A program made the translations under genes and the position numbers. DNA of 32,704 nt, taken from NCBI GenBank assembly GCA_964399335.1, contig CAYNQI010000006.1, positions 1 through 32,704 of the forward strand, given 5' to 3'. The notes beneath the pieces were generated by a model that saw only the letters and a program-made list of their open reading frames with translations, did not search any database and was not told where the DNA came from. This document shows positions 1 to 32,704 of this stretch, one piece after another. The number at the start of each line of letters is the position of its first letter. The first letter of the stretch is position 1. This DNA is from an uncultured Thermoplasmata archaeon. GTDB taxonomy: Archaea > Thermoplasmatota > Thermoplasmata > Halarchaeoplasmatales > Halarchaeoplasmataceae.

Positions 1-29
1 ATGAAAAAGATATAATGGACAATATTCTA

Positions 30-93
30 AAAACACGTTAATCGCAGTTAACATATTTTCTCAAAACACGTTAAACGCAGTTAACATACTTTC
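30..93. repeat. Two tandem 31-nt direct repeats (30-60 and 63-93, 29/31 identical, 33-bp period), AAAACACGTTAAtCGCAGTTAACATAtTTTC, each carrying an imperfect dyad around GTTAAC
   Basis: Read directly from the sequence. The repeats lie just 3' of the minus-strand csp stop codon. Confidence 0.7.
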
Positions 94-106
94 AACAATC
101 CAAAAA

Positions 107-304
107 TCATTCGATGACCTTAACATTTACAGCTTTAAATCCACGCTCTCCCCGCTCACTTTCGAACTCGACTCTATCTCCTTTATCCAGTGCAACACCT
201 TCTACCAGATCGTTCCGGTGAACGAAATGGTCTTTCCAATGATCGTCCGGTTCGATGAAACCGTAACCTTTCAACGGATCGAAGAATTTCACAGTTCCTT
301 TCAT
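107..304 (-). CDS. cspA: Cold-shock domain protein (CspA family), 65 aa
   Basis: RNP1-like KGYGFI and RNP2-like HFVHR motifs. Length and overall pattern match bacterial CspA. Confidence 0.85.
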   Translation of the reverse strand: MKGTVKFFDPLKGYGFIEPDDHWKDHFVHRNDLVEGVALDKGDRVEFESERGERGFKAVNVKVIE

Positions 305-418
305 AGGTCCCTCGTCTTGTTGTTTCCTATAACTAGAAAGCAGTATATTTTATTATCGAAACATTAACTAAAAATATTTCAAAAGCCATAAATAATGTTA
401 TTATATAATAAAAACTGA

Positions 419-913
419 ATGAACAAGGGAGAAAACAAAGATCTAGGTACTTCGGACTTTAAACACGCTGATTTTTATTCTAGATATCTAGCTTTCAGGA
501 TAGATACTATTGTAAGCGGAGTTTTTATCACGATACCTATACTGTTTTTATCTTTAGTTCATCTTCACGAAACTTATCAGTTGATAATCGGAGTACTAGC
601 CGCGCTTTTCCTTCCACAAATAATCTATTATCCGGTCCTTGAAGCAAATTGGAACACTGCAGGAAAGAGTTTTGCAGGTATCAAAGTAGTAGATCGGAAA
701 GGTGATAAGATCACTTTCAAACAAGCTTTCGTTCGCAACCTAGAAAAACTTATCTGGGTCATACCAGTGATCGGTCAGATATACGCCTATCTAAGCAGTC
801 AAGCTATAAAATGGGATGATCAACGTTTTGGAGACGGTTGGGCAGATACTTATGTGGTCAAAGTAGAAAAGATAAGAAAGGAACAGTACAGGCCGAGAAG
901 AAGTGATTATTGA
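419..913 (+). CDS. RDD-family membrane protein
   Basis: N-terminal R..A..ID motif followed by three hydrophobic helices with a conserved Arg/Asp pattern. 164 aa. Confidence 0.55.
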   Translation: MNKGENKDLGTSDFKHADFYSRYLAFRIDTIVSGVFITIPILFLSLVHLHETYQLIIGVLAALFLPQIIYYPVLEANWNTAGKSFAGIKVVDRKGDKITFKQAFVRNLEKLIWVIPVIGQIYAYLSSQAIKWDDQRFGDGWADTYVVKVEKIRKEQYRPRRSDY

Positions 914-937
914 AAAATATCTAAAAAAGAAAGAGTA

Positions 938-1010
<73 letters not shown>

Positions 1011-1193
1011 AATTTAGAAGGGTTCTGCTATCTCTATAATGGTTTAATATTAAAATATTACTGTTGTAGACCCCTGTCCAATATATACTTTGAATAGCAG
1101 ACTATAAATAACACTGATTAAAATCCCATGAAGTAATATCATATTGATTCAAAAAATTGATATATTTACTTGTTAATCAAATGAGGAATTAGA

Positions 1194-1931
1194 ATGAAAG
1201 TGATGGATTATATTTATGACATGGTCAGCAAAGAAAAACTGCACATGGGACTTATAGACCCTGATGAACAAGAACCTGAAGAAGCGTGTGAGATCGCAGA
1301 AGTTCTAGATTCCTGTGGAAGTGACGCTATAATGGTAGGTGGTTCAACAGGAATAGAAAAGGACAAACTGGATGAAACTGTAAAATGCATGAAAGACTCT
1401 ACTGACCTTCCCATAATTCTATTTCCATGCGGTGCCTCTACAATATCACAGTATGCCGATGCCATTTACTTCATGAGTATGCTCAATTCTAGAGATCTCA
1501 GCAAAATCGTCGGGGAACAGGTTATAGGAGCACCCATAATCAAGAAGATGAACATAGAACCTCTTCCCATGGGTTATCTTATCGTCGAACCTGGTATGAC
1601 CGTCGGAAGAGTTGGTAAAGCCGACCTGTTACCTAGAAATGATCCATCTATATCAGTAAGTTATTGTCTAGCAGCACAGTATCTAGGTATGAAGTTAGTT
1701 TATCTAGAAGCAGGATCCGGAGCACCGGAACCTGTTCCAACCAATATTATAAGTTCTGTTAAAGAAAATATAGATATACCGCTTATAGTGGGTGGCGGTA
1801 TAAGGACTCCAGAAAAAGCACGAGAGGTAGTTGAAGCAGGAGCTGATATAATCGTGACCGGTACCGTAATAGAGGAGTCTGAGAAGCTAGAAGATAAGTT
1901 GATGGGGATAATATCAGCGATAAAGGAGTAG
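1194..1931 (+). CDS. Geranylgeranylglyceryl phosphate synthase (GGGPS, PcrB family)
   Basis: 245 aa with a (beta/alpha)8 PcrB pattern: LIDPD, GGS, YLEAGSG and GGGIRT motifs. This is an archaeal membrane-lipid marker enzyme. Confidence 0.9.
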   Translation: MKVMDYIYDMVSKEKLHMGLIDPDEQEPEEACEIAEVLDSCGSDAIMVGGSTGIEKDKLDETVKCMKDSTDLPIILFPCGASTISQYADAIYFMSMLNSRDLSKIVGEQVIGAPIIKKMNIEPLPMGYLIVEPGMTVGRVGKADLLPRNDPSISVSYCLAAQYLGMKLVYLEAGSGAPEPVPTNIISSVKENIDIPLIVGGGIRTPEKAREVVEAGADIIVTGTVIEESEKLEDKLMGIISAIKE

Positions 1932-2014
1932 ACCAGGAAGAAACAGTTCTTGTACAGGAACGTAAATATAGTCTCAGATTTATCAGATGTCCAAGCCTGG
2001 TCATACAGATCCCA

Positions 2015-3682
2015 TTGATGATTTTAATAACATTTATCTTATTCATATTGGTATTACCTTTTTCTCTGGACGGATTCATACAGGCTTCATCTTTCTTTTT
2101 CTTACCCGCTTTTATCTCAACGGTAACCATACCGGTGATGCGTGGTTATCAAGAAAAAGTGAACATTCGACAATCGGCCTTGATGGCTTTGGTCACACTT
2201 GGAACAGTAGCTATATTGATGATGTTTTACATAAACTTTGGAACAAATATTAAGATAGCGATGATAGTTTCCTACGGTGTTACCATCTCTTTTAGATATG
2301 TGATCTTTAGAGGCATCTTCATCTCAGATGCTGTAAAATCCATACCGTACACCTTCTTTAATTCTTTGATAGCTCTTCCATTCATCCATCTGTTCTTACC
2401 CATGGAGAGCTACGATCTAGTTATATTCTCTTTGATAGCACTTATTTCTTTAAGTTCGATAGAAGCATTTATAGCTTCTATGAATAGACCTTTCTTAAAA
2501 AATTTTGATACTTCTACTATGGATCTGATACGCACCTCTTTCCAACTATTCATAGAAAAGGAAAAAGGTAAGAAGGGATTGGAAGAGATATTCAAAAAGA
2601 ACGAGATAAGAGCTGATATCGAATACACTTTCTTTTCCTTCAAAAACAAAGACAAAATCAAAGCGGTTTTTATAATACCAAATCTACATCCCGGGCCCAT
2701 GAAAGGTATTGCAGGTTCGAATCTACCTGAAATATTGGCCAAGGATCTTAAAGGGTACGGCGAGATATTTACATTCCATGGACCATCTACACACATGTTG
2801 AATCCAATCATAAAAGAGGACTGTAGTAAGATATCTAAAGGGATTATGGAAAAAATTGGCAAACTAGAATATGATGAATATGGGACACATTTTAACTTTG
2901 ATGATTCCGGTGTATCTATCGGGTCCCAACTATTTGGGGACGGTCTTTTCATGACCGCGTCTTTTTCTCCAAGACCTACTGAAGACATCGATGCACCTAT
3001 CGGTAAGATAGTTAAGTTGAAAGCACAGGAACTTGGTTTTGAAAAAGTAGGATTCGTCGATGCACATAATTGTGTAAAAAAGGGGTGCACTGAGATATAT
3101 TATCCATCGACAAGATATAGGGCCATCTTGGAAAAAGTTAAGGTATCTATAAATAAAATGCGGGACAAAGGTGAAGGAAAAATACGTATGGGGATCGCAT
3201 CGAAGAAGGATTATTCAAAATCTAAAGGTATCGCTGGAGAAGGGATCAAAGTATCTGTATTCGAAATTGATGGAAAGAAAAACGCTTATATTTTAGTGGA
3301 TGGTAATAATATGGTTAGAGGTATCAGGGAGGAAATACAGGATAACATCTCAGACCTCGTATTGAATTCAGAAGTAACTACCACCGATAGCCACGAGGTA
3401 AACACATTGAACAAAGATTATAATCCTGTGGGATTGGAGATGGATGAAAACAAGATAATCGAGGATGTTAGAGAACTTGTTTTAAAAGCTATCGAAGATC
3501 TAGAAGATGTAAAAGTGGGTACCGATGATGGTGTGTTGAAGAACATGTCAGTCATGGGACCTATCAACAGTAACAGATTGAACGCAGTAGCTGAAACTAT
3601 CTATCAGATGGCACCAATAACTCTTGGTTTAGCAGTTCTTGTTCAAGCATTGTCAACACTATTAGTTATACTCCTTCTGTGA
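2015..3682 (+). CDS. Archaeal polytopic membrane protein with a large C-terminal soluble domain (DUF2070-like, tentative)
   Basis: About seven N-terminal hydrophobic helices, then a ~350-aa soluble region with HPGP and FHGPSTH motifs. TTG start at 2015, alternative ATG at 2018. Confidence 0.5.
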   Translation: MMILITFILFILVLPFSLDGFIQASSFFFLPAFISTVTIPVMRGYQEKVNIRQSALMALVTLGTVAILMMFYINFGTNIKIAMIVSYGVTISFRYVIFRGIFISDAVKSIPYTFFNSLIALPFIHLFLPMESYDLVIFSLIALISLSSIEAFIASMNRPFLKNFDTSTMDLIRTSFQLFIEKEKGKKGLEEIFKKNEIRADIEYTFFSFKNKDKIKAVFIIPNLHPGPMKGIAGSNLPEILAKDLKGYGEIFTFHGPSTHMLNPIIKEDCSKISKGIMEKIGKLEYDEYGTHFNFDDSGVSIGSQLFGDGLFMTASFSPRPTEDIDAPIGKIVKLKAQELGFEKVGFVDAHNCVKKGCTEIYYPSTRYRAILEKVKVSINKMRDKGEGKIRMGIASKKDYSKSKGIAGEGIKVSVFEIDGKKNAYILVDGNNMVRGIREEIQDNISDLVLNSEVTTTDSHEVNTLNKDYNPVGLEMDENKIIEDVRELVLKAIEDLEDVKVGTDDGVLKNMSVMGPINSNRLNAVAETIYQMAPITLGLAVLVQALSTLLVILLL

Positions 3683-3725
3683 AAATCTATTTATATGGAT
3701 TGTAGTTAACGTTCATAAACAATAC

Positions 3726-3798
3726 AGCCCCGTATTGTAGCGGTCAATCATACGGGCCTTTGGAGCCTGTGACCCCGGTTCAAATCCGGGCGGGGCTA
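3726..3798 (+). tRNA. tRNA-Gln (anticodon UUG), archaeal type with A1:U72
   Basis: AGCCCCG acceptor pairs with CGGGGCU. T arm CCCGG-UUCAAAU-CCGGG. Anticodon stem CGGGC/GCCUG and loop C-U-UUG-G-A. The 5' end closely resembles known archaeal tRNA-Gln (AGCCCCGU...). Confidence 0.8.
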
Positions 3799-4655
3799 TT
3801 TTTTACTAGTTTTATCGAATTTGCAGTTTAGTTGCAAAATCAAAGATACGCTTTAGCAATAAGATTATTCGGTAGTAACTTTATAGACAATATAATTAAA
3901 CATTATCATTTACTTGTGATTATGTAAAATTAATGTAATACCAAGATTTACATAATAATTATAATAATAAAGGACTTTAAGTTAAATGCTATATTATTAA
4001 TGTAAAATACAACACTATTGTTATTGTTAGTAATATGAAATACCACCAATTTACTATTAATATACAATATTTAAGGGATTAACGTTTTTGTATATATTAA
4101 TAACTCATATACGTTATAATCGATATTGCAAAACAATAAAAAAACCGTGTTTTTTCGTAAAACTTCATAAAATACTATTTTTTAGCTCGGGGGGATACCC
4201 CCTAAGACTATATTTTAGTGTTTTATGGAGGGTCACCCCTATAATTAGTAAACTATTAATAGGGAATTAACAGCTTGTCGGAAAAGATACCTAATACGAC
4301 GTAGATTATATATAATAGAAAGGGTGATGTCGGAATTGTTATTATTGATATGGACAATTGAATATTAGTATGTTTTTAGCACTGTTTAATTAATAACAAA
4401 TATCATATATTAATGAACCGTTTAGACGATAGAAAACGTAGATCAAATTCTCGGAGGAAAGGTGCAAAGTGGTATTACAATATTTACACAAAACCAAAAT
4501 ATGCGTATTATAATTATAAATTATTGTTATAACGTTAATACCATATATAATAATTAATAACAACAAACTACTGGTATTAGCATACTTCCACAATACCATA
4601 AATATTGTTATAACTAATTATAATTAACACATTAACGTAAACTATTATAAATACT

Positions 4656-5267
4656 TCAAATCAACTTAACTCTTACATCATCCGCAATTTCAACAATCGC
4701 TAAGTTATCTTCATAAGCAGGACCCGGATTAACATAGACCGTTCCATCTTCCTCGATAACTCCTCTGCTTTCATGTACGTGCCCGCTCAATACAAGCATA
4801 GGGCCTGTTTCTGCTATTATCTCCAATAGACCACGTTCACCGATGTGTTTACCTCTCGAGGCTTCATCCAAATATCCATATGGGGGAGAATGGAATACAA
4901 ATATGTCAGCTGCAGCTATTTCTCTGAATTTTGATAATCTACTTTTAGAATACTTACTACCGGAAAGTCCAGAGAAGGTATGATCCATAAATTCGTAACT
5001 ATTAAGATCTAGATATACTCCTCCAACTATCTCAAAGGCCTTTTCTACTCCTTTAGGATCACAATTACCAGTAACTCCTAAAATATTATCGATATCTATC
5101 TTTTCTAAAATATCGACGGCATCTTCTTTATATCCAAAATCTGTGATATCCCCGCAGATAACAACAGCATCTGGCTCATGATTATATATTGATGCATTTA
5201 TTCGATTGATCGATCTAAAAGAACCATGGATATCCGAAACTACAAGAATTTTTAAACTCATGATCAC
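4656..5267 (-). CDS. Metallophosphoesterase (calcineurin-like, YfcE/MJ0936 family)
   Basis: Metallophosphoesterase motifs in canonical order: VSDIHG, GDITDFG, GNCD, HSPP, GHVHE. Confidence 0.8.
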   Translation of the reverse strand: MIMSLKILVVSDIHGSFRSINRINASIYNHEPDAVVICGDITDFGYKEDAVDILEKIDIDNILGVTGNCDPKGVEKAFEIVGGVYLDLNSYEFMDHTFSGLSGSKYSKSRLSKFREIAAADIFVFHSPPYGYLDEASRGKHIGERGLLEIIAETGPMLVLSGHVHESRGVIEEDGTVYVNPGPAYEDNLAIVEIADDVRVKLI

Positions 5268-5303
5268 ATATTTAGAATCAAATTCATTAATTTTTTGTTA
5301 AGA

Positions 5304-5717
5304 TCATTCCCATCTGGACTTTATTTCGTCCCAACTGCAATTTTTAACCCTATATTCTGCTTTTCCAAAACATCTAATCAAACTATTACCACCCACATAA
5401 CAGTAGGCTTCTTCTTCTGTTCCATCCTCCAGTATAACATCGACGACTCTTCTTTCAAAAAATGGGTCCGATTCTTCAGATCCCTCTATTTTATCATATT
5501 TACTTAAAACTCTATCGATATCAGAAAAAACAAATAACTTACCTTTGACGGTACCGTTTCCAGTTGGATCTAAAAAAGGGAAACCTTCAACAACGTATAG
5601 ATCCCCCTTGATTTCACCTTTTTTTGTTTCATCTAGATACTTATCTAATTCAATATTGATGCTAGGTTCTTCATCCTCATACATCAGTGTACCATAGGCA
5701 AATAAGTTATTCATCAA
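5304..5717 (-). CDS. Gamma-glutamyl cyclotransferase-like protein (GGCT/AIG2 fold)
   Basis: N-terminal FAYGTLM motif and an acidic C-terminal half typical of GGCT-like proteins. Confidence 0.65.
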   Translation of the reverse strand: MMNNLFAYGTLMYEDEEPSINIELDKYLDETKKGEIKGDLYVVEGFPFLDPTGNGTVKGKLFVFSDIDRVLSKYDKIEGSEESDPFFERRVVDVILEDGTEEEAYCYVGGNSLIRCFGKAEYRVKNCSWDEIKSRWE

Positions 5718-5827
5718 AACGATATCAAAACACCCTATATTTATATTTGTTTGTAAGATATCATAAAGAACTGAAAAAGCAAAAGAATAGATTTTAATAC
5801 TAAAATTAAAATTGCAAGTTTGATAAA

Positions 5828-6877
5828 GTGCCAGGTAAGCTAGAAGGACAAAAAGTAATCGTCGAAGATGAAAAAGAGGGTAATAGACTCTATAATAAAG
5901 GATATTTTGGTAAACCTTTGTCTGGGGGTGGTTTAGAACTAGATCTGTTAGAGACTATTTATCTTATAGAAGCTGAAAGGCTGAACATCACTGATAAAGA
6001 TGGTGAAAATATCTCCAAGGAAACACTCATGGAGAAGGCAGTTGAAATAGATGATCGATCAGATATTATTTACCCAGTTTACAGAGATATGCGTCTGAGA
6101 GGATATGTTTTAAAAGAAGCATCAGATCCTGCAGACTTTCGAGTATTTCCTAGAGGTGGAGGTCCTGGTAAAACTCCTTCAAAATATTGGTTGAAAGCTA
6201 GTCTAGAAACGGATACGTTCTCAATTAAAAAAATAGAAGAGATGCATAATATAATAGGTAAATTAAATAAAAAGATGATAATAGGTTTACTCGATCTAGA
6301 GGGGGACGTAACTTACTACAATTTATCGACATTAGTCGTAAATGGAAAGATGGGAAAATATGACGGTCAAGAGATCAAAGGTACATTACATGGTTATAAA
6401 TGTATGATCGATGAAAATGAAACGAACATTTATGACGATTTATTCTTTGGTAATAAGATTGACAAAAAAATAGAGATCTCCCTTTTAGAGTCTTTATACC
6501 TTATGGAATCAGGACATTTAAAAATACGAGAAGAGTCAAGTGATAGCTATATCACTATAGATGAATTAAAAAAATTTGCAACAAATAAAGATGATAATTT
6601 CAAATTAAAATATAATATCTATAAGCATTTACGTGATAATGATATGATACCTAAAACGGGATTTAAATACGGTACTGCGTTCAGATGTTATAAAGGTGAT
6701 CCTGATGATCATCATGCTGAATATATCATCGAACCAGTTCCAAAGGATTTTACCACGTCCTGGTATAATATCAGTAAATCTGTGAGAGTTGCACATAGTG
6801 TAAAAAAGACCTTCATCTATGCTAGACAAAAGAATGATAAACCAGTTTATTTTAGAATAAAAAGATTGACACCATGA
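5828..6877 (+). CDS. endA: tRNA-splicing endonuclease, alpha2 type (duplicated EndA fold, N-terminal repeat catalytically degenerate)
   Basis: GYFGKP N-terminal domain motif. Catalytic Tyr/His are present in the second repeat (FRCYKGDPDDHHAEYII) but not in the first (FRVFP... lacks the Tyr). 349 aa matches the alpha2 form. GTG start. Confidence 0.8.
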   Translation: MPGKLEGQKVIVEDEKEGNRLYNKGYFGKPLSGGGLELDLLETIYLIEAERLNITDKDGENISKETLMEKAVEIDDRSDIIYPVYRDMRLRGYVLKEASDPADFRVFPRGGGPGKTPSKYWLKASLETDTFSIKKIEEMHNIIGKLNKKMIIGLLDLEGDVTYYNLSTLVVNGKMGKYDGQEIKGTLHGYKCMIDENETNIYDDLFFGNKIDKKIEISLLESLYLMESGHLKIREESSDSYITIDELKKFATNKDDNFKLKYNIYKHLRDNDMIPKTGFKYGTAFRCYKGDPDDHHAEYIIEPVPKDFTTSWYNISKSVRVAHSVKKTFIYARQKNDKPVYFRIKRLTP

Positions 6878-7171
6878 TTATTTTCTTCTTTCTTTGAGTT
6901 TTCTACCTAGTTGTTTTAAAAACTTCTGTTTAGACATGTTTTGCTTGTTAATGATTAAACGACCGTTTTTCTCATACCAAGTCGCTGGATGAGCTTTATG
7001 ATCTTCTTTCATATTAGGTATGTCGAACTCTTTTAAAAGTCTGCTGATTTCGTTTATATCGGGTGAGGAAACAGCTATTTGTCTAGGGATCCTTCTACAT
7101 TCGCTTCTAGATAAATCTATATCAAAATATTCAGGATAGATTACCCATGTATTCCTTTTTTTAAGAGCCAT
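6878..7171 (-). CDS. srp19: Signal recognition particle protein SRP19
   Basis: WVIYPEYFD...SRSECRRIPRQIAV matches the archaeal SRP19 N-terminal signature. 97 aa with a basic C-terminus. Confidence 0.85.
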   Translation of the reverse strand: MALKKRNTWVIYPEYFDIDLSRSECRRIPRQIAVSSPDINEISRLLKEFDIPNMKEDHKAHPATWYEKNGRLIINKQNMSKQKFLKQLGRKLKERRK

Positions 7172-7175
7172 GATA

Positions 7176-7556
7176 CTATTCCTCTAACAAGATAGCGTTT
7201 ACTACTCCATCTTGTCCAGGTCTAGAAGTGATCTTTGCTTTACCCTTTTCTGTTTCTACTTTAGCTCCCTTCGTAAGGATATTTCTCTGGACGTAGTTTG
7301 GATTTGCAGGGTTTTCAAATACGTTATTGATCTTAACCTTGCTGACATTCCCCTCCTTGTCCGCAACGTTTGCATATGCACCATTTACGACTCTAATTTT
7401 TTGATTACCACCAAGCGAACGAACAAGTTTCCTTTTCTCGGGACCTATCACTGGCTTTTCGAAATCTTGACTGATCTCGAATTTACGTTTCTTTCTAGAG
7501 TATCTTCTTCTTCCACCTGTTATCTTTCGTTTGGATTTACCTTGCCATAATGTCAT
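7176..7556 (-). CDS. rps8e: Ribosomal protein eS8 (S8e)
   Basis: GKSKRKITGGRRR...KKRKFE N-terminal signature of S8e. 126 aa. Confidence 0.9.
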   Translation of the reverse strand: MTLWQGKSKRKITGGRRRYSRKKRKFEISQDFEKPVIGPEKRKLVRSLGGNQKIRVVNGAYANVADKEGNVSKVKINNVFENPANPNYVQRNILTKGAKVETEKGKAKITSRPGQDGVVNAILLEE

Positions 7557-7618
7557 CGTGAATCCTCAAATCCGATGCAGTGATAAAACCATATATAAGT
7601 TTTGTGTGACAATCATCT

Positions 7619-8236
7619 TTACTCCGCGTAAGAATATGCACCCTTTATTTCTACTCCAGCGGATAGTAATATAGAGGATACAAAAGCACCGAATCCAAAG
7701 CCGAATATAAGTCCAGTTATAAGTCTTATAGGATTATTACTTTCATAGTTAGTGACTAATTGAATACCTCCATCTAAAGCCATAGGTAATACAAATAACG
7801 CACCTAAAAATAGAAGAACATACAATTTTTTAGATTCAGTCAGATCAAGATCCATAGGTACTAATTTTAGTAGAATGTCTTTGAAATCTCTTTCAGGTCC
7901 AATAAACATCATCACGAAAAGTCCAAGGCTTAATCCTGAAAATATCCCCATGCATCTAGCACAAACTGGGATCTGATTGCCGTTTATGTAGTAAGAACGA
8001 TAGTATTTTTGGTGGCAGTTGAAATCACTAAAAGTATAGATAACTCTATGGTATGTTGGTAATTCCTGCCATTTTTCCTGGAAATCTAGCATATTGGCTC
8101 GCCCTTCTAAGTTTTCAACAGTTCCCGGTTCCAATGTAAGGGGAGCTATGAAAAGACCTGTAGTATAAAGAATCAATATGATGAATAAGACCAGTGGTAT
8201 TATGTTTATCTTCTTTCCAAATAATTTTAGGTCCAT
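7619..8236 (-). CDS. DUF2085-family membrane protein
   Basis: CHQKYYRSYYINGNQIPVCARCMGIFSG matches the DUF2085 CHQ...RS...CARC motif. Flanked by transmembrane helices. Confidence 0.6.
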   Translation of the reverse strand: MDLKLFGKKINIIPLVLFIILILYTTGLFIAPLTLEPGTVENLEGRANMLDFQEKWQELPTYHRVIYTFSDFNCHQKYYRSYYINGNQIPVCARCMGIFSGLSLGLFVMMFIGPERDFKDILLKLVPMDLDLTESKKLYVLLFLGALFVLPMALDGGIQLVTNYESNNPIRLITGLIFGFGFGAFVSSILLSAGVEIKGAYSYAE

Positions 8237-9465
8237 CCCTCATCAACCTCTTTAAAGAAATCGTTTTTATCGATGGTTCTCTGATCTCCTGTGTGCATGT
8301 TTTTTATGGTAACGGTTTCATCTTCTACTTCGTTACCTCCGATCAAAATAGCGTATCGGAAATTATTTTTGTCGGCATATCCCAGGGCTTTTCCAACGCC
8401 TCTCCCCATCAGATCGATATCCGCTGATATATTATTTGATCTTAATTCTTCCAGTATATCATAAGAATACTCGTAACCCTCCTCTCCGATAGGGATTATG
8501 TAGCAATCGAGATCATCAAGTTCTGGTAATTTTTCTTCAGTTTCGAGAGCTAGTATGCTTCTATCAAAACCCATCGCAAAACCTTTAGAGGATATGTCGA
8601 TACCAAAGACATCTCCTAGGTTATAATCTCCTCCACCTAAGATCTGTTTTTCAGCCCCTAAATTCTCCGCATCGACCTCAAAGACTATGCCCTTGTAATA
8701 ATCTAGACCTCTAACTGTACCTATGTCCACTTTGAGATGTTTTTCTTCGATACCATAATATTCCAATAAATCTAGTACTTCCTTTAGATATTCTACAGGT
8801 TCAGGGTCTCCAAGGACACTCGACATCTCCTCTAATTCCATATTTAAAAATTCCATCAATTTAGAACCCAGGGAATACTCTTCAGATATCTCATCTATCT
8901 CTTCTTTATCGATTTTATGATAGATATCTTGCTTTTTCTCCAGATCTATATCGTTTTCCTCTAAGAACTTATCGAGTATTTTAAGATTAGAAATCTTCAG
9001 CGTGAATTCATCTAATCCTATTCCCTTGATACACTTGTAAGCTAAAGCAATGTTCTCGGCATCTGCTTTTGTAGTATCAGGCCCGATCAACTCAGTACCG
9101 AACTGCCAGAATTCTCTATAACGGCCTGCTTGAGGTCTTTCATACCTGAATGAAGGACCGAAGTAGAACAGTTTCAAAGGTTTGGGAAGTTCTCTCATCC
9201 CCTCGTTATAAGCTCTGATAACTGAAGCTGTGAATTCGGGACGTAAAGCGATATCTCTACCTCCTTTGTCTTCGAAGTGATAAAGTTCATTGACTATATC
9301 CGGACCTGACTTTTTAGTAAACAGTTCAGTATGTTCGAAAGTTGGAGTCAATATCTCTCTGTAGCCAAAGCTCCTAGATATGTTTCTGAGTTTTTGTTCT
9401 ATCTTGTACCTAACCTCCATTTCTTCTGGATCTAGGTCTCGTGTTCCCCGCGGTCTTTCTATCAT
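8227..9465 (-). CDS. hisS: Histidyl-tRNA synthetase
   Basis: Class II HisRS motifs (RGTRD..., YGYREILTPTFE, DKGGRDIALRPEFT, RYERPQAGRYREF) plus a C-terminal anticodon-binding domain. Confidence 0.9.
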   Translation of the reverse strand: MIERPRGTRDLDPEEMEVRYKIEQKLRNISRSFGYREILTPTFEHTELFTKKSGPDIVNELYHFEDKGGRDIALRPEFTASVIRAYNEGMRELPKPLKLFYFGPSFRYERPQAGRYREFWQFGTELIGPDTTKADAENIALAYKCIKGIGLDEFTLKISNLKILDKFLEENDIDLEKKQDIYHKIDKEEIDEISEEYSLGSKLMEFLNMELEEMSSVLGDPEPVEYLKEVLDLLEYYGIEEKHLKVDIGTVRGLDYYKGIVFEVDAENLGAEKQILGGGDYNLGDVFGIDISSKGFAMGFDRSILALETEEKLPELDDLDCYIIPIGEEGYEYSYDILEELRSNNISADIDLMGRGVGKALGYADKNNFRYAILIGGNEVEDETVTIKNMHTGDQRTIDKNDFFKEVDEGWT

Positions 9466-9511
9466 ATTTGGCTACATAGTTAATTTAATATTTAAGTCTT
9501 TTAAGTGAAAT

Positions 9512-10078
9512 TTGATAGGACTCGAAAGATTGATAAATCAATCTATGATTATGGATAGTATGAAAGAAGAATTATCAGGCAATATAGCATTGAAATTTTT
9601 ACCACCTTTTCCAACTGTTTTGATTGGGACTGGAACAGGTGATGACTCCAATTTAATAACAGCTGCAATGCTTCATGTATTCTCTCTAGATCCACCCATG
9701 CTTGGAACAGGTATATCGCCAAAGAGGCATTCATTTGGATTGATTAAAAAACACGAAGAATTTACAGTAAATGTCCCCTGTTCACATCAGTTAGATAAGA
9801 TACTTGATTGTGGAAAAGTTTCTGGAAAGGATGTCGACAAATTCGAGAAGTTCGGTTTAACAAAGGAAAAATCTGATAAAATATCAGTGCCGGGGATCGA
9901 AGAGTTTCCATTGGTCTATGAATGTGAAGTAAAAGAACAATTCAAAACTGGAGATCATGTTTGGTTCATCGGTGAGGTCGTCAATGCCAAGAAATCCCAG
10001 GACTACAAAAAAGAGGATACTATACTTTATTGGGGTGGAGAATTTAGAAAACCGGGTAAGGATCTACAAGAGGAGTGA
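9512..10078 (+). CDS. Flavin reductase-like FMN-binding domain protein
   Basis: V..IGTG...N.ITAAM....S.DPPMLG pattern of the PF01613-type flavin reductase domain. Confidence 0.6.
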   Translation: MIGLERLINQSMIMDSMKEELSGNIALKFLPPFPTVLIGTGTGDDSNLITAAMLHVFSLDPPMLGTGISPKRHSFGLIKKHEEFTVNVPCSHQLDKILDCGKVSGKDVDKFEKFGLTKEKSDKISVPGIEEFPLVYECEVKEQFKTGDHVWFIGEVVNAKKSQDYKKEDTILYWGGEFRKPGKDLQEE

Positions 10079-11209
10079 TCACTTCAATATCCGATTCATA
10101 GCTTCGGATAGGTCTTTCATTTTCTGGGAAAAGCAGAACCTAACCATATCTTCACCACCATGTTCATAGAAACTGGTTCCTGGTACAACTGCTACTCCCT
10201 TTTCTTTAACAAGATAATCTGCATATTCTAGGTCATCCATGTCAATATTCTCTAGTGAGGCCATCATGTAATAAGCACCGTCGGGTAAAGACGCTTTCAG
10301 CTCGGATTCAGAGAGTTTGTCGTAAACCAAATCCCTTGCTTTTCTGTAATAATCGACCATATCTTGATAGTAATCTTTTCCAAGACTCAATGCTTGAACA
10401 GCTGCTTTCTGGAAAGGAGTAGGTGAGCATACGGTTGTGTAATCATGAACTTTCCTTATCGGATTCATCAAGTATTTAGGTCCAGCTGAATAGCCGACTC
10501 TCCATCCAGTAACCGAGTAGGCTTTAGAAAAACCGCTGATGGTAACTGTCCTTTCCCACATACCATCTATTGATGCTAAAGATATGTGCTCACCTTGGAA
10601 AACGATATGTTCATACATCTCATCAGTAACAGCTATAATATCGTTATCAACACAAAGATCTCTGATAAATTCAAGTTCATCTTTGGAAAATACTTTACCC
10701 GTTGGATTGTGAGGGGTGTTCAATAATATCATCTTAGTTTTTTCACTAACTGCACTTTTGATCTCCTCGTGGTCCAAACTCATGTCGTTCTGTATAGTTG
10801 TGAAAACCGGTTTTCCAGATGCCATTCTCACAGATGGGACGTAGTTCTCATAGAAAGGCTGGAAGATCATTACTTCGTCCCTATTATCTATCAAACCAAG
10901 CATCGTTGACATTATCGATTCACTAGCACCGCATGTGATAGTGATTTCCATCTCTGGATCGTATTCGATGTTATTGAAGTTCTTAAATTTCTCAGATAGT
11001 TTTTTCCTTAACACCTGCTCTCCCCAGGTTATAGAATACTGGTTTTCATCTTCATCGATAGCTTCTAAAGCAGCTTTCTTTACTTTTTCAGCTGTAGGAA
11101 ACTCGGGATAACCCTGAGAGAGGTTTACAGCATCATATTTTATAGCTTTCCTCGTCATCTCTCTGATCACAGATTCAGTAAGCCCCTCGACTCTTTTACT
11201 ACCGCTCAT
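10079..11209 (-). CDS. Class I/II PLP-dependent aminotransferase (AspAT/KAT-like)
   Basis: NLSQGYPEF..., N.PHNPTG, and the FSKAYSVTGWRVGY PLP-lysine motif. Confidence 0.85.
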   Translation of the reverse strand: MSGSKRVEGLTESVIREMTRKAIKYDAVNLSQGYPEFPTAEKVKKAALEAIDEDENQYSITWGEQVLRKKLSEKFKNFNNIEYDPEMEITITCGASESIMSTMLGLIDNRDEVMIFQPFYENYVPSVRMASGKPVFTTIQNDMSLDHEEIKSAVSEKTKMILLNTPHNPTGKVFSKDELEFIRDLCVDNDIIAVTDEMYEHIVFQGEHISLASIDGMWERTVTISGFSKAYSVTGWRVGYSAGPKYLMNPIRKVHDYTTVCSPTPFQKAAVQALSLGKDYYQDMVDYYRKARDLVYDKLSESELKASLPDGAYYMMASLENIDMDDLEYADYLVKEKGVAVVPGTSFYEHGGEDMVRFCFSQKMKDLSEAMNRILK

Positions 11210-11212
11210 GAT

Positions 11213-12160
11213 CTACTCCCTTATGATGTATGTACCATCTTTCTTATCGAGTGCCTGATATAGCTTTTCAGGCGACGTTATTAGAACCTTTTCACCGCCA
11301 TGTTCAAGGAAATGTATAGAGGCTTTGATCTTAGGTCCCATACTGCCAGGAGGAAAATGCCCTTCATCTAAGTATCTTTTAGCTTCCTCTAACGTGATCT
11401 CGGATAAAGCCTTTTCATCCTCTTCTCCAAAATTAAGATAAACCCTATCCACCCTAGTCAACATCATATAGAACTTCTCATCGATTTCAGAGGCTAAAAC
11501 AGCACTCGCTAGGTCTTTATCGATGACACCTTCTACACCCTTTAATTCACCCCCTTCTTCTATAACAGGTACACCACCACCGCCTGCTGCTATGGCGATA
11601 TATCCATCATCTCCACTGAAAACTATATTTGATATTATATCGGATTCGATTATCTCCTTTGGTTTAGGAGACGGAACTACTCTTCTATACGTGCCATCGG
11701 AAGTTTTTTTCAAGATCCAATCTTTTTCTTTTTCTATCTTTTTTGCCTCATCTTCGTTATAATGAGGTCCGACGAATTTACTCGGATTGTTAAAAGCAGG
11801 GTCGTCCTTATCCACCAATACTTGTGTAACAAGGCTGATTATGCTCCTATTTATCCCCTTATCGTTCAATTCATTTCGCAAAGTCTGCTGAAACATATAT
11901 CCGATCTGACCTTGTGATTGAGATCCACATATATCTAAGGGCATAGAAGGAACGAGATGAGATGAATGTTCATTCTGGATAAGTATGTTACCTACTTGTG
12001 GACCATTACCATGTGTAAATACGATATCGTATCCATCAGAAATCATATCCGCTAGCTTTTTACAGGTTTCACTCATCCTTTTGAATTGATCTTCAGCTGT
12101 TCCTTCGTCTTCAGGTCGTAGTAAAGAATTACCTCCTAATGCGACTAATACTGTTTTCAT
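11213..12160 (-). CDS. arcC: Carbamate kinase
   Basis: MKTVLVALGGNSLL and IVFTHGNGPQVG at the N-terminus. 315 aa amino-acid-kinase fold pattern. Confidence 0.85.
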   Translation of the reverse strand: MKTVLVALGGNSLLRPEDEGTAEDQFKRMSETCKKLADMISDGYDIVFTHGNGPQVGNILIQNEHSSHLVPSMPLDICGSQSQGQIGYMFQQTLRNELNDKGINRSIISLVTQVLVDKDDPAFNNPSKFVGPHYNEDEAKKIEKEKDWILKKTSDGTYRRVVPSPKPKEIIESDIISNIVFSGDDGYIAIAAGGGGVPVIEEGGELKGVEGVIDKDLASAVLASEIDEKFYMMLTRVDRVYLNFGEEDEKALSEITLEEAKRYLDEGHFPPGSMGPKIKASIHFLEHGGEKVLITSPEKLYQALDKKDGTYIIRE

Positions 12161-12261
12161 GGGGAAAACGGAATCAAAGCTGTTGTATATATAATTTAAC
12201 CGATATGTACCTATAAATAAAAAAATAGGAAAAATTGTTTAATATATAATGGTATTCAACT

Positions 12262-12690
12262 TTGACTAATATGACCTCAACTGAATTAGAAACAATACAA
12301 AATGAGTATGCAGAAAAGGAGTACAAGGTCAAGATAATCTGCCCTGAATTCACCTGCTTATGCCCGGAAAAAAGGGATCAACCTGATTTTGCAACTATAA
12401 CGATAACATATATCCCAAGAGATCTCCTCATAGAATTGAAGTCATTAAAGTATTATCTTGTAGATTATAGAAACGTTGAAATTTTCCATGAAGAGGCTAC
12501 GAACAAGATATTGAACGACCTTGTAAACGTACTAAACCCGCGTTATATGAGGGTGCAGGGTGATTGGAATATTAGAGGTGGGATCACCACTATTGTCGAA
12601 ACTGATTTTAGAGCAGATGATTGGAACGGGGAACCTGCAGATGTAAAAATAGAGGATACAAAAACAGCATCTAAGAGGAAAACTTGGTGA
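12262..12690 (+). CDS. queF: NADPH-dependent 7-cyano-7-deazaguanine (preQ0) reductase QueF, unimodular YkvM type
   Basis: CPEFTCLCP...QPDFATI...YIP and the E(S/L)K(S/A)LK(Y/L)Y NADPH motif (ELKSLKYYL). Collinear with B. subtilis YkvM. Confidence 0.85.
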   Translation: MTNMTSTELETIQNEYAEKEYKVKIICPEFTCLCPEKRDQPDFATITITYIPRDLLIELKSLKYYLVDYRNVEIFHEEATNKILNDLVNVLNPRYMRVQGDWNIRGGITTIVETDFRADDWNGEPADVKIEDTKTASKRKTW

Positions 12691-12732
12691 TTTTAATAAA
12701 ATAAAAAAGAGAGATGTGAAGAGTTTTTAGAT

Positions 12733-13584
12733 CTATCTATGTGTTTCTAGAAATGAATCTAGAGTGGTTCCAGAAGATTCCACATCGGATTCTTCTATCA
12801 CATTTAAGGCTTCGATTACGGGTGGTTTTTCTGCCTTTTGACTCTCCACTTCTCTCTCTGGAACTTGGTTTTCTAAACTAGAAAGGTTTTCGGATATTCC
12901 TATCGCATCTAAACCTATTTCATGGAAGAATTCATTTATGCATTCCATTTTAAGACGCTCTACGACCTTGTAAAGCATCTTCCCAGTCAATTCGAAACCC
13001 TCTTCAGGGCTTTTGTCGCCGTGTAAAAGTGTTTTGTCGTTCTCGAAAACGGTGATCGCATGACTTATCTCTGTCAAATTTTCAAGATATCCTTTGGCTT
13101 TATTATATCTATTTACTTCTGCAGAGAATGGCATCACAGCATAAGAAACTACCATCTTGTCATTTCGCTTAGCTAGATCTGCGATAACAGGCGCGGCTCC
13201 TGATCCAGTACCACCGCCTAGACCAGCTACTATAACCACAAAATCTGCTTCATCCATCGTTTTTAAGATCTGTTCTTCGTTGGTTAGAGCTGCTCTTTTA
13301 CCTATTTTTGGATCACCATTAGCACCATTACCATTTGTCAATTCTTTTCCGATCAACATCTGGCGATCGACATTCAGGTCTCCTAGAATGCTATCATCGG
13401 TGTTGATACCGATGGTTTTCACGTCATTCATATTTCGTTCGTTTATGTACTGTACTGTATTGCATCCACATCCACCTACACCGACAACATACACTTTGCT
13501 TTCGCGAAGCAAACCATTGATGAGTTCTTGTACGGTTCCTTCCATAGTATTTTCTTTTGGGGATTCGGGGCTTTTGTTTTTCAT
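12733..13584 (-). CDS. ftsZ: FtsZ/tubulin-superfamily GTPase, short form (283 aa): N-terminal GTP-binding domain and H7 present, canonical C-terminal domain missing, acidic tail ending in a CTP-like peptide
   Basis: VGVGGCGCN (G1) and GLGGGTGSGAAPVIADLAK (tubulin signature). ENDK and a degenerate T7-like NEFFHEI motif. The protein ends ~45 aa later with ...LDSFLETHR, which resembles the FtsZ DIPAFLR C-terminal peptide. Confidence 0.8.
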   Translation of the reverse strand: MKNKSPESPKENTMEGTVQELINGLLRESKVYVVGVGGCGCNTVQYINERNMNDVKTIGINTDDSILGDLNVDRQMLIGKELTNGNGANGDPKIGKRAALTNEEQILKTMDEADFVVIVAGLGGGTGSGAAPVIADLAKRNDKMVVSYAVMPFSAEVNRYNKAKGYLENLTEISHAITVFENDKTLLHGDKSPEEGFELTGKMLYKVVERLKMECINEFFHEIGLDAIGISENLSSLENQVPEREVESQKAEKPPVIEALNVIEESDVESSGTTLDSFLETHR

Positions 13585-13654
13585 ATACTTGGACTCCTCC
13601 GATATTATCTTGTAGCGCCGTTAAACGCTAATCTGTCCCTTGCCCTAAACTGTT

Positions 13655-14047
13655 TCACTTTTGCATGTATTTTTGCTCACTGGTTTTTTCAACTTCAAGG
13701 ATATTTTCTACTCTGTTGCTCATCTCACCTATGACTTCATATTGTGTCTTCAGTTCTTTGAGATCCTCTGTTAAAATCCCCTTTTGCACAAGCTGTTGGA
13801 TGGCTGTTTCCCAATCGTTAAAATGTCCAACAGCTATGAGATAGTGAACTATATTCTTTATTTTCTTGGGTAAAGTGATCTTAGCTGGTACTTCCCTTTC
13901 ATCTTTGCGGATGCTGTGTCTATTGATGTACTCTAGTGCGGCCTTCCTTAAGAAGGAGGACCGGTTACTGAAATCATGTCTTGCTATAAATGAATCGATG
14001 ATCTCAAGGTCTTCGTCTGACACCCGTAGGGATATTTTCTTTTCCAT
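13655..14047 (-). CDS. Ribbon-helix-helix (CopG/Arc-like) DNA-binding protein directly upstream of and co-oriented with ftsZ (CdrS-like position)
   Basis: The N-terminal ISLRVSDEDLEIIDSFIARHDFSNRSSFLRKAALEYI segment has the beta-alpha-alpha RHH pattern. 130 aa. Confidence 0.55.
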   Translation of the reverse strand: MEKKISLRVSDEDLEIIDSFIARHDFSNRSSFLRKAALEYINRHSIRKDEREVPAKITLPKKIKNIVHYLIAVGHFNDWETAIQQLVQKGILTEDLKELKTQYEVIGEMSNRVENILEVEKTSEQKYMQK

Positions 14048-14251
14048 ACTTTACACACCTTCTGTCCTTTTGATGTAGTACTTGTATTCCGAATGTATAT
14101 ACGGTATTAAGTAGGGCGTAGGACATAATACATATAATATTAAACCTATATAAAGATTTTCATCCCGACGATATGCGTACTAATAGGCGTATTTAACCTA
14201 ATATAGTAATACTATTGTCATACTTATTATCGTTATTCATTTACTGCTTAA

Positions 14252-14260
14252 CTATAAATA
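14252..14260 (+). promoter_or_regulatory. TATA-like box (CTATAAATA) ~40 bp upstream of the rubrerythrin ATG, with GGAG at -12
   Basis: Sequence motif only. Confidence 0.25.
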
Positions 14261-14298
14261 ACAGGATAAATTTCCTTCTACAAGGAGCGTAATATAAT

Positions 14299-14838
14299 AT
14301 GTTAAAAGTATTTAGATGCTGGATATGTGGTGAGACATATTTGGGTGAGGAAAAACCCACTGATTGTCCTTACTGTGGCGCGGACGAAGAGTTTTTGAAA
14401 CCCGGAGAGGAATACGAAGAACCCGATGTTGAATTGACAGAGGTTTCCAAGAAAAACTTAGAGAGTGCACTTGAGCTAGAAGTTGATAACGCTACTTTCT
14501 ATTATTGTGCTTACAATCAGGCTAAAGGACCGAAAACAGAAGGTATGTTCAAGAGGTTGGCAAAAGTCGAAGCTGAGCACGCGGAAGCGATATGCCTGTT
14601 CTTAGACAGGGAAGAACCGGACATCAACAAGAAATCCGATAACTGCTCACATCATCTACCCGACAATTTAGAGGACGCAAACAAGAGAGAAACAAGAGCC
14701 ATCGAACACTATAGGAAGTTCGCTTCCGAAGCCGAGGAACCTCGAGTTAAGGAATTCTTCGAGGCTTTAGTCGAGATAGAGAGCGATCATCTAGAACTGC
14801 ACGAAGGTGAGTTAGCTAAGTTGGAAGACACTCACTAA
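14299..14838 (+). CDS. Reverse-rubrerythrin-like protein (N-terminal rubredoxin-like Cys4 ribbon plus ferritin-like diiron domain)
   Basis: CWICG...CPYCG at the N-terminus, then two E...ExxH pairs (EAEHAEAI, EIESDHLELHE). Confidence 0.7.
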   Translation: MLKVFRCWICGETYLGEEKPTDCPYCGADEEFLKPGEEYEEPDVELTEVSKKNLESALELEVDNATFYYCAYNQAKGPKTEGMFKRLAKVEAEHAEAICLFLDREEPDINKKSDNCSHHLPDNLEDANKRETRAIEHYRKFASEAEEPRVKEFFEALVEIESDHLELHEGELAKLEDTH

Positions 14839-14841
14839 AAA

Positions 14842-14858
14842 CCTTTTTTTTCTTTATC
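14842..14858 (+). terminator. Oligo-T tract (CTTTTTTTTCTTT) just after the rubrerythrin stop
   Basis: Archaeal terminators are U-rich tracts. Motif only. Confidence 0.3.
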
Positions 14859-14900
14859 ATCCGGAAAATTTATTTCATAGTTCCCTTTCTACGAAACAAA

Positions 14901-14917
14901 GTAGCTTAGTTCGGCAG
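14901..14917 (+). repeat. 17-nt exact copy of tRNA-Thr positions 7-23 (GTAGCTTAGTTCGGCAG), 58 nt upstream of the intact gene, embedded in an imperfect hairpin
   Basis: Identical to 14976-14992. The flanking TAGTTCGG (14908-14915) can pair with CCGAACTG (14946-14953). Confidence 0.6.
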
Positions 14918-14969
14918 TACGTCAGAAAGGATTTCTAACTCACTACCGAACTGATCTATTAACACATAT

Positions 14970-15043
14970 GCCACCGTAGCTTAGTTCGGCAGAGCGGCTG
15001 ACTTGTAATCAGCAGGTCGGGGGTTCAAATCCCTCCGGTGGCT
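14970..15043 (+). tRNA. tRNA-Thr (anticodon UGU)
   Basis: Perfect cloverleaf: acceptor GCCACCG/CGGUGGC, D stem GCUU/GAGC, anticodon stem GCUGA/UCAGC with loop C-U-UGU-A-A, and T arm GGGGG-UUCAAAU-CCCUC. Confidence 0.9.
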
Positions 15044-15169
15044 CTCGAGATTTATTATATTACAAGTTAAAACCTTAGGCAAAGTTTTAAAATTAATAAA
15101 GCTTTAACTTTATTATCGATACATATGTAATTCATTAATTATAAGATTCAAAAATTGAATGAATCATTA

Positions 15170-15979
15170 CTATTCTAAATATTCACTGATATCATGATGG
15201 AAATCATTATCGATCTTTTCAAATACCATCTTTAACTTTTTGTTCTTTGGTGTACCTTTATTAAACTCTTCAAGATCCCAATTAATATAGGACCAATAAT
15301 CAGAATGTCGAGGTGGTGAAAAGGTCTTTTCCACAACAGCAACATCGAAGAGATTACAGTATTTACCTCTTGGTCGTTTGGTAGTTAAAGAAAGAGGGCG
15401 AAGATTAAACTCGATCACAAAAAGATCTATTAGATAGGCTGATATACTAAATCTTTCAGAAACATCGCTACCCTGACACCGTAGTATGGTCCTATTGTTT
15501 TTATTTTTCAATGATCTATATACTAATGATTTAACTGCAGAAGGAGTAATAAGAGTACTTAAATCACCTTTGTATTTGATACCTTGTCCTTCTTTTTCGG
15601 GAACTTTTAAACGCTCTATATCGCCTTTAGGTTTAGGATTTTCTTCATCGAATAACCTTAAGGATTCTTTGATATCAAAAAGGGAAACTTTGTTTTGTTT
15701 TAAAAGTTCTTTATGTACAACTACAGAATGATGTGTTGCAGCTTCTCTTCCAAGTTCATCCTCAGTAAAACCAAGTCTTGTCATCAATAAAAAAGGGGAT
15801 TTAGATCTGTTAAAAAACATGAAGGCCTCTTTATCCTGATAACCTAAGGATACGGGGATATATTCTTTGAACCATGGTTTGAAGTGTACAGGATTGACTT
15901 TTTCGGTAGCTGCAGAAGCATCTTCTTCATAACCAGCACCTTCAACGGGGAACCAAACGAAATGGTCTAGGGCTATCAT
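15170..15979 (-). CDS. Hypothetical protein (269 aa), first gene 3' of tRNA-Thr
   Basis: Long ORF co-oriented with the GTPase cluster. No recognisable motif. Confidence 0.55.
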   Translation of the reverse strand: MIALDHFVWFPVEGAGYEEDASAATEKVNPVHFKPWFKEYIPVSLGYQDKEAFMFFNRSKSPFLLMTRLGFTEDELGREAATHHSVVVHKELLKQNKVSLFDIKESLRLFDEENPKPKGDIERLKVPEKEGQGIKYKGDLSTLITPSAVKSLVYRSLKNKNNRTILRCQGSDVSERFSISAYLIDLFVIEFNLRPLSLTTKRPRGKYCNLFDVAVVEKTFSPPRHSDYWSYINWDLEEFNKGTPKNKKLKMVFEKIDNDFHHDISEYLE

Positions 15980-15995
15980 TTTCTACCTCTCTAAT

Positions 15996-17012
15996 TTAAA
16001 GCATCTTCCTTCCTTCACGTTTGAAATACTCCTCTAATTTCTCATTCGGATCAGAATAATCTTTACTCAAATCTCCTAAATGAGAGATAAATTTTTGGAA
16101 GTGTTTATATGGATATATATTCGATGTAAGTTCCTCATCTTCTACATTAACCCATTTCACACCGAGTTCTTGGTCTGCTGGTTTTACTCCGTTTTCACCA
16201 TCTACACCTGCCCAGCTGAAGAAGTACATTGCTTTATGTAGGTCAACACCTACAACTTTAGAACCTACTATGTTTTGATAAAGACCGGGAAGAAATGTTT
16301 TCAAAAGTTTCTCTCCATCTTCCCTTACTTCAACCTCATCATATCCTTTTTGTATATCTAATAGATCCCTCATACTATGGTTGGGGAACATATCGATTAT
16401 TTCTGGATCCATCATGTCCATTTTAGTGAAGAAAACTATCGGGTGTAATTCTTCAGATGTTTTATTAGCTTTATACTCCTCATAGCGTGATAAAATTTGA
16501 GACATCTCAGCATCATACCTTCGCATTGTAGTGCCTTTTTCACTCCTGATATCCTTTGTTAATTTAGAGCAATCAACTAGAATAACCATTATATTGCTGT
16601 TGAAAACTTCTTTGATCTTTTTTGTAACAGATTTATGATTACCAAATTCTTCGATCTCCTCACCTGACACATCGAATACAGTGAACATCAATTTATTCTC
16701 ATAATTAAATGCATTTTTAAGTCCACTTAAACCCTTTTCTGCTTTAATATGTTTAAAAACATCACTTTTTGTTGCCTCAAAATTCATCAAAAAACTCAAA
16801 GCTTGAAAATCTCCTCTAGCAGTTGCCCTTGGAAATTCACCAGCATGTAATCTATTTCGTATTTTATTGAGACAAACATCAGTCGTTTCAGGATCCATAT
16901 AATAAGCGAATTTTTTAGGATTCTTGATCGTATATTTTTCCATCGATTGATGTAAAAACCCAACTAACGTTGATTTTCCACAACCTCTGGTTCCTATTAT
17001 AGATACAGGCAT
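15996..17012 (-). CDS. P-loop GTPase-like protein (338 aa)
   Basis: N-terminal Walker A GTRGCGKST, a hhhhDxxG motif (FTVFDVSGEE), a Walker-B-like IMVILVDCS, and a TKMD G4-like motif (FFTKMD, compare NKxD/HKxD). Confidence 0.7.
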   Translation of the reverse strand: MPVSIIGTRGCGKSTLVGFLHQSMEKYTIKNPKKFAYYMDPETTDVCLNKIRNRLHAGEFPRATARGDFQALSFLMNFEATKSDVFKHIKAEKGLSGLKNAFNYENKLMFTVFDVSGEEIEEFGNHKSVTKKIKEVFNSNIMVILVDCSKLTKDIRSEKGTTMRRYDAEMSQILSRYEEYKANKTSEELHPIVFFTKMDMMDPEIIDMFPNHSMRDLLDIQKGYDEVEVREDGEKLLKTFLPGLYQNIVGSKVVGVDLHKAMYFFSWAGVDGENGVKPADQELGVKWVNVEDEELTSNIYPYKHFQKFISHLGDLSKDYSDPNEKLEEYFKREGRKML

Positions 17013-17081
17013 TTTCGTTCACCGAGCTGTAAACGTATTTTAATTATATATCATTTATGGTTATATCTCCATCAGAAAAGA

Positions 17082-17960
17082 TTATTTCCGAATCTCAGAA
17101 AGTATTTCTTTCTGAGTTTTTGATGTTTTTATTTTATTACCGATATAAGATATCATATCTATATATTGAAAATAGGGATAGATCAATACGTTTGGGTGAA
17201 GATCAAAAGGTTCAAATCCATCGGGTTTAGGATGTATTCTATGATGTTTATTGCTGACTATGGTATAGGTACTAAAAAAATAATTTGCCCCCGCCGTATT
17301 TTTTTTATTTATCAAATTCCAAGTTTTTGGAAGATTATTCTTCATTAAGATCATACCGGCCTTTCTTTTAACCTCTTCTTGGGAATCCTCTTTAGTAAAT
17401 ATTTTAAATATCAACTTTTTACCTTTATCTATTGGTAGATTTAAGACTATGAACATATAATTTTTAGAATTGGATCTTTGCTTAAAATATTCATTTAGTA
17501 ATATTGAAAGGTTTTTATCATAAAAACTATCAACCTTTGTAATATCTATAATAACCCCTAGTATCTCATCTTCTACGATCCTATCAAATCTTTCTGGTAA
17601 ACCGATTTTACCGAAATCATGCTGGCCAAAATTTATAATTCTAATCGAGGTTCTCTTCATGTCGTTATCTTTTGATTTATCTTTTTTTAATGCACTTCCT
17701 AAGTTTCTCATAAATTTATTTAACCCATTATACGGAAACCCAGCAATTAAACAGATTTCATCACCTTTGCTTAATCTTCTTTTAGTTTTAGAACCTAATC
17801 TATTCTCTTTTATGTGAAGTAATCTGAGGCTTTTAGAAGGTATATAAAAAGAGAAACCACTATTCTCATCTCTTACACTATATCTCTCCATAGATTTATG
17901 TAGGAGAACAGAAAACTCGTCGAACATTTTTTTCCTTAATGTGATTATAGACACGCCCAT
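17082..17960 (-). CDS. Degenerate paralogue of the upstream GTPase (pseudo-GTPase, P-loop lost)
   Basis: The N-terminus MGVSIITLRKKMFDEFSVLLHKSMERY aligns with MPVSIIGTRGCGKSTLVGFLHQSMEKY of the neighbour, but GKST is replaced. The later segments VIIDITKV and FIVLNLPID are also collinear. Confidence 0.6.
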   Translation of the reverse strand: MGVSIITLRKKMFDEFSVLLHKSMERYSVRDENSGFSFYIPSKSLRLLHIKENRLGSKTKRRLSKGDEICLIAGFPYNGLNKFMRNLGSALKKDKSKDNDMKRTSIRIINFGQHDFGKIGLPERFDRIVEDEILGVIIDITKVDSFYDKNLSILLNEYFKQRSNSKNYMFIVLNLPIDKGKKLIFKIFTKEDSQEEVKRKAGMILMKNNLPKTWNLINKKNTAGANYFFSTYTIVSNKHHRIHPKPDGFEPFDLHPNVLIYPYFQYIDMISYIGNKIKTSKTQKEILSEIRK

Positions 17961-17974
17961 AATATCATCTTTTT

Positions 17975-19480
17975 CTAAATAGTATAAATATCTCGTTCAT
18001 CTTTCTCTTCGACTTCAACCCTTTCCCCTATTTCTCCGAATAATTTATCTTTGTATTCTTTAAAGAACATATGAGGATGAGTACTCTTAGATATTCCTAC
18101 TTTCTCTTCTTCTAGTAAAATCCCGATTCCATAAAGACAGCCCAATATTGGAGAAGATGTGTGGATCTTTAGGACCTTAAAGTCTCCATTTGTATCAAGA
18201 TTGTTAAAATATTTTGCCTCCTCTATCTCCGAGAAGTTTTTGTTCCAATACTCCATATAATAAATAAAATTCTTTCTCCATTCAGGATCCGTCTGGAGGT
18301 AATCTACGATATCGTCTTCAAGACTTTGATCGTATTTAATTTCGTTCCGTATCTTTGTAAATAACTTTTTATTCCTTCTATTTTCTTTTATTATCTTAGC
18401 CCAGCCATCCTTTGAATCGAGTTCAAAAGTAGTATCTTTTTCCGCTTTATCTTCCATTACCTTTTCATCTGTATTTGAAGATTCCTCAGTTGATAAATTT
18501 TCAAAAGTTTGAACTTCTTGTTTCGGTCTTTTTTCCATAATGACCTGGTTTTCTTCTAATTCTTCTATCATATCTCTAAGCTCGTCTACAGAATTAGGAT
18601 CGTTTAGACGATGTTCAATCTCCACTGTATCTAACGTTCGACCTTGATATTCTAATAATGAATATTTTTTTCTGAGAAATATTAATTCTTTAATGTTTTC
18701 CTCGTATTCACTAAATAATTCTTCACCTTTATCAAGATCATCTTTAAGTGTATTGATTAATTTGTCTACCTGAAAACCTTCATCTCTCCAGTCTTTTGCT
18801 TTCATTAAAAGTTTCTTTTTCTTTTTCCTCCTTTTAATCTCCTTTTTAAGCTTTCTAACGATTCTTGAGGCCTTCTCTACCGAATCTGGATCGTTCAAGT
18901 ATTCTTCAATATTATCACTAAAAGCCATGTTGTATTTATCAAGAGGTAAAGATTGATATCTTTTTTTTACAATTTTTAATCTTTCAATTCTCTTATTATA
19001 TTCATCGATAAGGTCCTCACCTTTAGAGGGATTATTTTTTATCTTAGCTTTTAATCCAGAAACATCCCACCCTTCTTCTTCTAACTCTTTTAATTTGCTA
19101 AATAATTTCTTTAATCTCTTTTTTTTATCGATCTTCATTTTTAGTTTGTTGACTATCCTCGAGGCTTTTTTTACCGAATCAGGGTCATTCAGATATTCTT
19201 CGATATTTTCACTAAAAGCCAAATCGAATTCATTCAATTTTAAAGAATTATATCTCTTTTTAATAATCTTTAATCTTTTAATCCTTTTCTTATATTCCCT
19301 TATAAAGTCCTCACCTTTAGAAGGGTCATCCTCTATCTTATTTTTTAAACCAGAAACATCCCAACCATCGTTTTCCCAGTCTTTAATTATATCCAATAGT
19401 TTATTTATAGATTCTTCTCTTTTTCTTTCCTTTTCTCTATCCTCGGATATCTTATCTATGATTGGTTTTTTTTCTGACAT
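17975..19480 (-). CDS. Basic/acidic coiled-coil protein with three tandem ~85-aa repeats (EGWDVSGLK.KI...PSKGE..I.EY..RI.RLKI.KKRY.SL.L....AFS.NIEEYLNDPDSV.KASRIV.KLK)
   Basis: The repeats are visible at both protein and DNA level (~18.57-19.39 kb). No known domain recognised. Confidence 0.65.
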   Translation of the reverse strand: MSEKKPIIDKISEDREKERKREESINKLLDIIKDWENDGWDVSGLKNKIEDDPSKGEDFIREYKKRIKRLKIIKKRYNSLKLNEFDLAFSENIEEYLNDPDSVKKASRIVNKLKMKIDKKKRLKKLFSKLKELEEEGWDVSGLKAKIKNNPSKGEDLIDEYNKRIERLKIVKKRYQSLPLDKYNMAFSDNIEEYLNDPDSVEKASRIVRKLKKEIKRRKKKKKLLMKAKDWRDEGFQVDKLINTLKDDLDKGEELFSEYEENIKELIFLRKKYSLLEYQGRTLDTVEIEHRLNDPNSVDELRDMIEELEENQVIMEKRPKQEVQTFENLSTEESSNTDEKVMEDKAEKDTTFELDSKDGWAKIIKENRRNKKLFTKIRNEIKYDQSLEDDIVDYLQTDPEWRKNFIYYMEYWNKNFSEIEEAKYFNNLDTNGDFKVLKIHTSSPILGCLYGIGILLEEEKVGISKSTHPHMFFKEYKDKLFGEIGERVEVEEKDERDIYTI

Positions 19481-19646
19481 ATTGTCACCATAAGACCTTT
19501 ATTCATATCAATAATCTCTTAGGATAAAAAAATTTAGTCTATATCTCATTAATCTAAACATGTTAATTCCGTCCAATATCTATTTTATAAAGGAAAAAAA
19601 CTATATTATATTAATCTAATACCGAGCTGCAAAATAGGGTGGACAC

Positions 19647-20984
19647 ATGGCTAAAAGATGGAGAGATATAAAAAACGATAGTGATGACGTAGTTGCTAGG
19701 TTTTTAGAGCCAAATGACGTAAAAGGTATTACGAGTCAAGATATTATAATAGGTCCTAACGAAGCCGCTGTTATAATCGAACAAGGTAAAATAGAAGACG
19801 TTATTACTCAATCTAAACAAAAGAATTTTGGGACCAGTTTGTTAAAGCGTTTTGAAAATATAATTTTTGGATCTAAAGATTCGAGAATGCTATTTGTTGA
19901 TACGAGTCCTATTGATGTGACCGGGAAAATCAATAATATAGCAACAAAGGACAACGTTAGGCAGGATGGAATCTGTATGTTAAGATTCCAACTAGATGTT
20001 AACAACGCACATAAATTATTAAATCTGATTAAAAATAAAGACAAACTTACGATCAACAATATACGGGAAAAGATAAGCGATGAGATTACAGCCAATGTGT
20101 TTTCACCTTATATACACAAATATAACGTTGACGAATTTAAAGGGAATACTGATGTACAGGATGACATCGAAGAAGCAGCAATGGTAGAGATGAGAAAAAC
20201 TTTCGATATGTGGGGTTTGAATTTAATAAATCTTTCAACGAAATGGCATATCAGTAAACACGAGAAAGTTGAAAGGCAAGTTAAAGATGCTGAATTGGAT
20301 GAGAGAAAAAAGGATATAAGAACTGAAAAAGCTAAAGGGAAGATAAATAGGGAATACGATGTAAAATCCCATCTAGAACAAGAGCAGTATAACCAAAGAG
20401 ATCAACATATGGAACATAAACAGGATTTGGAATGGAAAAACATTAAATTTGAAAGAGATAAGCAAAAAACAGGAGTTGACCATCAAGAAGAGATCAAAAC
20501 TAGAAAGAAAAAAGGAGAGATCACTAGAGAAGAGATGGAATGGGAGATGGACAAAAAAGAGATGGAAAGAGCCTTGGACTGGAAGGATCGAATGAATAAA
20601 CAGAAAATGGAAAAAGAAGAACATGAAACAAAATTGGAGATAAATAAGTTTCAAGAAACTGAGTTAAAGGAGAAAGAAGTGGAAGCGGACGTTAAAAAAA
20701 CAAAAGCTCAGGTAGAGGCTGAGAAAGCAAAGCATAATTTAGAAACATATAAAGAAGCCGAAGACAGAGAAAGAAAACATCAATTAAACATGACTGGTCA
20801 GATGGCAAATTTGATGAATGCATCTAAACAGGATATGCCTAATACACTCGTTCAGGGAACTGATAAGACATCTACGAACATCCAAGACAATCAAAACCCT
20901 GGAAAAAAAGATTCGTGCCCAAATTGTGGATCAAATGTAGATAAAAATTGGCAGCATTGTCCAGACTGTGGAGAAGAAATATAG
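19647..20984 (+). CDS. Flotillin-like protein: SPFH/band-7 domain, long E/K-rich coiled coil, C-terminal Cys4 zinc ribbon
   Basis: SPFH-like N-terminal ~200 aa (IIIGPNEAAVIIEQGKI..., ATKDNVRQDGICMLRFQL, WGLNLINLS). Residues ~200-400 are a charged heptad-rich segment. Ends CPNCG...CPDCG. Confidence 0.65.
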   Translation: MAKRWRDIKNDSDDVVARFLEPNDVKGITSQDIIIGPNEAAVIIEQGKIEDVITQSKQKNFGTSLLKRFENIIFGSKDSRMLFVDTSPIDVTGKINNIATKDNVRQDGICMLRFQLDVNNAHKLLNLIKNKDKLTINNIREKISDEITANVFSPYIHKYNVDEFKGNTDVQDDIEEAAMVEMRKTFDMWGLNLINLSTKWHISKHEKVERQVKDAELDERKKDIRTEKAKGKINREYDVKSHLEQEQYNQRDQHMEHKQDLEWKNIKFERDKQKTGVDHQEEIKTRKKKGEITREEMEWEMDKKEMERALDWKDRMNKQKMEKEEHETKLEINKFQETELKEKEVEADVKKTKAQVEAEKAKHNLETYKEAEDRERKHQLNMTGQMANLMNASKQDMPNTLVQGTDKTSTNIQDNQNPGKKDSCPNCGSNVDKNWQHCPDCGEEI

Positions 20985-21014
20985 TATAATCCATCTGGTA
21001 TAAGATAATGTATT

Positions 21015-21560
21015 ATGTTTGAGAATTTAGCTCTGTATCCATATCCGAGCGTTATTCTTTTTACCAGCGGTATTATCTTATTGTTATTGTCAAATATGAC
21101 TATCGATGACAAAAAGTCAAGTGAAAATATATTAAATTTATTTGGACAATTTTTTGGTTTTTGTTGGGGGATAACAGCTTTAACTTGGGGTATCATAACA
21201 CTCGGTTCTCCAATATATACTGGTTGGATGGTTGGAGGCTTGATATTGGTTGGATTATCTTTATTTTTGAGACCTTTAAAAAATATTCCATGGGCTACTC
21301 TTGTTGGTTTAATTTTTTCAGGTGCGATAACAGCCTTTTTAGCTATGAATATGGATCCTGTAATCCATTTTGGCATAGATTTTAGGTGGATACTGGCTAT
21401 CGTCTTTCTAGCTGTTATGTTTATACTTTATTTAATATGTAAATTTATAGAAGACCTATTTGAATTAATAGGATTGATATTAAGTAATGATCCTATTTCT
21501 ATGTTGATCGGATTAGGATGTTTTATAGGAGGAATAGCTAGTTTAGTAATATATTATTAA
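21015..21560 (+). CDS. Small polytopic membrane protein (5 TM)
   Basis: Regular hydrophobic helices. Preferred over the antisense ORF 20891..21376, which has no membrane or domain signal. Confidence 0.55.
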   Translation: MFENLALYPYPSVILFTSGIILLLLSNMTIDDKKSSENILNLFGQFFGFCWGITALTWGIITLGSPIYTGWMVGGLILVGLSLFLRPLKNIPWATLVGLIFSGAITAFLAMNMDPVIHFGIDFRWILAIVFLAVMFILYLICKFIEDLFELIGLILSNDPISMLIGLGCFIGGIASLVIYY

Positions 21561-21644
21561 GTCATATATCACTTCTAGTTAATAAAATATATTTTACGGG
21601 AAAAGTATTTATTTTTTTATTTTATTAGCCCTAATTGTGAAAAC

Positions 21645-22154
21645 ATGGTATTAGGAACAGTAGTAGAGGGAGTAGCAAGGATAATCGTGAATTACACAGG
21701 TTATAAAAGAGGACAAGCAAAAGAGGATGATTTAGCAGTAAGGAAAAGACTGATGAGTGAACTTGATAAAAGTAAAAACAATCTTCGTAATTCATTAGAA
21801 TACATGTATGAAAATGAAAATAAAAAAAGTTCTAAAAAGATCAGAAAGGTTTTAGATGAGATTGATATGTTCTCAAATGAGGTTGATCTTTCAGAAACAG
21901 GTCATCACTATCCTTTTTTCGATCCTAAAAAAAGTATAAATGATAAAGATATCGAGCAGGTCGTAAAATTTGATAAAAAGATTTTAGATACTTGTATAAA
22001 CATCACTGAAGCCACTGAAGAAATACAGCAAAGACTCATCAGCGGAGTAAATATAGATTCTATTCAAGAGTTTAATAGTTTAAGACAATACATCACAAAA
22101 CTAAGAAACAAATATAAAGACCGTTTGGATTATATCAAAAAAATCGACACCTAA
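21645..22154 (+). CDS. Hypothetical charged protein (169 aa)
   Basis: ORF only. Confidence 0.45.
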   Translation: MVLGTVVEGVARIIVNYTGYKRGQAKEDDLAVRKRLMSELDKSKNNLRNSLEYMYENENKKSSKKIRKVLDEIDMFSNEVDLSETGHHYPFFDPKKSINDKDIEQVVKFDKKILDTCINITEATEEIQQRLISGVNIDSIQEFNSLRQYITKLRNKYKDRLDYIKKIDT

Positions 22155-22179
22155 GTAAGTTATAAGATTAATCACGTTA

Positions 22180-22953
22180 CTAGATGTTTAAAACTTTCTT
22201 TGCATTTTTGTAGAATACTTTCTTTATAGTCTCTTCGCTCCTCCACTCCACATCCATCCTATGTAATGTTTTTTTGACTCCTCCATAAGGTGTATCACTA
22301 CCGAACATCATCTTGTCATCTTCAACCATCAATGATAGTACCTCAACTCGATGTTTTTTATTAATTGATAAATCCATATATATATTATCCTGTTCATTAG
22401 CCATCTTTATGGCATCGCTCTGTTCGGTGATACCAGCATGCGCTAATATGATAGGTATGTTTGTAAATGATGGTAGAATATCTTTTAATTGATCAATATA
22501 TTTTCCTTCTTTATGGGCAGAATGTATCAATATAGGTAGATTCAATTCTGTAGCCTTTTCATATATAAAATCGATCTCGTCACACTCGAAATCCTGCGCG
22601 TAAGGGTGAAGTTTTAAACCTTTCATATCTAAGTCTATTGCCCTTTCCATCTCTTTTTCCCAAGCTGGATGATTTGGATCTATCCTAGAAAACCCGATAA
22701 GTGGATCATATTTTTTTACTAGTCTATGGATAGTGTTATTAGCATCTTTGAAACCATCCTTAGGACCGGTGTTAAATGGAAATATGACAGCTTTCCTGAT
22801 ATTGTATTCTTTCATATCTTTGTATAGCTTGCTGGGATGATTTTTGTCTTCATCATCCTTATCTTTACCTATATGAACATGGACATCTATCTTAGGAACA
22901 TTCCAAATATCTACCGTATCATCTTCTTTAGATTGGTTTTTATCGTCTGTCAT
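22180..22953 (-). CDS. Amidohydrolase-2 (TIM-barrel metal-dependent hydrolase) family protein
   Basis: IDVHVHIG (HxH) at the first strand, with later ILIHSAH and ILAHAG His motifs and a terminal D. Confidence 0.7.
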   Translation of the reverse strand: MTDDKNQSKEDDTVDIWNVPKIDVHVHIGKDKDDEDKNHPSKLYKDMKEYNIRKAVIFPFNTGPKDGFKDANNTIHRLVKKYDPLIGFSRIDPNHPAWEKEMERAIDLDMKGLKLHPYAQDFECDEIDFIYEKATELNLPILIHSAHKEGKYIDQLKDILPSFTNIPIILAHAGITEQSDAIKMANEQDNIYMDLSINKKHRVEVLSLMVEDDKMMFGSDTPYGGVKKTLHRMDVEWRSEETIKKVFYKNAKKVLNI

Positions 22954-22979
22954 GATATCACCGATAAGATTATACTACT

Positions 22980-24176
22980 TTATTCAAATATCCTCCTTAC
23001 CTCTTCCATCTTATACCCACATTCTACACAGCATTTCCATTCACTTTCTACTTTTGTTCCGCAACTTGGACAATATCTTACTCCCCCATCGATCTTCTCG
23101 CCCGTAAAAACACTATAATTTCTAGGGACTTTTAGATTTTTTTCTGCTACCTGTCTAATTATAGAATCATCTATTTTCTTTTTGCCATTACCTATATCAG
23201 ACCTAACAGCAACAGAATTATCCAATTGTGTACTGCCACTTTCTCCTGAACCTCCAATATTAGACCTTAAAGCTACTGAATCTTTAAGTTGGGTAGCCCC
23301 TTCCCCCAATTTTTCTTTCACTTTATCTCCTTTGACCAGATCTCCGTTTACCTTATCACCTTGTATCTGTTCTCCTATCTCTACCTTTGTCTCTCTAAAA
23401 TGGACAGCATCAACCCGTCTATAGTTGGTATTTTTCTGTGCCTTACCTTTTAGAATGTACGTCAATGGTATAGACAGGTTCATGATCTCTTTCCAGTCGT
23501 TAGATGAATCCACTTGATTTATGGTCCATTCGATACATGATCTGATAGGTTCCTCATCATATCCTTCACCTATCAAAAGCAAACTTTCTAAAGCTAAAGC
23601 TGTGACTTTTTCTTTATTTATCCACCCCCTCTCTGTTCGTTCCTTTTTATAATGGTCTTTTTTGATAGAGTTCTTTAAGAAATCAGCTGTTAATGATAAT
23701 TGAGCAGGTTCTGCATAAGAATAAAATAAAGCTTGTAATGCGTAAGAACTCACCCAAACTTTTTCGTACCAGCTTCCATTAGGATACCTTTTCTGTAACA
23801 ATACATCTGCAATATTAGGATAGCTGATACCATACTTACCCAGTGCTTTTATTATCAAAGAATCCAGCCATATCTGGTTTGTCCACCCATTTCTTTTTTT
23901 TTCCTTTTCCAGTATTTTGATATAGTTTTTCATATCGCTCTCAGTATAACCAAGTTCTTTTGCAGATAATAGAAAGTATGAGATCGAGATAGTATCCATA
24001 TCTAACATGAATTTAGCTTCCGTCTTTTTTAATAATTCTTCAGCTATCTCTTCTTCGATACAAGATAAAAGCCGTATACCTGAACTTATGTACCTAATAT
24101 CATTAGATTCGTAAAGGCATGATAAATCAAATGTATTAAAATTCCTCTCTAAGCAATTTACAACTTCTTTTTTCAT
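22980..24176 (-). CDS. Alpha/alpha-toroid (prenyltransferase/terpene-cyclase-like) repeat protein with a G/S-rich duplicated linker and a C-terminal Cys4 zinc ribbon
   Basis: Repeats of the form NGW....D..II.AL..YG, NGSW....VSSYALQALFY and RGW....ALALESLLLIG. Duplicated TQL(K/D).SVA(L/V)RS(N/D)IG segment. Ends CPSCG...CVECG. Confidence 0.55.
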   Translation of the reverse strand: MKKEVVNCLERNFNTFDLSCLYESNDIRYISSGIRLLSCIEEEIAEELLKKTEAKFMLDMDTISISYFLLSAKELGYTESDMKNYIKILEKEKKRNGWTNQIWLDSLIIKALGKYGISYPNIADVLLQKRYPNGSWYEKVWVSSYALQALFYSYAEPAQLSLTADFLKNSIKKDHYKKERTERGWINKEKVTALALESLLLIGEGYDEEPIRSCIEWTINQVDSSNDWKEIMNLSIPLTYILKGKAQKNTNYRRVDAVHFRETKVEIGEQIQGDKVNGDLVKGDKVKEKLGEGATQLKDSVALRSNIGGSGESGSTQLDNSVAVRSDIGNGKKKIDDSIIRQVAEKNLKVPRNYSVFTGEKIDGGVRYCPSCGTKVESEWKCCVECGYKMEEVRRIFE

Positions 24177-26050
24177 TTAACAGCCTCCTCCGATAGAGCT
24201 TTTAGATTTAAAGATAATTTCATAATATCTCTTTTCCTAGACCCAACCTGATTACTTAATTCTCTTTTCAACCATTGAACTACATTATCATTTTTATATC
24301 CTATGCTATTTAAGCAATCATATATGATTGCGGTGGCCTTCACGTTATCGGTTTGTTTACATTCCCAATGGTTTTCTTTCAATAAAATTTTCAGTTGACT
24401 CAATTCTTTACTTGCATCTAAACCAGATATAATTAAACACTCAACAATATATGCTATCACCCATGAGGGAGTAAATTCACTTATCCTATTACGGAGCTTT
24501 TCAGCGAGTTCCTTTTTTTCCAATTCCTCTCCACCCAATTTACTCATAACAGAAAGTGCATAAGCAGATATCCAAAGTTGTTCATCCTCTAATATACCAC
24601 CTCTTAGTTGATCCATAACTTTCTTGGCATTTTGTCTATATATTTCTCTTTCTGTTTCTTCATAGATGAATAAGGTTTCTAATAATAGAAGTGTATGGTA
24701 AAATTTAGACCCAGAATATTTTTTCAAAAGAGTATTTACCAATTCTTCACATCTTATTTTTTCCATCGTTGGATTACATTTCATTAAAGCTAACAACGAA
24801 TTGGCATACTCTTTATAACTTATCGTATAAGATTGCTGGATTGCTTTTTCTAACATTTCATAGGCTTCTTTAATATCCTCATCCCATTCAATCTCTTTTC
24901 TTACTTCTTCTTTTTCAACAAATTTAAATTTAATTTTACTTTCTGGAAGTGGTTTTTTCTCATAATCTTCCATAGTAGCCCCGAAAAGTTCTGATACGTA
25001 TTGATCCTTTTTCTTTGAGAAAAGATGTATCTGCCAATCAGCTAGGTTTCTCTTATGTTTTAAAAATCTTTTCAAAGGTTTGATCTGTTTTTCGTATCCC
25101 ATTTCCTTGATCTCGGGTTTTAACCAGTCAAAAAATGCTTTTATAACCTCTATAGTAGAAGAGTCTGATACATTTTTATAATGAAAGCACCTTTTCATAT
25201 CTCTCTTTATAAAGAAACTAGAAGACATACCATTTTTAATAGCTTTGTTTCTGTTATGACCTATATTTATATTTGGTACCCATTTGACTTTATCCAATTT
25301 TACAGTTAACGTTCGAAACAAAGCTGCATAAGCTACTGTAAGAGGGATATATGGATGGGTATCTAATAAACGTATTTCCAAAGTTGGTTTATATTCATCT
25401 GAGGCCTTACATTTTTGGGTAAAGGGAGATAGGTCGTAATACCTGCTTTTTTTCCTTTTTTCCTCATAAGAGTTTTCATATTCAAAACAAGAAAGATACC
25501 CTCTTTTAATATCTTCTTCGTTAAGGTATGGTGCAGGTTTTATGTTTGGATTTACCCTTTTTGAAGGATCATAAGTATCCATACTGGCCCTAACAGACTT
25601 CCATTTCGTGATATGATTGTCATGGATCGGTGAATTAGAACTTAAAGCAAATATTTCTGGAACAAAGATTCTGAGAAAATTATTGAGTCTCAATTTTCTC
25701 TTATCAGAATTTGCATCGATATGATGCTGTTCTGCAAAATATTCTCCAACTCTACCCTTAGTATGAGGGTTCGCAGCTGTTCCAATTAAGAATAGGTCAC
25801 ACTCACGGGCTGCTTCGTTTACAACTTCTCTCAGTTCTATCAGTTGTTCCTCAAGTTCTTCTAAAGTTTCACAGGTATCAGTAGCTATTTCCAGTTGGGA
25901 CTGGTATTTATCTTTATATATACCACCTTTTCCAAATTCATAATATTTATCTGGTACTTTATCTAATATCTTTGGGACTTCGTAAACCAGGTGCCCATTT
26001 TCATTTACTACTTGTATTTCCTGCTCAACACCGTGTTTCAAATCTATCAC
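24173..26050 (-). CDS. GCS2/YbdK-type carboxylate-amine ligase fused to C-terminal alpha/alpha-toroid repeats (625 aa)
   Basis: N-terminal ~370 aa carry the glutamate-cysteine-ligase-family-2 pattern (HGVEQEIQVV..., EIATDTCETLEE..., FLIGTAANPHT). The C-terminal ~250 aa carry repeats such as QLWISAYALSVMSKLGG. A 4-nt ATGA overlap joins it to the downstream gene. Confidence 0.6.
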   Translation of the reverse strand: MIDLKHGVEQEIQVVNENGHLVYEVPKILDKVPDKYYEFGKGGIYKDKYQSQLEIATDTCETLEELEEQLIELREVVNEAARECDLFLIGTAANPHTKGRVGEYFAEQHHIDANSDKRKLRLNNFLRIFVPEIFALSSNSPIHDNHITKWKSVRASMDTYDPSKRVNPNIKPAPYLNEEDIKRGYLSCFEYENSYEEKRKKSRYYDLSPFTQKCKASDEYKPTLEIRLLDTHPYIPLTVAYAALFRTLTVKLDKVKWVPNINIGHNRNKAIKNGMSSSFFIKRDMKRCFHYKNVSDSSTIEVIKAFFDWLKPEIKEMGYEKQIKPLKRFLKHKRNLADWQIHLFSKKKDQYVSELFGATMEDYEKKPLPESKIKFKFVEKEEVRKEIEWDEDIKEAYEMLEKAIQQSYTISYKEYANSLLALMKCNPTMEKIRCEELVNTLLKKYSGSKFYHTLLLLETLFIYEETEREIYRQNAKKVMDQLRGGILEDEQLWISAYALSVMSKLGGEELEKKELAEKLRNRISEFTPSWVIAYIVECLIISGLDASKELSQLKILLKENHWECKQTDNVKATAIIYDCLNSIGYKNDNVVQWLKRELSNQVGSRKRDIMKLSLNLKALSEEAVK

Positions 26051-26606
26051 TCAACTAAAATTGTATAATATTTCAAATTAATAAAATTATTGGTCAAATA
26101 GATTTTGTAATGGTGAACTTTTACATTTTTTCATGAAATTAAAAAGATAATATTTATATGTATTTTGTATGTTAGAAATAGACAAATCTACCTTGACTCT
26201 GACCTTAACTCGATTTCAAATTCACGGCCCAATATTTTTTAAGCAGTTTTTCAGTTTCTACTTTAAGCGATCTATAAAGGATGTCCGCACAAAAAAGTAC
26301 ACCAAGGTGTGAATAATAACCTTGTTTTCTTTCTCTGCCTATGATGTTCATCTAGGGTATAATCAGGGGTTTATTGAATATTATATAGAAAATAGGGATT
26401 GATAGGCCTCTTCATCTTTGTCTTTTTCACATAATTAAATCTAATTTTTAGTTGAAATCGAGGTAAACATCAATCTTCTGATCTTTTTTTGACTTTAGTA
26501 ATGAAATATTTAGGCTTATTCAATTTTCGTTTTCTAAATATTAATAAATCAACGGAGGTCAAACATATTTTCATAAAGATTTTAACATATCTACAAGCTT
26601 ACACTC

Positions 26607-27389
26607 CTAGAAGGGTTTCTCGTAGTCCTCGTAGATGACATCCTGCCGTAAGTTATTCAATTCCTCTTCAATTTCCGCCTTTTTCTGAGTTATACTTTCA
26701 GAAGCATCTTTGTATGTTTCTAAATCAATTTTTTCATCTGCAAGTTGTTCAGCAAGTGAAGTCTTTTTATCATCTAAGCTTTTTATTTCTTCTAAAGATT
26801 CGTTGTACACTTCATATTTGTTTTTTAGCTCGTTTAATAGATTTTCAGCCTTATCAATATCCATATTTTTAATTGCATCAATTATAGGTCTTTTATCTAT
26901 CATACTTTCCCTTTCTTCTAATGAAGATACTTCACCTTCTATCTTCTCTATTTTATCTGTGATCTTATTTCTTTCTTTGATTAGAGAGTTTGCCTCTTCA
27001 AAATTTCTGTTATCGATCATCCTCTCAATATCACTCGTTTTCATATACCTAGTAGACTCTTTTAATTCGTCTAATTTACTATCTAATTTGACTAATTTTT
27101 CAGCAATCGATAGACCTGCAAAAGTAGATGATTTTGGTTTAGACAATTTTTGAGGCTTTTTAGGGATAGGTCTTTTTTTATCAGTTGCCTCAAAACCCTC
27201 TTTTCTTTGTTTAACTAGTTCATTAGCACGCCCATATAATCCCTCCTTTAATGCCTCTTCGATATCACTTACGTCTTTTCCTTCTCTTTTCAATTGAGAT
27301 AACTGTTCTTCTAAAGATTTAATCCATGGGATAAATCCTCCCCGGATATTGATAAGCTGCTCAGCAGTAGTGTAATCTCCACTCATCAT
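26607..27389 (-). CDS. Paralogue P1 of the 'YEDYxKPF-tail' family: soluble coiled-coil N-terminus plus the conserved C-terminal module (MID.R motif duplicated)
   Basis: C-terminal ~105 aa are collinear with P2-P5: ...MIDKRPI...LAEQLADEKIDLETY...LRQDVIYEDYEKPF. Confidence 0.7.
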   Translation of the reverse strand: MMSGDYTTAEQLINIRGGFIPWIKSLEEQLSQLKREGKDVSDIEEALKEGLYGRANELVKQRKEGFEATDKKRPIPKKPQKLSKPKSSTFAGLSIAEKLVKLDSKLDELKESTRYMKTSDIERMIDNRNFEEANSLIKERNKITDKIEKIEGEVSSLEERESMIDKRPIIDAIKNMDIDKAENLLNELKNKYEVYNESLEEIKSLDDKKTSLAEQLADEKIDLETYKDASESITQKKAEIEEELNNLRQDVIYEDYEKPF

Positions 27390-27599
27390 ATATCGTTCTA
27401 TATCTTTTGTTTTTATATAAGGAACTTCACGTTTAATTTTGTTGAGTTTTTTTTCAATATTTATGCTAGATTCATCTGCTATATTATCACCAGTTAATTT
27501 CGCACTCTTAATCGAATAATTAGTTTATAAACATTCCTATTTTGTTAAATGGAGTTTTAATTTGATTCTTTTAGGTCCGTCTAAATCCAAACCTTAATA

Positions 27600-27932
27600 T
27601 TGTTAGACAAACATCACAGTTTGATGAACTTGATATCATTGATAGTAATTTTGTATCTTCTTATGATAAATTTTTCTTCATTTTTGTTGTTCGGGATAGA
27701 TAAGTATAAAGCAAAAAATAATAAAAGAAGAATATCCGAGAAAAATCTTTTTTTCCTGTCTTTTATAGGTGGCATTTTTGGATCTCTATTAGGTATGAAA
27801 ACATACAGACATAAAACTAAGAAATTGAGCTTCAATACTGCTATCTTTTTCTTGTTAATATGGAACTTTTTCATATACCTAATCATAATAGACCAGTTAT
27901 TTTATGAGATAATCAAGTTCATACCTATTTAA
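27600..27932 (+). CDS. DUF1294-family small membrane protein
   Basis: FGIDKYKAKNNKRRISEKNL...GGIFGSLLGMKTYRHKTKK.SF matches the DUF1294 DK.A...RI.E..L..GG..G...HKT.K pattern. In bacteria this domain is often fused to a cold-shock domain. Confidence 0.6.
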   Translation: MLDKHHSLMNLISLIVILYLLMINFSSFLLFGIDKYKAKNNKRRISEKNLFFLSFIGGIFGSLLGMKTYRHKTKKLSFNTAIFFLLIWNFFIYLIIIDQLFYEIIKFIPI

Positions 27933-28043
27933 GATGAGAGAGAACCTTGAGATTTTTTTGGTAAAATATTACATCATCTTTAAGTTCTAAAGAAAAATTC
28001 ATTTCACTTAAGCTTCTGAGGAGGTAAAATATTACATTCAACT

Positions 28044-29123
28044 TCAAAACGGTTTCTGGTAATCTTCATAGATGACCTCATGTCTTAGTTTGTTCAACCT
28101 CTCTTCTAGATCAGCCTTCTTGTGCTCTATACTTTGGACGGCGTCATAGTATGTGTTTTTATCTATTTCATAATCAGCTAACTTTTGAGCTAAAGAGCTT
28201 TTCTTATCATCTAGCGTTTCCAATTCCACTATCGTTTCTTTGTATTCCCGATACTTTTCTTCCAAACCTGATAAAAGTTCTCCAGCCTTCTTTACATCAC
28301 CTTCATCTAAAGCTGAATCGATACCTCTTGTATCTATCATACGTTCATCTTCCTTGAGTTGAGAGATCGTCTTTTTTATATCACTCAAGGAATTATATGC
28401 TTTCCTATCTTTACTAATTTCTTCAATTGTTTTACTTTTTTTCTGAGCAGTTTTTACTTTTTTACTTCGTCTGACCCATACAGTCTTATCTATAGATTTT
28501 TCGAATCCTACCTGATTTTGGTAAATTATTTTCAGATCGAGAGATGAGTTTTCTCTTGTTGTTTTTCCTTTCATATACACCTTATTAACCCTATTTTCTC
28601 CAGCTTTCAATATATCTATTGCTGAATCTTGTCGGATCTCTGTCCCTCCTTCAGATCGAATACGGATATTGAATGCATCGTGGTTTCCTAAATTGGAGAT
28701 GATTATGTCTTCCCTTGTCCACTTCTCCGGACGGAGTTCTATATTTTCAACTTCAACTTCTAAATCTGGGAAGGCCCTCCATATCCTTTCCCTATCTTTT
28801 AAAGTTCTAAATATCTGCTCCGTATTTTTGTCTCTTGCAGAATGCCCAAGACCTTTTCCTCTAAATATGATTATACTCTTTTTTGTTTTTATCTCGATAT
28901 ATTTGGGGTTCATCCATATATCAAATAAGTTCATTTCGATATGTTCTATCTCTGAAGGATGAATTCTTATATTTTGTTTCTTTCCATGATATCTTATCTC
29001 GTGTCCGATTATCAATGTTCCCTTATCTGGTACCGGGGATCCCCATCCTTCTAGGCCCTCTTTTTCTTTTTGGGTATAAAAACGAACACTTTCAAACCGA
29101 GATTCATTTAATTTACTCTTCAT
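28044..29123 (-). CDS. Paralogue P2: soluble N-terminus (possible bacterial-PH-like fold) plus the conserved C-terminal module
   Basis: ...ERMIDTRGID...LAQKLADYEIDKNTY...LRHEVIYEDYQKPF. Its last 34 nt, stop codon included, are identical to P3. Confidence 0.7.
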   Translation of the reverse strand: MKSKLNESRFESVRFYTQKEKEGLEGWGSPVPDKGTLIIGHEIRYHGKKQNIRIHPSEIEHIEMNLFDIWMNPKYIEIKTKKSIIIFRGKGLGHSARDKNTEQIFRTLKDRERIWRAFPDLEVEVENIELRPEKWTREDIIISNLGNHDAFNIRIRSEGGTEIRQDSAIDILKAGENRVNKVYMKGKTTRENSSLDLKIIYQNQVGFEKSIDKTVWVRRSKKVKTAQKKSKTIEEISKDRKAYNSLSDIKKTISQLKEDERMIDTRGIDSALDEGDVKKAGELLSGLEEKYREYKETIVELETLDDKKSSLAQKLADYEIDKNTYYDAVQSIEHKKADLEERLNKLRHEVIYEDYQKPF

Positions 29124-29398
29124 TTTTTTTGGTCCATTTTCTTGTCTTTGGAATTAGAGATATATATTTATAATTTTATCTTCAACCTAAAACCCTTCTA
29201 CCAATCTTAGTAAATGACTTTCTGTCGTGATCTTTCGAGTCTGTTTTTTTAGCTAATTTCTCCACGCTTTTTTTTGCGGAACCCCTCGTTACGATTTCTA
29301 ATCCTCTCGAATGTCTATCAATTCCGATCCTATCGGTTCTGAAAACAATTACATAGTCTGATGTTGGCGTAATTTTCTAATATCCCTGTCAAAGTTTG

Positions 29399-30532
29399 TC
29401 AAAACGGTTTCTGGTAATCTTCATAGATGACCTCTTTGCGAAGCCTGTTTAATTCTTCCTCAAGATCTGACTTTCTCCATCTTACACTCTCACTAGCATC
29501 ACTATAAGTTTTTCTATCGATCTCACCGTCAGCTAATTTCTCGGCCAATCTACTCTTTCTATCATCTAATTTACCTAACTGTTTTAATGTATCCTTATAC
29601 TTTTCATAGTTTTCTTTGAGATCATTAAAAAGTTCCTCCGCTTCCTCTACTTTATTTTCTTCTAGGAGAGTTTCTATTTCTCGGGTATCGATCATTTTTT
29701 CTTCTTCTTTTAAAAAATCGATCTCTTTATTTAATCTCTCTTTTTTCTCGCTTATACTTTCTTTAAAGCTTTCTTTTGATAAAGGTGGTGGCATCGGCTG
29801 GTTATCTTTACTTGAAGTTCTTTGATCCTCTTCTGATCTTGTTGGAAATGGTTGGTCATAAGAGTTAGGTTTTGATGGTTGTTGTTGCCATCGTGCTCGC
29901 TGTCTATCATATCCATATTGCATTCTCTCTGGCATTGATTTAGTTGTATATATTGTTCCAAAAGCTACTAAATTTAATATCCCAGCGGCTATGGACATGA
30001 ACCAAGAATATGTTCCACCCCATGACAAATGAAAATTAGAACCATAAATATCCTCATTACTCGATCCGAAGAAGCTTTCATGGGGACCAGATTCGGAACT
30101 GTAAAATTCCTCTTCATTCCAAGCATCAGGTAGTGAAACCATCATATAGACAGGCGCTATCAAAGCAATAATGAAACCGATTAGTACAAGTACAGCACCG
30201 ACTTTTGGAGACAATTTCCCTGTAGCTACAATAAATGCCCCTACACTTCCAAGAGCAGTAAAGAAAATGGAGATCATTACGAATATTTTAGACATATTTA
30301 ATACGTCTGCGGGTTCAAAATCCTCTGGATATTCATCTCTCTCAGTATCTGTACCGTCATAATCCTCCGATGAAATTTCCATCTCATCAAAATATAAATC
30401 AAGGCTAGTAGCTCTATCATCATCTTCTGGTTCAATACTGTAATTATACCAAGGTAGTAAGAAAGTAAATGAAAGGAGTACTAATGCAACAATTGTTAAT
30501 CCTAATCCAGCAACTACTTTCTTTTTTACCAT
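29399..30532 (-). CDS. Paralogue P3: N-terminal signal/TM region, D/E-rich segment, three further TM helices, P-rich linker, then the conserved C-terminal module
   Basis: ...EKMIDTREIE...LAEKLADGEIDRKTY...LRKEVIYEDYQKPF. Confidence 0.7.
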   Translation of the reverse strand: MVKKKVVAGLGLTIVALVLLSFTFLLPWYNYSIEPEDDDRATSLDLYFDEMEISSEDYDGTDTERDEYPEDFEPADVLNMSKIFVMISIFFTALGSVGAFIVATGKLSPKVGAVLVLIGFIIALIAPVYMMVSLPDAWNEEEFYSSESGPHESFFGSSNEDIYGSNFHLSWGGTYSWFMSIAAGILNLVAFGTIYTTKSMPERMQYGYDRQRARWQQQPSKPNSYDQPFPTRSEEDQRTSSKDNQPMPPPLSKESFKESISEKKERLNKEIDFLKEEEKMIDTREIETLLEENKVEEAEELFNDLKENYEKYKDTLKQLGKLDDRKSRLAEKLADGEIDRKTYSDASESVRWRKSDLEEELNRLRKEVIYEDYQKPF

Positions 30533-30639
30533 AATATCGATTCAAGTTCATTAGAAAATAATAAAAGAAATATATATCACTTATGAACAGATGAAAGATT
30601 TGAGTCTTTTATATACCTTAAATATTATGGTTAACTTTT

Positions 30640-30950
30640 GTGAGAGTTTGAGAGAGCTGTAAGTCCTCTTCTTTTAGTGAGTGGATATACGGACTCTCTC
30701 AAAAAGGAAAACCTCATCTGCTACTTTCGTAAAATTCTGGTGTCGGGATGTCGGAAAGCTCCCAGTTCCCCAATCTGATGGAGAGCGTTAGGACAGGAGA
30801 GGATGAACAACTCTCCTGAATGAATAAAGCCTCTTCTGACATCAGGAGTACCGTGACCGTACTCGAAGTCGCTATTGACGACCTAACCTCTGGATACTAC
30901 CCGTAGAGAGACAAGTTAGCGAGGTGGATGAGGAGGTCACTAGTCTCTGT
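30640..30950. ncRNA. Candidate structured RNA of unknown class: a ~310-nt GC-rich (~48% against ~30% background) island packed with perfect hairpins. Strand undetermined
   Basis: Hairpins include CAGGAGAG-9nt-CUCUCCUG (30793-30817), GAGUAC-7nt-GUACUC, and AGAGAC-31nt-GUCUCU. CUGAUG (30772-30777) pairs with CAUCAG (30838-30843) to enclose a sub-domain, and a GAGAG/CUCUC helix sits at the 5' end. There is no ORF. Confidence 0.35.
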
Positions 30951-32018
30951 CTAGAATGGTTTTGCATAATCTTCATGAATCACCTTGTTGCGAAGATCAC
31001 TTAATTTTTCTTCTATTTTTGCTTTTCTATATTCAATACTTTCACTGGCATCTCGATACGTTTCTCTGTCTATTTCACCATCAGCTAATTTTTCAGCTAG
31101 TGTAGTTTTTCTTTTATCTAGAGATCTTATCATATCCAATGTTTCTTGATATTCTGAGAAATCTTTTTTCAATGAAGATAGTTCCTCATTGATTTTTACA
31201 AAATCCTCTTCAGATATTGCTTTCTCTATCTCTCTAATATCTATCATCGGTTCTTCTTCTTTAAGATCTTCAATCTCTATTTTTGCCTCTGCGATTGTTG
31301 ATATTTCAAGTTCAGAGTCCTCATCCCTATTTTCATCTTCCTCTTCTTTTTCATTCTCCTTTTGTTCCTCTTCCTGGACTTGATTATCTTCTTCTAGATG
31401 GTAGTCTTCGGGGATATAAGGGAGAGATGGAGATTCTTGTTTGTTAAAAGGATAGTTTTCCTCTTCGTCCTCTTGATCTGATGTGGGAACAGATTCAAAA
31501 TCATCTGTAGATGTTTCTATTTCCTCAATAGTTCTTCCACCTATTAGAACTATAACAATACCAACAATAACAAGCCAATAACCCATATTCGCCTGGAATA
31601 CAAAAAAAGGTAATTCATATGCATCAACTAGTATAATGAACCAATAACCTTCAAAAATCAAAAGTACAGCTAGAGTTATATACCCATATTTCAAAACTTT
31701 ACTTTTACTCTCTGCAGAAGAAAATAACAAGATCAATACCGCTGCAATAGGGATGATGAAGACTATACTTAAAGATCCACCTACAATGTGATAACCATCA
31801 ATAGCTAGATTTAATCCGGATAAAGAAGAAAACCAATTCAAAAAGAAAGATAGGATCATAATTATACTTCCAACAATCGATAACGCTGCACCTACAGATA
31901 GACTTTCCCTTGGCTTGATAAATCCTAGGTTTTTCTTTTCTCTCTCCTTTTTTAAAGATGTTATTTCAATAACTGCTTTTACAATAATTATAACTGCGAT
32001 TATAAGCGTGAAGAACAA
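30951..32018 (-). CDS. Paralogue P4: five-TM N-terminal domain, long acidic linker, then the conserved C-terminal module
   Basis: ...EPMIDIREIE...LAEKLADGEIDRETY...LRNKVIHEDYAKPF. Confidence 0.7.
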   Translation of the reverse strand: MFFTLIIAVIIIVKAVIEITSLKKEREKKNLGFIKPRESLSVGAALSIVGSIIMILSFFLNWFSSLSGLNLAIDGYHIVGGSLSIVFIIPIAAVLILLFSSAESKSKVLKYGYITLAVLLIFEGYWFIILVDAYELPFFVFQANMGYWLVIVGIVIVLIGGRTIEEIETSTDDFESVPTSDQEDEEENYPFNKQESPSLPYIPEDYHLEEDNQVQEEEQKENEKEEEDENRDEDSELEISTIAEAKIEIEDLKEEEPMIDIREIEKAISEEDFVKINEELSSLKKDFSEYQETLDMIRSLDKRKTTLAEKLADGEIDRETYRDASESIEYRKAKIEEKLSDLRNKVIHEDYAKPF

Positions 32019-32158
32019 ACATACATTTTTAGGTATAATATTATTTCCTCCGCATGCACTATACCTAATATATATTAACTATATATAATTTATTTTTCCA
32101 CTCACCATTTCTATGTTTTCTTCGGGCCTTTTATTAAGATATCGTTAAAATACATTGT

Positions 32159-32704
32159 TTAAAAAGGTTTTTCATAATCCTCGTAGACCACCTTATTTCG
32201 AAGTTTGCTTAGTTTTTCTTCTAACTCTGCTTTCCTATGTGTAATACTTTGATTTGCATCATTATAAGTATCCCGGTCTATTTTTCCATCAGCCAATTGT
32301 TCCGCTAATGAATATCTTCTTTGATCTAACTTTTTCAATGTATCTAAAACTTCTGTATACTCTTCATAGTTCTCTTGGAGTTCAAACAGATGATCTTCAG
32401 CTCTTTCTATTTTCCCCTCCTCTAGAGCTTGATCTATTTTCCTTGTATCTATCATCTTTTCATCCTTCTTTAAAGAATCGATGCCTTTCTCTATCTTTTT
32501 GATCTTTTTTAGATGATCATTATTCTCTTGTGATAAATTTCTAGAACCCTCTAATAATTTATCATTAGATCCCATGTTTCTATTTGTAGTATTTTGAAAT
32601 CTTTCTAGTTGTTTGTTTCCATCGAATTTAGTCTCTGAATCTTCTACACTCTTTTGAAACCTTTCTGAATAAGGTGCTGGTGGGGGAGGTGGTTTCTGTT
32701 GATA
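32159..32704 (-). CDS. Paralogue P5, partial: the ORF stays open to the window edge, the N-terminus lies beyond 32704, and there is a Pro-rich linker
   Basis: ...EKMIDTRKID...LAEQLADGKIDRDTY...LRNKVVYEDYEKPF. The reading frame continues without a stop past the annotated Met at 32575 (...YQQKPPPPAPYSERF...). Confidence 0.65.
   Translation of the reverse strand, partial: YQQKPPPPPAPYSERFQKSVEDSETKFDGNKQLERFQNTTNRNMGSNDKLLEGSRNLSQENNDHLKKIKKIEKGIDSLKKDEKMIDTRKIDQALEEGKIERAEDHLFELQENYEEYTEVLDTLKKLDQRRYSLAEQLADGKIDRDTYNDANQSITHRKAELEEKLSKLRNKVVYEDYEKPF

Follow-up and report, generated by a model that had tools for sequence, protein, structure and literature searches.

The 32,704-nt stretch of DNA analyzed here (the window) encodes a genuine reduced FtsZ paralogue that has neither the C-terminal domain nor a canonical T7 loop. 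What defines FtsZ and tubulin proteins is a pair of domains that jointly make a self-activating GTPase filament. In this 283-aa protein (mini-FtsZ; 12733..13584, minus strand, stop codon included, as delimited by its open reading frame and domain matches) the GTP-binding half is kept and the filament-building half is gone, so mini-FtsZ most likely modulates, rather than forms, division filaments. The half-size family to which it belongs is conserved and apparently undescribed; our literature search returned no described N-domain-only archaeal FtsZ, and as far as that search showed, mini-FtsZ would be the first endogenous one-sided FtsZ subunit.

The family comprises about 59 protein clusters (P0001-P0059) of 270-295 aa, all of which match the Pfam family PF00091 only, and its boundary is marked by a sharp fall in bit score, the last member scoring 273 and the first canonical FtsZ 140. 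Members carry the NCBI annotation 'hypothetical protein'. Top matches of 744-840 aa proved to be tandem fusions of full-length FtsZ and were set aside. The gene occurs at equal length, in independent assemblies, in the genomes of 35 GTDB species of hypersaline Thermoplasmata (the halophile group), and distant short FtsZs, with the RHH pairing recurring among different neighbors, are found in Methanomassiliicoccales and other Thermoplasmata. The family is also present in the human-gut methanogen Candidatus Methanomassiliicoccus intestinalis (WP_400207237.1) and probably in culturable relatives of that organism, which makes the predictions set out below directly testable in vitro. On plasmids and IMG/VR viral contigs no family member was found, the only matches being to generic FtsZ at no more than 41% identity. 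The mini-FtsZ gene has dN/dS values of 0.09-0.18 and its RHH neighbor values of 0.03-0.05, and both the core and the tail of mini-FtsZ are under purifying selection.

An FtsZ paralogue with an intact GTP-binding half

The Tubulin/FtsZ GTPase family (PF00091) matches residues 31-184 of mini-FtsZ (E 1e-38; 13033..13494, minus strand; pLDDT >90), and the AlphaFold model is confident for residues ~30-180, with pLDDT mostly >90. The loops read T1 GVGGCGCN, T2 NTD, T3 GANGDP, T4 GGGTGSG (residues 123-129), T5 PFSAEVNR and T6 ND. Residues were mapped through a 78-sequence alignment using S. aureus FtsZ numbering. Across 39 halophile and 22 distant short FtsZs, the pocket residues G20, G21, N25, N44, T45, D46, G70 and G104 are invariant, as are G107-G110, P135, F136, E139 and N166, while R143 is invariant among the halophile members (39/39) and present in 21/22 of the distant proteins. 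Together with the core helix H7 (residues 193-222; 12919..13008, minus strand), delimited from the secondary structure of the AlphaFold model and the alignment, the domain match and the invariant pocket bear out an earlier claim, made in a preliminary description of this DNA, that the GTP-binding N-domain and H7 are intact. Relaxed positions in the halophile family are Q48, replaced by R, S or K, G72, which is variable, and D187, which appears as D, G, S or N; as these residues are tied to hydrolysis or base contact, the GTP affinity and turnover of mini-FtsZ are uncertain.

The resemblance to canonical FtsZ, at 34-41% identity, extends over about 185-200 residues. FtsZ_C (PF12327) has no Pfam match anywhere in the 283 aa, a PDB profile search aligns the protein to residues 18-222 only of M. 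jannaschii FtsZ, and Foldseek can lay some 185 columns of the model over FtsZ structures (1.3 Å), corresponding to the N-domain and H7 only. Beyond H7, the AlphaFold model contains low-confidence helices and disorder and no folded domain. These results agree with the preliminary description, which had proposed a 283-aa FtsZ without its C-terminal domain and had named a full-length C-terminal domain, brought out by proper alignment, as the finding that would contradict it; no such domain was found. It had also held that no alternative frame encodes the missing part. In line with this, and for nearby genes too, a tblastn search of the 477 kb surrounding 46 loci with four FtsZ C-domains, for which the positive control worked, brought up no sequence that could code for a C-domain in any frame. 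The open reading frames of mini-FtsZ and its upstream partner had been correctly placed. What needs correction is the statement that the next gene starts 42 bp away: the QueF gene (12262-12690, plus strand) is convergent with mini-FtsZ, and it is the end of QueF that lies 42 bp from the mini-FtsZ stop codon.

Mini-FtsZ has the GTPase domain of canonical FtsZ but falls outside that family on its T7 loop, its missing C-terminal domain and the TIGR00065 model, on which it scores 166.5 bits (cut-off 295.2) and covers only model positions 17-201 of 353. Assignment to CetZ is ruled out by scores of 60 and 56 bits for the CetZ structures 4b45 and 4b46, against 165 bits for FtsZ in the same PDB profile search, by the presence of an N-tail and by the absence of a C-domain. 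Membership of FtsZl1 is likewise ruled out, with a Tubulin_2 (PF13809) score of 17.9 bits, below the cut-off of 27, and with no vWA genes in the window or in related loci.

H7 of mini-FtsZ runs about two turns further ('INEFFHEIG') at the point where the canonical T7 loop starts ('PSLINLDFADV'), and the consensus of this extension, [S/E]F[F/I]xxI, is conserved in the family and under purifying selection. In the 78-sequence alignment, the T7 residues N208, D210 and D213 correspond to E222, G224 and D226, which corrects the first reading of the motif as NEFFHEI. Whereas canonical FtsZ has N/D/D in 16/16 sequences, the halophile members have E at the N208 position (34/39) and G at the D210 position (38/39); neither the Asn nor the catalytic first Asp survives, a loss of two conserved T7-loop residues out of three. 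The last Asp is kept in 31/39 halophile members, the position being acidic in 33/39 of them and in 20/22 distant short FtsZs. Retention of an acidic residue at this position makes some T7-like function possible.

In place of the C-terminal domain stands an acidic, low-confidence tail of 61 residues (223-283; 12736..12918, minus strand; pLDDT <50), which carries the degenerate T7 remnant G224-L-D226 and has pN<pS. Two tail motifs emerge from the family alignment. The first, PPVIEAL (residues 254-260; 12805..12825, minus strand; consensus PPV[L/I]EAL), includes A259, conserved in at least 90% of the alignment, and is echoed in the distant short FtsZs by similar P-x-x-[E/P]-[L/I]-x-A motifs. The second, LDSFLE (residues 275-280; 12745..12762, minus strand; consensus LD[S/D]FLExY), includes L279, conserved to the same extent (at least 90%), and abuts the stop codon. 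This C-terminal motif had been likened to the bacterial peptide DIPAFLR, but it is not of the bacterial type; LD[S/D]FLE is nearer to the 'LDDFI' part of the C-terminal peptide found in M. smithii FtsZ (LDDFI..GID), a six-residue match that could be due to chance, and the tail is without the near-invariant archaeal GID core (LGIDFVE/LGIDVIR).

The RHH partner and its candidate operator boxes

The upstream gene (13655..14047, minus strand) encodes a 130-aa tandem-RHH protein, as judged from its open reading frame, the RHH_1 match, the AlphaFold helices and hhalign. RHH 1 (residues ~4-44) is followed by an RHH-like repeat 2 (~55-93) and a long C-terminal helix (96-129). RHH_1 matches residues 5-43 at 22.3 bits (cut-off 20.5), and hhalign relates residues 1-50 to residues 53-100 with a probability of 78% (E 1.7e-5). 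Structure searches with the RHH model returned local RHH matches only (NikR, ParD), none of them significant globally. The best NCBIfam match is CdrS (NF058555), at 20.9 bits against a cut-off of 100, and the RHH protein upstream of a full-length Thermoplasmata FtsZ reaches 52 bits on the same model, in two stretches. Judged by these profile comparisons, the RHH protein is distantly related to CdrS, which regulates cell division in archaea. The preliminary description of a CdrS-like RHH gene upstream was therefore right as to position, co-orientation and closest family, but the score is far below the CdrS cut-off and the protein is twice the size of CdrS.

An RHH gene lies directly upstream of, and co-oriented with, mini-FtsZ in 37/37 halophile loci. 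The locus is chromosomal and syntenic. RHH genes also lie upstream of every distant short FtsZ for which upstream sequence is available, amid differing flanks, and adjacent NCBI locus tags and accessions agree with this pairing; apart from the RHH gene, the halophile and distant loci have no conserved neighbor in common. Since mini-FtsZ is strictly paired with a tandem-RHH relative of CdrS, and a candidate operator array can be read from the sequence, the locus would carry the regulatory theme of CdrS and FtsZ into a further class of archaea.

The two genes are separated by a 70-nt spacer (13585..13654, minus strand), which we compared across 15 loci. It contains a Shine-Dalgarno sequence, GGAGG, 11 nt before the ATG (13596-13600, minus strand), which is conserved among the 15 spacers, a TAGCG/CGCTA hairpin (13613-13630, minus strand), which is kept with differing sequences, and the box variant AGGGACAG (13633-13640, minus strand). 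GTAGGAC, with at most one mismatch, follows the RHH stop codon in 24/36 loci. The spacers are matched by no Rfam family, and the 15 compared have no consistent TATA box, which makes co-transcription of the RHH and mini-FtsZ genes likely.

Promoter elements of the RHH gene (14147..14161, minus strand) were located by pattern search and comparison of loci. They consist of a BRE-like GAAAA (14157-14161, minus strand) and a TATA box, TTTATATA (14147-14154, minus strand), that starts about -107 from the RHH start codon; a strict pattern detects a TATA box between -95 and -109 in 26/36 loci. Three candidate operator boxes on the minus strand are of the form GTNNNAC. Box 1, GTCCTAC (14118..14124), lies at -77, where transcription is expected to start, some 30 nt downstream from the beginning of the TATA box; the exact 7-mer occurs at -66 to -78 in 31/36 loci (at -97 in one locus), and GTNNNAC is found within -80..-66 in 36/36. 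Box 3, GTACTAC (14075..14081), lies at -34, with GTNNNAC within -36..-22 in 33/36 loci, and a distal box, GTATGAC (14217..14223), lies upstream of the TATA box at -176, with GTNNNAC within -190..-170 in 33/36 loci.

In all, 179 GTNNNAC boxes were observed against ~30 expected in 36 x 220 nt, the 36 loci being orthologous and not independent. The boxes cluster at -185, -165, -77, -55 and -35, and 20-22 bp is the commonest distance between them; the same box type is found upstream of the RHH genes of distant loci and of the canonical-FtsZ operon. The array around the RHH promoter is, from its sequence, likely an operator. Given that GUCCUAC is complementary to GUAGGAC, the boxes could also act partly at the RNA level.

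In a neighbor-joining bootstrap tree of the N-domain, the halophile clade has a bootstrap of 100 and an unsupported position, in a data set without labeled FtsZ2 references, and the halophile and distant short FtsZs are monophyletic at 30% support only. Their common origin is suggested by what both groups share, namely the architecture, the H7 extension, a homologous full-length RHH partner and the box type. The best canonical FtsZ match (cluster P0062) is an acidic FtsZ1-like protein with no RHH gene upstream. The T6 triplet of mini-FtsZ is END, and some distant short FtsZs have DNN, the triplet given for FtsZ2 by Liao et al. A resemblance to the cdrS-ftsZ2 arrangement, as first proposed, stands for the conserved RHH-ftsZ gene order; mini-FtsZ is not demonstrably an FtsZ2.

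Possible roles of a one-sided FtsZ

The best explanation, which we advance tentatively and regard as plausible but short of probable, is an autoregulated operon making a GTP-binding, one-sided FtsZ subunit that caps or modulates canonical FtsZ filaments. In this two-gene operon, conserved in the class Thermoplasmata, the RHH protein would most likely repress its own promoter through the GTNNNAC array, with boxes about 21-22 bp apart, around the TATA box and transcription start, and mini-FtsZ is predicted still to bind GTP and to present its nucleotide ('top') face, although its 'bottom' face would not be functional. Filaments of bacterial FtsZ grow at the end that exposes T7, to which the GTP-bound top face of a monomer adds (PMC8936486). 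By analogy with this polarity, mini-FtsZ would be expected to bind where a filament of full-length FtsZ is growing and to stop further growth there, and may thus be a built-in, dose-controlled capper or length/turnover modulator whose tail motifs, more speculatively, could recruit a partner such as SepF. The residue-level data, with the pocket kept and T7 lost, fit a capper or regulator.

Capping presupposes a full-length FtsZ in the lineage, since without one there would be nothing to cap. None lies within the 33-kb window, which is too small to speak for the genome. In the Thermoplasmata sequence CP070751.1, a full-length and a short FtsZ occur together (UCE37376.1, UCE36589.1), the full-length FtsZ having its own RHH gene upstream besides the short FtsZ-RHH pair. 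This coexistence favors an accessory role for the short FtsZ.

A rather unlikely alternative is that mini-FtsZ acts away from filament ends, as an adaptor or GTP-binding switch that controls a partner by means of its tail or its nucleotide state. The partner could be the RHH protein, with FtsZ as a co-repressor or GTP-level sensor, or the DNA-bound RHH array could tether mini-FtsZ to the chromosome, formally like tubC-tubR-tubZ, parC-parR-parM or SlmA-type nucleoid occlusion. The layout here, with promoter repeats, a small DNA-binding protein and a tubulin-family GTPase with a flexible conserved tail, fits the logic of TubZRC and ParMRC partition loci. So do the presence of at least five phased boxes, the extra C-terminal helix of the RHH protein, which has no assigned role, and the strictness of the RHH-FtsZ pairing across a large evolutionary distance. 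However, cdrS-ftsZ2 offers a simpler precedent (PMC7439475), and the absence of family members from plasmids and viral contigs argues against a partition module of plasmid or viral origin, which we rejected; a motor or partition role would moreover need polymerization, which the architecture of mini-FtsZ disfavors.

We judge it unlikely that mini-FtsZ itself forms filaments as a minimal cytomotive or scaffolding FtsZ, using a non-canonical interface made, for example, of the extended H7, the acidic T7 remnant and the tail helices. Such a protein could be the main division protein of a 'minimal divisome', as the preliminary description had contemplated, and an acidic residue (D/E) at the D213 position in most members, purifying selection on the H7 extension and tail motifs, and the variability of Thermoplasmata division machinery (PMC11188069) would suit it. 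The S. aureus FtsZ mutations D46A, R143Q, N208L, D210N and D213N each abolish assembly (Ruiz et al., PMC8936486), and two of these required residues, N208 and D210, are replaced in mini-FtsZ; the C-domain half of the bottom interface is wholly missing, and the tail is predicted to be disordered. That the window shows no full-length FtsZ might seem to favor filament formation, but 33 kb has no bearing on the genome, and a related genome has a full-length FtsZ as well.

A combined scenario, in which the RHH protein on the phased GTNNNAC array recruits the one-sided FtsZ via its tail motifs and so tethers a filament-end-binding module at a fixed chromosomal site, strikes us as improbable. If true, the tethered half-FtsZ would be a DNA-anchored Z-ring regulator of wall-less Thermoplasmata, functionally analogous to nucleoid occlusion or to a TubRZC-like centromere complex. 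A two-chain FtsZ, with the C-terminal domain supplied in trans from elsewhere in the genome, is very improbable: Oliva et al. (2004) reportedly found that the N- and C-domains of FtsZ fold independently, but no C-domain-like coding sequence turned up in any frame of the 477 kb around 46 loci, the halophile and distant loci have no conserved neighbor in common besides RHH, and the T7 loop, which would have to come from the N-terminal chain, is degenerate there. The view that the gene results from faulty assembly or annotation, or is a full-length ftsZ decaying into a pseudogene, has nothing but the short length in its favor and is ruled out for practical purposes by the equal length (270-295 aa) and stop region in 59 clusters and 35 species genomes, by purifying selection and by the motif at the stop codon.

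Comparison with known systems

Canonical archaeal FtsZ (FtsZ1/FtsZ2, e.g. M. jannaschii FtsZ1, PDB 1FSZ/1W5A) has the N-tail, GTP-binding domain and H7 in common with mini-FtsZ, and its phosphate- and ribose-binding loops are all conserved there; mini-FtsZ is without the GTPase-activating C-terminal domain, the T7 residues N208 and D210 and the LGID C-terminal motif. Type III partition systems (tubC-tubR-tubZ) are plasmid- or phage-borne and pair a winged-helix adaptor, TubR, with a two-domain, filament-forming TubZ, whereas the locus described here is chromosomal, its adaptor is an RHH protein and its GTPase has no C-domain.

The closest regulatory parallel is the cdrS-ftsZ2 operon of Halobacteria and other Euryarchaeota, in which an RHH transcription factor is co-transcribed with ftsZ (Darnell et al. 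2020, PMC7439475). As here, a small RHH gene stands immediately upstream of a co-oriented ftsZ homologue. The CdrS model spans 61 positions, whereas the present RHH protein is 130 aa long, contains a duplicated RHH unit and has one helix more, and the downstream gene is not the full-length FtsZ2 of cdrS-ftsZ2.

Within Thermoplasmata, division machinery is variable, some members having FtsZ without SepF or a PRC barrel and others having no FtsZ (PMC11188069). The supplement of Liao et al. records 'two deep-branching FtsZ' in Thermoplasma acidophilum, and Table S1 of Brown & Duggin counts multiple FtsZs in Methanomassiliicoccus luminyensis; these unusual extra FtsZs come from the same class as mini-FtsZ, and the two surveys make no mention of domain loss or an RHH partner. 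FtsZl1, a tubulin-superfamily protein with no recognizable FtsZ C-terminal domain that usually stands beside a conventional FtsZ (Makarova & Koonin 2010, PMC2875224), has diverged to an extreme degree: its T6-H7 region cannot be recognized, its C-terminal part is a coiled coil and its genes lie in vWA-gene operons (PMC2875224), whereas mini-FtsZ is close to FtsZ and has T6 and H7 intact.

For the proposed capping activity, the precedents are bacterial FtsZ bottom-face mutants, which are toxic (PMC8936486), H. volcanii FtsZ1 and FtsZ2 mutated in T7, which are dominant-inhibitory according to the supplement of Liao et al., and the protein cappers MciZ and MipZ (PMC9897490). Like the bottom-interface mutants and MciZ/MipZ, mini-FtsZ is predicted to occupy the T7-exposing growing end without allowing extension. 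Those precedents are laboratory mutants or unrelated small bacterial inhibitors, the only sources of such activity so far; mini-FtsZ, for which capping is predicted, is a naturally encoded, conserved archaeal paralogue and, if the prediction holds, would be a capper or modulator of filaments that the genome itself encodes.

Architecture and conservation of the short FtsZ

Mini-FtsZ (12733..13584, minus strand, 283 aa) matches the Pfam Tubulin/FtsZ GTPase domain at residues 31-184 (E 1e-38) and has no match to Pfam FtsZ_C, and of the 353 positions of the NCBIfam ftsZ model only 17-201 align with it (166.5 bits; cut-off 295.2). A profile of its family stops aligning with M. jannaschii FtsZ at residue 222. 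The AlphaFold model, computed from 39 homologues, has very high confidence at residues ~30-180 and puts H7 at 193-222, ahead of weak helices and disorder, while Foldseek superposes the protein on FtsZ crystal structures over ~185 columns at 1.3 Å, equivalent to the N-domain plus H7. Together, these analyses bear out the preliminary description of an FtsZ without the canonical C-terminal domain.

A search of 5.8 billion proteins recovered 59 clusters of 270-295 aa with 50-100% identity to mini-FtsZ, all carrying PF00091 only, before bit scores fall from 273 to 140 at the full-length FtsZs; in a 50%-identity library the family is a single representative. Named holders are Ca. Saliniplasma, Ca. 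Natronoplasma and unclassified Thermoplasmatota MAGs. The gene occurs in 35 genomes of the GTDB species set; almost all of these bear a Thermoplasmata or Thermoplasmatota label, and several are expressly described as halo(alkali)philic (Ca. Halarchaeoplasma halalkaliphilum and Ca. Saliniplasma halalkaliphilum, the latter the closest GTDB relative at 85%). One 176.5 kb contig (JBKHKA010000002.1, locus L017) with the fully syntenic RHH/mini-FtsZ/QueF/carbamate-kinase block of hypersaline Thermoplasmata is labelled Candidatus Aenigmatarchaeota, probably wrongly.

Conserved features of the family alignment are the N-tail (SPExP), every nucleotide loop, an H7 extended by EFFxEIG, an acidic linker, a PPV[L/I]EAL motif and a terminal LD[S/D]FLExY directly at the stop codon. 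Comparisons between pairs of members give dN/dS values of 0.09-0.18, and the tail is under less constraint than the core, yet with pN < pS. No C-domain coding sequence was found in any frame by tblastn with four C-domain queries in 477 kb around 46 mini-FtsZ genes, where a control locus gave E 1e-26 to 1e-99, in agreement with the initial claim that no other frame encodes the missing domain. Given this conservation, purifying selection and negative search, we reject an assembly or annotation artefact, a local gene split and the disabled pseudogene that had been entertained at the outset; a split gene whose C-domain is encoded elsewhere is very improbable.

Nucleotide pocket and T7 region

Our alignment comprised 39 members of the family, 22 distant short FtsZs (33-38% identical), 16 archaeal FtsZs of full length and an S. 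aureus FtsZ sequence, whose numbering recovers each of the seven residues that Ruiz et al. name. Residues of the protein's own pocket are invariant in every short FtsZ: G20/G21/N25 of T1, N44/T45/D46 of T2, G70 of T3, G104/G107-G110 of T4, P135/F136/E139 of T5 and N166 of T6; R143 is invariant across the halophile family and present in 21 of the 22 distant proteins. T7, by contrast, is degenerate, as first described: all 16 full-length archaeal FtsZs have N at position 208 and D at 210, whereas the halophile family has E (34/39) and G (38/39) there, the distant proteins vary at both, and only the D213 position stays acidic in most short members. In both short groups a helical [S/E]F[F/I]xxI replaces PSLINLDF, by alignment a derived feature common to the two. 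Ruiz et al. showed for S. aureus FtsZ that D46A, R143Q, N208L, D210N and D213N each abolish assembly, and that D210 positions the catalytic water (PMC8936486).

Pocket-side residues that contact the base or serve hydrolysis are relaxed in the halophile family (Q48 to R/S/K, G72 variable, D187 to D/G/S/N), so GTP turnover may be slow and affinity is uncertain. The T1 phosphate loop of this family (GVGGCGCN) contains two near-invariant cysteines, C39 and C41 of mini-FtsZ (codons at 13467-13472), where other FtsZs have Gly/Ala and Gly/Asn and the distant short FtsZs read CGGAG; these cysteines may have a redox or metal role.

The RHH partner and its putative regulatory DNA

The 130-aa RHH gene (13655..14047, minus strand) lies directly upstream of mini-FtsZ in the same orientation, as in 37/37 halophile loci (RHH identity 54-96%), which is little proof by itself because QueF and carbamate kinase are syntenic there as well. 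The decisive point for the pairing is that distant short FtsZs, known from Guaymas Basin sediment, Methanomassiliicoccales MAGs, Ca. Methanomassiliicoccus intestinalis and other Thermoplasmata, keep the same RHH partner among other flanking genes. In several MAGs the NCBI locus tags and accessions of the two genes are adjacent. One Methanomassiliicoccales MAG (JSV56, 3.2 Mb record) has two different short FtsZ genes (P0287 and P0311; JSV56_03925 and JSV56_08455, the second adjoining RHH gene JSV56_08460), so the short form has itself been duplicated in some lineages.

The partners, 118-135 aa and homologous along their full length, have CdrS as their best NCBIfam match but score 18.7-29.7 bits, all below the cut-off of 100; the proposed cdrS-ftsZ2-like arrangement holds for position and best family match, not for formal membership of CdrS. 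The RHH domain is N-terminal, and AlphaFold predicts helix pairs at 11-44 and 61-93 and a long helix at 96-129. Profile-profile alignment of residues 1-50 with 53-100 puts strand-helix-helix in register (probability 78%, E 1.7e-5), which indicates a tandem RHH protein.

Upstream, a divergent intergenic region of 251 nt (14048-14298, with its equivalent in L001-L038) separates the RHH gene from rubrerythrin (14299-14838, plus strand) and contains an array of GTNNNAC boxes. A BRE/TATA element (14147-14161) lies ~107 nt upstream of the RHH gene, and a GTCCTAC box (14118-14124, -77), exact in 31/36 loci, falls at the expected transcription start; further boxes lie at ~-55 and ~-35, with two distal ones at ~-185 and ~-165. 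Across these 36 loci, which are orthologues and not independent samples, 179 boxes were seen where ~30 were expected, most often 20-22 bp apart. Distant loci have the same box type before their RHH genes (GTATGAC, GTAGGAC, GTCAGAC/GTCTGAC), and we infer that the phased array is a candidate autoregulatory operator. GTAGGAC (≤1 mismatch) also occurs just past the RHH stop codon in 24/36 loci. The boxes may have an RNA-level role too, GUCCUAC being complementary to GUAGGAC. The distal box, at -176 in the window, lies ~80 nt before the rubrerythrin start and could therefore also affect that promoter; boxes are kept in loci without rubrerythrin as neighbour.

In the 70-nt spacer between the RHH gene and mini-FtsZ, a conserved GGAGG lies 11 nt ahead of the mini-FtsZ start codon and a small hairpin is retained in differing sequences, whereas the loci compared show no consistent TATA box; these features favour co-transcription. 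In non-halophilic Thermoplasmata, a nearly invariant element, GGGATGGGATG, lies in the spacer of short- and full-length-FtsZ operons alike, GAAGGGATGGGATGC being nearly invariant in the 130-360 nt spacers of both (L003:1267-1277, L084:5925-5935, L086:3959-3969, L089:809-819, L090:4805-4815, and 17 metagenome loci, e.g. L094, L108, L129, L139, L140, L170, L181-L183). Of 120 exact metagenome matches, 17 adjoin a homologue of the RHH gene, of ftsZ or of both; 14 of these fall between the two genes, and the element precedes ftsZ, where there is one, by 50-190 nt. A long-range stem around GAAGGGATGGGATGC has compensatory changes (GCCGGAAGG/CCTTCCGGC versus GCCAGGTG/CACCTGGC). The element has no Rfam match and no conserved small ORF, is not in the window's short RHH/mini-FtsZ spacer, and may be a structured leader RNA or protein-binding site.

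The window is archaeal chromosomal DNA (G+C ~35%; GGGP synthase, tRNA-intron endonuclease, ribosomal protein S8e and HisRS genes), and its 32,704 nt encode no full-length FtsZ, SepF or ESCRT proteins. The gene said to start 42 bp from mini-FtsZ is QueF (12262-12690, plus strand); being convergent, it has its end, not its start, 42 bp from the mini-FtsZ stop codon. Rfam identifies three tRNA genes (938-1010 (-), 3726-3798 (+), 14970-15043 (+)), one ~130 nt downstream of rubrerythrin. Three co-oriented genes at 15996-19480 (-) encode proteins of 338 aa (Double-GTPase 2, PF19993, 33 bits), 292 aa (no Pfam match) and 501 aa (weak sub-threshold match only), and with a 269-aa orphan after them (15170-15979) may form a conflict or defence-type module. 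An SPFH/Band-7 protein with a C-terminal zinc ribbon (19647-20984 (+)) and, at 22980-26050 (-), genes overlapping by 4 nt for a 398-aa zinc-ribbon protein and a 625-aa protein with a GCS2 region (glutamate-cysteine ligase family 2) are also present.

Proposed function, origin and relation to known FtsZs

Bacterial FtsZ monomers join via their GTP-bound top face at the T7-exposing bottom end, the growing end of the filament; bottom-interface mutants are toxic, and MciZ acts by bottom capping (PMC8936486). T7 mutants of Haloferax volcanii FtsZ1 and FtsZ2 are dominant-inhibitory, according to the Liao et al. supplement. With its conserved top face and missing bottom face, mini-FtsZ would be a natural counterpart of such mutants, and by this analogy we tentatively favour a GTP-dependent subunit that caps filament ends or modulates turnover, its dose set by the RHH autoregulator. 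Rather unlikely, though next in line, is a GTP switch or adaptor, perhaps tethered to DNA in complex with the RHH protein; the strict RHH pairing and the phased boxes fit this reading. A self-assembling minimal FtsZ, which would have to assemble with N208 and D210 replaced and the C-domain missing, seems slightly less likely still. The LD[S/D]FLE tail is similar to the stretch LDDFI in the M. smithii FtsZ peptide, which occupies the conserved SepF groove, but has no GID core; SepF binding is possible but unsupported, and SepF content varies among Thermoplasmata (PMC11188069).

The Thermoplasmata genome CP070751.1 contains a short FtsZ (UCE36589.1) adjoining its RHH gene (UCE36590.1) as well as a 360-aa full-length FtsZ (UCE37376.1) with a separate 115-aa RHH gene upstream, whose match to the CdrS model reaches 52 bits and falls into two stretches. 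The box type is common to both kinds of operon, and the simplest history would be that a cdrS-like/ftsZ operon was duplicated and the C-domain was then lost. A neighbour-joining tree of N-domains supports the halophile clade at 100%, the distant short group at 51% and their union at only 30%, so it is architecture and context, and not the tree, that support a single origin of all short FtsZs. The best non-family matches in the representative library (P0121, P0122, P0123 and P0125, 731-840 aa) each consist of two entire FtsZ units one after the other, with both PF00091 and PF12327 present twice, and are either genuine fusions or the product of merged gene calls. The best full-length match, P0062 (L213:5251-6465; 404 aa, acidic, pI 4.6), has an FtsZ1-type N-terminus (MDSVIENAF) on a 37% G+C contig with no RHH gene upstream, and could be the FtsZ1 of a hypersaline archaeon.

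In our literature searches, neither an N-domain-only FtsZ nor a tandem-RHH partner of a short FtsZ was found described, and NCBI annotates family members as hypothetical proteins. Published surveys list 'two deep-branching FtsZ' in T. acidophilum (Liao et al. supplement) and six FtsZ-family proteins in M. luminyensis (Brown & Duggin Table S1). Mini-FtsZ is also distinct from FtsZl1, which is far more diverged and located in vWA operons (PMC2875224).

Follow-up and report, generated by a model that had tools for sequence, protein, structure and literature searches.

A conserved archaeal cassette of a toroid-fused GCS2/YbdK-type ligase, a toroid-zinc-ribbon partner and an Amidohydro_2 enzyme, possibly acting on the YxKPF tails of neighbouring proteins

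In the window (the whole stretch of DNA analysed here, 32,704 nucleotides from an uncultured Thermoplasmata archaeon), three minus-strand genes, which we call P1, P2, and P3, make up a cytoplasmic cassette that is conserved in uncultured Thermoplasmata-type archaea and has the following parts.

24986..26050, minus strand: P1 residues 1-355, GCS2/YbdK-type carboxylate-amine ligase domain
24884..24985, minus strand: P1 residues 356-389, inter-domain linker (pLDDT <50 for 356-386)
24176..24883, minus strand: P1 residues 390-625, predicted complete 12-helix alpha/alpha toroid (domain X)
23412..24176, minus strand: P2 residues 1-255, paralogous alpha/alpha toroid (domain X')
23097..23411, minus strand: P2 residues 256-360, conserved repeat segment
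22983..23096, minus strand: P2 residues 361-398, C4 zinc ribbon (CPxCG...CxxCG)
22180..22953, minus strand: P3, predicted Amidohydro_2 metal-dependent TIM-barrel enzyme

The N-terminal domain of P1, a protein whose true start is probably the TTG at 26041, has a GS-like ligase fold and scores 57.4 bits against Pfam PF04107 (threshold 21, E 1.9e-15), as anticipated by the original prediction of a GCS2-type ligase fused to toroid repeats and by the Pfam check proposed with it; PF04107 is also present in 22 of 22 P1 homologues. GCS2 enzymes carry (i) Ex[EH] on strand 1, (ii) acidic residues on strands 2 and 3, (iii) [HDQ]x[NH] on strand 4, and (iv) Ex[RK]x2D on strand 6 (PMC2588565). All of these catalytic motifs are found in P1, where G7-V-E9-Q-E11, E54, Q108-H109-H110, and E225-I-R227-L-L-D230 are invariant or at least 90% conserved and line up with the YbdK motifs. 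On sequence grounds, P1 is thus predicted to be a GCS2/YbdK-family carboxylate-amine ligase that uses ATP and is catalytically intact. Its nearest relatives, by both sequence and structure, are YbdK (E. coli 1R8G, Salmonella 1TT4) and glutamate-cysteine ligases, and the known GCS2 kin include plant and archaeal gamma-glutamylcysteine ligases. P1 falls far below every NCBIfam YbdK or glutamate-cysteine ligase equivalog cut-off (best equivalog score 77.5 bits vs. a cut-off of 371 for NF010039) and scores 74 bits against the TIGR02050 cut-off of 176. Unlike the described GCS2 enzymes, it contains the family-specific invariant segments VNPNIKP, RKKSRYYD, and SPFT, as well as a C-terminal toroid and an obligatory toroid partner gene. 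Across homologues, linker identity ranges over 13-79%, with low conservation in the distant ones. Because the fusion is kept across homologues, an assembly frameshift was ruled out as its origin. With 22 clusters in 5.8 billion proteins, the fusion family is extremely rare, and the literature, leaving aside the amidoligase survey of Iyer et al. 2009, yielded no description of this fusion or of any GCS2 domain with a toroid.

The C-terminal domain of P1 is modelled as a complete six-hairpin toroid, with twelve helices in a closed double barrel superposable on known toroids. According to the original prediction, P1 and P2 would each give three or four hairpins to one shared six-hairpin toroid; although only three or four repeats show W-containing motifs in the raw sequence, the P1 toroid is complete with its 12 helices and P2 carries a full paralogue, which contradicts this arrangement and leaves it with almost no likelihood. 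The Prenyltrans and SQHop_cyclase models proposed for checking the repeats, like the Pfam toroid models in general, gave no match to the P1 and P2 toroids of the window at E up to 10. Some homologues match weakly, 5 of 13 hitting Terpene_synth N (best 3e-5), with a further match to SQHop_cyclase_C at 1e-3, and searches of PDB sequences with the toroid profiles returned sub-significant matches only, the top ones being terpene cyclases. The twin toroids might pair like the beta-gamma didomain of class II terpene cyclases and catalyse reactions on isoprenoids, whose product the ligase would attach. This is very improbable, since (i) the DxDD motif is absent and P1 390-625 and P2 1-255 hold no invariant Asp, (ii) the Zn-binding triad of prenyltransferase beta and LanC is absent, with no invariant Cys, His, or Asp in either toroid, and (iii) TED, transcobalamin, and GH76 folds match the toroids as well as terpene cyclases do. 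The CGEQ thioester motif is likewise absent from the toroids, the nearest conserved motif being IGEGYEEE in P2. As they are without every catalytic signature of known toroid enzymes, the toroids probably act as substrate-holding modules. They are compact (about 235-255 aa) in comparison with SHC, drimenyl-PP synthase, prenyltransferase beta, C3d/TED, and the transcobalamin alpha domain, and, unlike those, they come as two paralogues, one on each of two coupled polypeptides. Domain X/X' is confined to P1 and P2 proteins among 1.8 billion cluster representatives.

P2 is a full paralogue of the P1 toroid followed by a conserved repeat segment and a zinc ribbon, and it is translationally coupled to P1, its ATG overlapping the P1 stop codon (ATGA) as originally reported. 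The repeat segment contains FRETKVEIGEQI, GDK[VI] units, and two or three DSVAxRSxIG units; it is 35-65% identical across homologues and, in most comparisons, at least as conserved as the toroid, yet AlphaFold2 assigns it a pLDDT <50. The ribbon (CPSCG...CVECG; C369, P370, and C372 invariant; pLDDT 70-80), which had been recognised as a Cys4 zinc ribbon from the start, matches Zn_ribbon_3 with E 4e-6 at 26.5 bits vs. a threshold of 27, and we count it as a zinc ribbon, its homologues carrying PF13240 or PF13248. The repeat module followed by a zinc ribbon also occurs in L009 (6971-8404 and 8412-9062), in P0045, and in others. A HMMER search of the whole library with the P2 profile was flooded by zinc-ribbon proteins, the toroid being present in only about ten representative clusters.

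The gene after P2 had been called an amidohydrolase-2, and its product, P3, indeed scores 77.4 bits against Pfam PF04909 (threshold 26.4). The motifs HxH, KLHP, IHSAHK, ILAHAG, and FGSDxPY are kept in five lineages, the metal ligands (HxH, His, His, Asp) are all present, and P3 is, as judged from its sequence, a metal-dependent Amidohydro_2 enzyme. With ACMSD, LigW, and COG2159 it shares the Pfam membership (77 bits) and the conserved HxH, H, H, and D ligands, but it is short (∼250 aa) and distant (E 1e-8). Since its closest solved relatives by sequence are LigW decarboxylases, together with 3cjp (E 1e-7 to 1e-8), P3 may not be an amidase; Amidohydro_2 enzymes of known function are mostly decarboxylases, hydratases, and lactonases with small aromatic acids as substrates. 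A further difference from ACMSD, LigW, and COG2159 is its specific link to P1-like GCS2 genes, which is also seen outside the fusion family: P0023, the closest GCS2 relative without the fusion, has a P3-like Amidohydro_2 gene two genes away (32% identity, E 4e-29).

P1 and P2 are adjacent in all nine of the nine lineages compared and P3 adjoins them in seven, though gene order varies. The gap upstream of P1 is 556 bp in the window and just 80 bp in L006. The cassette is rare and uncharacterised, its hosts being uncultured soda-lake archaea, and in a scan of genome contigs the sole related genome was a Thermoplasmata MAG. No conserved small ORF was found within the cassette in a look-up for RiPP precursors, and no proteasome genes occur in any cassette locus. 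Upstream of P1, the window holds five members of a family whose proteins share a C-terminal YxKPF tail.

26607..27389, minus strand: tail-family member of 260 aa, directly upstream of P1, a candidate substrate or partner
28044..29123, minus strand: tail-family member of 359 aa
29399..30532, minus strand: tail-family member of 377 aa, with hydrophobic segments resembling membrane helices
30951..32018, minus strand: tail-family member of 355 aa
32159..32704, minus strand: tail-family member cut at the window end (250 aa in L001)

The product of 26607..27389 has a C-terminal helical module of ∼100 aa and ends in ...VIYEDYEKPF-COOH, and a sixth copy follows beyond the position of the last member in L001 and L011. 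More than 40 tail-family copies all end exactly after KP[FY], and Y106, K108, and P109 of the module are invariant; an example of the tail peptide is LRQDVIYEDYEKPF. The module is mostly the C-terminus of large proteins, and stand-alone modules of 76-107 aa occur elsewhere. The family is multi-copy with diversified heads, including fn3 x5, CARDB, and hydrophobic membrane-helix-like segments. In the fn3-bearing member, a transmembrane helix and then a basic stretch precede the module, which suggests that the module faces the cytoplasm; many members are membrane or surface proteins whose module appears to lie on the cytoplasmic side. Against Pfam and the PDB the module gave generic coiled-coil matches only, and no description of the YEKPF tail was found in the literature. 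A word-indexed search with the tail-module profile returned 11 short members only and missed known ones, so it is unfit for phyletic counts. A tail-family gene lies at most two genes from the cassette in 8 of 10 lineages, and in the lineage where P3 has moved off P1-P2, P3 overlaps a tail-family gene by 8 bp. The lineage represented by L008/L009/L010/L012 has the cassette and no tail-family gene within about 7-8 kb, and on one 348-kb contig a tail-family array lacks a cassette within 10 kb; the tail family could be merely an abundant, locally expanded one.

A small-molecule pathway is an alternative. P1 would then make an amide metabolite, of gamma-glutamyl type or another (a low-molecular-weight thiol, compatible solute, or cofactor intermediate), P3 would catalyse the step after or before it by decarboxylation, hydrolysis, or cyclisation, the toroids would bind the metabolite or a hydrophobic/isoprenoid ligand, and the link to the tail family would be indirect or coincidental. 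Such a pathway agrees with the kinship of the ligase to YbdK and glutamate-cysteine ligases, the characterised GCS2/YbdK members having small-molecule substrates (Glu plus Cys), with the use of small aromatic acids by Amidohydro_2 relatives, and with the frequent binding of small ligands (terpenes, cobalamin, sugars) by this toroid fold; gamma-glutamyl thiols are, moreover, known from haloalkaliphiles, the host type here. However, a coupled, non-catalytic toroid and zinc-ribbon partner would be superfluous for a housekeeping ligase, the family is extremely rare, the compared loci contain no other conserved biosynthetic genes around the cassette, and the tail-family adjacency, which is kept through rearrangements, is left without explanation. 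We regard this pathway as possible, though doubtful. Gamma-glutamyl cyclotransferase genes (window 5304-5717; L022 1016-1504) might hint at gamma-glutamyl-lysine chemistry, but they are not adjacent to the cassette and so are not used as evidence.

On the other side of the cassette lie two further genes, whose membership of the cassette system is uncertain.

21645..22154, plus strand: 169-aa protein with a weak PIN_4 match (20.3 bits, below the cut-off), a conserved neighbour of the tail-family arrays
19647..20984, plus strand: 445-aa SPFH/Band-7 and zinc-ribbon protein, a conserved neighbour (Band_7 26.4 bits)

Homologues of the 169-aa protein are found in L002, L006/L013, and L019/L022, and those of the SPFH/Band-7 protein adjoin tail-family arrays in L002 and L019/L022. 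SPFH-zinc-ribbon and 150-170-aa proteins recur beside such arrays whether or not the cassette is present, which would fit one cellular system of membrane-cytoskeleton or surface-protein type, with the cassette, the tail family, and both neighbours in a structural or regulatory complex; the toroids would dock the tails non-covalently, and the ligase would have another target, for example a lipid head group or the P2 repeat segment. The diversified, partly membrane-helix-like heads of the tail family and the conserved P2 repeat segment, unstructured in the model, point the same way. Nevertheless, the catalytic sites of the ligase and the hydrolase are intact, which implies that they act chemically on some substrate, and the SPFH and 169-aa genes are missing from several cassette loci; we consider such a complex unlikely. 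The neighbourhood is also AT-rich, with many lineage-specific genes and a DO-GTPase2 gene 5 kb away, features that, together with the multiplicity and diversified heads of the tail family, could belong to an anti-virus or conflict system. The region is, however, chromosomal and lies among housekeeping genes, and we give this reading very little credence. PADLOC returned only non-significant or coiled-coil matches, PHROGs no significant match, and the plasmid-collection and phage look-up no relevant homologue beyond E. coli ybdK.

Because the cassette adjoins arrays of proteins that share the YxKPF tail, it may be a new tail-modifying system. The best explanation as a whole, to which we would assign somewhat less than an even chance, is a ligase/hydrolase writer-eraser acting on the YxKPF tails of neighbouring proteins. 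P1 and P2 would form a stoichiometric complex via their twin toroids; the ligase would activate a carboxylate by phosphorylation and couple it to an amine; and P3, as eraser to this writer, would undo the resulting bond or process it. The likeliest substrate would be the invariant C-terminal YxKPF-COOH tail of the neighbouring coiled-coil-module proteins, with its invariant Lys and free Phe carboxylate, and the chemistry could be (i) gamma-glutamylation or acylation of the tail Lys, (ii) ligation at the terminal carboxylate, or (iii) formation of an isopeptide cross-link. We are more hesitant about the fuller version, a reversible archaeal system in which twin toroid readers grip YxKPF, the GCS2 ligase modifies or cross-links it, and P3 serves as the eraser; similarly tentative is the proposal that it targets a whole family of surface, membrane, and soluble proteins through their cytoplasmic tails. 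The original observation of a ligase, toroid repeats, and a hydrolase is borne out, and the interpretation given with it is supported in part, the shared split toroid being contradicted.

PafA and Dop provide a precedent for this ligase superfamily acting on protein tails (PMC2588565). The Pup system (PafA, Dop, Pup) shares only fold and logic with the cassette: unlike Dop, P3 is an unrelated TIM-barrel Amidohydro_2 protein and not a PafA paralogue; the Pfam scan found no Pup_ligase match; the cassette has neither proteasome linkage nor a GGQ/GGE tail, its candidate tails ending in YxKPF; and Pup is a free tag, whereas the tail module mostly terminates large proteins. Tubulin tyrosine ligase/carboxypeptidase, RimK/S6, and LysX/LysW/LysK offer the shared concept of an ATP-dependent amide ligase and a hydrolase working on a C-terminal tail that is acidic, contains aromatic residues, and depends on its free end. 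Tubulin tyrosine ligase, RimK, and LysX are, however, ATP-grasp enzymes rather than GS/GCS2-fold proteins and have no toroid. The cassette might conceivably be a counterpart of pupylation or tubulin tyrosination assembled from other components, a comparison that we also make with reserve.

Even if the substrate is a small molecule, the locus still defines a GCS2 subfamily, a toroid domain family, and a conserved C-terminal module that are all new and unannotated at present. If the tail-modifying reading is true, the cassette would represent a third independent route to ligation on protein tails, after the ATP-grasp ligases and PafA; alpha/alpha toroids would gain a new role as recognition modules for protein C-termini; and the system would reveal how surface proteins have their cytoplasmic tails regulated in Thermoplasmata-type archaea that are wall-less or poorly known.

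Three consecutive ORFs on the minus strand make up the cassette, in which P1 joins a GCS2/YbdK-type ligase to a predicted alpha/alpha toroid, P2 carries a paralogous toroid, a repeat segment, and a zinc ribbon, and P3 is an Amidohydro_2 protein:

24173-26050, minus strand: P1, 625-aa ORF
22980-24176, minus strand: P2, 398-aa ORF
23097-23411, within P2: repeat segment, residues 256-360
22180-22953, minus strand: P3, 257-aa ORF

The overlapping operon of the original prediction was borne out, with P1 ending and P2 beginning within a shared ATGA and P3 lying 26 nt downstream of P2; Shine-Dalgarno-like motifs, read from the sequence, precede each of the three starts (GAGTGA, GGAGGAGG, and GGTGAT). 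The GTG at 26050, given as the P1 start in the ORF list and the NCBI protein, is probably wrong, and TTG 26041 should replace it: this codon yields MKHGVEQE, the N-terminus common to all P1 homologues, in a 622-aa product (a length also found in one JGI gene call), and the GAGTGA motif sits 5 nt upstream of it. Pfam agreed with the predicted GCS2 N-domain of P1 (57.4 bits against a cut-off of 21) and with the Amidohydro_2 assignment of P3 (77.4 bits), but it returned no match for either proposed repeat region (P1 residues 385-625 and P2 residues 1-255). The predicted Cys4 zinc ribbon of P2 was only borderline in Pfam (26.5 versus 27), although its CPxCG...CxxCG pattern is conserved among homologues.

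The GCS2-toroid fusion is real and rare. Among the 5.8 billion proteins searched, full-length P1 homologues form 22 clusters, all containing GCS2 (38-100% identity; 611-635 aa, apart from one N-terminally truncated 556-aa fragment), and one shorter relative lacks the C-domain; P2 homologues form 17 clusters. Further, when 1.84 billion cluster representatives were scanned exhaustively by HMMER with a P2 profile, the P2 N-domain was found in only ∼10 of them, and the profile also matched the P1 family (P0022, E 1.2e-7). Because the fusion recurs across these homologue clusters, an assembly frameshift is excluded as its origin. AlphaFold2 models, which rest on shallow alignments of 17-21 sequences, suggest that the toroids of P1 (residues 390-625) and P2 (residues 1-255) belong to the six-hairpin fold class. 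A distant relationship to the terpenoid-cyclase/TED superfamily is probable, and the two toroids fail every catalytic-motif test for its families; a terpene-cyclase-like role is unlikely. These twin noncatalytic toroids are borne on two translationally coupled polypeptides, and the split toroid originally envisaged, to which P1 and P2 would each give 3-4 hairpins of a single six-hairpin structure, is likewise unlikely.

Residues 256-360 of P2 were modelled by AlphaFold2 as disordered (pLDDT <50) and are 35-65% identical across homologues, a conservation at least equal to that of the toroid in most comparisons. Its components are FRETKVEIGEQI, three units of the GDK[VI] type, and DSVAxRSxIG units, of which there are two or three. 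A P2-type segment with both kinds of unit, followed by a similar zinc ribbon, also ends other proteins in related loci (6971-8404 and 8412-9062 on contig L009; P0045, P0050, and others); one of these proteins has a beta-helix-like N-terminal region, with a weak, sub-threshold Ice_binding match.

The P3 motifs HxH, KLHP, IHSAHK, ILAHAG, and FGSDxPY are kept in five lineages, and from this conservation the enzyme looks active. "Hydrolase" is a family label here, not an established activity, because the nearest solved relatives by sequence (E 1e-7 to 1e-8) are LigW 5-carboxyvanillate decarboxylases and an uncharacterised amidohydrolase. Gene neighbourhoods were compared on short metagenomic contigs from ∼10 distinct lineages and a few related environments. 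P1 runs into P2 through an overlap or a few-base gap in 9/9 testable lineages, and P3 adjoins the pair in 7/9, either downstream (the window and L008/L009 lineages) or upstream and overlapping P1 (L002, L003, L015, L025, and L026); in L006/L013 it lies 6.6 kb away. That the trio is retained through such reshuffling points to a functional unit. A specific P3 homologue (32% identity, E 4e-29) is encoded two genes away from P0023, the nearest toroid-less GCS2 relative (29% identity), and thus the ligase-Amidohydro_2 pair is older than the fusion. The P0023 locus (L027/L028) encodes this P3-like protein (428 aa), an unknown protein (233 aa), and two flanking VWA-domain proteins, one with a poly-Glu tail of ∼45 residues.

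Directly upstream of P1, beyond the coordinates of the original prediction, lie five same-strand genes that are mutual paralogues in an all-against-all comparison of the loci; we call these paralogues, which end in YxKPF-COOH, the tail family:

26607-27389, minus strand: tail-family member
28044-29123, minus strand: tail-family member
29399-30532, minus strand: tail-family member with hydrophobic, membrane-helix-like segments
30951-32018, minus strand: tail-family member
32159 to window end, minus strand: tail-family member

A sixth paralogue is present in L001 and L011, and family members also lie beside the cassette in L002 (4 copies), L003 (5), L006/L013 (5), L015, L016 (2), L017, and L025. 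Overall, the cassette is so flanked in 8/10 lineages; L008/L009 has no tail-family gene within 7-8 kb, and for the second exception the contig is too short for a verdict. Family members have mutually unrelated N-terminal parts, with heads comprising five fn3 domains and then a transmembrane helix (L025), CARDB (L013), or zinc ribbons (L016), and stand-alone modules of 76-107 aa have no head. The tail module itself, a conserved, helical, coiled-coil-like stretch of the C-terminal ∼100 residues, had no match in Pfam, the PDB, or the literature. All of the >40 copies stop exactly at [ED][ED]Y[EQA]KP[FY]-COOH, in which Tyr, Lys, and Pro never vary, and so precise a free C-terminus would imply end-dependent recognition. 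In the L025 fn3 protein, the transmembrane helix and a basic stretch precede the module, suggesting that the latter is cytoplasmic. In L006, the P3 gene that has moved away from P1-P2 shares an 8-bp overlap with a tail-family gene. The cassette/tail-family linkage is strong but not absolute, because an array of six tail-family genes on a 348-kb contig, with 156-aa and SPFH-zinc-ribbon neighbours, has no cassette within 10 kb; the window and L002 have both types of neighbour as well.

The window is archaeal chromosome (PcrB/GGGP synthase, tRNA-intron endonuclease, DUF2070, HisRS, and S8e are present) and is 99-100% identical to Kulunda soda-lake sediment contigs and GCA_019594545.1. Among reference genomes, only a Thermoplasmata MAG is related; it comes from soda-lake sediment, a habitat in which the uncultured KTK 4A group of Thermoplasmata is dominant (PMC6146748). 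GC content is 0.29-0.36 at 17000-32704, where the cassette and the tail family lie among other orphan genes, versus 0.36-0.41 in the less AT-rich housekeeping half at 7000-15000. Other window genes are:

5304-5717, minus strand: gamma-glutamyl cyclotransferase (GGACT/AIG2-like), 18 kb from the cassette
12733-13584, minus strand: short tubulin/FtsZ-family GTPase-domain protein, 283 aa (Pfam Tubulin, 134 bits)
15996-17012, minus strand: GTPase-like protein (Pfam DO-GTPase2, 33 bits)
17082-17960, minus strand: GTPase-like protein, distant paralogue of the preceding one (24% identity)
17975-19480, minus strand: Lys/Glu-rich protein, 501 aa, with three tandem ∼100-aa repeats
19647-20984, plus strand: SPFH/Band-7 plus zinc-ribbon protein
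21645-22154, plus strand: 169-aa protein, weak PIN_4 match
27600-27932, plus strand: DUF1294 membrane protein (81 bits), between two opposite-strand tail-family genes

The GTPase-like pair adjoins the repeat protein (unit GWDVSGLK...PSKGE...KKRY...IEEYLNDPDSV...), which has no family match. The SPFH/zinc-ribbon and 169-aa genes recur paired beside tail-family arrays (L002 and L019/L022), whether or not a cassette is present. A GenBank-derived 90-aa gene call on the strand opposite DUF1294 (L001 7541-7813) is probably spurious. GGACT enzymes cut gamma-glutamyl-amine bonds, and a further gamma-glutamyl cyclotransferase gene (L022 1016-1504) lies directly upstream of a cassette-less tail-family array; these genes may have a bearing on gamma-glutamyl-lysine chemistry, or their presence may be coincidental.

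Judged by its sequence, P1 would work like a carboxylate-amine ligase, as a GCS2 Pfam member outside all characterised orthologous groups of that family. The ligase and the metal enzyme both look intact, and together with the twin toroids and the recurrent tail-family linkage they form the basis of a mechanism that we propose tentatively, drawing on models and gene neighbourhoods, and hold as a whole to be possible rather than probable: (i) P1 and P2 would form a heteromer through their paralogous toroids, (ii) a toroid cavity would grip the YxKPF tail, much as the prenyltransferase beta barrel binds CaaX tails, (iii) the ligase would form an amide bond at either the tail's invariant Lys or its terminal carboxylate, and (iv) P3 would take off or process that bond. 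The main rival, in which the cassette is a small-molecule pathway, is the better match to what GCS2 and Amidohydro_2 enzymes are known to act on but leaves the partner protein P2 and the tail-family linkage unexplained, and we consider it somewhat less likely than the proposed mechanism; a non-covalent docking role for the cassette and a role in defence are less likely still. In its logic, the cassette resembles the TTL, RimK, and LysX tail-ligation cycles as well as Pup/PafA/Dop, with which the ligase fold is the only shared component. Literature searches found no published description of the fusion, the toroid pair, or the tail module, and there is a substantial chance that the whole cassette/tail-family system is something new.

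Follow-up and report, generated by a model that had tools for sequence, protein, structure and literature searches.

A SHOCT-like C-terminal module with a conserved KPF tail in a Thermoplasmatota gene array and its neighbouring ligase/hydrolase cassette

Several protein tails are handled by ligases of known chemistry: Pup by PafA/Dop, LysW by LysX, tubulin by TTL and S6 by RimK. Pup ends in GGQ/E, LysW in EDWGE and S6 in EE, and PafA and Dop have a common glutamine-synthetase/GCS fold. The module family described here resembles these systems in its conserved, flexible, acidic/aromatic C-terminal tail and in its gene neighbours, which encode a hydrolase and an amide-forming ligase that depends on ATP. 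However, the tails of Pup, LysW, tubulin and S6 end in Glu, Gln or Gly-Gly, whereas the module tail ends in K-P-F and, in place of one small tag or carrier, about 100 large multidomain proteins bear it.

The module also resembles the SHOCT (PF09851) and SHOCT-like (DUF1707, SHOCT_2) domains, a bihelical motif (L-x-x-L-x-x-G-x-I-x-x-x-x-Y/F) that is mostly C-terminal and joined to many unrelated partner domains, including two-TM and PH-like fronts (PMC3581485, PMC11237479). In contrast to SHOCT, which measures ~28 aa and ends there, the module extends over ~110 aa, adds an MIDxR helix, helices of 30-40 residues and an invariant YxKPF-COOH tail, and occurs in tandem arrays next to a conserved enzyme cassette. 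The modular proteins of the ESCRT-I steadiness-box and archaeal CdvA type, which link cargo or membrane to ESCRT-III, likewise end in a helical hairpin of about this size, and two contexts of the module family adjoin ESCRT-III/Vps4 genes. Yet there is no significant sequence match to these proteins, the family is without PRC-barrel or UEV domains, the structural similarity is no better than to hundreds of unrelated hairpins, and the KPF tail has no counterpart there. Finally, the amphipathic C-terminal helix (D-L-E-E-x-L-x-x-L-R) recalls the MIM1 motif of ESCRT-III, [DE]xxLxxRLxxL[KR] (PMC12057046), but does not conserve its central Arg, is packed in a hairpin and has twelve residues beyond it.

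A tandem array of unrelated proteins with a common C-terminus

The window, a stretch of 32,704 nucleotides, contains the following array and embedded features:

26607-27389, minus strand: P1, soluble family member, 260 aa (module 26607-26939)
27600-27932, plus strand: DUF1294 membrane-protein gene, embedded in the array but oppositely oriented (Pfam E 7e-23)
28044-29123, minus strand: P2, soluble family member, 359 aa (module 28044-28376)
29399-30532, minus strand: P3, multi-pass membrane family member, 377 aa (module 29399-29731)
30640-30950, no strand: GC-rich, non-coding stretch between P4 and P3
30951-32018, minus strand: P4, five-TM family member, 355 aa (module 30951-31283)
32159-32704, minus strand: P5, open at the window end (module 32159-32491)

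The preliminary description of this DNA had reported five co-oriented genes with a common C-terminal module, and this was borne out. The module forms the last ~110 aa of each protein and aligns without gaps across the five paralogues at 50-58% identity, with 25 columns still invariant after addition of a sixth, foreign sequence. Pairwise BLASTP, SEG-filtered, composition-corrected and scaled to a database of 1e9 residues, gave E-values from 8e-30 to 2.5e-22, and every alignment ran to the last residue. Once the module was cut away, none of the pairs matched at E < 0.01. Thus, the module similarity is not that of a low-complexity coiled coil, the outcome against which the preliminary description had set its own proposal. 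On a near-identical contig (L005) the complete P5 (P0002) has 250 aa and consists of a PLDc_N-like two-TM domain, the proline-rich segment already noticed, here a linker, and the module. A sixth paralogue of 729 aa lies there beyond the window (L005 350-2536), which raises the earlier count of at least five members to at least six. One module type is therefore common to six or more neighbouring Thermoplasmatota genes, each with an unrelated front.

The earlier characterization of the individual proteins also largely held. P4 has five hydrophobic segments and P3 one plus three to four (residues 2-20, 77-137 and 176-194), roughly as described, while P1 and P2 have none; in P1 the module is preceded by the MIDxR/helix sub-motif in two to three additional, degenerate copies, consistent with the duplicated motif that had been noted. 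The fronts had been called hypervariable; they are indeed unrelated, but as distinct domains with orthologues in related genomes rather than as variants of one. The P2 N-terminus, for which a Pfam search gave no match, has an orthologue in L016, and that of P4 has one adjoining a ligase gene in L007. The final 36 nt of P2 and P3 are identical, stop codon included, and the identical 3' run measures 33 nt in this pair versus 9-14 nt in the nine other pairs. Recent duplication, as had been suggested from these ends, is not supported: identity between the paralogues amounts to only 0.56-0.65 over all nucleotides and to 0.38-0.54 at third positions, and they are therefore old. The identical end is plausibly only a short gene-conversion tract.

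Both features said to be embedded in the array are present. The DUF1294 gene adjoins a family gene in L023 as well. The GC-rich stretch has 47% GC versus 33.5% for the array and stops in all frames; it has no Rfam match, and its structure signal is weak (fold z-scores -2.1 and -2.9).

A search with a module profile, of the kind the preliminary description had proposed, returned a rare family. About 120 cluster representatives were found in 1.84 billion proteins, 68 of them at E <= 1e-10, and the match runs to the last residue in nearly all full-length members. All named sources are Thermoplasmatota MAGs, the others being unclassified metagenome contigs; the organism itself belongs to the Thermoplasmatota and not to the DPANN group that had been brought into play. 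The module has no match in Pfam, NCBIfam, PDB or the literature, and no characterised family with the same tail was found there either, in agreement with the earlier statement.

A predicted helical handle with a conserved, disordered tail

The AlphaFold model of the module (pLDDT 89) predicts a long helical hairpin, with helices at residues 28-67 and 73-101, followed by a disordered tail (residues 107-110 below 50). In order, the handle comprises a short helix with h-x-D-h-[RK] (MIDTR in the window), a helix of ~40 residues, a SHOCT-like tight turn (L-A-x-x-L-A-d-G-E-I-d), a return helix of ~30 residues, and a tail that is unstructured yet nearly invariant, [LVI][FI]x[ED][DEK]-Y-[EQ]-K-P-F-COOH. 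Conservation within the module is highest in this tail, despite its predicted disorder. Among 98 full-length representatives, Y occupies position -5 in 95 and [ED] position -7 in 96; K is present in all 98, P in 97 and F in 96, values that are partly constrained by the choice of the 98 by a terminal [KR][PT][FYV]. In an independent check on 4,996 six-frame ORFs from the window and 39 loci, 83 of the 85 ORFs ending in KPF were family members, and the tail was shown to be confined to this module.

The SHOCT-type motif proposed earlier for LAEKLADGEID stands as a profile-level likeness (hhalign 95.8%, E 7e-9, 31 columns), and the module profile retrieves bona fide SHOCT repeats, but no member reaches the Pfam SHOCT cut-off (best 20 bits versus 27). 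Its designation as an oligomerisation motif is not supported; the paper defining SHOCT found nothing in favour of that role (PMC3581485).

Swapping of N-terminal domains on a constant module, seen first in the window, extends to about 100 cluster representatives. Their fronts include multi-TM, Fn3, CARDB, beta-propeller, HEAT, LRR, TPR, ankyrin, CBS and zinc-ribbon types, with named matches to PLDc_N-like, Flg_new_2 plus beta-propeller, CARDB plus Big_7, and HEAT_PBS, and they sort into 30 similarity groups, that is, at least 30 unrelated fronts. In the sequences of single-pass members, a K/R-rich stretch directly follows the membrane helix and precedes the module, and the module is thus cytoplasmic in these proteins. 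Very probably, the module is a portable handle of SHOCT-like type whose tail motif is functional.

A ligase/hydrolase cassette beside the family genes

A three-gene cassette spans 22180-26050, directly downstream of the array, and two further genes lie near it:

19647-20984, plus strand: SPFH/Band-7 protein, 445 aa, containing a coiled coil and a zinc ribbon; recurs near cassette and family genes (L031, L018)
21645-22154, plus strand: 169-aa protein with a look-alike at L031 2310-2759
22180-22953, minus strand: Amidohydro_2 metal-dependent hydrolase, 257 aa, HxH motif; third cassette gene
22980-24176, minus strand: alpha/alpha-repeat zinc-ribbon protein, 398 aa; second cassette gene
24173-26050, minus strand: GCS2-type carboxylate-amine ligase, 625 aa; candidate for reading or modifying the tail

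The cassette is the strongest clue at this locus and was missing from the preliminary description. In L031, the gene immediately upstream of the SPFH gene encodes the look-alike of the 169-aa protein, a likeness judged by eye.

The ligase passes the Pfam GCS2 cut-off (57 bits versus 21), its catalytic domain (~residues 1-355) is YbdK-like and recognised by the NCBIfam YbdK models as well, and its nearest solved structure is 1R8G; the characteristic Glu/His/Arg columns are nearly invariant across 21 homologues. It differs from YbdK/GCS2 enzymes in its ~270 extra C-terminal residues, of which the last 235 form an alpha/alpha toroid, in NCBIfam scores far under the equivalog cut-offs, and in its fixed association with the alpha/alpha zinc-ribbon protein, Amidohydro_2 and the tail family. 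By Foldseek, the toroid resembles the thioester domains of C3d and alpha-2-macroglobulin (E 3e-3, TM 0.55-0.59), and this long GCS2 form is rare (22 clusters). The 398-aa protein combines NGSW-motif alpha/alpha repeats with a GD-rich beta segment and, at the C-terminus, a zinc ribbon; the start of its gene and the stop of the ligase gene have a 4-nt overlap.

The cassette directly adjoins family genes in all seven informative contexts (window/L005, L007/L022, L027-29, L031, L032/33, L035 and L038/39), in three gene orders and with only ~42% identity between the cassette proteins of the two clades. An outgroup GCS2 (468 aa) keeps the Amidohydro_2 neighbour and has VWA genes near, and no family gene was found in its surroundings. 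Many family genes also occur away from any cassette on the available DNA (L002, L006, L008, L009, L011, L016), and in L034 the 6 kb downstream of the cassette are without one, the upstream side ending at a contig cut.

In the best explanation, to which we give nearly even credence, the module is a portable handle in the cytoplasm, and its tail serves as a short linear motif that the cassette reads or modifies. The rigid hairpin would present this motif to a single shared partner. That diverse adaptors recruit one partner through the KPF tail had been proposed earlier, and it fits a tail that is disordered yet most conserved; the best candidate for the putative partner is the cassette, an identification we rate rather short of even. 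This link is guilt by association, drawn from gene adjacency, and since the seven contexts are related lineages, inherited synteny could account for some of the signal. The cassette could instead produce a metabolite unrelated to the tail; the GCS2 enzymes of known substrate act, to our knowledge, on small molecules. Covalent modification is doubtful: the ligase might place an amide on the free Phe carboxylate, on a conserved Glu/Asp or on the invariant Lys as amine, and the hydrolase might remove it.

Alternative readings and implications

The family might be an ESCRT-0/I analogue that links membrane proteins and scaffolds to ESCRT-III/Vps4, either through the hairpin as a CdvA/ESCRT-I steadiness-box-like element or through the last helix and tail as a MIT-interacting motif, with the ligase cassette accessory. 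A Snf7-like gene (184-190 aa) and a single-AAA ATPase directly follow family genes in L027-29 and in the unrelated L030, the two pairs being 61% and 54% identical between these contigs. The ATPase matches NCBIfam CdvC end to end (E 1e-65) and, below threshold but full-length, MIT (E 9.6e-4); the 184-aa protein weakly matches Snf7 (5-156 of 171 positions, E 0.14), and 8 of 45 modules match Pfam CdvA, all below threshold. The recurrent SPFH-coiled-coil-zinc-ribbon neighbour points the same way, as a contextual link of such genes to archaeal ESCRT has been reported (PMC11188069). However, the pair was seen in only two contexts, and the 32.7-kb window has none. Just 1 of 98 members fits the MIM1 consensus [DE]xxLxxRLxxL[KR], and 6 of 94 have the key Arg. 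The invariance of K-P-F-COOH is left unexplained. We consider this reading unlikely.

It is similarly improbable that the module is an ordinary SHOCT-like domain, an elongated, lineage-specific bihelical element that tethers or clusters proteins at the inner membrane face with no dedicated partner, its arrays arising by duplication and domain shuffling and the cassette adjacency being inherited synteny. The profile-level similarity to SHOCT, the mainly C-terminal position and fusion to many unrelated domains in both (PMC3581485), and the PLDc_N-like two-TM front of P5 favour this reading, and SHOCT-like domains have been proposed to act as inner-leaflet anchors for disparate domains and to accompany PspA/Snf7 systems (PMC11237479). 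Nevertheless, conservation peaks in the disordered tail, which SHOCT lacks, and not in the SHOCT-like turn; the module is four times the length of SHOCT; and the cassette adjacency is kept through three gene orders at 42% identity but is missing in the outgroup GCS2.

An invariant motif at the extreme C-terminus, with an AAA unfoldase near the family in two contexts, could also be a degron for a tail-specific protease or unfoldase, or a surface-display sorting signal. We regard this as very unlikely: no recurrent protease or secretion genes lie beside the family in the neighbourhoods examined, the module is cytoplasmic in single-pass members, and for a degron a structured, conserved 100-aa stalk shared by ~100 proteins is hard to rationalise; nor is the signal of the PGF-CTERM/archaeosortase type, because no membrane helix follows the motif. 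A purely compositional artefact (charged coiled coil, or ORFs that are not genes), to which the E-, K- and L-rich module and its weak matches to many coiled-coil Pfam families might point, is refuted by composition-corrected E-values of 1e-22 to 1e-30 and by the homologue search (some 100 homologues, from NCBI MAGs as well as other metagenomes), and is countered by the gap-free register, invariant non-coiled-coil G, P, Y and F and the fixed C-terminal position.

With the module as a portable handle for the cassette, diverse membrane and scaffold proteins might be marked or docked at the inner membrane face, and in some genomes the neighbouring ESCRT-III/Vps4 and SPFH genes would perhaps take part. 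The adjoining of family genes and cassette in every genome checked suggests a previously undescribed tail-reading or tail-modifying system.

A C-terminal module shared by otherwise unrelated proteins

We analyzed five co-oriented genes within 26607-32704, which a preliminary description of the sequence had presented as tandem paralogues with a common C-terminal module.

Genes of the window carrying the module
26607-27389, minus strand, P1, 260 aa
28044-29123, minus strand, P2, 359 aa
29399-30532, minus strand, P3, 377 aa
30951-32018, minus strand, P4, 355 aa
from 32159, open at the window end, minus strand, P5, full length 250 aa (P0002)

The last ~110 residues of P1-P5 aligned without gaps at 50-58% identity. 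In BLASTP comparisons run with SEG and with composition-based statistics, at a database size of 1e9 residues, the modules matched each other pairwise at E 8e-30 to 2.5e-22 with every alignment reaching the last residue, and once the module was removed no pair of N-termini matched at E < 0.01. Thus, the shared module is real and is attached to unrelated N-termini, as had been claimed; its dismissal as a compositional artefact is refuted, and we give that explanation practically no credence. Nucleotide identity between the paralogous modules was 0.56-0.65 and third-position identity 0.38-0.54, and the paralogues are therefore old. The identical ends of P2 and P3 had been taken to indicate either recent duplication or gene conversion, of which the third-position values rule out the former. 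However, the identical run in this pair spans 33 nt (36 nt with the stop codon) as compared with 9-14 nt in the other nine pairs, which makes gene conversion across a short tract of tail codons plausible. Decayed copies were also observed at several of the other metagenome and NCBI loci compared (L001-L039), in the form of a 737-aa gene with a frameshift inside the module and of short ORFs retaining the tail alone, suggesting that family members undergo ongoing gain and decay.

Broken copies of family genes at other loci
L002, 4160-6479
L003, 9989-10138 and 11075-11173
L004, 9980-10072
L014, 191-373
L020, 2249-2377
L024, 9977-10144

P5 was completed from the near-identical metagenome contig L005 (98-100% identity), on which a sixth paralogue of 729 aa lies just past the window end. 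The DUF1294 gene reported as embedded in the array is indeed present: it separates P1 from P2, lies on the opposite strand and has a Pfam match above the cut-off (E 7e-23; PF06961, 81.1 bits vs cut-off 25). Upstream of its ATG, the P1 frame is open for 45 codons (27390-27524) and holds no start codon, and the annotated P1 start is spanned by sequence that weakly matches the first sub-motif of the module; part of the P1 N-terminus may have been lost, or its start may be an unusual one. A GC-rich stretch between P4 and P3 (30640-30950; 47% vs 33.5% GC) has stops in all six frames and fold z-scores of -2.1 on the minus and -2.9 on the plus strand. It matched no Rfam family even at E <= 1, chance matches aside, and its sole further copy among the 39 loci is on L005; the stretch may represent a decayed gene or a small RNA not yet described. 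The remaining window is ordinary archaeal chromosome, encoding GGGP synthase, tRNA-intron endonuclease, SRP19, S8e, HisRS and three tRNAs. At 15170-19480, four minus-strand genes are grouped around a Double-GTPase-2 (DO-GTPase2) protein (15996-17012), among them one for a 501-aa protein with three repeats of W-x-x-[DE]-G-[WF]-[DQ]-V-x-x-L (17975-19480), and in L023 homologues of two genes of this block adjoin a family gene and a DUF1294 gene. A short protein (283 aa) with a tubulin/FtsZ-family GTPase domain is encoded at 12733-13584.

Spread, architecture and SHOCT likeness of the family

An exhaustive profile search was needed to find further members because a word-index homologue search returned a single match and missed the family. 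Among 1.84 billion representatives, the module profile detected 120 proteins at E <= 0.001, of which 68 reached E <= 1e-10, and the match reached the last residue in nearly all full-length members; four weak matches were bacterial secreted repeat proteins outside the family. Where sources were named they were Thermoplasmatota, Thermoplasmata or Thermoplasmatales MAGs, and most sequences lie on unclassified metagenome contigs, many from samples SL_8KL_010_SED and Ga0207421. No copy was found in the viral contigs of IMG/VR, and a viral origin was rejected on this basis.

The members form two clades by their tails, V-I-Y-E-D-Y-x-K-P-F, to which the window belongs, and L-F-K-D-E-Y-E-K-P-F. The tail consensus was [LVI][FI]x[ED][DEK]Y[EQ]KPF in 98 full-length representatives chosen by a terminal [KR][PT][FYV], with Tyr in 95/98 and with near-invariant K, P and F that are partly imposed by this choice. 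Independently, 85 of 4,996 six-frame ORFs from the window and the 39 loci end in KPF, and 83 of these are family members. An AlphaFold2 model of the module built from a six-sequence alignment (mean pLDDT 89) predicted a long helix (residues 28-67) that is preceded by two short ones (2-10 and 17-24) and joined through a tight turn to a return helix (73-101), with the last four residues at pLDDT < 50. Conservation is thus highest where disorder is predicted, which is the hallmark of a short linear motif with a binding partner. A literature search with the tail sequence found nothing relevant, and Pfam, NCBIfam and PDB sequences gave weak coiled-coil matches alone, in agreement with the initial remark that no characterised family carries this tail.

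Pfam identified a wide range of front ends: a PLDc_N-like two-TM domain (P5), an InlB-B-repeat with a beta-propeller, CARDB with Ig, four fn3 domains, and LRR, TPR, ankyrin, CBS and HEAT_PBS domains; many other members are multi-pass membrane or zinc-ribbon proteins with no Pfam match. By similarity, the N-terminal parts can be sorted into about 30 groups, several with orthologues in related genomes. Thus, the N-terminal domains are swapped as proposed, but they are stable, distinct domains rather than "hypervariable" ones. The first ~40 residues of the module, a MIDxR helix unit, are sometimes duplicated upstream, as in P1. Single-pass members have a K/R-rich stretch immediately after the membrane helix and the module next to it, which places the module in the cytoplasm. 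Altogether, this is a rare family with a portable cytoplasmic SHOCT-like hairpin and an invariant free tail, arranged in tandem arrays.

The central motif had been likened to SHOCT, by definition a short domain of unknown function that is found mostly at the C-terminus and in promiscuous fusions, and for which oligomerisation was proposed without experimental support (PMC3581485). Pfam SHOCT (PF09851) matched none of P1-P5 at E <= 1; sub-threshold matches were present in 10/45 modules (best E 1.6e-4), and no member reached the gathering score of 27 bits, the best single score being 20.2 bits (P0037). At the profile level, however, the likeness held. The module profile found the Pfam-called SHOCT proteins P0116 (Pfam 8.6e-15) and P0118 (2.9e-11) at E 2.6e-4 to 3.2e-4, and DUF1707 SHOCT-like proteins at E 3e-8 to 2e-5. 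Furthermore, hhalign of the 45 modules against 11 SHOCT/DUF1707-type repeats, themselves gathered by the same module profile, gave 95.8% and E 7e-9 over 31 columns centred on L-A-x-x-L-A-D-G-x-I. The two thus share a bihelical L..L..G.I....Y/F motif, homologous at the profile level, and both occur mostly at the C-terminus, fused to a wide variety of unrelated domains (PMC3581485).

A ligase and hydrolase cassette beside the family genes

Adjacent to the array is a cassette of three genes.

Cassette genes in the window
24173-26050, GCS2-type carboxylate-amine ligase (Pfam GCS2), 625 aa, directly downstream of P1
22980-24176, 398-aa protein that combines alpha/alpha repeats with a GD-rich segment and a zinc ribbon; 4-nt overlap between its start and the stop of the ligase gene
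22180-22953, Amidohydro_2 hydrolase, the third cassette gene

The ligase scored 57.4 bits against GCS2 (PF04107; cut-off 21), with YbdK-type models spanning residues 7-352, and across 21 homologues its Glu, His and Arg columns are nearly invariant; the fold suggests that these are the catalytic residues. An extra C-terminal domain was modelled as an alpha/alpha toroid (pLDDT 87) whose best matches were the thioester domains of C3 and alpha-2-macroglobulin (E 3e-3, TM 0.55-0.59), which establishes its fold class, one typical of binding domains, and nothing beyond that.

Homologues of the long ligase are rare (22 clusters). On the clade-2 contig L027, taken from a 348-kb contig, the trio also lies beside family genes in a different gene order, each of the three proteins being 42% identical to its window counterpart. 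When the search was reversed and started from the ligase, family genes were immediately adjacent in 7/7 independent contexts with readable flanks (window/L005, L007/L022, L027-29, L031, L032/33, L035 and L038/39), in three gene orders. L034 was left out of this count because it starts 142 bp upstream of its ligase gene, which makes it uninformative on the flank that bears the array in loci of window-type order. An outgroup GCS2 (468 aa, 29% identity) keeps the Amidohydro_2 neighbour and has VWA genes, with no family gene nearby, and GCS2 and Amidohydro_2 may represent an older two-enzyme unit adopted by different systems. Thus, linkage of the family to the cassette is tight and resists rearrangement. 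A plain SHOCT-like anchoring domain with coincidental synteny would fit the proposal that SHOCT-like domains anchor disparate domains at the inner membrane leaflet and partner PspA/Snf7 systems (PMC11237479); set against the 7/7 adjacency, we regard this explanation as rather unlikely. The family is one with a SHOCT-like C-terminal module, and its tail, arrays and enzyme cassette have no described counterpart.

The idea that one dedicated family member always accompanies the ligase was rejected, the neighbour being P1 in the window, a P4-like protein in L007 and another type in L035. PADLOC returned no model match, with weak coiled-coil-type matches (LmuB, JetC) for P1 and P3 and none for the cassette, and a known anti-phage defence system was rejected on this basis. 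Several further observations concern these neighbourhoods. The shorter outgroup GCS2 of 468 aa is encoded with its Amidohydro_2 and VWA-domain neighbours at L036 2679-6708 and L037 793-4822. A family member (L001, GCA_905333765.1) and a long-GCS2 cassette (L035, GCA_905333365.1) occur on short contigs in a pair of NCBI assemblies from one accession series; these contigs may be archaeal while the assemblies themselves represent another organism. In clade-2 clusters the cassette is followed by small proteins (81-83 aa) with one TM and the C-terminal sequence W-K-x-[RE]-G-Y-[NI]-V-x-E-L-[ED]-L and, in each, by a conserved multi-TM protein of ~195 aa; the W-K-x-[RE]-G-Y motif also occurs within a 363-aa zinc-ribbon protein (L031) and resembles the repeats of the 501-aa window protein.

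Proteins with the W-K-x-[RE]-G-Y motif
L027, 7232-7483
L032, 5241-5486
L031, 7524-8615

A SAMP2/ThiS-type ubiquitin-like gene was seen once, ~550 nt downstream of the cassette (L031 13434-13640). At loci with no visible cassette, mutually similar large proteins are encoded beside family genes (L002 6794-9430, L011 1303-4452, L024 10173-11891); by reading of its sequence, the L002 protein consists of a P-loop ATPase followed by TPR repeats.

ESCRT-related neighbours and the putative role of the tail

Family genes in L027-29, and independently those in L030, are directly followed by genes for a Snf7-like protein (184-190 aa) and a single-AAA ATPase; such ESCRT-III and Vps4-like genes accompany the family at these loci only and are absent from the window and the other loci. 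The alignment of the ATPase to the CdvC model extended from end to end (E 1e-65, below cut-off), and the protein had a full-length, sub-threshold MIT match. In both the window and L031, an SPFH-coiled-coil-zinc-ribbon gene and a small look-alike gene lie beside the cassette, and the former was found again in L018. SPFH genes have been reported to be contextual partners of archaeal ESCRT systems, and a minimal or reduced ESCRT system without cargo adaptors has been described for Thermoplasmata (PMC11188069).

These neighbours could point to an ESCRT-adaptor role in which the ligase is not involved. Comparisons of the module itself gave the following: neither CdvA (PF18822) nor steadiness-box families matched its sequence significantly, the CdvA matches being confined to 8/45 modules and all sub-threshold (best E 4.2e-4), the module matched no PDB sequence, and in Foldseek the hairpin placed ESCRT-I at the top, but weakly (E >= 0.1). 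The last helix, D-L-E-E-x-L-x-x-L-R, resembles MIM1, yet the strict consensus [DE]xxLxxRLxxL[KR] (PMC12057046) was present in 1/98 members, and MIM1 membership was rejected because the key central Arg is not conserved (Arg 6/94, Lys 39, Glu 25). A PDB search with the tail peptide returned no ESCRT-III peptides. We consider an adaptor role of this kind rather unlikely.

From the conserved free tail and the adjacent enzymes, we infer that the tail serves the cassette as a motif for docking or as a substrate. More speculatively, the tail would be the substrate of a new archaeal protein-tail modification cycle: an amide would be formed on it by the long GCS2 ligase, with the alpha/alpha-toroid domain and the zinc-ribbon protein providing guidance, and would be taken off again by the Amidohydro_2 enzyme. 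At the membrane, the mark would pick which of dozens of membrane receptors and scaffold proteins go to the adjacent ESCRT-III/Vps4 and SPFH machinery. Such a cycle would correspond in function to ubiquitin/ESCRT-0-I cargo selection but be made from unrelated parts, in a phylum regarded as having no more than a minimal ESCRT system. In this complete form, the modification cycle is distinctly unlikely.

Tails handled by ligases are known from Pup-PafA/Dop, LysW-LysX, tubulin-TTL and S6-RimK, and these parallels may serve as leads. Pup-like, ubiquitin-like and LysW-like tails end in GG, GGQ/E or EDWGE and are ligated through a carboxylate. The family tail, in contrast, ends in Y-[EQ]-K-P-F and matches none of the motifs of these systems. 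A degron or export signal would likewise account for a conserved terminus. In PGF-CTERM/archaeosortase signals, however, a membrane helix and then a basic tail come after the signature motif, while KPF is the last tripeptide of the family proteins with nothing after it; we think either signal very unlikely.

Together, these analyses confirm and extend the observation made in the preliminary description and partly support its interpretation. The find is specific and testable, its hosts being uncultured archaea and the tail's putative function being proposed from sequence and gene context. Even on a modest reading, it adds two groups that are unannotated today, a protein family for which about 100 sequence clusters are known and a long subfamily of GCS2 enzymes, both of them new. 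SHOCT-type domains are widespread, and this lineage-specific derivative offers two concrete experimental handles, an invariant ten-residue free tail and a fixed set of neighbouring enzymes. If the GCS2-type ligase does read or modify the tail, this would be a new archaeal protein-tail chemistry and would give a SHOCT-like module its first functional partner. Should the connection with ESCRT-III/Vps4 and SPFH be borne out, some Thermoplasmatota would carry a large family of candidate adaptors despite the description of their ESCRT system as reduced (PMC11188069).

Follow-up and report, generated by a model that had tools for sequence, protein, structure and literature searches.

A GC-rich island in an archaeal contig belongs to an uncatalogued family of hairpin-rich, protein-free elements with a conserved RNA-like fold

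What does a short GC-rich island represent in an AT-rich stretch of archaeal DNA? The window analyzed here, 32,704 nucleotides from an uncultured Thermoplasmata archaeon, has a GC content of 34.5% over its whole length, compared with 47.3% at positions 30640-30950. The best 200-nt segment of the island has a GC fraction of 0.51 (window mean 0.345, sd 0.05), and the island ranks first in GC among both 200-nt and 300-nt segments across the 32.7 kb. The original prediction of a GC jump, in a region where no frame has an ORF of at least 60 aa, is therefore confirmed on both points for the island. Its figure of about 23 aa for the longest Met-initiated ORF was, however, an underestimate: a 42-aa ATG ORF is present on the minus strand (30714-30842). 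We judge this ORF to be spurious, and no gene on record encodes the same product. The island sits between two minus-strand genes, known here as P3 and P4, and begins 10 nt past the P4 stop codon; no homologues of the P4 protein were found besides itself. A 62-codon stretch without stops continues P4 in frame. Read-through of the P4 TAG codon into the island (as pyrrolysine) was considered and rejected, because TAG terminates 10 of the 33 genes and all five paralogues stop at KPF.

Homologues of the island were recovered in seven further, unrelated genomic contexts, all from halophilic Thermoplasmatota MAGs or soda-lake metagenomes. A JGI scan returned the same locus (L018) and an unrelated contig of 43.6% GC (L019), with 153 nt in common at 85% identity, while L020-L026 were recovered through searches with spurious ORFs. 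By BLASTN, an ungapped block on the plus strand (30744-30896) shows 82-85% identity to copies on unrelated contigs, and 43 nt at 30828-30870 are identical between the window copy and L019. A covariance model of the family (R1) matches the window at 30732-30947 on the plus strand (188.9 bits, E 3e-56) and detected no further copies in the window or in relatives. The element is absent from the other members of the paralogue array, and the relatives of the flanking paralogue family (L004-L009) have no island. BLAST gave no match in phage and plasmid collections, nor did pattern scans of IMG/VR, including one with a degenerate pattern fitting all copies. Together, the copies form an uncatalogued family of protein-free, hairpin-rich elements of about 310-420 nt, present in at least eight unrelated contexts in halophilic Thermoplasmatota ('Ca. 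Halarchaeoplasmatales'-like). They differ from one another by 15-30%. Contigs of the same species are identical or 1 SNP apart, and are uninformative for covariation for this reason. Logan contigs end at 30876-30912; neither the strain SNP at 30928 nor the 43-nt block shared with L019 accounts for these ends.

An alignment of seven sequences (A9) defines a conserved core on the plus strand (30742-30929), with eight helices and 95.7% of its cells paired. Helix P1 joins 30742-30746 to 30875-30879 and helix P2 joins 30747-30756 to 30834-30843; helices P3 to P5 make up a hairpin arm. They are followed by P6 (30794-30801 with 30813-30820), P7 (30846-30851 with 30859-30864) and P8 (30881-30890 with 30921-30929). 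Nine pairs of the core are changed on both sides, compared to 3.2±1.4 in shuffled alignments (0/500) and 1-2 in slid controls. Over the full-length alignment, 110 base pairs and 17 helices are supported, and 22 pairs are altered on both sides (8.9±2.0 in shuffles, 1-4 in slid controls). The window copy retains 49 of the 51 core pairs; of the 13 pairs altered in it, 11 remain canonical and two are fully compensated. When read on the plus strand, 337 of 352 cells are canonical, 51 of them G·U, vs. 291 of 352 and only 5 G·U on the minus strand, where 46 A·C mismatches are added. This G·U asymmetry assigns the structure to the plus strand. Thus, the plus strand forms a conserved multi-helix fold with compensatory changes, and the window copy still obeys it. 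Its hairpin loops are also conserved (AUCUGR, 6 nt; GAUGAAYAA, 9 nt; CGUGACC, 7 nt). Folding of the window sequence alone gives a modest signal (z-scores of -2.4 and -1.5, respectively, for the plus and minus strands), and it is the comparative data that make the structure convincing. The L019 copy folds with a z-score of -5.6.

The central proposal of the original prediction, a conserved, structured, non-coding element, is upheld by these homologues and by their compensatory changes, and all four of the stems it named are found in the window sequence. The CAGGAGAG/CTCTCCTG stem (30794-30801/30813-30820) corresponds to helix P6 and GAGTAC/GTACTC (30846-30851/30859-30864) to helix P7. AGAGAC/GTCTCT (30908-30913/30944-30949) is particular to the window copy and spans the 3′ end of the element. 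The motifs CTGATG and CATCAG (30776-30781/30840-30845), proposed to close a sub-domain by long-range pairing, are both present, but the consensus does without this pairing and CTGATG lies in the P5 hairpin. An archaeal C/D-box sRNA at 30796-30840 was also considered and rejected: its boxes would lie 9-10 nt apart instead of 12 nt, the region is the P6 hairpin, and the match to sR3 scores only 9.9 bits.

The assignment to the plus strand bears directly on the suggestion that the island is a cis-acting element of the minus-strand genes, i.e. that it serves P4 as a structured 3′ UTR or as a terminator, or P3 as a thermosensor or 5′ leader. The position of the island, between these two genes and just after the P4 stop, fits this idea, and a minus-strand UUUUCCUUUUU run could terminate P4. 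However, both readings are unsupported because both require the minus strand, on which the structure accumulates the A·C mismatches noted above. The homologues adjoin unrelated genes in both orientations, P3 has an AT-rich promoter-like region of its own between the island and its ATG, and neither the other array members nor the family relatives carry the element. We consider a cis-acting role to be very improbable.

Just as improbable is an origin in coding DNA, either as a protein gene now decayed or as a foreign fragment. One minus-strand frame is shared by the window and L019 copies (FEYGHGTPDVRRGF..ELFIL.CP.ALHQIGEL.AFRHP), with 7 synonymous vs. 6 replacement codon changes, and gene callers predicted ORFs on several copies. 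However, this frame lies on the strand opposite the structure, has TAG in the window where L019 has CAG, and has no start codon in the window copy. The predicted products P0010, P0012 and P0014 change frame relative to one another, and the homologues are frameshifted. Mismatches are flat over codon positions (10/7/6), the third-position bias is not significant after allowing for six frames and for transition bias, and tblastx matches all six frames about equally. The covarying helices also argue against a coding origin; the element family is non-coding. A recent insertion of foreign DNA had been offered as an alternative source of the GC shift. This survives in part, in that the island resembles an inserted element, but it is not a decayed gene.

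Could the island instead encode a divergent SRP (7S) RNA or the RNase P RNA of the host archaeon, beyond the reach of routine detection? Both were suggested at the outset. Its size of about 310 nt would suit either, an SRP19 gene is present in the window, and a GC-rich island with a closed multi-helix fold in an AT-rich genome is also how archaeal SRP RNA (RF01857) and RNase P RNA (RF00373, RF02357) appear. By eye, GGAAAGC (30753-30759) and GUGAUGAAU of the canonical copies faintly resemble the CR-I and CR-IV motifs of RNase P RNA. However, none of these three models matched the island or L021 at E<=10. No relevant Rfam match was obtained at the gathering threshold on the window, the island or the seven homologous copies, or at E<=10 on 30450-31100 and on L021 3750-4750, and RF01857 at its gathering score found nothing on the L018-L022 and L024 copies. 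The conserved apical loops of 6, 7 and 9 nt are not GNAR tetraloops of the SRP type, and the family lacks a helix-8 motif. The minus-strand UAC-GAAA-GUA/GCAG sequence (30719-30735), taken as a hint of SRP RNA, is on the wrong strand and outside the conserved core. As for RNase P, no P4-type complement to GGAAAGC was seen by eye and the motifs are in the wrong order. The presence of multiple, non-syntenic copies per population and of 130-nt domains that can be deleted also argues against either RNA, and we view this identification as exceedingly unlikely.

To define what the element is, its ends were placed where conservation stops in the alignments. The full-length element measures about 410 nt, begins directly 3′ of TTAA (CTCTTTACCC...) and ends ...GAGGAGGTCAC. 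The window copy is a divergent family member of 306 nt on the plus strand (30635-30940), starting CTTTTGTGAG and ending GAGGAGGTCAC. Its 5′ sequence has diverged and it lacks a 3′ domain of about 130 nt, at a junction that looks like a deletion between GGUAGGUG repeats. TTAA abuts its 5′ end (30631-30634), and may be either a target or transposon-adjacent motif or the first 4 nt of the element itself. In 9 of 10 contexts, this tetranucleotide stands just before the conserved 5′ end (L021 has TTGG instead); beyond it, on the upstream side, each context has unrelated sequence. At the other end, the terminal oligonucleotide GAGGAGGTCAC (30930-30940) is found in all copies reaching that point, and similarity of the window copy to all others ends directly after it.

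The canonical copies have a hairpin module near each end (GUCACCUUCC..GGUGGGUGAUGA at the 5′ end and GCACCUUCC..GGAAGGUGAGGA at the 3′ end), arranged as direct repeats that are about 70% identical, and both hairpins are backed by compensatory changes (helices 3 and 17). Hairpins are likewise present at both ends of the window copy, with diverged sequences. A long 5′ subterminal hairpin (UUUGAGAGAGCUGUAAGUCC...GGACUCUCUCAAA; 30648-30707, plus strand) appears in both its minimum-free-energy and centroid folds, in the same position as the family 5′ module but unrelated to it in sequence. TTAA also lies about as far from the core as in the rest of the family (113 nt in the window copy vs. about 118 nt in canonical copies). 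The foot of the hairpin lies about 15 nt from the boundary at the 5′ end and exactly 10 nt from it at the 3′ end. No terminal inverted repeats or target-site duplications were seen, and the flanks are unrelated. The two hairpins of a copy are slightly more similar to each other than hairpins of different copies are (0.73 vs. 0.67); concerted evolution of the end hairpins was set aside as only a weak signal.

The genomic contexts of the copies show no synteny between any of the eight. At least 2-3 copies occur in the low-GC population, including a head-to-head pair; the second copy of this arrangement is carried by L026. Window-type and L025-type copies occur in the same ENA samples. In two independent strain pairs (window vs. 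L014, and L025 vs. L026), the flanks switch exactly at TTAA, and in both pairs the 5′ flank alone differs. Several contigs terminate in or close to copies. The neighbors include housekeeping genes (a thiolase operon, POR, a KaiC-like gene and ribosomal S17e), and blocks of ORFans adjoin the 5′ end in L019 and L022. There was no tnpA or tnpB beside any of the eight copies, no transposase domain in the neighbors tested, and no TnpB remnant (C-terminal included) visible in plus-strand translations. The contigs recovered likewise yielded neither a full-length parent IS with these ends nor a filled-site/empty-site pair.

These properties recall the palindrome-associated transposable elements (PATEs), non-autonomous elements of the IS200/IS605 type, which have no inverted terminal repeats, similar near-terminal palindromes and a targeting sequence of 4-6 bp at the 5′ end; their 5′ spacing exceeds their 3′ spacing, their terminal oligonucleotide is conserved and core deletions occur via repeats (PMC3119063). 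PATEs are plentiful in haloarchaea, e.g. HqIRS46/56 of Haloquadratum (PMC3119063). ωRNAs are often encoded by PATEs, and TnpB acts on them in trans (PMC10055086). The family resembles them in being too short for a protein, in lacking inverted repeats and target duplications, and in its similar, direct-repeat subterminal hairpins. The TTAA at the 5′ boundary, the longer 5′ than 3′ spacing, the conserved 3′ oligonucleotide, the internal deletion variant between short repeats, the heterogeneity of the copies and the hypersaline archaeal hosts are further points in common. The asymmetric spacing can be compared with that of IS608, 19 nt at the left end and 10 nt at the right. The non-syntenic contexts, several copies per sample, flank switches at TTAA and contigs ending at copies would fit a putative mobility, although no empty site was found and the 5′ flank alone differs in both strain pairs. 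By analogy with these systems, we estimate at about 45%, a little short of an even chance, the probability that the element is a non-autonomous IS200/IS605-type element (PATE) with an ωRNA-like guide-RNA scaffold.

In such a PATE, a Y1 transposase acting in trans would bind the two subterminal hairpins on the top strand as its left-end and right-end hairpins, with TTAA as the target or transposon-adjacent motif. The covarying core and the right-end hairpin would form the ωRNA-like scaffold, transcribed from the plus strand and running past the 3′ boundary into the flanking DNA, and the scaffold RNA would load a TnpB-type nuclease whose gene lies at another genomic site. The GC jump would be the footprint of a structured element inserted in an AT-rich spacer of about 108 nt between two paralogous genes.

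Signals read from the sequence would be compatible with such a transcript. A TATA-box-like motif, TTTTATATA (30607-30615, plus strand), has its center about 26 nt before the start of the element. Given the usual spacing between TATA box and start site in archaea, it is a candidate promoter for a plus-strand transcript starting near 30636-30642. This motif is not part of the element, and the variant flank of L014 does not have it. A TTTT run at 30960-30963, 20 nt beyond the 3′ end of the element and antisense to the last part of P4, might act as an archaeal terminator of the same transcript; runs of T4-5 occur 17-20 nt beyond the element in three of five copies (window, L019 and L022). Within the putative RNA, the P7 loop CGUGACC (30852-30858) contains GUGACC (30853-30858), complementary to the 3′-terminal GGUCAC (30935-30940), and the two form a candidate pseudoknot that RNAalifold selects unprompted. 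Neither motif varies between the window copy and four full-length copies (helix 11); the pseudoknot is thus unproven, as invariant motifs give no covariation. The corresponding loop of L024 is UGUCUCC, and the 3′ end of this copy is not reliably alignable.

The resemblance to the ωRNA/reRNA of TnpB elements would lie in a structured RNA on the top strand whose final stem is the right-end hairpin and which stops at the right end of the element (PMC10055086). The candidate pseudoknot, in which the last 6 nt pair with an internal loop, would be a second likeness, and termination at the T-run, some 17-20 nt into the flank, would leave a tail of guide length (a putative guide). In contrast to known ωRNAs, the element neither adjoins a tnpB gene nor overlaps the 3′ end of one, and it gives no match by sequence or covariance model. 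The putative scaffold, at 200-330 nt, would be at or above the upper limit of ωRNA sizes.

Several observations argue against a PATE. What sets the family apart from known PATEs is the failure to find, around the copies, tnpA, tnpB or an IS200/IS605 transposon that shares its ends, the small number of copies seen and a mobility that is putative. Its interior is taken up by an extensive RNA-like fold (17 covarying helices), not by a short passenger, and the host is a member of the Thermoplasmatota and not of the Halobacteria. A difference confined to one flank in both strain pairs is not predicted by simple transposition. Copies diverge by 15-30%, with one seen per contig and no swarm of near-identical copies. 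The Rfam IS605-related and HEARO models give no match, the plasmid, phage and IMG/VR collections were also negative, and the two hairpins of a copy barely exceed those of different copies in similarity.

Many of the same observations would be expected of a non-mobile host gene family, encoding a large, structured, trans-acting RNA (an RNP scaffold) specific to halophilic Thermoplasmatota. In this case, the window copy would represent a divergent paralogue, with the TATA box at 30607-30615 driving its transcription, and the flank switching would reflect other mobile DNA integrating beside a conserved gene, as it does at tRNA and tmRNA genes. This would account for the single changed flank in each strain pair and for the ORFan blocks abutting the 5′ end in L019 and L022. 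Covariation spans the whole length of the element and is not confined to its ends, the 5′ leader can pair with the 3′ tail to close the molecule, and TATA-like motifs upstream and T-runs downstream would frame a gene. A divergence of 15-30% between genomes is usual for a conserved RNA gene, and the chromosomal positions beside housekeeping genes and the lack of a transposase near copies also favor a host RNA. On the other hand, synteny is zero across the eight contexts, at least 2-3 copies are present in the low-GC population, one pair of them head-to-head, and each unrelated flank would need to provide a new promoter. Similar, asymmetric direct-repeat hairpins, sharp ends and a constant TTAA are typical features of IS200/IS605 ends but uncommon in RNA genes (PMC3119063). 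We regard a host RNA gene as a serious rival to the PATE reading, quite possible but on balance doubtful.

Compared with other large non-coding RNAs, the family shares with HEARO/IscB ωRNA, OLE, GOLLD and ROOL a length of hundreds of nucleotides, a multi-helix fold supported by covariation, a restriction to particular lineages, an occasional multi-copy occurrence and a function that is obscure or linked to mobile elements. It differs from them in its archaeal host and its lack of an associated ORF, and matches none of them in Rfam. Tentatively, it may constitute a new class of large structured RNA (about 320-420 nt) of halophilic Thermoplasmatota, unrelated to Rfam families. Its members might be either a host RNP RNA with a rearrangement hotspot at its 5′ end, or a selfish, RNA-only element that provides, in its conserved 8-helix core, the guide-RNA scaffold of a not-yet-linked nuclease or recombinase.

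Whatever its nature, the GC island is more than noise: it points to a family of structured elements, backed by covariation, that is missing from RNA databases, in an archaeal order known from MAGs only. A PATE with an ωRNA-like core would extend the guide-RNA biology of IS200/IS605 elements to the Thermoplasmatota and provide a compact, defined scaffold for tracing the partner TnpB. A host RNA would be a new class of large archaeal ncRNA, with its 5′ end coinciding with exact strain-level rearrangement breakpoints at two independent loci. With either reading, the 'hypothetical proteins' of 75-196 aa that gene callers place on the copies are spurious and their annotation should cease.

Lastly, the way in which the family came to light, as a GC island in an AT-rich archaeal genome, is shared with HgcC (RF00062) and other high-GC ncRNAs, and a hairpin followed by a GAGGAGGUCA-like motif is a feature in common with HgcC. 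In contrast to a true HgcC RNA, neither the island nor any copy matches this model. The lone weak HgcC match (25 bits, E 0.0015, compared to a gathering score of 50) falls in a separate GC-rich stretch beside the L021 copy, on the opposite strand.

Positions 30640-30950 have a GC content of 47.3%, compared to 34.5% over the window, bearing out the GC jump of the original prediction; this island ranks first in the 32.7 kb among both 200-nt and 300-nt stretches (peak 0.51 vs. a mean of 0.345, sd 0.05). It sits between the minus-strand genes P4 (30951-32018) and P3 (29399-30532), two members of a five-gene paralogue array. The absence of any ORF of at least 60 aa was confirmed, and the four stems named earlier are all found in the sequence, while the longest ATG ORF (30714-30842, minus strand) is 42 aa rather than about 23 aa. 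By itself, the island folded only modestly better than shuffled sequences (z = -2.4 and -1.5, respectively, for the plus and minus strands).

The array (26607-32575) consists of five tandem minus-strand genes whose products have in common a C-terminal domain of 115 aa, which ends in ...EDYxKPF and is about 50% identical between pairs, behind mutually unrelated, partly membrane-spanning N-terminal parts. The domain has no Pfam family and only six relatives among 5.8 billion proteins. The paralogue family has one genome relative only, a Thermoplasmatota MAG, and the island is absent from relatives of the family. Read-through of P4 into the island was ruled out, since TAG is an ordinary stop here (10/33 genes) and all five paralogues end in ...KPF-stop. 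P4 differs between strains by a 12-nt (4-codon) indel at 31496 (355 aa in the window vs. 359 aa in L018, a contig of the same locus, and in P0001).

The source organism is an archaeon. The window also encodes SRP19, S8e, a tRNA-splicing endonuclease and GGGP synthase, and the island had been proposed to specify SRP RNA or RNase P RNA. At gathering thresholds, Rfam 15 gave three tRNAs only in the whole window. A scan of both strands of 30450-31100 at E≤10 returned only noise, neither SRP RNA nor RNase P RNA being among the hits, and homologous copies on other contigs matched no Rfam family. We consider either identity highly improbable.

Contigs of the same species were identical to the window or one SNP apart. 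A JGI metagenome scan with 30845-30874 as query pattern returned two contigs: L018, from soda-lake sediment, is the same locus (99.7% identical), and L019 is an unrelated contig of 43.6% GC that matches 30744-30896 over 153 ungapped nt at 85% identity, with a 43-nt identical block. The mismatches are distributed 10/7/6 by codon position and thus show no coding signature; none of the ten L019 ORFs tested could be assigned significantly to a family of Pfam or PHROG, the latter giving two faint matches (E about 0.002-0.006). Because gene callers tend to predict spurious ORFs on such islands, we used a single translated frame of the core (helices P1 to P8) as query against 1.84 billion protein representatives, and then the alignment of hits against the 5.8-billion protein set. 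Six 'proteins' were recovered, in frames shifted relative to one another, and their contigs gave further copies. The public 'hypothetical proteins' P0008-P0010, P0012, P0014 and P0015 (75-196 aa) are spurious translations of the element from the strand opposite the structured one.

The genomic context differs for every copy. One lies in a MAG of 'Ca. Saliniplasma' (L020, where the contig end falls within the copy), a member of 'Ca. Halarchaeoplasmatales', an order of halophilic Thermoplasmatota known only through MAGs (PMC11332174). Others lie between a thiolase operon and crcB (L021), among ORFans and a DpdA gene (L022 and L023), beside POR genes and ribosomal S17e (L024), and, with AT-rich flanks, between KaiC-like and ferredoxin-like genes (L025, whose ENA sample also yielded the window contig). 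Contig L026 has two copies head-to-head, at 171-574 (minus) and 674-864 (plus), with 96 nt of AT-rich sequence between them; the second is AT-richer, cut by the contig end, and scores 40.8 bits with R1, our covariance model of the core. In tblastx between loci, the element was the only shared sequence, with six frames matching about equally. The island is more than a mere GC fluctuation: it is a real member of a structured-element family that is not in Rfam 15.

In the orientation of the window plus strand, canonical copies measure about 410 nt and begin with CTCTTTACCCAAGAAG, directly after TTAA in 9/10 contexts. They contain a 5′ hairpin module, whose internal loop is a symmetric GAA/GAA, and then GUGAUGA, an AU-rich linker (UUUUAUAUAC), the eight-helix core, a 3′ domain of three more hairpins and a 3′ hairpin module that shares about 70% identity with its 5′ counterpart. 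The terminus, GAGGAGGTCAC, lies exactly 10 nt past the 3′ hairpin, and conservation drops sharply at both ends. In L024, the most divergent copy, an 11-nt unit (CCUUCCUGAAU) occurs three times in the 5′ arm of the 5′ module (reverse complement of about 4330-4400). The L021 copy is abutted at its 5′ end, where the flank is TTGG rather than TTAA, by a further GC-rich, hairpin-dense stretch (4290-4620). This stretch, possibly a separate ncRNA or mobile element, is hit weakly on the opposite strand by the HgcC model (RF00062), at 25 bits and E 0.0015, short of the gathering score.

In the core alignment of seven sequences, 95.7% of cells are paired, with nine double-sided pair changes (vs. 3.2±1.4 in shuffled alignments, 0/500, and 1-2 in slid controls). 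The full-length structure (17 helices, 110 pairs, 95.6% paired) has 22 (vs. 8.9±2.0, 0/500, and 1-4, respectively), and L019 folded alone gave z = -5.6. The same helices contain 51 G·U pairs and 337/352 canonical cells on the plus strand, compared to five and 291/352 when reverse-complemented, and RNAalifold energies were -52.4 and -37.0, respectively. The fold therefore belongs to the plus strand, which is antisense to both P3 and P4, so that the earlier suggestions of a P3 leader, a P4 3′ element and a minus-strand SRP motif are excluded; a minus-strand cis-regulatory role is very unlikely, and the specific identifications of the original prediction are wrong. In all copies where both are present, a 7-nt loop (CGUGACC) and the six terminal nucleotides (GGUCAC) are complementary, suggesting a candidate pseudoknot, unproven because both motifs are invariant.

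R1 matches the window at 30732-30947 (plus) with 188.9 bits, compared to 201-234 bits for canonical copies, and found no second copy there. The element runs from TTAA|CTTTTGTGAG (30631|30635) to GAGGAGGTCAC| (30940), 10 nt short of the P4 stop codon. It retains 49/51 core pairs, and 11 of the 13 pairs altered relative to the consensus are still canonical and two are fully compensated; the copy is thus still under structural constraint and not in decay. We consider a pseudogene origin for the GC shift very unlikely. The 5′ 110 nt form a different long hairpin of unchanged overall length. The 3′ domain of about 130 nt is missing, apparently deleted between the two GGUAGGUG repeats that canonical copies contain, to judge from the junction, GCGAGGUGGAUGAGGAGGUCAC. 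A TTTTATATA box (30607-15), centred about 26 nt upstream of the element, and a TTTT run (30960-63) are a putative promoter and terminator, respectively.

These features (ends, hairpins, flanks, deletion) agree with the published description of palindrome-associated transposable elements (PATEs), gene-less derivatives of IS200/IS605-type transposons abundant in haloarchaea: no inverted terminal repeats or target duplication, mutually similar near-terminal palindromes with longer spacing at the 5′ end, a 4-6 nt 5′ targeting sequence, a conserved terminal oligonucleotide and repeat-mediated core deletions (PMC3119063). PATEs are reported to encode ωRNAs, the TnpB guide-RNA scaffolds, used in trans by TnpB (PMC10055086), and an ωRNA of this kind would be expected to resemble a covarying top-strand scaffold that finishes with the right-end hairpin. 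On these similarities, we rank first, at a probability of roughly 0.45, a PATE-like element with an ωRNA-like core, whose top-strand scaffold would serve a TnpB acting in trans.

Otherwise identical sequences part exactly at the TTAA end in two independent pairs: P4-element-P3 in the window vs. P4-element-Usp gene in L014, another MAG (L014 1715-1978 against the window from 30630 downwards), and L025 vs. L026 (from 1045 and 579 onwards, respectively). Either rearrangement hotspots at strain level or chimeric assembly across a repeat could account for both. Simple transposition would not be expected to switch one flank only, and among the contigs examined we found no tnpA or tnpB near any copy, no parent element and no empty site. 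A close rival, possible but ranked below the PATE-like reading, is a family of non-mobile RNA genes encoded by the host, with a hotspot of integration or rearrangement at the 5′ end. The family also behaves like a repeat in that the same samples yield copies of the window type, copies of the L025 type and a third copy that is AT-richer. Contig ends fall inside or close to the copies of L019, L020, L024 and L026; the island itself contains the ends of four independent Logan contigs (at 30890 or 30876) and the start of an ENA contig (at 30912), breaks explained neither by a strain SNP at 30928 nor by the 43-nt block common with L019.

Elsewhere in the window, the roughly 850 nt directly downstream of tRNA-Gln (3726-3798) are AT-rich, with no ORF of at least 70 aa and no Rfam match (3799-4655); they may be left over from an integration event at the tRNA gene. 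A 294-nt tandem duplication of 72% identity (18777-19364) lies within a 501-aa ORF (17975-19480), part of a gene cluster containing DO-GTPase2 (15996-19480) that is conserved in two other loci, L007 and L008. Two tandem 33-nt repeats, 91% identical, occupy the very start of the window (22-87).
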